From assembly GCF_052425735.1 (NCBI RefSeq), contig NC_135770.1, positions 620,001 to 684,000 of the forward strand: a stretch of DNA of 64,000 nt, in the 5' to 3' direction. Both the position numbers and the translations under genes were made by a program. Of this stretch, positions 1-64,000 are shown piece by piece. Under the pieces are notes generated by a model. That model had not been told where the DNA came from and ran no database searches. It saw nothing but the letters and a program-made list of their open reading frames with translations. This stretch comes from Oculina patagonica. Taxonomy: Eukaryota. Positions within the stretch are counted from its first letter, which is position 1; each line of letters starts with the position of its first letter.

Positions 1-21
1 TATTGGAAAAAGCATTTATAC

Positions 22-3000
22 CTGAGAGTCAGATGGAAGACTTTGCAATTCAATTTGATTCTGGTGAGTTGGTAATGACGCCTCCCAATCCTCCAGCTGT
101 GTGATTTCAGGTGGGAGGAGAAGGTCCTGAGCTTTATCATCTGGAACTACCAAACAAATAAAACTTGTCAATAACGTTTATCACATTATATAAACGTACA
201 TAACATTTATCACGTTATATGCAATAACATTTATAACATTCTGTTAAATTGATATTAAAAAAAACACAAACGGGAATACTGAATAACCTGAAGCCCCAAT
301 ATGAACTATAAATGGAAAGTACATCATTCTTGGGAGTGACAGTCAAAACGGCTAAAGTGTACTGCTTAAAAAGTGATCATTTGATGCAATGTTTGAATTT
401 TAAATGGAAAATGAAATTTATATTCAATTCAATTCAATTCAATCAACTTTATTATTATTAAAAGAGGGTAACGGCAAACAGTAAAAACTACTGACAAACA
501 AGCGGCCCTCGGATTACAAATTACAACTACATAATATATACAATTTAAAATTTGAATTAAAATACAGAAATTTTACACTCCTTCTTATTAAAGCGTGAAC
601 ACTTAAAATATGTCTGGAATGTTCTTTGTGTTTTAACCAATCACATGCGAGAACTTCAGACCGCAGAAACCACAAACAACGAATGATGGGTTTCCATCGG
701 TCACGGAACAATATTCGGTTCTCGTTTCGCTCCAATTTACAAGGAAACACTAATTGTAATTCCTTTCTTTTTGAGAACATTCACTGCCGTACTGAAGAAT
801 ATGTATGAGTGATTTTTTTATAGAAAAAATTGAAAAACCAATGCGCCCGATGCCACGATTTGCCCCAGTTGCCGCCAATTTTCAAAAATTGTAACGAATT
901 CGTTTCTGCAGTTACCGTTCGCCTGATGGCATGTTACAATTTGAACTGAGGTAAGCTTGCATTTTCCGGTTTTTATCTCACCCCAACTATTGTAGCAGAC
1001 CTAAACACTGATAGAAGGAAGGTTCGTTTCTTCGATATCAGCGAAACGATAGCGGAAAGGAAAAGCGAAAATCAAGCGATTGAGGTGTTTACTTTGCACC
1101 AATCTGTTATCACGGCAACATTTTGAATAATTTTCGTCTGGAGCCTTTACAGTTTGCAGTCTTACGATCACGGAACCTCTGATTGCCTTAGGGTTGAAAT
1201 CGTTTGCCGAAATAAATCGAATCCCTTGTTCTACCGAAAAGATTTACAATCAGTAACGAAAACTCCACAATTTTGTATTTTATTTTTGGTTTATCGTGTT
1301 TACATCTTATGTCTAGACGTGTCTACAACATACTGCATGCACTGAACCATGTCGTATAACGTCGCTGAAGGAACCGTCCTTTTTTTTTCCGTCAAAAATC
1401 CCTGAAACCTTGTTCTGGATGGCCCTCGATACGACAGAATAGCAGTTCTTTAAATTCCTGAAAAAGACAGAGCGTGTATCCTGAAACAAAATAAGAACTA
1501 AAGTTGCTCCGTGACCGATGGAAATCCATTTGTTGTTTGTGGTTTCTGCGGTCTGAAGTTCTCGCATGTGATTGGCTAAACATAAACATTCCAGACATAT
1601 TTTTTAGTGTTCACGCTTTTATAAGAAGGAGTGTAAAAATAGGGATTAAGAATTAAAAAACTGTAAAATGATGAATGTCCTTAAGGCTAGATGCGTAAAA
1701 ATCAATTAGGCCATTTTTAAAACAATGTAGACTCTCACTTTTCTTTAAGAAATTGGGAAGAGTGTTCCAAAGTCTAGTTGCTCTTATAAAAAAGAAACCT
1801 TCTCTGATTCACTGAATAGAGCGTTTTTTCTAACCACGATTGTGTAACGCAATTGTAATTTTCGCCGTTTCTATTTAAACCTTTTTCATTGACTGCTAGT
1901 TGCGAAAGGAAAAAACTGTTCAGCAACTACTTACTATTACCAAACTAGCATTTTTTTAGCATTTGACATGTTATTTTGATGCGTGTGTGGGATTAATCTT
2001 GACGACCTTCATTTACACCAGCCAACAACGCCACCACTGAATGGTGGGTAAGGACAGCAGGCCAAAACATCAAGCAATAGCTGGATCCGACTTACCTAAG
2101 TCAGGAGACCGTAGCTCTGTCACCAATTCCCTGAAAGACATTCTGTCCTGTGGAAGTTAAGGAAATAGTAATACAATGCTGATTGACATAGCCATCCTTT
2201 TAAAAATAATTTCGAACAACACAATTTGAAGTTGAGATTTAGATGAAATGGGTGATTTTGGCTTTAGGTTTATGTTATGAATTCGGCACAGTTAAAAGCA
2301 AGGTGAAAATTCCTGGCCTTCAGTGTACGATTGAGAGACATTGTGACCAGGTTTCAGTGTACGCATTACCGAGTAATGTCAAAGATGATATTATTCACGC
2401 ACTTTGCTTTCCCACAAGGATGAGAGGGTGTCCTCAAGATTCTCTGTCAAACGGCATGTTTTTGATTCTGTCGCTGAAGAAAAGTGTTTGAAAATCTAAA
2501 AGATTAAGGGCATTTGGCGGCTTATATAAAATTTACTGCTAGAAACTAGTATGAAATGTTTCCTAAAAATATCCTATATGTGATGCAAGGTTTGATCAAG
2601 AAACATTTTGCAATTTAGTTTTTCAGGTTTCGTTTGAGTTTATACTGCAAACATTTTTAGTTAGCTAGTGTAAACTGGTTGCATAAGAAACGAATGTTGA
2701 TTACACATCATAACTAACAACAACAACAAGCCAACCTTTGGTTCTGGCGCACAACATCTTTTTATCAGATTTCCGACATTGGCTGGGCAGTTTGGTCTGG
2801 AAAACAAGGTTTAAATCATAGGTATAATGAAAGCTCTATCAAAACCCAGTCAGTGAAGATTTCCTTTAATATTATTGTTGAATAAGCAGTTACTATAATT
2901 GAACTAAAACTGCATCAAAAATACGTGTTTCAACATAAACAAAATGGCAGGCTTTATGTTTTTTTATTCCAACAGGCCAAGGGATTTAGTTCAAGTTTTA

Positions 3001-6000
3001 CAGGAAGAGAGGTCTGATTCTAGGGAATAAATACTGAGAACTCGCCCAATACAGCCACAGAAGAGCTTCACTAACCTGTCTGGATTGAGATACTGTCCTT
3101 TCAAATACCTGCTCATGACCTGTAGGAGAAATGACTCTACTGATTAATCAAGTACTCATCACTGTGGGTCCGGGGACTGGGAAAAGAATAAGCAGCAGAG
3201 GGATGAAACACAGACGTCAGGGTCCCGATTTTCGGTCCTGCACCACAAATTCATAATTTCATTTCTTCTTACTTTGGACAACGACTGACTCACTGCGATT
3301 TTTATGGGAATAACAATTGAAATGGAGAAGAAGCAGAAAGAAAGATCTTGGAACTTCTAAGGATACGTTTAACTTAAGCTGACGCCTCTCACTGCAAGTC
3401 TACGAACTGTGTGCAGGTGTAGCAATCATGGAACATGATTGCACATGATGGAGCAATCATGATGGAGCAATCATGGAACATTATCTTAACATCGAGTGAC
3501 AACTGATGGCTTCAAACTATACTAGTTGTAACTGAATGTAACATATAGCTGCTATGTCTAGTTGCACAATCTTAACGTTAACACACTGTTGTTAATTGTA
3601 ATACTGTTCTTCTTTTTATCTCTACTTCACTATCTGCACTGATATTTCCACTCACTACATGGTAGTTAACTCACACCTGACATGTGACTTATGAACAGCA
3701 GAGCAACAGAAATATTTACCTCTTTTTCTGTCAATACTTGTTCTGTGAGAGAGCAGTGAAATGGCCGTTTCATGGCCAACATTTCCCAGAGCGTAACTCC
3801 AAATGACCAGATGTCACTCTCCACATTGAAGGTGTGATCGAGCAGAGACTGGGGCGAAAACCAGCAGTACCTATTACAATCATGAACAAAGTTAATAGTT
3901 TCTGAAGAAAATGCTGTTCTTCGTCCATGGGCAATTGAAAACTTAGTTGATTATCAACCGGAAGTTGATAAAGGTAAATAAACTGCTGTAGCGAATTAAA
4001 AGCTGTCCTTTCGAGTGTATGAAATGCCAGCTTTTCATAATTTGCTTCGGTGGTTTAGCTATCATTAGTATAAACTAAAAGAGTGGATAGCGCTTTTTGC
4101 ACGCGCTGATTGGCTACTCAAACTCACTTTATTTAAAATAGAAAATAAATAAATAAAGAAAAATTAGCTCTCGATCATGTCTGGTTGTTGTTACGCCACG
4201 TTTCGCCGTCTGCCGCCACTTAGGGTTAGGGTTAGGGTTAGGCCCTAATGGTCTGCCATCCACCCCCCCTTTCGAAATCCTGGATCCGCCCCTGCAGGCT
4301 CCAATATGATGTCTTCGCTTTTGCAATAAACATATGTTTTGGTCACCTTACTTTTAGCAAGCACTGAAACTCAATCCAAAAGAGAGTTTCCAGGGCCTGG
4401 AGGGTACTTGTATATCCATTGTTGGTATCTGATGTTTCAACAACTGGAGCTGAAGCCATCTTTAAAGGGGCTAGGTCACGGTATGTTAGGCTATTCTATT
4501 TATTTTCGTTAATTAAGGGCTCTAAACTTCAAATTGGTAAAGCTAAAGTCTTTTATTGGCAAAATCACGGCCACATAAAAAATAAGGATGATTTTTGAGC
4601 ATTGTAAATGACACTTTCATACAAATTGAGATAAACTTTGAAAAAGTCGGGCCGACGTTTTTCAAGTTTACCCGAACGCAGTCCGTTTTAATCTTCTCGA
4701 ATTTTGCCCATCCATGCCCCTTTTTGGCCTTTCTATGTTTCTTTTGAGTTATTCTACAGTTTTAAGCCGTTATTGTGATATTTCAGTTAATTTTACAAAC
4801 AGTTGGTCAGTGCCGAAATTGCATAAAATTGCGTGACATAGCCCCTTTAAAGTTAAGTGAGTGGTTTTTTTTTTAATTTGATACAGTCACTGTTACTCAC
4901 CCATGTCCTCTTCTGGCAGCGTGGAAGAAGCTCTGTCCATTTTTGACAAGGTGCAAGAGCCCAAAATCACTGATCTTCACACATTCTTCATGGGCAACTA
5001 CCACATTGTGTGCATTCAGGCGGCCATGAACGCAATTCTGAGAATGAAATCCAGCCGAGAGATAAAATGTAAGAAAGTTCTATTGCCTGACCTTTTATTC
5101 CAAACGATCACCTTAATAAAAGGGAGGTAGTTTTAACGGTACAAGCTAATCTTCTTGCAAATACGTTCTCAATAAGCAGTAGCTACATGTACAGTAATCT
5201 GGGCAAAGACTAGATGAAACATAAGGTAGTCTCAAATATGAAAATCAGAAGTTTGCCTCATACTATGATACGTTTGGACGCTGGTGACAATACATATCTT
5301 GTTCATTCTTCACTTGAGACAAGATAAGATGAGACGAGACAGGACGAGATGAGATAAGAAAAGATAAAATAAGAATGTTTTTTTACCTTGCTGTGCAAGA
5401 ACATCATTCCCTCTGCAATCTGCGCAGCGTAAGAGATGACTCTTCCTTTGCTAATGCCACCTTCCTTTTTACTACAAGAACATAATAAGAATAACACAAC
5501 TCAATTCTTTCCTTTTTTTTAAACAAGTACCATCGTTTAAGAAATATTACATTGAAAAAGATATAATGTTCATTGCCACAAGCGTGGGACAAGGAAAAAA
5601 TCTGAGTCAGAATCTGAGTCTGCATCTTTCTTCTTTTTCCCACTCTCATGAAATAACAAACATTTTATCTCTCTGTTAACTGTTACCAGCTACACCGCAA
5701 TGCACTAACATCCCATCAGGTAGAGTAGCAATACTCCTATAGCCGCTTTTGTGCTATGGCAATCGGGACAAGCTGCAGTGGCATGGGCCACTTAATGGCC
5801 TGAGTACTTACTTAACTTAGCATCAAGTATCGGAGTAAAAGTTACCTTTCAGTCTTTATGTACTGATCTAGAGGACCTTCTGCTGCGAACTCAAACACAA
5901 AGATCAGGGCTTTTTCTGTCTGCACAATGCCATAAAACAGAGTCAGATAGGGATTCTGAAGTTCCAAAAAGGTGCGCATGGCTTCCTTGAAGTTTTTGAT

Positions 6001-9000
6001 TTTCTGTAACACAAAGGGGTGAAAACATTACCAGCAAACTGACACACCAAATTATTTTTATATTCTACACTTCTCATCTCCTCAAAATTAATGCCTGGAG
6101 TTTAGCAGTACAACAGCTCCTTAACATTTCGTAAATTGTCACCTTAAAGAGGCTATGTCACGCAATTTTAGGCAATTTCGGTACTAACCAACTGGTCATA
6201 GAATTAAATGAAATGTCACAATGACGGCTTTAAACCGTAGCAGAACTCAAGAGAAACACAGAAAGGCCAAAAAGGGGCATGGATGGGCAAAACGGATTGC
6301 GTTTGGGTAAACTTGAAAAACGGTCGGCCTGACTTTTTTCATGTTTATCTCAATGTGTTTGAAAGTGACATTTACAGTGCACGAACATTATCCTTGTTTG
6401 TTATGTAGCCGTAATTTTGTCAAAAAAGACTTTTGCTCCGCCAATTCAAAGTTTAGAGCTCTTAATTACCAAAAAGAAATAAAATTACCTAAAATACCGC
6501 GATCTATAGCTAGTCTTTTTAAGCATCAGAGCTTTAAGGCTTTTGTTAGCAACAAACGTGTAGAAACTACTTGGCCTGGCTTGTAAAAATGACTTATAAG
6601 GGATAGTCAAAAAATAATCAAGGAAAAAAACTGTACTCAGAAACAAGCAAACAAACAGACAAGTTACAACAACATACCTCTCTTCCAATAGGTTTCACCA
6701 GTGCCCTTGACACCACATACACAAGCTCATTATCAGCAGTGGCACAAGTCCACGAACCCTTCTTCACTTCACCAAACTCACCCTAGCAAATGTTTTAAAG
6801 CTAAAATGTTAGTCTTAGGTAAGATATATTTTGGGGCCAATGGGTACAGGTTGGTTAGATTTGTGGTAAAAAGCCGTTTTTTGTTGAGTTAGAACAGTTT
6901 TCAATTGAGTGTTGTAAAACCAAAACCAGAGTAGTCACTCTGGCCAATCACAAAGGACACAGACAATTCAGTGAACCAATCAAAGCTTGAAGCAAATACA
7001 TGTAGCCGGCACAAAGCGCGAGAAAACGTGCACAAGCGAGTCATGATTGGCTTTTGGTTTTACATCTGATTGGCTGAGAAAGTGGCGCAAGGGTTTAAAA
7101 CCAATTACAAACCATAGTAATGCAAAACCAATGCAAACGCGAATTACTTTTGACACTCAAGTGAAAACCGCTCTATTATTAAAAATTAAAATCTACATTG
7201 TAAAGATCACAAATAACAGGAAGTAATGTTTTACCAATGTTGATAATGAATTTCCAGGCTCTAGTATCAAATTGTCAATTTGGTTAGCGGCATCAACTAG
7301 GTGAACTTCTGGTACTGCAGGTGCCAAGACCTGGCGGTCCAACAATGCGGCTAAACCTGAAAAGTAATTAAAATTATTAACATACAGCTAGCTCAAATGT
7401 CATGTCGTTCCAAGAGTCATTCTAACTCCCAAGAGTGATGCATAAATCACGAAACTGCTCTAATCATCTTGCATTTTTGTAAGAACCCGACAACCAGAGA
7501 TGCTTTGTTGAAGCGGGATAGATCTTTCTCATAATTGTGAACTGTCTTTGTATGAGCAAGCGATGTTGAGGACAGTTCACGATTTTGAGAAAGATCTATC
7601 CTGCTCATATCATCCAGTGAGACCCAAACTGCGGAGGAGTGATTAAAACTGATTGTCATTTTTTTTAAATTATTTCACATCACATGGCTAATTTATTATA
7701 GACTTCATAATCTGAAATATAGATCTTAGTTCCCCTGCTTGCATTTAACTGAAAAGTTTAATTTGAAAGTCGGTTGGTTGGTAAGAAGAGGCATCTACTA
7801 TAAACGAACTATTTATTGCAAATTTCTTGACATTTGTCTTTTATTACCTTCAGTCTTTGGTCGGAGTATCTGTTTTAAGCAGACCAGGAGTCCATCCTAA
7901 GAATAAATGTAACATATACCGGTAAATTTTATATCAATTCCAACTTTGGGTTGACCATATGTCTATAGCCAACAGACAAGCAAAAATCAGTCAACCAATT
8001 GTGGATATACAAGTAGCCAAAATAAGCCATTAAAGGGACAGTTTCACCGTGATTTAGTGCTACTTGAAATCCAGTGAAGGTGTTGGTATTAATAGGAAAT
8101 CCACTAATTGTGGCTTGGCCTTATTCAAACGTACTGTACTAGTCATGAAAATTGTAAAAAGGTGGTGTGGCTATGGGTGGGTAGGAAAAAGGAAGCCTAA
8201 AACTTGAAAAAGATGGGTCGACGTTTTCAAGTTTGACAGAGTTTCTTGGAAGAAAAACACATAAAAACCACTGATTACGGTTTATGCACATCTTGGAGAA
8301 TGAATTTATGCCTTTCTTATTTTTATTTTTTAAAGGTTATTTTGTTGTTCAGTGAGTGTACCCTCACAGTTCTAGCATAGTTCACACAAAAAAACTTAGA
8401 AGACTTCTGTGACACTGTCCCTTTAAATGCTACCAGACCTAAATCTGGTGGTCTTAAAGTCCTTTTATTATTTTTTTATTATTATTTATTATTACATGAA
8501 AATGGTGCAAAATGAGGGCTCTTAAACTTGTGTAGGACACAAAAACATGCAGGTGGTCTGAGAACCTAATACCTAATGCTAACACTGCACCTTTAATTGC
8601 ACTGCCTCGTATTTGTTCACTCTTCTCTTGAGTTTGGATAATTATAAGTGAGATGCACAAAAGTAATATTTACTATCAATAAACATAGTATGTCAAGGGC
8701 CGACTGATCTCCGATAGCACGAGAATTATTGATGACATCATGTCTTATACCAAAGTTAATGACTTAAGTGGACTGCTTGTCGCGATCGATTTCGAGAAGG
8801 CGTTTGACTCTCTTGACTGGGCTTTTTTAAATAAGGCCCTACTGGCTTTCAATTTCGGTGAATCTTTTATCAAGTGGGTAAGCACATTTTATTGTAACAT
8901 TAAAAGCTGTGTTACAAACAACGGCTTCTCCTCCGTTCATTTTGACGTCAAGCGAGGAGTTAGGCAAGGTGACCCTTTGTCTCCGTACCTCTTCATTATT

Positions 9001-12000
9001 GCTCTCGAGATACTTGCTATAAATATTAGAAGCAGTAAAAATATTAAAGGCTTTAAACTTTCAGATAACGAAGAAATTAAGTTAACCATTTTCGCTGATG
9101 ATCTGACGACTTTCTTGAAAGATAAACAATCTTTCGAAAATCTTTTAATAATGTTGCGAGATTTTGGATGCTGCTCGGGCCTTAAAGTAAATAACGGTAA
9201 ATTAGAGGCTCTCCATCTTGGCGACTCGTCCATAAAGCTTGATATCGGTATTAAAAATATGGATAAACCTTTAAAGATACTTGGCATCTTTTTCTCATAT
9301 GATAAGAAGCAAGCCGTTAAATTAAATTTTGATTCAATCCTGGATTCGCTGAAAAAGACTCTTAATCTGTGGAAGTGGAGACATTTAACCATTCTTGGAA
9401 GAATTCAAATTATAAAATCGTTTGCTATCCCTAAATTCCTGTATAGAGCGTCGCAGTTACCTTTTCCAGATGACGTTATCAAGAGAGCGAATACGATCAT
9501 CTACGAATTTATTTGGAAAGGTAAAGACAAAGTGAAAAGACGTGCTTTGATTAATAATATTGAGAACGGTGGATTAAGAATGATACATTTAGAATCCCTT
9601 ATTCAAGCACAGAAGATATCCTTTTTGAAACGGTACTCTGATCCGGAAGATGGTGCCGAATGGAAACATGTTCTCAACTTTTTTCTACAGCCTGTGGGAG
9701 GCCCATACCTCTTAACATGCAATTTTGATTCAAGTTCTTTGAAAATTGCTATCCCCCCATTTTATAACGAATGTTTGACCTTATGGTCAAAATTAAATGG
9801 TTCAATGCCTGAAACAAGTGATGAAATTTTAAACGAAATAATTTGGAATAATAAACACATCTGTATAAATAATAAATCATGTTTTATTAGCGAACTGATG
9901 GATATAGGTATAAACAAAATTGGTGACATTATTAAACTGGATGGGACATGTAAATTTTTGACATGGAATGATTTGCATAACAAAGGTCTTAAAATGAAAA
10001 ACTTTCTTTTGTGGCAAGGTCTAATCGATGCAATACCAGTTAAATGGAAACAAGCTATTAAGTCCACGACAGGTCCTTATATCTTGAACTCGGATTCAAA
10101 TGAATCCACTTTAACTATTAATTCAGTTAAAGTACCCACATCAAAAGTAAATTCCAAAAAACTGTATGCGAGTCTGGTCTCAAGGGTTTGTGAAAAACCA
10201 ACAGCACAAAGGAAATTCGATGAAATGTTCCCTGACCCTAAGCGTGATTGGAGTAAAATATACAGCTTGCCTTTCCAGGTTGCGTTAGATGCGCACACAA
10301 GAGAATTTCAATACAAAGTGGTTAATAGAATCTTATTTACAAATTCTAAATTGTGTAAGTTTGGCTTGGTGGAGTCGCCTTTGTGCACCTTTTGTGGAGA
10401 GGAGGAAGAAACCCCTGAACATTTGTTTGCATTATGTTCTTATTCTAGTGCCTTTTGGAATGAAATTTCCAACTGGCTGCAACAGTGTGTCACTGGAATT
10501 AGTGTTGATTTGTCAGAAGTAGTCAATGTTATACTTGGTTTGCCTGATCTCGAGGAACATTTTATGGCTGTAAACCACATAGTTCTTGTGGCAAAACAAA
10601 CAATTGTACTTTGTAGGAAGAGATCTACTAATCCCAGTTTGAATGTCTTCCATGCTCTACTAAGGAAAACTATTAAAATAGAAGAATTTATTGCTAAGCA
10701 GAAAAATAAATTGCACCTCCATTTAGTTAAATGGGAAAATTTTTTAGATAAACTTATTTAAAGTAAATGTATGCAACGTCTGCCATTTTTCGTTCTTTTT
10801 TTGAATTTATTTTTTTTGTTTTTTTTTTGTTTGTTTTGTTTTTGTTATTTTTGTTATTTTTTTTGTTATTTATTTATTTATTTATTTTTTTTTTTAGTAT
10901 AACTGTTCCCAGAGTAATTGTAGTAGTATTTCAAAATTAAAAATTGTAACTGTAGTGCACCCGTAACTATGTATTTTTTCAAAGTGTAATTGTACTTCAA
11001 ACTTCTGTATCTGTATCTATATCTGTGCTTGTAACTGTATATTTAATTTAATAAAGTATTAAATTATAAAAAAAAAAATCAATAAACATAGTGGCTTTAC
11101 CGCTGCCAGCTTGTGATGTTCGACAAGTCCCAACAAGTCTGAAAATCCTTTCTTTGATCCCTTGAGGTGATAAAATCCAGGTTCAGTGGAGGTATCCCAC
11201 ACAATATCATAGTTCATTACTTTTTCTCCCACGTACACTGACAGAACAAGGTTAAAGTGTTCACTTCGTTTCTTTCGTAGCAAAAAGGAACCATCTTCTT
11301 TGCATCGTTTCAGTAACAGATATTCCCCCAGCTTACGCCTGGAGAAACAAAATTATACGTCAATAATTAATTTGCAGTTAGCTAATTACAAGTCTTCTCT
11401 ACTGACCTGTTTCTAAAGTCACTGACCTGATGTCGCTTGATTTTTTGCCAAATTTGAATACAGTAAATACCAAATTGCATCTTTTTGGTATGCTTCAGGG
11501 ACATCAGGTCTGATTCAGGTCTCACCGTTGGAGTTTTGGCTGAACTATGTTAGGCTAAAATACCAACTGTGGCTTGACCAAACTCGTCTGATATTTCACC
11601 AAAGCACAACAAATAGGTATGATTAGATATATGAAGGAAGATTGAATCCTGTTGGTACCCATCTGTGGTAGCATTGAACTCCTGATCCAGTGGTGGAGGT
11701 TCAATCCCATGTTGGGGTCACTGTGTTGTGTCCTTGGACAAGACAGGAGTACAAAAGGGTACTATAGCTGCAAAAATGTTTGGGGTTACAACCCCCAGGG
11801 GGGTACTTGCAGTATACATGACAGAGGGGGGGGGGGTCCGACGGAGCTTCATATTGCAAACCCAAAAAAATACATGAGCCTGATATTTTACACCCAAAAA
11901 AATACCTGGCATCAAAATTTTCTAGCCCAAAAGGTACAAGACCTAGAACCTCGATACTGATTTATTCAATCAAACAGACTTTAAGACCTATAAAAAAATA

Positions 12001-15000
12001 CATGACAGATCTCTTGACCCAAAAAAATACAGAGGGTGTAAATTTTCAACCCAAAAAAATATGTCAGACCTCCCCGTCATGTATACTGCAAGTACCCCCC
12101 CCCCCCTGGGTTACAACCTTTGGTGGATATATTGCCAGGGTAATATTGCATCCAGGGAGAGTAGAAAATACTGCTGCCATTTTGATGAAATGAAAACCGA
12201 AGTGAAGGGCAAGCCTGTTGAGCCACTAGGCTAACAAATCTCCATTAGGTTAAAAAATCTTAAAACAGTTGAACCACCACTAACGCTGACTTTCTATAAC
12301 AGCACGTCCTTACTGCAACAGCCCAGATTTTTCATCCTGATTGCGGGCCAATCCACACACTTTACTCTCATTGAAACCTCCCCGCAATGGCCACCTTTCT
12401 CTAATGGCCAGTTAATTCTGCCCCAGGGTTAACCCCAGTTAACTCTGCCACAGCAGAGAGGTTCAACTGTAAATTGTCTGTTTTAAGAGGCATCCGAATG
12501 CACTTACGAGATAGGTCCATGACAAAGAATGGAACCTGTGCTCTTTGAACCTGAAAGGTAAGAACATGACAAATTACCATGGACAATACAATGCAATTAT
12601 TAATTCCAAAACTAATATTTTGTAATTATTTTATATTATAAAGAATAATTCTTTATTATAACAATAAAGTTAACGTTTTGGGAAAGGGGAGAAAGGAAGG
12701 GGGACTGGAAAACATTATATTATGATTCACAACAGAAATCAGATTGCTTGCATGTTTTGTCAAAATCATGCCTACAATAAACATTAATCCTTTTCCCAAT
12801 TAATGCTTATGAATCTATTCAGAATGCAATTGTTGTCTGAAAAAGTTGATGGCTACAATAACCTAATATAAGCATCCAGCCCATTATCTAGTCTCCTTTA
12901 CAGCCTGTTCATTGGTTCATCACCCAACACTTCCCCCTACTAATAGCTGCTTCAACCAGAACTGCAGTCTTTTCCGGATCCTCTTGACGAGGTCAATGAT
13001 TTGTTGGCGCGATTTCCAGTTCTAATAAATGACATTGGAGTCCTGATTGGCTATACGCTTCCAGGAAGGCATGTTGTTCAGGTTGAAGCAGAGAATAGTT
13101 ACAGTAGGTGGCATTGTGTGATAACTAAACACAAATAATGTCTTTGAAGGAGAAAAGCTACATATTGCCCAGAAAAAGCTAAATAACATACCTCTTAGAA
13201 GCTGCTTGTACTGGTTAACCATCAGTCTGTAATATCCCTCAATCAGCGTGATTAGGGAATCAGCCTCTTGTGTAGAACTGGCTGTCAGTGTCTGCAAACC
13301 ACAAATATACATGTAAATTCTCAAGGTGAATCGCGTGGATAGAGTATTAAGACCTTTGGCAGTTAAGGGTACACAGAGAATAGCCCACTAAAATAATAGC
13401 AGAGAAATTAACTAATGTAAGTTGCTGCATATGATTGCAAAGCTATAGCTTGCCTCCACTGGCTTCAATCAATCAATCCATCAATTAAATATCAATCAAT
13501 CAATCAATCAATCAGTCAATCAATCAATCAGTCAAAACTTTATTTTTCTAGGGTGACACGTAATAGGTTTTCAACAAATATAAAACACTGTCTTCTTCAT
13601 TTTACTCTTCAAATGAACACAAGATACTACAAAATGCTAAATACAAGTTGAGTGATAAAAACAGGATTATAACCATGACGTTTTGTACCTCTGGCTTAAA
13701 CTCTTTTCGGAAGATTGTGACAATGTTTCTCATGCGGTCAAATTCCAATGCTTCAACATCTGAGAACTTTTCCACTATAATCTCAGGAAGCTACAGTAAA
13801 AGTAAAAGATAAACCAAAATTAAAACCGAATATTAATCACTATGCCATCACAATCTTTCTGCTACTAATTAACCATCGAAAGAGTTGGGGGTAGGCTTTT
13901 GTACATTATGCTTTTCTTTCCCCACTAAAATGCTCCACCTTAATGCTCCATTTTTCCCACTAAAATGCTCGGTCTCCCCCAAAAAAGTCACTAAAATGTT
14001 CGGATAATGCTCATTATACAAACAGTTTTTAACATGGCGTTAACTGTTTACACTTACAAAAACGTACAAGTGTTGCTGTGCAAGTAACAACAACAACGTA
14101 TACAAGTTTAGAAATAGAGCCAAAAAAATCATAATCCTCAAAATCATCTTCGAGGCTAAGTACAGAAAGTAGTTGACTATCTCTAGAAAGCTATTTGTAG
14201 TTGAATTTTAAGTTTTAGTCTTCATTTTCTCTAAAAAAAATAATTTCTTTTTTATTTTCTCGGGAAAAAAATCAATTTTCCGGGAAAATGCCACTAAAAT
14301 GCTCGAATAATGCTCAATGCTTTTGCCTTACTAAAATGCTCGAAAAATGCTAGCATAATGTACAAAAGCCTAGTTGGGGGTGTCCAGTGGCCCAGCTTCA
14401 AGCCCTGGCTAGGGACATTGAGTTGTGTTCTTGCAATTGGGTAAGACACTTAGCTTATAGTGCCACTCATAGTGCCTGTCTCCAGCCAGGTGTATAAATG
14501 GTTACTGGTGAACTAATACTGGGGGTTAACCCTGCGATGGACTAGCATCACATCCAGTGGGGAGTAGAAATACTCCTAGTTGCTTATGCTACAGAAACCA
14601 GGATAAGCTCTGGCTTGTATTGGCCACTAGGCTCATTGCAGACTTGACCTTACCTATAGCAATAGGGTGTTAATATTGGATAACAGCACCCGTTGTGGAG
14701 GGGAGCAGGTAGATGGGAGCCTGGGAGAATAGGCGGAGGGGTCGGGAAGTGGGAGAAGAGAGTGTGGCAAGTGGCATTCCCAAGGTGGCGGCAATCAGGA
14801 GAAATTGAAAAAAACTTTGCAGCATTTTGTAATATTTTGCAATGGAAATAGCACATTCAAATGTGTAACCACTAAGGTACATTACATCTCCGCGCCGGTT
14901 TAAATGTGTCTTTCTGAAATGGGCAATACCGCTGGAAATTGTAGCCTGAAGGCTCCATTTATTCCTTTGGGTATAAGTTTCGGCAGCCACCGAAAACGTG

Positions 15001-17699
15001 TCGCACAACTTCGGTTTTATTCGTTTCTAAAAAGGTGAGATATTTTGGAAGAAGCCGCCCAAGTGACTTCAAAAGACGGAACAATAGCGCAATTAACCTA
15101 CCTTGAGCGAACGGAGTTGTGAACGTATCCTTTTGTTCTTGAAGTGTGATTGAACGTCTGATAACCACTGCAGACATTTTGTAGATTTAAGTTTTTCGCA
15201 CTGTATGTTTAGCTTTTATCTTTATATATTAGTAAAGAGCGTGTTGAGAGCTTTAAAAAGAGATCTTGAACGAGTTGTTTTGATCGTTGGAGGCGAAATT
15301 AGTTTTGTTTCCTCCGAGCGCGGAGCGGCGGTCTCAGTTTACAGAGTTAATTATGCGTAACCCTGCAGGTAGCCACATTCCGACGCGTGTTTTATGCCCA
15401 GTAAATCTCTTCGTTTTGTTGCTGAAATTTTATTCCAGCTTTCTAAGTGCACATAAAGCGATATATTAATCGAGGATTCACTTTAGTTTAGTTTAACAAA
15501 GCAATAAGCTACCGTAAGTGAGTGCTTTGTTTTTGTAACCTGCCATGTTTTATTTGTCAAAGAGATTTGATATTTTGATTTTTCCGCACAACAAAGCGAA
15601 TGAAACCTTGATTTATAATATTGTGAACACGGGGAACTCTATTTAAGCTTTATTTACCTAGCCTTCGGTGACGATTTAAGAAATGTTGAATGTGAAACCG
15701 TGCTACGGGCGAAGTCGAAGTCGCGTTTCAACACTTTCCTGGCTTTGTTTATTAGCTTACACGTGGCAAACCCGGCCGGCACAATAACATCGCTTTTCAA
15801 TTATTTCCTTGAAAAAAAATATCTCAGAAACCAAGGCAAGTTTATAATGATTAAAGAGTTCTGTTTTATTTCTAAGTGGTATTTCTTTTTAAACGATATT
15901 TCACTTTGGTTGCATCGAAGATATTTACATGCGGTTAACAGAAAGTCAGAAATTATACCGGAGCTTGCTTTACGCTCGTACGTCCACTCCCGGCACTGGC
16001 TTTAAAAAAGTTTGCGGTTTTTAAGTTAATCAATCATTTCACGCATTAAACGACGCATAGAAAATAAAATCAGTGAAGCAGATTCCCAGGAGATTTTATT
16101 CAGTCTGTTAACAAAAGAAATACATCTCACCTACATCAAAGACGTTGCGCTTTTCACGATCTTCGGAGGCATGCCGGCTTGTCGGCAAATAGATCGGAAT
16201 GAATAAGCAATGAGTTAAAACAATAGCTTGAATATATGAATGCTTAATAACCTCAAAATTTGAGGTACACATTTAAACCGGCGCGGAGATGTAATGAGGA
16301 GCAGGAACCTAGAGTAAAAGGTACCAGAAGCAAATGCAGAGCACCCAGTTGGGCCATTGGTAGAAATGGGGTGGAGCCCTGGGTGGGGCATAGACTGTTG
16401 GTCTGTTTCTGACTGACTGACTACATGTCTCAATGCCCTCCACAAGCTTTCATAACTACGACTGAAAACACTGGGCAATCAGTGCTCAAGCTTGTTGTTT
16501 CAGTCATTTTATACAAAGAGTGGTTCTCTGCAGGACACTTTATTCTTCTGGTTTGTAGGCATGACATTCATACGTACTACATGTACATGTGTTTTGGATC
16601 AGAAATTATATGCAGGGCCCTGGAATTTGTTTTGGTTTGTTGATGTGTTTGCGTAGGCTCAATTACCAGTTGCTGTTAGTGAGCCTACAAAGAGTGGACT
16701 CAAAAGAGTGGTGCAAATTGACCATTATGATAGTGTAGCAAAAAGTTCAAATAAATGCAGTCTCTCATGACACATTCATGATATCCTATTGAGAATTGTT
16801 TCCCCAAAATGTACTTCCAGGTTCCTGCCACCTGCCTTCTTCATGCCACTCAATTGTGAGTGTGACTAACATGTATCAGTGAGTGTCAGGGTAATTAAAC
16901 CCAATGCATTGATGCCAATTAGCAAGTAAATGGGAAAATATTTATTATAACTTTTAATTAACTTAATAATTTATCTTAAACTTACACTGTTCTCCACGTC
17001 TGTTCTTTTCTTCTTGATTCCAAATTCTGCACTGATAAGAACCTGAAACTTTCTGCTCACTTGGCCATAAACCTAGTTAAAAAACAGCAAGCTGTAATAC
17101 AAATAAAGGAACCCAACCCGTCTTTGACTAATATTTTTCCGATATTGACTTCATGTTAGTTCAATAACATCCACTTATTCCACAACTTACATCAGCTAAG
17201 ATGACAAATAAAAAAACAAAAACAATCACTCAGGATGCCTTATGTCCAGCCTAATATTTTCTAGGTATAAAATGGCTAATTTAAGTTTCTACTGAGGTTT
17301 TTTTTCCAATCATAAAATAGTGTCGTGGAGAATGTAATTTATCCCTCAGCCTTTTCTGTATACTTGTACAAGTCATGCACCATGTTATACTTGATCTGTA
17401 GAACTTAAAGACCAATATTCTCCCCGTACAGTCCTTAAGCTTGGTTAATAAGACGGGGAGCAGGGATGGCGCAGTGGTGAGAGCACTCGCTTCCCACCAA
17501 TGTGGCCCCGGTTTGATTCTGGCCCAGAACCATATGTGGGTTGAGTTTGTTGTTGGTTCTCATTCTTGCTCCGAGGGTTTTTCTCCGGGTTATCCGGTTT
17601 TCCTCCCTCCACAAAAACCAATACTTCCAAATTCCAACTCAATCTGGAATCAGCGGGATCAAGAAGAGCCACTTAGTGGAAGATCCCACTGGAAATTCC

Positions 17700-17740
<41 letters not shown>

Positions 17741-20700
17741 TTATTATTATTATTATTAAAATAAAATTATTTATTTAAATATAATTTGCATACAAACCTT
17801 TTCAAAAGAAAACTTGTGCACAAAGAAATCTTCAGCTCTTTCCAAGGAACTGATATACTGTGATTTAATCTGATCATCTTTTATATTCTCATGCTTTTCA
17901 AGATTTTCGTTAAGAAATGACTTTGTTTCATCAAGAGAATATTCTGCAAATATTCCTCTTTGAAATAGCTTTCTGATGCCATGACGTCCCCTGCAAAATA
18001 AAAATTTGAGAATAGCTAATTAATGATCTAAACCCTGACTATTAATCAGTTGTGGTCCTCTCAATTTCAAAGTACAGTTACTCTCGCATAGCGGACACGC
18101 CGGGGTCATTGGGTGTCCGTAAGCAGTCCCAAGCGGAGCATTCAAGTCAAACCCTTTGTCGGGGATCTGGATTTTGTCCGTAATAGCAAGTGTTCGCAAT
18201 AGCAGGGTGTCCGCAAGGCGAGGGTTGACTGTAATAAATTCATTAAATAGAAATTTCATTTTAATTTATTTACATTTGAAGGGCTCGGTGACAAAAGAAC
18301 TCCAAATTTTGCGTGCCAGTTTGTTGACATTGTGTTCAACATATTGTACTATATTTATTTTCTCTGGCTTCTGTTTCTTTTCCCAGAGAAAATGTATGAA
18401 AATAACTTGGTTTTTCCAGCCAGAGTCTTTAGGAATTTCTTTGTTTGAGCGCAACAAAGGAACTCCAAAAGACTGGCATGGACAAACCGGGTGTTTTGCA
18501 TTCATTTACTTCTCGAAAATGAAGCAAAACCCAGCGGAAATAAAAGCAGGACAATATTTTGCTGACATAAACAAACCTACATGTGAAATTAGGAGTTGTT
18601 TCTGTGATGTTCAAATCACAGCCGCCCTTTTTGCACTGATCTCTTCAATTTATTATTTAAACAATATTACATTTTTAAAACATTACCAGTCACCATTTAA
18701 ACAAATCTAATTAAAATAAAACTTACTGAATCTTTAAAGCTATCCAAGTTATTTATTTATAGTACTTACGGGTTATTAATAACATCTTTGGGGGGTACAT
18801 TCCTTTTTCTTGCCAGATAGATGGTTTCAAAAAGGACCAGTTGTGCCAGATGGTTTTGGTTGTTCTCGCTAAATTCACCAATTTTTCCAGACAAGAAGTC
18901 TTGACGACACTGGAAAGTTAATTAAACAACAACTTACAGTAATATTCTTGCTTAATCCAGCTACTATAAGGCAAGGTCTGTGTTTGAGCCTAGTGGTCCC
19001 TAGAGTGAGTACTGGGGGTGCTTAACTCTGGTTTGTCTAGCATGGAGTGACAAAGGCATATTTTCCCCCACCCATGATGGGATTCTTGTTGATCGCAGGG
19101 TTACCCCCCGAACTGTTAATTTTGTGGTAAACATTTTTAAAAATGCTTTGGTGGAGAGTGAGGCACTATGAACAAGTGTCTTGTTCAAGATTACAACGTG
19201 ATGACCCCACCAAGACACAATCCTTAAAACTGCTCAATAGCTGTTATTGCAGTGGAGCCTGCGATAATTCTTTTGTTAAGTACTGTAGGTATGCAAACAA
19301 GGCGAGAGGGTCAACACATGGGTCAACACAACGCAGAATGGCCCTTTGGCCTTGTTTGTATGTCAAACCGCTGAGAACTGCAAAAATGTATTGATAACAG
19401 CACTGACTATAGGAGTCCATTGCCTCTCTTAACATTACATGAAAGCCCCTTAAAAGAGCCATGATAATGAATAAGACACAAACCTGATGGAAGTAATAGG
19501 CAAATGCTATTTTATCAAAATCTCTGAGCTCCAAGCCATGACAAGCTTTAATGCAGAGTTTGAATGCGTACACTTGACTGCAATCCACCTCACTGAGAAC
19601 CTTGTTTGGGTTCAGAATACAACTGCCATCTTCAGACACCAAGGTGAAAAAATCCAAGCCAACTGGAGAAATGTTGACTTTTAAAGCTGCTTCAGTGCAG
19701 ACATCCTGTAAGGATGGATAGTACAACACATTCAGATTGAGGTAATAAAATAAATATAACAGGACCCAAATTTTTAATCTGTCTGGATGAAAAATGGAAA
19801 ATTAAGTTTAACTTTCAGTTTTGAACTAGGTAATGAACGTTTATTCGTTTGTCTCACAATAGAGTCGCTTTGAGATGTTGATCGCGACGTTTCGACTGCA
19901 ATACTGCTAGTCCTCATCAGGCGATGAGGTCGATTGTTTACGCGTCGCTATTTATGCACGTTGGTTTGCTGTGATTGGTGCATTTTGATCCTCATTATTA
20001 TTCCGACTAACAGATGGTGTTCCCTCATAGGTCCGCTTTGTAGTGGAACGGCTGTTATGCTTTCTGATCGTAGGTATCCATGCTTCAGGAATTTCAATTC
20101 CGCTATCTATATTGATGTTATTAGAATGAAGTCTTTTTTGGATAGCCTCTTTGACCCTGCGTGTGTATCGGTGAGGGTCACGATCGATAAACTTGACTTC
20201 ATTCCATAAAGGAATATGCCCCGTTTCGTTTGCGTGCTCCGAAACTGCGGAGTTTTGTGTATGAGCAAGCCTTATGCCTCTGTCTCTGTTATGTCTCTAG
20301 TGGGCCTTCTGACCCTGGCCTTGTTGTTCAACTTAGGATAGACAAAAATGGAATATACACCAGACAAATCACTATCCAGTGAACAGCACATTCTTTGTTG
20401 ACAACACTTATCTGCTGGATAGCAATTTATCCAATGGATAGCATTATCCAGAGGGTTTATTATACTCTGACTGTTTGGCGGTTTAATTAAGCCAATTTTG
20501 AGTGTCATATTTATCTGGCGGTTTACGGTCAAGAAATTATGGTGGTTTCGCTCTTAAGGAGAAAACAAAATTGAACCTTTTTGTGGTCTAGAAAGAAGAA
20601 AATATAGCGGTTTGCAGAATGCATGACCCCCTAGATTATAGACCCTCTATCCAATCTTTGAAGAACCAGGTCCAGCAGTACTTATATCCCTGGAGGTATT

Positions 20701-22605
20701 GCTAACAGTCTATTGCAAGATGTTCCTACACCCCACTCCACCATAATATATATGAATACAAGTAACCCAAAATAAGAATAACATTGTAAATTTGAAGCCT
20801 TGTTTACTTTGCTAGGTAATATAATAGTTTTCTTGACTAGCTTTTCACATGCACAAATTGAAAGCATGTTTAAATAACTTCCAATAATATTGTGAATGCA
20901 TGGTATGCATTCTACAATGTAGCACATACCCAACTGAAAGTTTACATTTAAGAATTACCCTAAGAGCCAATGAGCCATAATATAGTCTGAACCTTAACGT
21001 TTGGCAAGTTTTAATTTTTTTCTCATTTCTAAGAATTTCTTTTGATTGACACATGTAAGTCACGTGATATCACTTATTAATAAGAGCTTTTCTAGGAAAA
21101 GACAGGTGACACCTGAGATTTTTTTGGCAAACATTTACTCAATACCCCCTCTAAGCTCTGTCTATGTAGATGCTACCTATTGCCTGTATGCAGGGATGGT
21201 CATTCATCATCGGTTCTATTAGCATTTCTAGGAACCCGAATAAAGCCACTATGATTATTAATTCGTTTTTCCGGGAATTAATTAATGATGCAAATCTATT
21301 GTTAAGGCCATCATAACATGACCTCTTATTCACTTAAGTCATTGACTGCCAAGTCATCTTGACTAGCCTGATGAGAAAAATGCTAGACAGTTTCTATTAG
21401 AGTTACAGTTCATGAAAACTTACTAGATTTACACTTTATAGTTTCTTAAGTTTGTTACTGGTAAAACTAAATTTATAAAAAGAACACATTAGAGACTTAG
21501 ATAATGAGCAGCTCTTACATAGATGGGAGCTCACTATTTATTTTCAACAAACGATCACTTTCGAAGCATTTGCTAAGGTTTTTGGTCTCAAGCATACCCT
21601 TCATTATTATATACACAAAGAGGTTTCCTAGAATTGCACTCTCATGTTGTTCCAAGAAGTAACTTTATCACTCATCTTTCAAGCAAAGTTTCAAGTTATG
21701 AAACTAAATAACATACCCTGGGGATTGAAAAAATATATCTTAACAACACTAAAACACGAAAATATAATGACTGATCCATATGACATTATTGTATAGTGCT
21801 TTGGTATTCATGTTTTGATACATACTTTGTTCAAGCTATATATGTTGCTTTACTGTTAAAAACCCCACAAGAAAAAGATCAGTAAATAAGATAAGAATTG
21901 CAGAGAACACAACTCCAATGCGAACTAACTAAAGATAAACAATAACTAGCTTTACCGCTTGTCAAAATCTTTCATATGAAAAAGTTAGTCCATGCGAACT
22001 GTGCCCCTACCGCTGTCTTTGATTGATTAATAACACACAAACGTAAATTAAAGCTAACAATTGCAAATAAAACACTAAAAATACCTAAAACGTCACAAAC
22101 TCAAACACAAACTTTTTCTTTACTAGCTAGCTGGTACAAGAAACTTCCATCACACAGAAGACAGCATGTTGTTTAGCGCTAGAAATGCGGGGTTTCGAAG
22201 GCAATATATCTTTCAATTCTCAGGCAATATATCTTTCAATTCTCAGAAATTTATAACGTGAACATGAATTATAGACACGTACACTTAGTAAGTTGACGAA
22301 TTTATGTGTTATATAAAGACGTAAACTCTTACTACTCATGAAATAGATTCGGGCGAAACAGCGACTGATTGTGAACTAAAACGAAACCTAAAAAGCGCCA
22401 TTTCTATTTTGTAGAAAGCAAAAATGCAACTCACCCTAACGCTCAAGTTAGGACGGTAGACGAATTTCAAGACTTCGTCGGTTGATGCAAAAACAACTGT
22501 ACCACTTCCGTCTTTTGAGAAAGACGATCGAGTCCAAGGCCATTTTCTGTTCGTACACGCTTCTCTTACACGTCTCCAAACTCCGGGACCGCCATTAACA
22601 CCCAT
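22..22605 (-). CDS. JAK: Janus kinase (JAK)-like protein: FERM + SH2 + JH2-type pseudokinase; 3'-incomplete (continues past the left edge)
   Basis: 20 GT-AG exons with compatible phases give about 793 uninterrupted codons: 22605-22435, 19705-19484, 18909-18770, 17990-17798, 17072-16986, 13790-13689, 13291-13192, 12550-12508, 11338-11101, 7896-7848, 7356-7235, 6782-6678, 6003-5846, 5471-5387, 5037-4901, 3870-3720, 3119-3076, 2796-2736, 2147-2096, 140(or 146)-22. JAK-typical motifs: YYFHQCRQDFLSGKI, KSQYISSLE and EADSLITLIEGYYRL (FERM); CHGPIS...GSFLLR...DGL (SH2); GEFGEV, FKEAM, EFAAEGPLDQYIK, HGRLNAHN, KISDFG and SDIWSFGVTLWEM (kinase fold). Confidence 0.9.
422..1870 (-). mobile_element. 3' end of an L2/CR1-type LINE, interrupted by a MITE
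   Basis: The minus strand at about 1715-1805 reads EGFFFIRATRLWNTLPNFLKKSESLHCFKN, matching the WNxLP...SL..FK C-terminal LINE motif. A (TTGAA)n-type tail lies at 422-443. Confidence 0.6.
576..1633. mobile_element. Non-autonomous DNA transposon with long (~140 bp) terminal inverted repeats
   Basis: CACTCCTTCTTATTAAAGCGTGAACAC...TCGGTCACGG (576-~705) is the reverse complement of ~1509-1633. Both ends are flanked by TA. Confidence 0.85.
4466..4846. mobile_element. Kolobok-like MITE (TTAA TSD)
   Basis: TTAA|AGGGGCTAGGTCACG ... CGTGACATAGCCCCT|TTAA. Confidence 0.8.
6148..6521. mobile_element. Kolobok-like MITE, same family as 4466-4846, opposite orientation
   Basis: Starts TTAA|AGAGGCTATGTCACGCAATTTTAGGC. 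Its internal sequence is reverse-complementary to the 4466-4846 copy. Confidence 0.75.
6890..7175. mobile_element. MITE family TAGAGCAGTTTTCA...TGAAAACTGCTCTA (copy 1)
   Basis: Short TIRs. Near-identical copies at 33440-33723 and 38162-38428. Confidence 0.75.
8034..8422. mobile_element. Kolobok-like MITE (TTAA TSD)
   Basis: TTAA|AGGGACAGTTTCAC ... GTGACACTGTCCCT|TTAA. Confidence 0.75.
8690..11077 (+). mobile_element. 5'-truncated non-LTR retrotransposon (L1/Tx1 clade), antisense within JAK intron 9
   Basis: 15-bp TSD ATCAATAAACATAGT at 8675-8689 and 11078-11092. AATAAA at 11050-11055 and an A-tail at 11068-11078. T-rich 3' UTR. The RT reading frame is open from the 5' junction. Confidence 0.93.
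8740..10761 (+). CDS. LINE ORF2 fragment: reverse transcriptase plus C-terminal zinc-knuckle (zf-RVT)
   Basis: Motifs IDFEKAFDSL, GVRQGDPLSPYLF, FADD, KILGI and CTFCGEEEETPEHLFALC. No stops. The endonuclease domain is absent because of 5' truncation. Confidence 0.9.
   Translation: MSYTKVNDLSGLLVAIDFEKAFDSLDWAFLNKALLAFNFGESFIKWVSTFYCNIKSCVTNNGFSSVHFDVKRGVRQGDPLSPYLFIIALEILAINIRSSKNIKGFKLSDNEEIKLTIFADDLTTFLKDKQSFENLLIMLRDFGCCSGLKVNNGKLEALHLGDSSIKLDIGIKNMDKPLKILGIFFSYDKKQAVKLNFDSILDSLKKTLNLWKWRHLTILGRIQIIKSFAIPKFLYRASQLPFPDDVIKRANTIIYEFIWKGKDKVKRRALINNIENGGLRMIHLESLIQAQKISFLKRYSDPEDGAEWKHVLNFFLQPVGGPYLLTCNFDSSSLKIAIPPFYNECLTLWSKLNGSMPETSDEILNEIIWNNKHICINNKSCFISELMDIGINKIGDIIKLDGTCKFLTWNDLHNKGLKMKNFLLWQGLIDAIPVKWKQAIKSTTGPYILNSDSNESTLTINSVKVPTSKVNSKKLYASLVSRVCEKPTAQRKFDEMFPDPKRDWSKIYSLPFQVALDAHTREFQYKVVNRILFTNSKLCKFGLVESPLCTFCGEEEETPEHLFALCSYSSAFWNEISNWLQQCVTGISVDLSEVVNVILGLPDLEEHFMAVNHIVLVAKQTIVLCRKRSTNPSLNVFHALLRKTIKIEEFIAKQKNKLHLHLVKWENFLDKLI
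11680..12235 (+). mobile_element. Degenerate SINE (same family as 14381-14650), split by a MITE
   Basis: GGTTCAATCCC...CACTGTGTTGTGTCCTTGGACAAGAC lies before the MITE and CATCCAGGGAGAGTAGAAAATACT...GAAAACCG after it. Confidence 0.55.
11794..12110. mobile_element. MITE with CCC(A/G)GGGGGGTACT termini
   Basis: TIR CCCAGGGGGGTACTTGCAGTATACATGAC / GTCATGTATACTGCAAGTACCCCC..CTGGG. Direct repeat TTACAACC at 11786-11793 and 12111-12118. Confidence 0.8.
13892..14372. mobile_element. hAT-like MITE
   Basis: TIR TAGGCTTTTGTACATTATGC. 8-bp TSD GTTGGGGG at 13884-13891 and 14373-14380. Subterminal CTAAAATGCTC repeats. Confidence 0.85.
14381..14650 (+). mobile_element. SINE (tRNA-derived, conserved core)
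   Basis: GTTGTGTTCTTG...AAGACACTT...CCAGGTGTATAAATGG...CCTGCGATGGACTAGCATC...GGAGTAGAAATACTCC. Related fragments at ~5710-5815 and ~19000-19215 (minus strand). Confidence 0.65.
14880..16296. mobile_element. 1.4-kb non-autonomous TIR element with CAT...ATG termini
   Basis: Perfect ~30-bp TIR CATTACATCTCCGCGCCGGTTTAAATGTGT at both ends. CpG-rich interior. No clear TSD. Confidence 0.75.
17455..17759 (+). mobile_element. tRNA-derived SINE with (ATT)n tail
   Basis: A-box-like TGGCGCAGTGG, B-box-like GGTTTGATTCT, body ATGTGGGTTGAGTTTGTTGTTGGTTCTC...TTTTCCTCCCTCC, and an (ATT)n microsatellite at 17701-17759. Confidence 0.85.
18075..18231. mobile_element. Tc1/mariner-type MITE (TA|CAGT...ACTG|TA)
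   Basis: TA|CAGTTACTCTCGCATAGCGGACAC ... GTGTCCGCAAGGCGAGGGTTGACTG|TA. Confidence 0.65.
19840..20271 (-). mobile_element. Penelope-like element 3' fragment (GIY-YIG endonuclease C-terminus plus hammerhead)
   Basis: The minus strand at ~20271-19953 reads LAHTQNSAVSEHANETGHIPLWNEVKFIDRDPHRYTRRVKEAIQKRLHSNNINIDSGIEIPEAWIP..., followed by a hammerhead core. Confidence 0.85.
19881..19925 (-). ncRNA. Minimal type I hammerhead ribozyme (PLE-associated)
   Basis: ATCGC-CTGATGAG-GAC(loop)GTC-GAAAC-GTC-GCGAT: stem I ATCGC/GCGAT, stem II GAC/GTC, palindromic ACGT stem III. Confidence 0.75.
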
Positions 22606-23390
22606 TCTTAGAGCATCTCAGCATTTCACGGCTGAACGTTTTACGAAGACTCGCGTTAATCGCCGTTTTAAAGCAGAATTTCATTCCGAGAATCGCCTCT
22701 TTCCAAGAAACCATTCGTAATCGATAATCAAAAGAGCTAAAATCTGTCAGGCGTCACTGGGGCACTTCCTCTTGGCCGAGTAACGAAACGAAAGCAACTG
22801 GATCGAAATTGCTACCAACCAATCAAATTTCAGCGCATAAATTTGTAAGGGACGGGGAGGGTAGGGATTTGTTTTGGAGAAAACTGGGTTGAAAATAACG
22901 AATTTTTTCCTTCGGACAACGAAACCAACAGGTTTTGGATCATTTGTAGTAAAAGCAGTCTCCCTTTTCGAGTAACAGACGAAATTACCGGGTTTACTCG
23001 CGAAAGAGGTTTTTGCAAAGCATAAATTTTTGACCTGATGAGGATTAGGCCATAGAGGACCACGGAGGGGGAGGGAAAAATTTGGTGCGAAAGCAATGTA
23101 AATAATTTCTAAACTCAACGAGCGTGATTACTGAGAAATAAACGTGATCAATACACACAATAGAGCTAGTTTCCGAGAAATATTACTGCTAATAAACTGT
23201 CCACCTCTCTGTTGCATTTATGGATAAGGTACACGTTTGCATTCTGTTAGCCTAGAGGGGGTACTGAAGCAATACTTGTCAAGAATCCTAAGCCAATTAA
23301 TTTGCACCTGTTATTTTCTTAGAAAAACCATTACCTGGAAGCTCAGGGTCACGTGACCGAATGCCAATTGGTTCTCGCCAATTCCTAGAA
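21027..23390. promoter_or_regulatory. Cluster of 12 STAT-type GAS palindromes (TTCYNRGAA) spanning the JAK promoter and first intron
   Basis: Sites start at 21027, 21090, 21226, 21269, 21625, 21650, 22240, 22684, 22701, 23171, 23316 and 23382. Confidence 0.7.
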
Positions 23391-23682
23391 AAGACAAAAA
23401 TATCATTGCATATTTCATGACAATAAAAAGACTTGACTGACATTTGAAGTTCAAAACAATTCAATCGATGTCAAGAAGACATCAAACCGTTTATCAACAC
23501 TCTACTGAATGATTAATCTTGGCTTTCGAGCCCAAAGATGCGAGTTACAAATTGAAAAATTCAAATTTAGTTTGCATTACGTTTCTATTTCGACGAAGTC
23601 CCGAAAGAACGTCAGATTACGAGCTTTGCAAACCAGTTAATACAGAGGCGACCCTCCCGTAGAGACAGCTGGGGTATACTTT

Positions 23683-24753
23683 ATGTCCCACCCAATTTTG
23701 CAGGTTTAAAGAAACGACGACGGAAAGACTCTTTCCGCAAGAGAAGGATTGTGTCGCGACAATTTTTGATGGTGGAGCGAATTCCTTCAGGATTAATTAA
23801 TAAAAAAGGCCTACGTTACTTCATCGAGCAGATTTGAAGATATTTTGTAGATAACTAGTGTCAGGAGACTGGATTTGCCGTTTTTCAGCCATTTCGTTGT
23901 TTAACCGAATAATGTTAGGGAAACTTAACCTGTTCTGAATTGTTAACTAAAACAAACTGCTAAAACTGCTTTAGCTCGTGGTTATAGTATGACTGAATGA
24001 TGCAACCATCCAGTAAAAGTACTAGCCGTATTCGTATGATCTCGCAATTTTCCTAGTACCGAGAAAATCGTGACGAGATTCCGTCCCTGCAGCAAGCGAG
24101 TAGCTCAAGAGTAAACTTCCTCAAGTCCCACCTTCACGAGGTGGGGCATACCGTAGAATTCCGGTTTTAAGCCCCCCCCCTTATAACCCCCCCCGTTAGC
24201 CCCCTCTTCCTGAAAAAAAAAAAAACACTTTACCCCCCCTATCCCCCCCCCCAAAATATTTTTTTTTTTTTTTTAATAAAAAATTTTTTCCCCCCCCCTC
24301 TTTTTTTTTTTTTTTTCCCCCCCCCCCCCCATAAACCCCCCCACCCCCCCAAAACCCCCCAATTATACCGGCCAATATGTCCTACCCACTTTTGCAGGTT
24401 TTAAAAAATGGCGACGGCAAGAGATGGATTGTGTCGCGACAACCTTTGATGGTGAAATGAATTCCTTCCCGGGATTCCTTCTGATCAATGAATAAAAAAA
24501 GGCCTACGTTTCTTCATAGATCAGATCTGGCAATATTGTGTAGATAACTACTAGGGAAAATCACCCTGTTTTGAATTGTCTAAAACTCAGTAAAACTACT
24601 GTAGCTCGTGATCAGTATACTACGAATGATGCAGTCATCCAGTAGAAGTACTAGCTGTACTCGCATGATCTCGCAGATTCCCTTTTACAGGAAATCGTGA
24701 CGAGTTTCCTTTCCTGCAGAAAGAGAGTTGCTCAAGAGTTAACTTCCTCAAGT
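23683..24753. repeat. Diverged direct duplication (~23683-24125 vs ~24377-24753) separated by a homopolymer-rich stretch
   Basis: Shared blocks ATGTCC(C/T)ACCCA..TTTGCAGG, GGATTGTGTCGCGACAA, AATAAAAAAAGGCCTACGTT, GTAGATAACTA and TCGTGACGAG...AACTTCCTCAAGT. Confidence 0.75.
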
Positions 24754-25799
24754 TGTGTGATGGTTCCCAGTAAAAGTCCAGTTTCCATCTCTGTCCCGAC
24801 AGCGAAAAACCTATCATCACACAGGCTCGTCAAAAAGGCTCTGAAAAACTCGAAGGCTTTAAATTTAATTCGGGAGAACGGGCCCGGTTATCTACCTTTT
24901 CAAGGGCAAGAATATTTTCACTCAGGTGCTTTTCTCAGGCGCACTACTGGCATACGATTCTGAATGAGTTATCGGTAAATGTTATGGAGATGACGTGGAA
25001 CGCAGTTTCTTACAGACACAGAAATGAAACTTATTGTTGTTTAAAACAAAGTTTGAATTATGCGCAAGCTCCCATAGGCTAAAAGCCCCGTTTTATCAGT
25101 ACAGCGTTTTCTCAATACGCACCTGGCACCTACCATGGCGAACTGTCAGTATTTTGTTCAATAAAACATAAAAAATCGCCGTGTTTTACTGATTGTTTCG
25201 CCAAAGCCGTGTATTGTACTGTCAAACCACTTCGGGTTTCAAAACAGTAAATATACTTGCTTATGTGGCTTGGCCTCGGGGACAGTTATAAGTTACTATT
25301 TCTTGATACCAGGTGATCTACTTGTACTCGACCTTCTTAATACGGTTAAATCCAATAGCAGCTGAGTTTATCCAGAACATAGATGTAAAAAGCCTTAAAA
25401 GTTTGCTTACTTACAGTAAAAGTCTTTTTTCTAGAAGTCTCTTTTGTTTGAGTTTTAAGCTCTAGGAGAACTATTACCGGTTATTAAAAATGATAAACTC
25501 GCGGAACAACTTCTAGGAAACTGATACAATTTTCTGAATCCATCGAAAACTACTTCCTTGTGCAAGATAAACCACCATTTGTAAAACGATATTTAATTCA
25601 TCATTGGAGAGGAAAACTTCCGCAAAACGAATAACAACAAAAAAATTGCGCACAAATTGGCCGGTAAAAAAAAAAAACTTCAATATTTATAACACTAGAA
25701 CAATGTGTTTTTTAACTAACTGTTGGCTTTTAAAAAGAAAGGGTTGTAAACAGGAGAGTCCTGTCGTAAAATAAGGAAGATAAAAAGCTTACGGTTTAA

Positions 25800-26263
25800 A
25801 GTGCACCTAACCCCCGAAACAATACATTCAAAATTGATTGTACATGAGTTAGAGAGTTGAATGGTTAAATATTTCTTCATCTCAATGTTGCGTTTTTAAG
25901 TTATGAAGGTTTATTTTTCCAATATGTTAATGAGTATGACGTCTACCCAGTCTTCATTCAATATACAGATTTTGACTGGTTCACACAAACAGTATCTAAA
26001 AAGCATTATCATAATACTCGCAATTTCCACAATTTTTATTGTAAATTTGGTGTCTGGTTATGGCGAGTAAATAATGATATAAGCAAAACAAGTATGCTTT
26101 AAAAGCCTGGGTAGACGTCATACTGATTAACATATTGGAAAAATAAACCTTTTATAGCTTAAAAACGCAACATTGAATTGAGATGAAAAAATATTTAACC
26201 ATTCAACTCTCTAACTCATGTACAATCAATTTTGAAAGTATTGTTTCGGGGGTTAGGTGCACT
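25800..26263. mobile_element. TTAA-flanked foldback MITE with ~155-bp inverted arms
   Basis: TTAA|AGTGCACCTAACCCCCGAAACAATAC...GACGTCTACCCAG and its reverse complement ...GTTAGGTGCACT|TTAA. Confidence 0.85.
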
Positions 26264-26356
26264 TTAAAAACTTGCATTTTGATGATAGACCAGAGAGAGA
26301 AGGAAAACACCGAAAATTTAGCGTTTTTTAAAACTTAGATCGGATGAATCATTCTA

Positions 26357-26784
26357 CAGTGGAACCCCGATATAACGATATGTCAAGGGAGCAGTAAAAT
26401 AATATCGTTATATCGAAGAATCGTTATTTTGAAACTCCCGGTATGATGTAAAATAACCGAGAATATCGTCATATCGGGGTTAACCTAACAAGTAATTTTT
26501 ACTGCCTATTAGAGGAGGATAAAGAAAATAATTTTGATAACAAGGCTTAGAACACAGTATCATTTTTGTATATCATCGTTCAAAGCTGTTTTTAGAAACG
26601 TTAGAGATGAATCGATTAATTCGATGTTTTGCAAATAAAATGTGACGGTGTAGTGATAATATCGTTATATCGGGAGGATTTTACGTTCGGTCCGCTAAAT
26701 TCTCATCGTTATATCGAGAATATCGTTTTATCAAATATCGTTATATCTGGGTTCCGTCCCATACATTTTAGACCCATTTTACTG
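26357..26784. mobile_element. Tc1/mariner (pogo/Tigger-like) MITE
   Basis: TA|CAGTGGAACCCCGATATAACG start, repeated ATATCGTTATATCG motifs, ACTG|TA end. Confidence 0.65.
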
Positions 26785-27426
26785 TAGTAAAATTTAGTCT
26801 ACCGATCGCCACAGAAAAAGGTAGACCAGAGGTTAACGTCAATTTTACTGTAGGCCATTTAATTTGCACAGTTACTTATGAGAATGGTTTCTTTTCAGTC
26901 CGTTTTCATTTGAATGTAGTTGTCGTTTGTTTGTTATCTACAATGGGTAGACCACTTGATGCTACCCTTGAGAATTATTTCTTTCAAATTCAAACAAATA
27001 GGCCATTTCCGAGTTACCTTTCGTCTCCGTTAGAAACGAGGCTACGTGCGAAACCATTCAAATGAAAATGAGTTTCACCTTCATGTTCATTTTCATGCAA
27101 ATCAAATTCATTTTCATTACGTAGCTAAAGAGGTCTATTCAAACTCAGTAAATTTTGATTCGTTTGACAACGGTTTGTTTTGAGAAATATTTGCCGTGCT
27201 CGTCTTCAATGTTGTACAAAGCAATCTTCGCGTATTCTCTATATCCCAGAGTTCTCGATTTAAAGTAAAGCACAAGCCGGAAGCATAAGCAAAGAGACGA
27301 ACCCTCAGGGTGGATGAAGCCAGCTACAATAGCCACTCCACTCTAGTCAAGAGCTTATATTCCTTATATCTGGTGGGTAACGATATCGATCCTTTGAACA
27401 ACACAGCCTGGGGTCGAAAATGAGTA

Positions 27427-27870
27427 CAGTCAAAGCTCTCAGCTCTCATAAGCGGACACCCTCGAGACGCGAAAAAAGTGTCCGCAACTGGAGCTGGCCG
27501 CTTACGAGAATGGTTCTTGTAAGCGGCCACTAGAGGTGTAGGGGATAGATGGCCGCTTACGGAAGCTTGCCCAGCTAACATAATGGTATTAGAATATGCA
27601 TGTTAGTGGTGTTTCAAAATGTAACCGGACGTGGATGACGACAAAACAAACACTGAAATATGGTACTGTAATTACAGTAAAATCATTGTGACGAACGGCG
27701 ATGTGAAGTTAATTGATTAATACAAGATACAGGGGTTTTCTATATTATTTTCTTAAGAAAAAGTCTAAGTCGTAATCTCGGAAAGTGTCCGCGGCCGCTT
27801 ACGGGAATGTCCGCTTACGAGAATGTAAAAATACAGAGTTTGTATGGGAGTAAAAAGGGGTTTCTAACAA
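27427..27870. mobile_element. Tc1/mariner-type MITE, related to 46110-46592
   Basis: TA|CAGTCAAAGCTCTC...ATAAGCGGACAC...GGCCGCTTACGAGAAT, reverse-complementary to the 46.1-46.6 kb copy. Confidence 0.65.
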
Positions 27871-27916
27871 GTTTATATCTTCTGTTGTGTCGTCTAATTT
27901 GTTTCATGAAAGTGAA

Positions 27917-28546
27917 GCGCATGCGTGCGAAAATGTAGCCTTACAAAATTAAGAAATAATTGATCGATCTACGCTTATTTATAAAATCGCCACGAGCCCC
28001 TGCATTAATAGATTCACCTTTTCGCGTGCAAAAAGGTAAGGTTTCCTGTAGAAATAAAATTGTACAATTGGGAATCTGAACATATGCAAATTTGGATTTG
28101 CCCGCAGTCATGCAGAAATACATTAAAAATATATGGCCAAAATCTCTAACAAACACATCACCAACTTCTGGCTTTGGAAAGCGCATTCTTAATGACTCAG
28201 TATATTCATGCAGTTAGTAATATAAAATGTTAAAATATTCAGAATTAAGCCACAACTTTACAGACAGCTTCACAGTGTGAAACGTTTCAGCTGGCGTTGT
28301 CTGTTCTTTTAATATTTGCAAATTTTATTCACGTGCCTAAAGGTGTTCTTGTAAATTGATATTTTCTAGCTTGTTTTCCTTGGAAAAATGGCTGAGAGGT
28401 ATTTAAAGTACTTTAAGCCTACGGCTATGAAAAGTACGCTATTAAGGGTATTATAAAAATGAAGTTCCTTGATCAAGCATAACCCTAGAAATGTAAATAT
28501 CAAATTTTCTTAAGCGTGTCAATTTCATTTTCGATTCTGCACCTAG
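27917..28546 (+). promoter_or_regulatory. Putative promoter, non-coding first exon and 5'-UTR intron of the glycosyltransferase
   Basis: GCGCATGCG (NRF1-like) at 27917; TATAAAA at 27980-27986; donor AAG|GTAAGG at 28036; pyrimidine tract plus CTAG| acceptor at 28546, 48 nt before the ATG. Confidence 0.5.
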
Positions 28547-28594
28547 GTCACGCAATCATTCAGAAGCTTCCGCCAAGCCGGTACCGAAGTGGAA

Positions 28595-30178
28595 ATGCAT
28601 TTGGTGTTAGTACATGGATATTTACTGGGTGGCACAGGCTCCAATGTCTACACAGCTAACATTGCGAAATCTTGGAAGCGTCAGGGCCATGCAGTGACAG
28701 TACTCTGTCAGGATCCCTTCGCCGATCGCCTCGATTTTGTCGACGAGTACATAGTTGGAAACGACAAGATTCCGTCTTCCGCCCCCAAAGCCGGTACCAT
28801 TCGAGTGGTGGTACCGGACATCAATGGGCTGCTGCTGGTCTACTGGTACGATCAGTATGAAGGATATGAAGTAAAGACCATGGTGAACTGTACTCTGGAC
28901 GAGATCGAAGCAAATATCAAGGGAACGGCAGATGCATTGAAGAAGGTGATCGCTCAAGGTGTCGATCGAATTCTCGCGAATCATGCGATCCTGAGTCCAG
29001 TGATAACGAAACGCGCCACGGAAGGCACCGGGATTCCTTACGATGTGAAAATACACGGCAGTTCCATTATCTTTTGCGTCAAAAATCGTCATGAGCTGAG
29101 ACGCTACGCTTTGGAAGGCATCAAGAACTGTCGCAAGCTCATCGTGGGGGCAAAGTACATGGCGAGCTTCGTACAAGAAACATTTGAGGCGGAAAAAGAA
29201 GAGATGGGGCTGCTGAAAAAGACCGTCATTATTCCCCCGGGAATGGATCCTGAAGTGTTCCAGTTCGGTAGATCTATCAGCGAAAGGCAAGAGGCGTTTT
29301 TGGAGAGCGTGAAGGAGTTTATTAAGAGAAAGCCGGGCGGTAGGCGAGCTGAGAACATTAAGCTTCCGGATCACGCAACGCGTGACCTAAACAAGGCGCT
29401 GGGGAGAGTTGTTGAGTCCTATGAGCTTCGAGCCGCGGATGCAGACCTCTGTGAGCGCTGGATCCCAGTGGAAGAAGACGAAGCTATTATTTGCTTTTTT
29501 GGCAAATTCCAAGAAACCAAAGGAGTCGGTGAATTGTTAATGGCATTTGCGACCATCGTCGAGCGTTTTCCCAGGGCGCGGCTGCTACTGATCGGATATG
29601 GAGGCAACCGTGAGCACTTGGAGGGGATGTTAGCAGCGATGATTCAGGGCAATTTTGAAGCATTTAAGGCGTTTGCAGAAGCAGGGAACTTCGTGGACCT
29701 TCCACAAGAAGCGGAGAAGTATTTCCGCAAGATTCCTGCAGGAAGAGTTATGATGACCGGCCTACTGGAGCACCCGCAGTTGAAAGAGATACTTTCACTG
29801 TGCAGCATTAGCGTCATGCTATCCAAAGCCCTCGAGTCCTTTGGTATGGTCTCAGTAGAAGCCATGTCCGCCGGCGTCTTGCCCTTGTGTCATGACCATA
29901 CAGGAATCTCAGATGTTATAAACACCGTCCAGGAGATTGACCCCGAGTTAGGAAGTATAATGCGCGTGGGGATACGTCCCGGTGGCGTACATGGCGTGGC
30001 AGATGGTGCGTATTTGGTGGAGCAGTTACCCAGTAAGGTGGAGAAAGCTCTGAATTTTCTGTATCCTAACGGCTTCTGTGATCACACCAAGCAGCGTGAG
30101 GTGTCCACCCAGCTGAGGTCTGTCGCAGTGGCCAAGTTTTCCTGGGATGTTATATGCAAGAGCATTCTAGAAGAATAA
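28595..30178 (+). CDS. GT-B fold family-4 (Glycos_transf_1) glycosyltransferase, intronless CDS, bacterial-like
   Basis: 527-aa ORF from ATG 28595. N-terminal HGYLLGGTGSNVY, FFGKFQETKG, the E-x7-E motif ESFGMVSVEAMSAG, and C-terminal FSWD. ATTAAA at 30247. Confidence 0.88.
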   Translation: MHLVLVHGYLLGGTGSNVYTANIAKSWKRQGHAVTVLCQDPFADRLDFVDEYIVGNDKIPSSAPKAGTIRVVVPDINGLLLVYWYDQYEGYEVKTMVNCTLDEIEANIKGTADALKKVIAQGVDRILANHAILSPVITKRATEGTGIPYDVKIHGSSIIFCVKNRHELRRYALEGIKNCRKLIVGAKYMASFVQETFEAEKEEMGLLKKTVIIPPGMDPEVFQFGRSISERQEAFLESVKEFIKRKPGGRRAENIKLPDHATRDLNKALGRVVESYELRAADADLCERWIPVEEDEAIICFFGKFQETKGVGELLMAFATIVERFPRARLLLIGYGGNREHLEGMLAAMIQGNFEAFKAFAEAGNFVDLPQEAEKYFRKIPAGRVMMTGLLEHPQLKEILSLCSISVMLSKALESFGMVSVEAMSAGVLPLCHDHTGISDVINTVQEIDPELGSIMRVGIRPGGVHGVADGAYLVEQLPSKVEKALNFLYPNGFCDHTKQREVSTQLRSVAVAKFSWDVICKSILEE

Positions 30179-31010
30179 GAATAGACCAGTTCACGGTTTT
30201 TCCCCCACTCTTTTCAAAAAAGTACAAACATGGTGAAAAGACAATCATTAAATGAGAATCAGATGTCGAAAAACTCTTTTGGTAAAATTTTAATTTCCGC
30301 AATTTTTAAAGCCTTTAAACTGAAGAGACCTAGAGAAAGATGATTACTAATTTTAAATTTTTGAAACACAAGAGTACTTGGAAACGTGTAGACGCGTTTT
30401 TTTTTCGTGCACGGCTAAGCCAATTCGCGTAAAACTAATAATTGCAAAGCAATATTATGAAACGCATACAAACAGTGTATAATGTACCATGTTTATACTT
30501 TTAAAATGAGAAAAAAACAGCAAAATGCCCTTTTGCAGTCAACACAATCAGGGTAGCTAAAACTGTTCTAAATACAGGACTCAAAATATATTCTCATTCA
30601 AATTACTTTAATTTTTGTTGGTACCTTTGGTCCGAGCCTGTATAAATTTTCGTTAGGTTAGTTTCGTCAGTCAGGTTAGTACGTGACGTATGCTAGGTCA
30701 ACCACAATGTCATTTCAAATGTTATACAAATGTTATACATTTTTATCAAAATCATGTCTATCAAAACATATATATCATTCTTATTTCTGTAGTTAAATAG
30801 TTAGGTCAATTTGTGAATATAGGGTATAATAGTGACTCGGGAGTGGTTAATAAAGATTTTTTTATACTTGGGCAGAAAAATAATTATAGTGGATTTTCTG
30901 ACATTACGGTCTCGTGGTTGCTGGCGGATTTAGGTTAGAAGCCCGGGTTTCCCACACTCCTTTTGCTGAAAAAATCACCCACCCCTATTGACGGAAAAAT
31001 GATACACCAG

Positions 31011-31431
31011 CCCGGGGGGGGGGGTACTTAGGGAAATTTTTGTTGGGTATGTGCCGCTGGCCTCTCAGAACCCCTATCCCATTATAGTCTTATTCTATGG
31101 CCAATTATAGTCCCCATCTTAGTCACTTTTGGGTAAATTTAATTTTTACGACCCCAACTTAGTCACTTTCTGGGAGCTGTTTGTCAAATATTGAACAACA
31201 GCAATAAATACGGTAACATTTTTTTCGGCGAATATTTCCGTTCATAAATCACAACTTGCCAGATTTTCGTACTCTCAAAATCCCGGAAAAGTGAGACCCT
31301 ATTCTAGTCACCCTATAAAAAATGCTTGAAATGGCGACCCCATTATAGTCAGTCCAGTCGTGAAAATGCGACCCCATCCAGCGGCACATCCCCATTAGCC
31401 CATTTATAGGAAGTGCCCCCCCCCCCCCGGG
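31011..31431. mobile_element. MITE with CCCGGGGG...CCCCCGGG termini
   Basis: CCCGGGGGGGGGGGTACTT ... AAGTGCCCCCCCCCCCCCGGG, with near-direct repeat (T/C)ACACCAG on both flanks. Confidence 0.75.
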
Positions 31432-31818
31432 CACACCAGCAGTCAACCCTCTCCATCTTGCCTCCCCCCTCCTGAGTACCTAAGAGTCAGCCACTGGCTA
31501 ACGCGCGCGGTGTAAGTTCTTCTCATCCTAAAATCCTAAGAACTTCAAACAAGTCCTGACATTCCTGGCTTTGACTGTTTACAGCGTTTCTATTTTCTCA
31601 GATCATTACAAGTATAAAGAGTAGAAGGCGAAAATCATGTGCGAAGCGAGCCCCAAGTACAGATACGACAAATTTCAGACAGGGTACATAAAGTAGTTTC
31701 CTTCTCCTGCGAGTACGATGACGTTGGTGCCTGCAGGCTCACGATAAAGTTTTGACAACTCGGCGTCGTCGGCGTCACTAACGACTCGCTGAATAAGTTT
31801 GTAAATTTTATTTGAGGC

Positions 31819-32622
31819 ATGGCGTTAGGTCGGTCAAAATTGCCTATGTTTGTAGCTGTAGTCTGCTGTGCAGCCATTCCGTTATTCTTCATCGTCAAGA
31901 GGGCTTCATTAAATGGAGGATACACGCTGTGGTCTGAGTGGGGAGCTTGTTCAAGTGAATGCGGCGAAGGAATCCGCATAAGAACCAGAACGTGCACAAG
32001 TCCTTTACATGGAAGATTCGGTAAAACTTGCCTTCAACAAAACCTTGGACAACCGCAGGAAGAGGAAAAGTGTAAAATCAAAGAATGTCCCATAGACGGA
32101 GGATTTACGGACTGGAGTGAATTCGGCGAATGTAGCAAAACTTGCGGAAACGACGGCGTCAAGAAACGAACCCGAACCTGCACGAATCCGCCGCCACAAT
32201 TTGAAGGCAAACCCTGCGAAGGTCCCGCAGAAGATACGCAGCCTTGCAACATTAAGCCTTGTCCAATAAACGGCGGCTTCTCCGAATGGGGAAGTTTTGG
32301 AGATTGCGATAAAACTTGCGGATCCGGTATCAAGAAAAGAACGAGAGCTTGTTCAAACCCATCGCCAGCTCACGGAGGGAAGAACTGTGAAGGGCCTGTT
32401 GATCAAGTCGAAGAGTGCAACACGGAACCCTGCCCGGTTGACGGCGGGTTTGCAGATTGGTCTGAGTTTGGAAGCTGTAGTAAGTCCTGCGGCTCGGGTG
32501 TACAGGCGAGGAATCGAACTTGTTCGAACCCGGCTCCGTCGAATGGAGGCAAAGACTGCGAAGGACCTCTGGAAGAGACAAAGGAATGTAACACAGACCC
32601 TTGTCCACCAGCTGCTGCATAA
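31819..32622 (+). CDS. Thrombospondin type-1 repeat protein (4 TSRs, coadhesin/ectin/hemicentin-like) with N-terminal hydrophobic signal or anchor
   Basis: 267-aa ORF. Hydrophobic MFVAVVCCAAIPLFFIV, then four (D/N)GG.xxWxx.xxCSxxCGxG...RxRxC..P.P..GG..C.G...E...C....CP units. Possible 5'-UTR intron at 31512-31601 (GTAAGT...TTTTCTCAG). Confidence 0.9.
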   Translation: MALGRSKLPMFVAVVCCAAIPLFFIVKRASLNGGYTLWSEWGACSSECGEGIRIRTRTCTSPLHGRFGKTCLQQNLGQPQEEEKCKIKECPIDGGFTDWSEFGECSKTCGNDGVKKRTRTCTNPPPQFEGKPCEGPAEDTQPCNIKPCPINGGFSEWGSFGDCDKTCGSGIKKRTRACSNPSPAHGGKNCEGPVDQVEECNTEPCPVDGGFADWSEFGSCSKSCGSGVQARNRTCSNPAPSNGGKDCEGPLEETKECNTDPCPPAAA

Positions 32623-32753
32623 AGGGTTTTGAGCTTTATATAAAGTGTTTGTAATAGGAATTTGAATTGCTCCAGTGTAGTATTTTTTTCTTTTGGAAAG
32701 ATAATTTTCGTTTTGGGATTTGGGGTTTTTTTTTTTTTTTTTTTTTTTTTTTT

Positions 32754-32787
<34 letters not shown>

Positions 32788-33439
32788 CTTAAAATTAATT
32801 AAAAGGGGGAAAAAAAAACCAAATTTTTTATTGTCCTTGTTCACTGTCAAAGTTGTGAGTCTTGAATTGATATGTATATTGACACATAGATGCAATCTAT
32901 CGCTGATACTTATTTAATTTTATAGAAGAAATGCCACCACTACTGGGCCACTTGGGTCATTATATTGTAGTGGGTATACAAAAACCATGAACATTTTTAT
33001 TATTATCTTTGAAAACAGAAGTAGAGCAAAAAAATAGTTTACAAATTATTTGCTAAAAATACCTTTTTGGTTTCAAAAGAAGAGAAACTGTTCTAAAAGT
33101 TCTGATTTGGACTACAAAAAGAGAATCCTCTAAAACGGCGTAGACTTGAATGTCATTTTTGCTTGATGCAATCTTTTGTGCATATTAATAACTTTCTACC
33201 CAGTGAAGGTGACGTAATATTTATATGGTAGCTTGTTTGTAATTCCTAAGTGATTATAAGTAGCAATAATTTGGCTGATTACAGGTTGGAATTGCATAAG
33301 TTATGGGGAAAAAACTTTTCTTAGGGCAGACCCTGTTTTCATAGGTATGGGTCTTGAACTGCTATTTATTAAACAGCCTCCTGTAAAATTTTTGTAAGGT
33401 ATTCTAACATAAATTGCATATATAATGTTATTTCCTGTA

Positions 33440-33723
33440 TAGAGCAGTTTTCAATTGAGTGTCGTAAAACCTAAACCAAAGTTATCACTCTAGCCAATCA
33501 CAAAGTACACAGACAATCCAGTGAACAAATCAAAACTCGTAGCAATTACACTTAGCCGGCACAAAGCGCGGGAAAACGTGCGCAAGCGTGCCACGATTGG
33601 TTTAAGTTTTACTTCTGATTGGCAGAGAAAGTGGCGCGAGATTTTAAAGCCAATCTCTGAGCGTAGTAATGCAAAACCACTGCAACAAGAATTACTTTCA
33701 ACACTCAAGTGAAAACTGCTCTG
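33440..33723. mobile_element. MITE family TAGAGCAGTTTTCA (copy 2)
   Basis: TAGAGCAGTTTTCAATTGAGTGTCG ... ACTCAAGTGAAAACTGCTCT. Confidence 0.8.
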
Positions 33724-35273
33724 TCAGTGTGAATTCAATGCTATACTAGAGTGGATTTAATATATCCATGTTAGGACCCTGTGTTACGTTCTATTTCTAC
33801 AGGAAGAACTCGGAATGATGTTTTGTTGCTAATTAAAATGAAAATATTTTTGGTCATCATACACTTAAAATGGTGACAACCAAAATGTACAAGCTCAAAA
33901 GGAACCCATTAAATTTTTTAGGCATAAATCATGTCTACCAGGCACTAACTTGTACACTGCTGTTAATAATAAAATAGAATGTTAATGTGTAATTTAACAT
34001 GGGGAGGTCTGTACTTTGTGATGGGGCTGTACAGCCATTTGATCTTTATTCCTACCCCATTTGAGATCATTTTATACATGATTTACAGAGATGATCTTTC
34101 AAAAATCCCTACCCCTATATTACAGGCTCTGGTTAATGCTTACTACAAATTCTTTCAAAATGGCTTTTGTTTTTGCTTCAGCACTCCAACTTCAATCTCC
34201 CAAAGCATCTGGTATTTTTGGTAATATCTAGATTTCACTTGCCTCTTGCCCTTAATCCTAGGGCTAATCTTCATTTATTTTGCATAACAATACAGTTGAG
34301 CACGGAAGCAAAACATTAATTGGGTAGCAAGCTGCAAAATGTCCCAAGTTTTTTATGCACTAATGAAGTATGTTATTCACATAAAAATATTTTATCGTTA
34401 GTAAAGTCATAAATGCTCTTTAGGGCTGGCCAAAATGGGTAAATTTTTTTTTTTATGGACAGAGATGGTATTTTGTAGATACAGAAGAAACCAAGTAGCA
34501 TATGCTCTTTCTATGAAATTCTAATCAAGGAATTTGGTAGTGTGAATTTTATTTTAGAAGGGAAAATGTATATATATATACCCAACCCCGCAACTCCCAG
34601 CCTATTCTCTTTGTTGTTTATGATGCTGGAGAAAAACGATTGTTATAATTTTATCTTCCACTGGCAAGCATATGAAATGTAGGAGCAATGCAGTTCATGA
34701 TAGAAATCTGAGTCGAGTTACATGTTGGGGTCTTTGTCATGCCCCTCCCCCTCCCATCTCACCCAAGTAAGATGGTTCAAGTCTAAATAAGAAAAATATT
34801 TTTTTGTTACTCAGTCAGAAAAAAGGATAACAGAGCATAAGAATTACCTTGAACTTAATAATCATCATACTGATAAAAATATTAGAGAGCTTTCCTTGCC
34901 TAGCATAAAAAAAACTCGAGAACAGTCGGTTTCCAGGACTGGCTTCTTTTTTTTCTCGTGCAAAACCAGTAAGTCTTGCTAGATCAGAAGTCTGCAGTAG
35001 TCTCCAAAATGATTTTTTGCTAGAGGGCACATTTTTAGTGCTTTGGTACGCTGTAAGCCCTTCCGCTTCCATTAATTTTTTTTAAATTTACTTGAATTTT
35101 AAAAATTTATTAGAAAACCCTTGAAAACTGAAAACCTCTAGTCTTTTCTTGTCGAGTGACTGAAGTCACGATAGCTGTAAGTCACTAATAAACATCCAAT
35201 CAAATTATTTTTAAGATTTGAATTAACCAATCAAATCGCTCGTTAGTTCCGTGTTCTCGAAAGGAGACCGTAA

Positions 35274-62537
<27,264 letters not shown>

Positions 62538-64000
62538 GTAAACAAGTCAATAATGCTGTTCTGTTATACCTGTTTTGAAACTGTTTCTTCGTAATTGGAA
62601 AGAAACGCGCGGATTAATCATGAAGCTTAAAATCTGAATATAGATTTGATTTTTGTCTCCGCAAGCTGCAGGGTTGTCTTGCCCCATCCACTACTGGCAC
62701 AGAAAGATTGAACTTTTTTTGGGAAAATCCAAATCCGGATTCTTGAATCCAAAAACGCCGGATTTTGCGTTTTATACTTTAATCCGGAAATGGAATATGA
62801 ATCCCAGAATCCACACAAAACTGGATTTGTTAGATTAAACCTAAATCCGGATTTTTAAGATTCATGATCCGTGCGTTTCTTTAGGAAAAGATTAAGAAAA
62901 ATCCATTTACCCAGCGTCTTAAAAACGGTCTTTTAAATGCGAGTGAATGAATAAAATTTGGGATAACTAACTAACTCGTTTCTGTTCGTCAACATCAAAC
63001 GATTCATCTTATGAAATGCGTGGTTTTTTTTTTTTGATTCACTGTTTTTGAGCCGACCAATTAGTTTCTTGGTACTGCAGATGGCTCGATGTTTCCCCAA
63101 TGTTTCCCAGTTTTGTCAACTAGGAAACTAGAAAACATTGTTGCAGCTGAAACATTGGGCGCTTTCCATTCGACCAAAAACTCTGAGTTTGAGTTTCCGG
63201 AAAATTCCAGTGGCAAATGGAACAGCATTTTCCAACTTTTCCGGTTGACTGCACGGAAGGCAAAACAAAATTCGCATATGGTCAGGTACTGCTAATATGG
63301 AAATTTCTACGCTACATTAAAATAATGCACTGTTGCCGGTTTCCTGCACATATAACTCGATGTTTTTGCAAATAAAAAGCATTCCGAGCACTGAAAATAA
63401 ATGCCATGAATGACATCGTGGCTACAAATACAGGCACCTTTCAAAAGGCACACCACAAGCAACGAAAACGTCGCCAACCCAAAAAGTTTAATGAGCAAAA
63501 CAATGGCGTAGCCTGCACGCGCGTTATAAATATTTGTACATTTCTTTGCTGCCGCCTGCAAAACAACAACAAAAAACAACCGAGTTCACCAAAATGTTTT
63601 ATTTGCAGTTTCAAGAATGCTTCCTTAACACATGTACCTGCTTTCAGCTGCACAAATCGCTAAATTCTCTGCCGAAGGAACTCAGGCTAAGTGTAAAATG
63701 GTAGCTTTTTCCAAAATTTCCGGAAAAGAGGACAACCTCGCAAGGTAGACCCAAATTTTCGAAAACAATTTCCGGGAACTTTCAGTTCCATTTGATTTTG
63801 CTTCTGGAATTTCCGGGGTTTTCGGTTGAATGGTTTGCATTTCGGAAAGTCGACACTTTCCGGATTTTCTGGAAACTTTCCAGCAAATTTCTGTACCATT
63901 CGTCCTTGTTCCGAAATTTCCGGAATTTTTGGTCGAATGGACAGCGCCCATTGTTTCTTGTCATGTTTCTGCCAAAACGAGGAAAACCTCACAGAGCGCT

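Follow-up and report, generated by a model that had tools for sequence, protein, structure and literature searches.

How did an intron-less gene with the look of a bacterial GT4 glycosyltransferase come to lie in a coral chromosome, and what might its product do there? The gene was examined within a window of 64,000 nucleotides of the Oculina patagonica genome (contig NC_135770.1), to which all coordinates below refer. We favour, with a probability of about 0.7, the joint reading that it is a functional gene for a soluble GT4 enzyme of ancient bacterial origin, which would transfer a sugar from an NDP-sugar to what is probably a small metabolite.

Gene structure and expression

The reading frame runs without interruption from 28589 to 30178 on the forward strand, with an ATG at 28595 and a product of 527 amino acids. 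Since every ortholog opens with MHL(V/I), 28595 is the start. The first-pass annotation, made from the DNA letters, had described an intronless coding sequence of 1.58 kb with three quoted motifs; the frame at 28595-30178 is indeed intact, and the motifs were recovered at residues 7 (HGYLLGGTGSNVY), 303 (GKFQETKG) and 414 (ESFGMVSVEAMSAG). The gene is single-copy, a search of the genome with its protein returning only itself at E ≤ 1e-5 (contig C13), and the record of the protein places it on a contig of 38.3 Mb. Estimates of dN/dS, a check that the same annotation had proposed, were 0.081, 0.085 and 0.063 (range 0.06-0.085). On sequence grounds, the frame is an intact, functional, single-copy animal gene under strong purifying selection.

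Transcript-like contigs from three runs of three studies (X1, X2 and X8; all from related species rather than this individual) span only 28571-30871 and have no internal joints. On their 5' side, at 27904-28455, depth was about 0-2. As judged by these intron-less contigs, which end after an AATAAA signal, the gene is expressed, the RNA nature of the runs being a tool's guess. The features of the transcribed region are as follows.

28571..28594, forward strand: probable short 5' UTR; contigs of X1, X2 and X8 start at 28571-28581
28595..30178, forward strand: single-exon CDS of a GT4 glycosyltransferase of predicted GT-B fold, 527 aa plus stop (from the ORF, Pfam, AF2 model, single copy and dN/dS)
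30179..30871, forward strand: probable 3' UTR; record 30 of X8 covers 30397-30871 and record 21 of X2 reaches 30484
30849..30854, forward strand: AATAAA polyadenylation signal in the sequence, ~20 nt before the transcript-like contigs end at about 30871

Enzyme class and predicted acceptor

The Pfam model Glycos_transf_1 (PF00534) matched the C-terminal Rossmann domain at 67.6 bits (cut-off 26.4, E = 1.3e-18). Glyco_transf_4 matched more weakly, and no other Pfam domains were found in the coral protein. The AF2 model (pLDDT 95.5, pTM 0.90) could be superposed on 2jjm with a Z score of 31.1 and an rmsd of 3.1 Å over 348 residues; about 350-400 of the 527 residues are superposable on solved GT4 enzymes. 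VIA-align gave Z scores of 31-27 to BshA, GlgM, PimB', MshA and sucrose-phosphate synthase (SPS), and the best Foldseek matches were a Leishmania SPS-like protein and MshA. The best PDB profile match was the cyanobacterial SPS Tll1590 (E = 2.7e-22); a PDB sequence search with the single protein reached only E = 4e-4. No 19-residue window exceeded a Kyte-Doolittle hydropathy of 1.35 and residues 2-6 form the first Rossmann strand of the model, so that there was no sign of a transmembrane segment or signal peptide, as had been noted at the outset.

Four regions of the coding sequence, all on the forward strand, bear on the enzyme class.

28613..28651, forward strand: N-terminal glycine loop HGYLLGGTGSNVY, residues 7-19, with H7, G8, G15 and S16 invariant in 66 sequences
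29270..29479, forward strand: mostly helical, family-specific insertion between the Rossmann domains, about residues 226-295, from the secondary structure of the model; boundaries approximate
29501..29524, forward strand: GKFQETKG motif, residues 303-310, with K309 invariant
29834..29860, forward strand: E-x7-E motif, E414 to E422, both glutamates invariant in 66 sequences

Residues H130, H154 and S156 were likewise invariant in the 66 sequences, together with H7, G8, G15, S16, K309, E414 and E422. The glycine loop matches the GGxNVY loop of SPS- and MshA-type GT4 enzymes, the profile pairing TGSNIYV with GGQNIYV of Tll1590. By analogy with solved GT4 enzymes, K309 would be the counterpart of the lysine inferred to bind the diphosphate. 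E414-x7-E422 aligns to the EX7E of BshA, SPS and GlgM, the signature of retaining GT4 enzymes. The donor-side catalytic signature (glycine loop, K309 and E414-x7-E422) is complete. By signature and model, then, the coral protein is a retaining-type GT4 glycosyltransferase of GT-B fold; the GT4 signatures first read by eye are upheld by Pfam, the model, K309 and the EX7E. Fold searches against the PDB, Swiss-Prot and AFDB clusters returned generic GT4 enzymes from which no specific function could be assigned, and a feature search of the ESM Atlas yielded generic bacterial GT4 clusters only.

The first-pass annotation could not recognise the protein as ALG2, ALG11, PIGA, GTDC1 or GLT1D1, and this judgement proved sound. 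With those enzymes it has the CAZy family and fold in common. None of the family-specific Pfam domains of the canonical animal GT4s, of which we take the N-terminal ones to be ALG11_N, PIGA and the GTDC1 N-domain, was detected in it at E ≤ 0.1. The best 30 Swiss-Prot fold matches were all bacterial or archaeal enzymes with no canonical animal GT4 among them and, unlike the latter, the coral protein possesses no membrane anchor.

The closest characterised enzymes are SPS, BshA, MshA and GlgM, all at ≤20% identity. SPS (Thermosynechococcus Tll1590, PDB 6kih; Leishmania SPS-like protein, 8vrf/8uag) has the GT-B fold, the GGxNVY-type loop, the K-G motif and the EX7E in common with the coral protein, can be superposed over the greatest length (401-404 residues, Z 27) and is likewise soluble and cytosolic, the latter being probable for the coral protein. 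However, identity to SPS is only 15-19%, and the coral protein carries about 130-170 family-specific residues (about 226-295, 339-385 and long C-terminal helices). The curated SPS model was absent from the 19 NCBIfam matches, every one of which fell far below its own cut-off, so that the protein has no NCBIfam equivalog. Nor was a sucrose-phosphatase partner found, either as a fused domain in the coral protein or as a conserved neighbour in 25 + 56 bacterial loci. BshA, GlgM and MshA gave the top structural Z scores (30-31, 28.7 and 27.4), and the HG(S/T) acceptor-side motif aligns between the coral family (KIHGS) and BshA (HGTD). These enzymes are nevertheless ~150 residues shorter and ≤20% identical, and the coral protein scored 47.7 bits against a cut-off of 273.7 for BshA (TIGR03999) and 22 bits against 462.5 for MshA (TIGR03449). 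The coral protein is soluble, probably cytosolic, and probably belongs to an uncharacterised GT4 subfamily.

The predicted reaction is the transfer of a sugar from an NDP-sugar to an acceptor with retention of configuration. Across domains of life, acceptor-side conservation of the N-domain equals that of the donor side, 42 N-domain positions being invariant across bacteria and animals. The conservation of acceptor-side residues from Desulfobacterales to corals implies a shared metabolite, and one acceptor would serve the enzymes of bacteria, protists, sponges and corals alike. The acceptors of BshA, MshA and GlgM are all small and anionic. By comparison with SPS, MshA and BshA, the coral enzyme would most likely act on a small metabolite that may be anionic. 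Its product may be a glycoside, for instance a protective metabolite or an osmolyte, and compatible-solute synthesis is a possible, putative role. No conserved operon partners pointing to a pathway were found near the bacterial homologs (25 + 56 loci). In the close bacterial clade, synteny was at lineage level only (exonuclease, SAICAR synthetase, radical SAM protein and M50 peptidase), and genes for cytochrome oxidase and CCA/poly(A) polymerase lay next to the homologs of the distant clade; being housekeeping genes, none of these hints at a pathway.

An alternative that we hold to be unlikely, yet one to be kept in view, is that the enzyme is an amphitropic glycolipid synthase, akin to PimA, alpha-monoglucosyl-DAG synthase, DGD or SQD2, with a membrane lipid as its acceptor. 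Protist homologs with a C-terminal PH domain (in P0067 at residues 578-675, E = 8e-13) point to membranes and so suit a lipid acceptor better than a soluble one, the structural matches include PimA, PimB' and the Acholeplasma MGlcDAG synthase, and the bacterial gene stands alone, with no partner phosphatase. Weakly against this, the top profile and fold matches (SPS, BshA, MshA and GlgM) have soluble acceptors, and the coral protein itself lacks both a PH domain and a hydrophobic segment.

Orthologs and phylogeny

Orthologs occur in the stony corals Orbicella, Pocillopora, Porites, Acropora and Desmophyllum (76-96% identity to the coral protein), in three sea anemones (55-58%), in a clade holding the sponge Amphimedon (50-53%) and in Lingula, Owenia and Hydractinia (44-48%). 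The Amphimedon clade is called a sponge clade on the strength of a single named member, Amphimedon, and one animal-like contig, and a cnidarian-like clade was placed by the tree only. The second Owenia copy is a lineage-specific duplicate, by which its reading as one of two ancient animal paralogs was ruled out. The family is also present on a giant-virus-like contig and in the protist proteins fused to a PH domain. Among the matches listed, none was named from plants, fungi, vertebrates or ecdysozoans.

The orthologs are already known as uncharacterised proteins in public databases: Orbicella faveolata XP_020627833.1, Pocillopora damicornis XP_027047658.1, Acropora digitifera XP_015751272.1, Nematostella LOC116613958, Exaiptasia LOC110243861 and Amphimedon A0A1X7VLC7 show 52-91% identity to the window's protein over the full length and are labelled "uncharacterized protein". 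We found no functional or evolutionary description of the family in the literature. Bhattacharya et al. 2016 (PMC4878875) reported 41 coral HGT candidates, and in the main text of that article the only "glycosyl" passage is an unrelated one on galaxin.

Homologs from marine-sediment bacteria lie on clearly bacterial contigs and are 45-48% identical to the coral protein. Their clade is rare: among roughly 185,000 species representatives it is present in about 24, which belong to at least 7 phyla. In prokaryotic genomes, where a single protein query returned nothing, an alignment-based scan found homologs; the 335 tblastn-confirmed relatives include a clade of ~31% identity in Solirubrobacterales and other Actinomycetota.

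A maximum-likelihood tree was computed under LG+C20+F+G4 with PMSF and a distant, entirely bacterial outgroup. The animal sequences fell inside a wider clade of eukaryotes and a virus (support 94/93), which is sister to the close bacterial clade (94/92) rather than nested within it; the two together were separated from the outgroup with 100/100. Anthozoa were recovered with 100/98, their subtree resembling the species tree, and Anthozoa plus the sponge clade with 98/95. Hydractinia, Lingula and Owenia stood apart from these, beside giant-virus-like sequences. The topology with a single animal clade gave an AU p value of 0.0146, for a group picked after the tree was seen. Because the animals do not form one clade, strictly vertical descent within animals is supported no further than Anthozoa, or Anthozoa plus sponges. 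Furthermore, the branch that carries the root is long (1.2-1.5 substitutions per site), so that it is the bacterial outgroup, and not a nesting of eukaryotes in bacteria, on which the direction of transfer depends.

Our best reading of the sequences, and the most economical history, is a single, ancient transfer, probably from bacterium to eukaryote, followed by long vertical descent. The subfamily would have arisen in bacteria and entered eukaryotes once, before the carrier lineages split. Vertical inheritance of the coral copy would go back at least to the common ancestor of stony corals and sea anemones, and probably to the one in common with the sponge-containing clade. The bacterial look that drew attention to the protein was thus well seen, as its nearest non-eukaryotic and all its deeper relatives are bacterial. 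As a candidate for horizontal transfer the gene is supported by this bacterial sister group and the deeper relatives; the transfer is not, however, recent or coral-specific, given orthologs in anemones, the sponge clade, a hydrozoan, a brachiopod and an annelid. As grounds for rejecting transfer, the first-pass annotation had named eukaryote-wide orthologs in agreement with the species tree. This applies in part: the orthologs are indeed widespread, but their distribution is patchy and the tree departs from the animal phylogeny (AU p = 0.015 against one animal clade).

The opposite direction appears distinctly unlikely, namely that an old eukaryotic gene was mostly lost, and that a marine bacterial clade took it from a eukaryote and spread it among phyla. 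Consistent with such a history, the eukaryotic and bacterial crown clades are reciprocal sisters with no nesting, the bacterial clade is rare and so scattered over its phyla as to suggest lateral spread, and identity between bacteria and animals is no lower than between two animal subclades. Yet all the deeper relatives are bacterial, two inter-domain transfers would be needed instead of one, and plants, fungi, vertebrates and ecdysozoans are missing from the names among the matches listed.

An ancient bacterial origin invites a wider picture, which we offer as speculation and consider improbable as a whole: that an early marine eukaryote captured the subfamily once from marine bacteria, that it was then handed down by vertical descent as well as from one eukaryote to another, perhaps via giant viruses, and that its product is a cytosolic glycoside which marine sediment bacteria, protists, sponges and cnidarians share and most bilaterians lack. 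If so, this GT4 would mark an unrecognised piece of early-animal metabolism. The homologs in protists and on the giant-virus-like contig provide a testable route of eukaryote-to-eukaryote spread, and knowing the product could uncover, in early-branching animals, a glycoside pathway specific to the sea.

Relation to the GT4-conflict family, composition and chromosomal integration

The animal GT4 enzymes listed in the first-pass annotation did not include the GT4-conflict family (PF20706), a large, bacterial-derived expansion of immune effectors in cnidarians (Kaur et al. 2021, PMC8195603). In the Oculina genome PF20706 accounts for at least 61 genes, likewise single-exon. The family sets a precedent for the lateral acquisition of GT4 genes by cnidarians and resembles the present gene as a bacterial-type, single-exon GT4 in a coral genome. 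Membership is nonetheless very improbable. The coral protein does match PF20706, but with 20.6 bits, below the cut-off of 26 bits, and in the EX7E region only (274-327 of the 385 profile positions). For genuine members encoded by this genome, the match extends over positions 2-385 and reaches 277-320 bits. Moreover, the genome search with the coral protein retrieved none of them. A single-copy, slow-evolving gene, conserved from sponges to corals and free of immune-domain fusions, is the opposite of a lineage-specific expansion.

A recent, coral-specific transfer from bacteria, of the kind that the original emphasis on novelty implied, seems more improbable still. It would account for an intron-less gene between multi-exon genes and for full-length bacterial homologs at 45-48% identity. 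However, orthologs extend throughout stony corals (five genera), three sea anemones, the sponge-containing clade and other animals, each of these sequences resembles the coral protein more closely than does any from bacteria, and the anthozoan subtree is similar to the species tree. Additionally, the Nematostella ortholog carries a canonical phase-0 GT..AG spliceosomal intron of 410 bp, which is a gain.

Base composition had also been remarked on, the coding sequence being described as richer in GC and CpG than its flanks. The GC part is correct (0.50 against 0.33-0.39), but at 0.94 the CpG observed/expected ratio does not exceed that of the sequence just upstream (1.19) or just downstream (0.96). 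In the neighbouring thrombospondin-repeat exon, GC is 0.50 and the CpG ratio 1.0. The composition is not alien, because a neighbouring animal exon has equal GC, and the argument from GC and CpG was ruled out; the GC bump is the ordinary contrast between coding and non-coding DNA in the Oculina genome. A local rise in GC over an intron-less frame does not, on its own, speak for recent transfer in this genome.

The gene lies between two neighbours identified by domain matches.

19247-19729, reverse strand: FERM_F1 exon, JAK-type
31819-32622, forward strand: ORF with four TSP_1 domains

Contamination, or bacterial DNA joined to the coral chromosome by a chimeric assembly, has nothing in its favour except the bacterial look of the protein and is vanishingly improbable, given that the best bacterial identity is no more than 48%, that the polyadenylation signal is eukaryotic and the transcript-like contigs are limited to the gene, that in an independent DNA-like run of another organism a single contig spans 27843-30298, bridging the upstream flank into the coding sequence at a flat depth equal to that of the flanks, and that the JAK(FERM)-GT-TSR order recurs in independent assemblies of two other coral genera (L089 and L088). 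This last result answers, for the JAK-GT-TSR part, the synteny comparison that had been suggested. Physical integration is thus borne out by synteny in three genera, the bridging contig, a single locus on C13 and gene-restricted transcript-like contigs, with the RNA status of those runs as guessed.

Locus, neighbourhood and transcript-like contigs

An uninterrupted GT4 open reading frame occupies positions 28589..30178 (+). The start was placed at the ATG at 28595, since all orthologs begin MHL(V/I), giving a product of 527 aa. The three GT4 motifs named in the first-pass annotation were recovered at residues 7, 303 and 414. The proposed lack of a signal peptide or transmembrane segment was borne out: none was seen on Kyte-Doolittle analysis (19-residue windows, none above 1.35), and the N-terminus provides beta-strand 1 of the Rossmann fold in the structure model. 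The gene and its surroundings comprise:

8740-10761 (+): ORF of 673 aa with RVT_1 and zf-RVT domains, a reverse transcriptase
19247-19729 (-): FERM_F1 exon, JAK-type, flanking the glycosyltransferase (GT) gene
28595-30178 (+): GT CDS, single exon
30849-30854: AATAAA, ~20 nt before the ends of transcript-like contigs
31819-32622 (+): 4x TSP_1 ORF, flanking the GT gene

The reverse transcriptase ORF represents a retrotransposon copy, upstream of or inside the JAK-like gene region.

The CDS had been described as visibly richer in GC and CpG than its flanks. The GC contrast is present (0.50 vs 0.33-0.39 in the surroundings), but the neighbouring thrombospondin-repeat exon (31819-32622) also has a GC content of 0.50, with a CpG o/e of 1.0 vs 0.94 for the GT CDS. 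The rise therefore reflects ordinary exon composition for this coral rather than an alien one.

A single copy of the gene was found in the source genome (contig C13:648595-650175), and a database record places the identical protein on a contig of 38.3 Mb. Orthologs with the same two neighbours occur in two other stony-coral assemblies (86% and 81% amino-acid identity). Synteny was retained in the flanks but not fully in orientation: at L089, the locus of one genus, the order is FERM - GT - TSP1, while at L088, that of the other, the GT gene is flipped with respect to JAK and TSR (L088:2418-17124 vs window 22416-32606). The TSR exon block is duplicated in L088 (2418-3168 and 7472-8173). Between coral genera only the CDS can be aligned, at 77% nucleotide identity. 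Pairwise dN/dS values were 0.081, 0.085 and 0.063, with dS of 0.9-1.8.

Transcript-like contigs from three runs (three studies, three related organisms), whose RNA nature is the tool's guess, span 28571/28581 to 30484/30871, with depth of about zero at 27904-28455 and no joints inside the covered stretch. The covered stretch indicates a single-exon mRNA of ~2.3 kb, the runs being putative RNA. A DNA-like run showed flat depth (~14-18) and a single contig across 27843-30298. That contig and the synteny in two assemblies speak against a chimeric contaminant join, and contamination was rejected. We conclude that the GT gene is a real, working animal gene.

Very high-copy repeats were observed at 26984-27903 and 31032-31583, all four runs giving summed contig depths from thousands to ~150,000. 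A contig from the organism designated D links 31000 straight to 31430, indicating that ~430 bp here are an insertion without counterpart in that organism.

Protein family and candidate acceptors

Pfam analysis returned Glycos_transf_1 (67.6 bits, E = 1.3e-18) together with Glyco_trans_1_4; GT4 models of the N-domain matched more weakly. An AlphaFold2 model made from an alignment of 66 sequences (~27-86% identity to the coral protein) had a pLDDT of 95.5 and a pTM of 0.90, and superposed at Z 31-27 on the solved GT4 enzymes BshA, GlgM, PimB', HepE, MshA and SPS. Foldseek ranked a Leishmania SPS-like protein and MshA first. The top match of the family profile was the cyanobacterial sucrose-phosphate synthase Tll1590 (E = 2.7e-22), whose GGQNIYV aligns with the TGSNIYV loop of the family; the EX7E regions align too. 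Residues H7, G8, G15, S16, H130, H154, S156, K309, E414 and E422 are invariant in 66/66 sequences. Characterised enzymes share at most 20% identity with the protein, and no NCBIfam equivalog came near its cut-off. Pfam, fold, invariant motifs and low identity to characterised enzymes together place the protein in an uncharacterised GT4 subfamily and predict a complete catalytic residue set. ALG2, ALG11, PIGA, GTDC1 and GLT1D1 were excluded by Pfam domains and fold matches, as the first-pass annotation had proposed.

The structure model and superposition reveal family-specific additions totalling ~130-170 residues:

~226-295: helical insertion
~339-385: second insertion
C-terminal: long helices

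Neighbour clustering of 25 close and 56 distant bacterial loci showed that the bacterial genes stand alone, with no conserved partner besides lineage-level synteny with housekeeping genes. In a 20-sequence alignment of bacteria and animals, the acceptor-side N-domain contains 42 invariant positions and is conserved as strongly as the donor side, from which we infer that the acceptor may be a molecule common to all carriers of the family. The nearest characterised enzymes (SPS, MshA, BshA and GlgM) use small, soluble, mostly anionic acceptors, and the KIHGS motif of the family aligns with HGTD of BshA. By this analogy a small metabolite is our tentative choice, held at somewhat short of even odds. 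A lipid, favoured by the PH-domain fusions of protist homologs and by structural matches to PimA and MGlcDAG-synthase, appears rather unlikely. It is a matter of speculation that the product is an osmolyte or protective glycoside, which is compatible with the marine-only distribution of the family.

Distribution and history of the family

Full-length homologs in eukaryotes, with identity to the coral protein.
Stony corals (named: Orbicella, Pocillopora, Porites, Acropora, Desmophyllum): 76-96%
Sea anemones Exaiptasia, Actinostola and Nematostella: 55-58%
Large clade on Mb-scale contigs, one cluster including Amphimedon queenslandica A0A1X7VLC7: 50-53%
Proteins with a C-terminal PH domain or tandem double GT4: 49-51%
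Lingula; Owenia (two copies); cluster with Hydractinia (two adjacent genes): 44-48%

One locus in the Amphimedon-containing clade is bordered by SH3/tyrosine-kinase and Ig/fn3 exons. The PH-domain and tandem proteins are attributed to protists because they cluster with entries of EukProt and of a catalogue of marine eukaryotes; the PH domain lies at residues 578-675 of P0067 (677 aa). Homologs of these types are P0067, P0072, P0330 (1139 aa) and P0314 (1124 aa), some long forms being tandem double GT4 proteins. The Hydractinia genes (P0338 and P0351; LOC130645475 and LOC130645474), adjacent judging by their consecutive locus numbers, are lineage-specific duplicates, as are the Owenia pair (P0116 and P0352), which lie on different chromosome-scale contigs and include one fast-evolving copy (terminal branch 0.88). 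A further homolog, P0123 (46% identity), is encoded at 10001-11590 of L086, a 45.1-kb JGI metagenome contig (GC 32.5%). This contig looks like a giant virus, given an NCLDV-type Capsid_N ORF (30.6 bits), a DHFR-thymidylate synthase fusion and numerous ORFans on both strands; 2OG-Fe(II) oxygenases and an F-box ORF are also present within L086:1-21590.

Bacterial homologs (~517 aa, 45-48% identity) reside on plainly bacterial contigs beside the nuo operon or an MCP gene. A bacterial query was scanned against prokaryotes, one genome per species. Its top 24 loci, sharing 46-70% identity with it, come from MAGs labelled Desulfobacterales or 'Deltaproteobacteria', Calditrichota, Marinacidobacterales and other Acidobacteriota, Planctomycetota, Gemmatimonadota, Victivallales and Melioribacteraceae. 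Homologs at ~30-34% identity form a deeper clade, mainly in Solirubrobacterales and other Actinomycetota.

A maximum-likelihood tree of 63 sequences (IQ-TREE, LG+C20+F+G4 by PMSF; UFBoot/SH-aLRT support) was rooted on the distant bacterial clade. The eukaryote(+virus) clade (94/93) is sister to the close bacterial clade (94/92), and the two are united against the outgroup (100/100). Support was 100/98 for Anthozoa, 100/99 for the anemone-plus-stony-coral group and 98/95 for Anthozoa plus the Amphimedon clade. Hydractinia, Lingula and Owenia (100/100) fall apart from Anthozoa beside giant-virus-like sequences, P0123 grouping there with P0357 and P0124, and the PH-fusion protists are placed between the two animal groups. 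FastTree (156 sequences) and a quick tree (69 sequences) gave the same picture. Constraining animals to a single clade cost 14.3 lnL units (AU p = 0.0146), a result of only moderate weight since the group was defined post hoc, after the tree was seen.

The most economical history would be a single ancient bacterium-to-eukaryote transfer, given that every deeper relative is bacterial and most eukaryotes lack the crown family. Those same observations count against a eukaryote-to-bacterium step, which we consider improbable but retain because the crown clades are sisters, neither nested in the other, and the root lies on a long branch. Firmer is vertical inheritance of the coral gene since at least the stony coral-sea anemone ancestor. 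Orthologs in anemones and beyond, and an anthozoan branching order resembling the species tree, led us to reject coral-specific acquisition. Of the original transfer proposal, a bacterial-type, non-canonical GT4 thus stands, but a recent or coral-specific event does not. The Nematostella ortholog (L087:10001-12024, OW051996.1) sits within a dynein heavy-chain gene and shares its strand; the coral JAK-GT-TSR arrangement is not preserved there. Its coding sequence is interrupted once, after residue 359, by a canonical GT..AG intron of 410 bp in phase 0, which marks it as a long-standing resident of an animal genome.

Relation to known cnidarian GT4 genes

Public databases label the orthologs 'uncharacterized protein' or 'Glycosyl transferase family 1 domain-containing protein', and the literature searched (sources other than subscription journals) yielded no description of the family or listing as an HGT candidate. 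The gene encodes a conserved enzyme of early-branching animals with a patchy distribution across bacteria, protists, viruses and animals. Mechanistically it is unsurprising, and bacterial GT4 genes in cnidarians have precedent.

The precedent is the GT4-conflict family, bacterial-derived single-exon GT4 genes of cnidarians, of which Kaur et al. 2021 (PMC8195603) reported >500 paralogs in Acropora digitifera. Membership of the GT gene was rejected: its PF20706 score (20.6 bits, EX7E region only) lies below the cut-off of 26, and a genome search with its protein recovers itself alone. Both are single-exon, bacterial-type GT4 genes in a cnidarian, but the conflict genes form tandem clusters whereas the GT gene is single-copy. 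The source genome contains at least 61 full-length, stop-free, single-exon PF20706 domains (277-320 bits) among 113 candidates; these are the known cnidarian expansion of bacterial conflict-system GT4, separate from the GT gene. Tandem clusters lie on contigs C4, C8, C9 and C14, with copies also on C12 and others. Positions outside the window include:

C4: ~13.8, 29.7-30.2 and 49.9-50.2 Mb
C9: ~1.57-2.19, 11.5-11.7, 14.9-15.1 and 23.2-23.4 Mb
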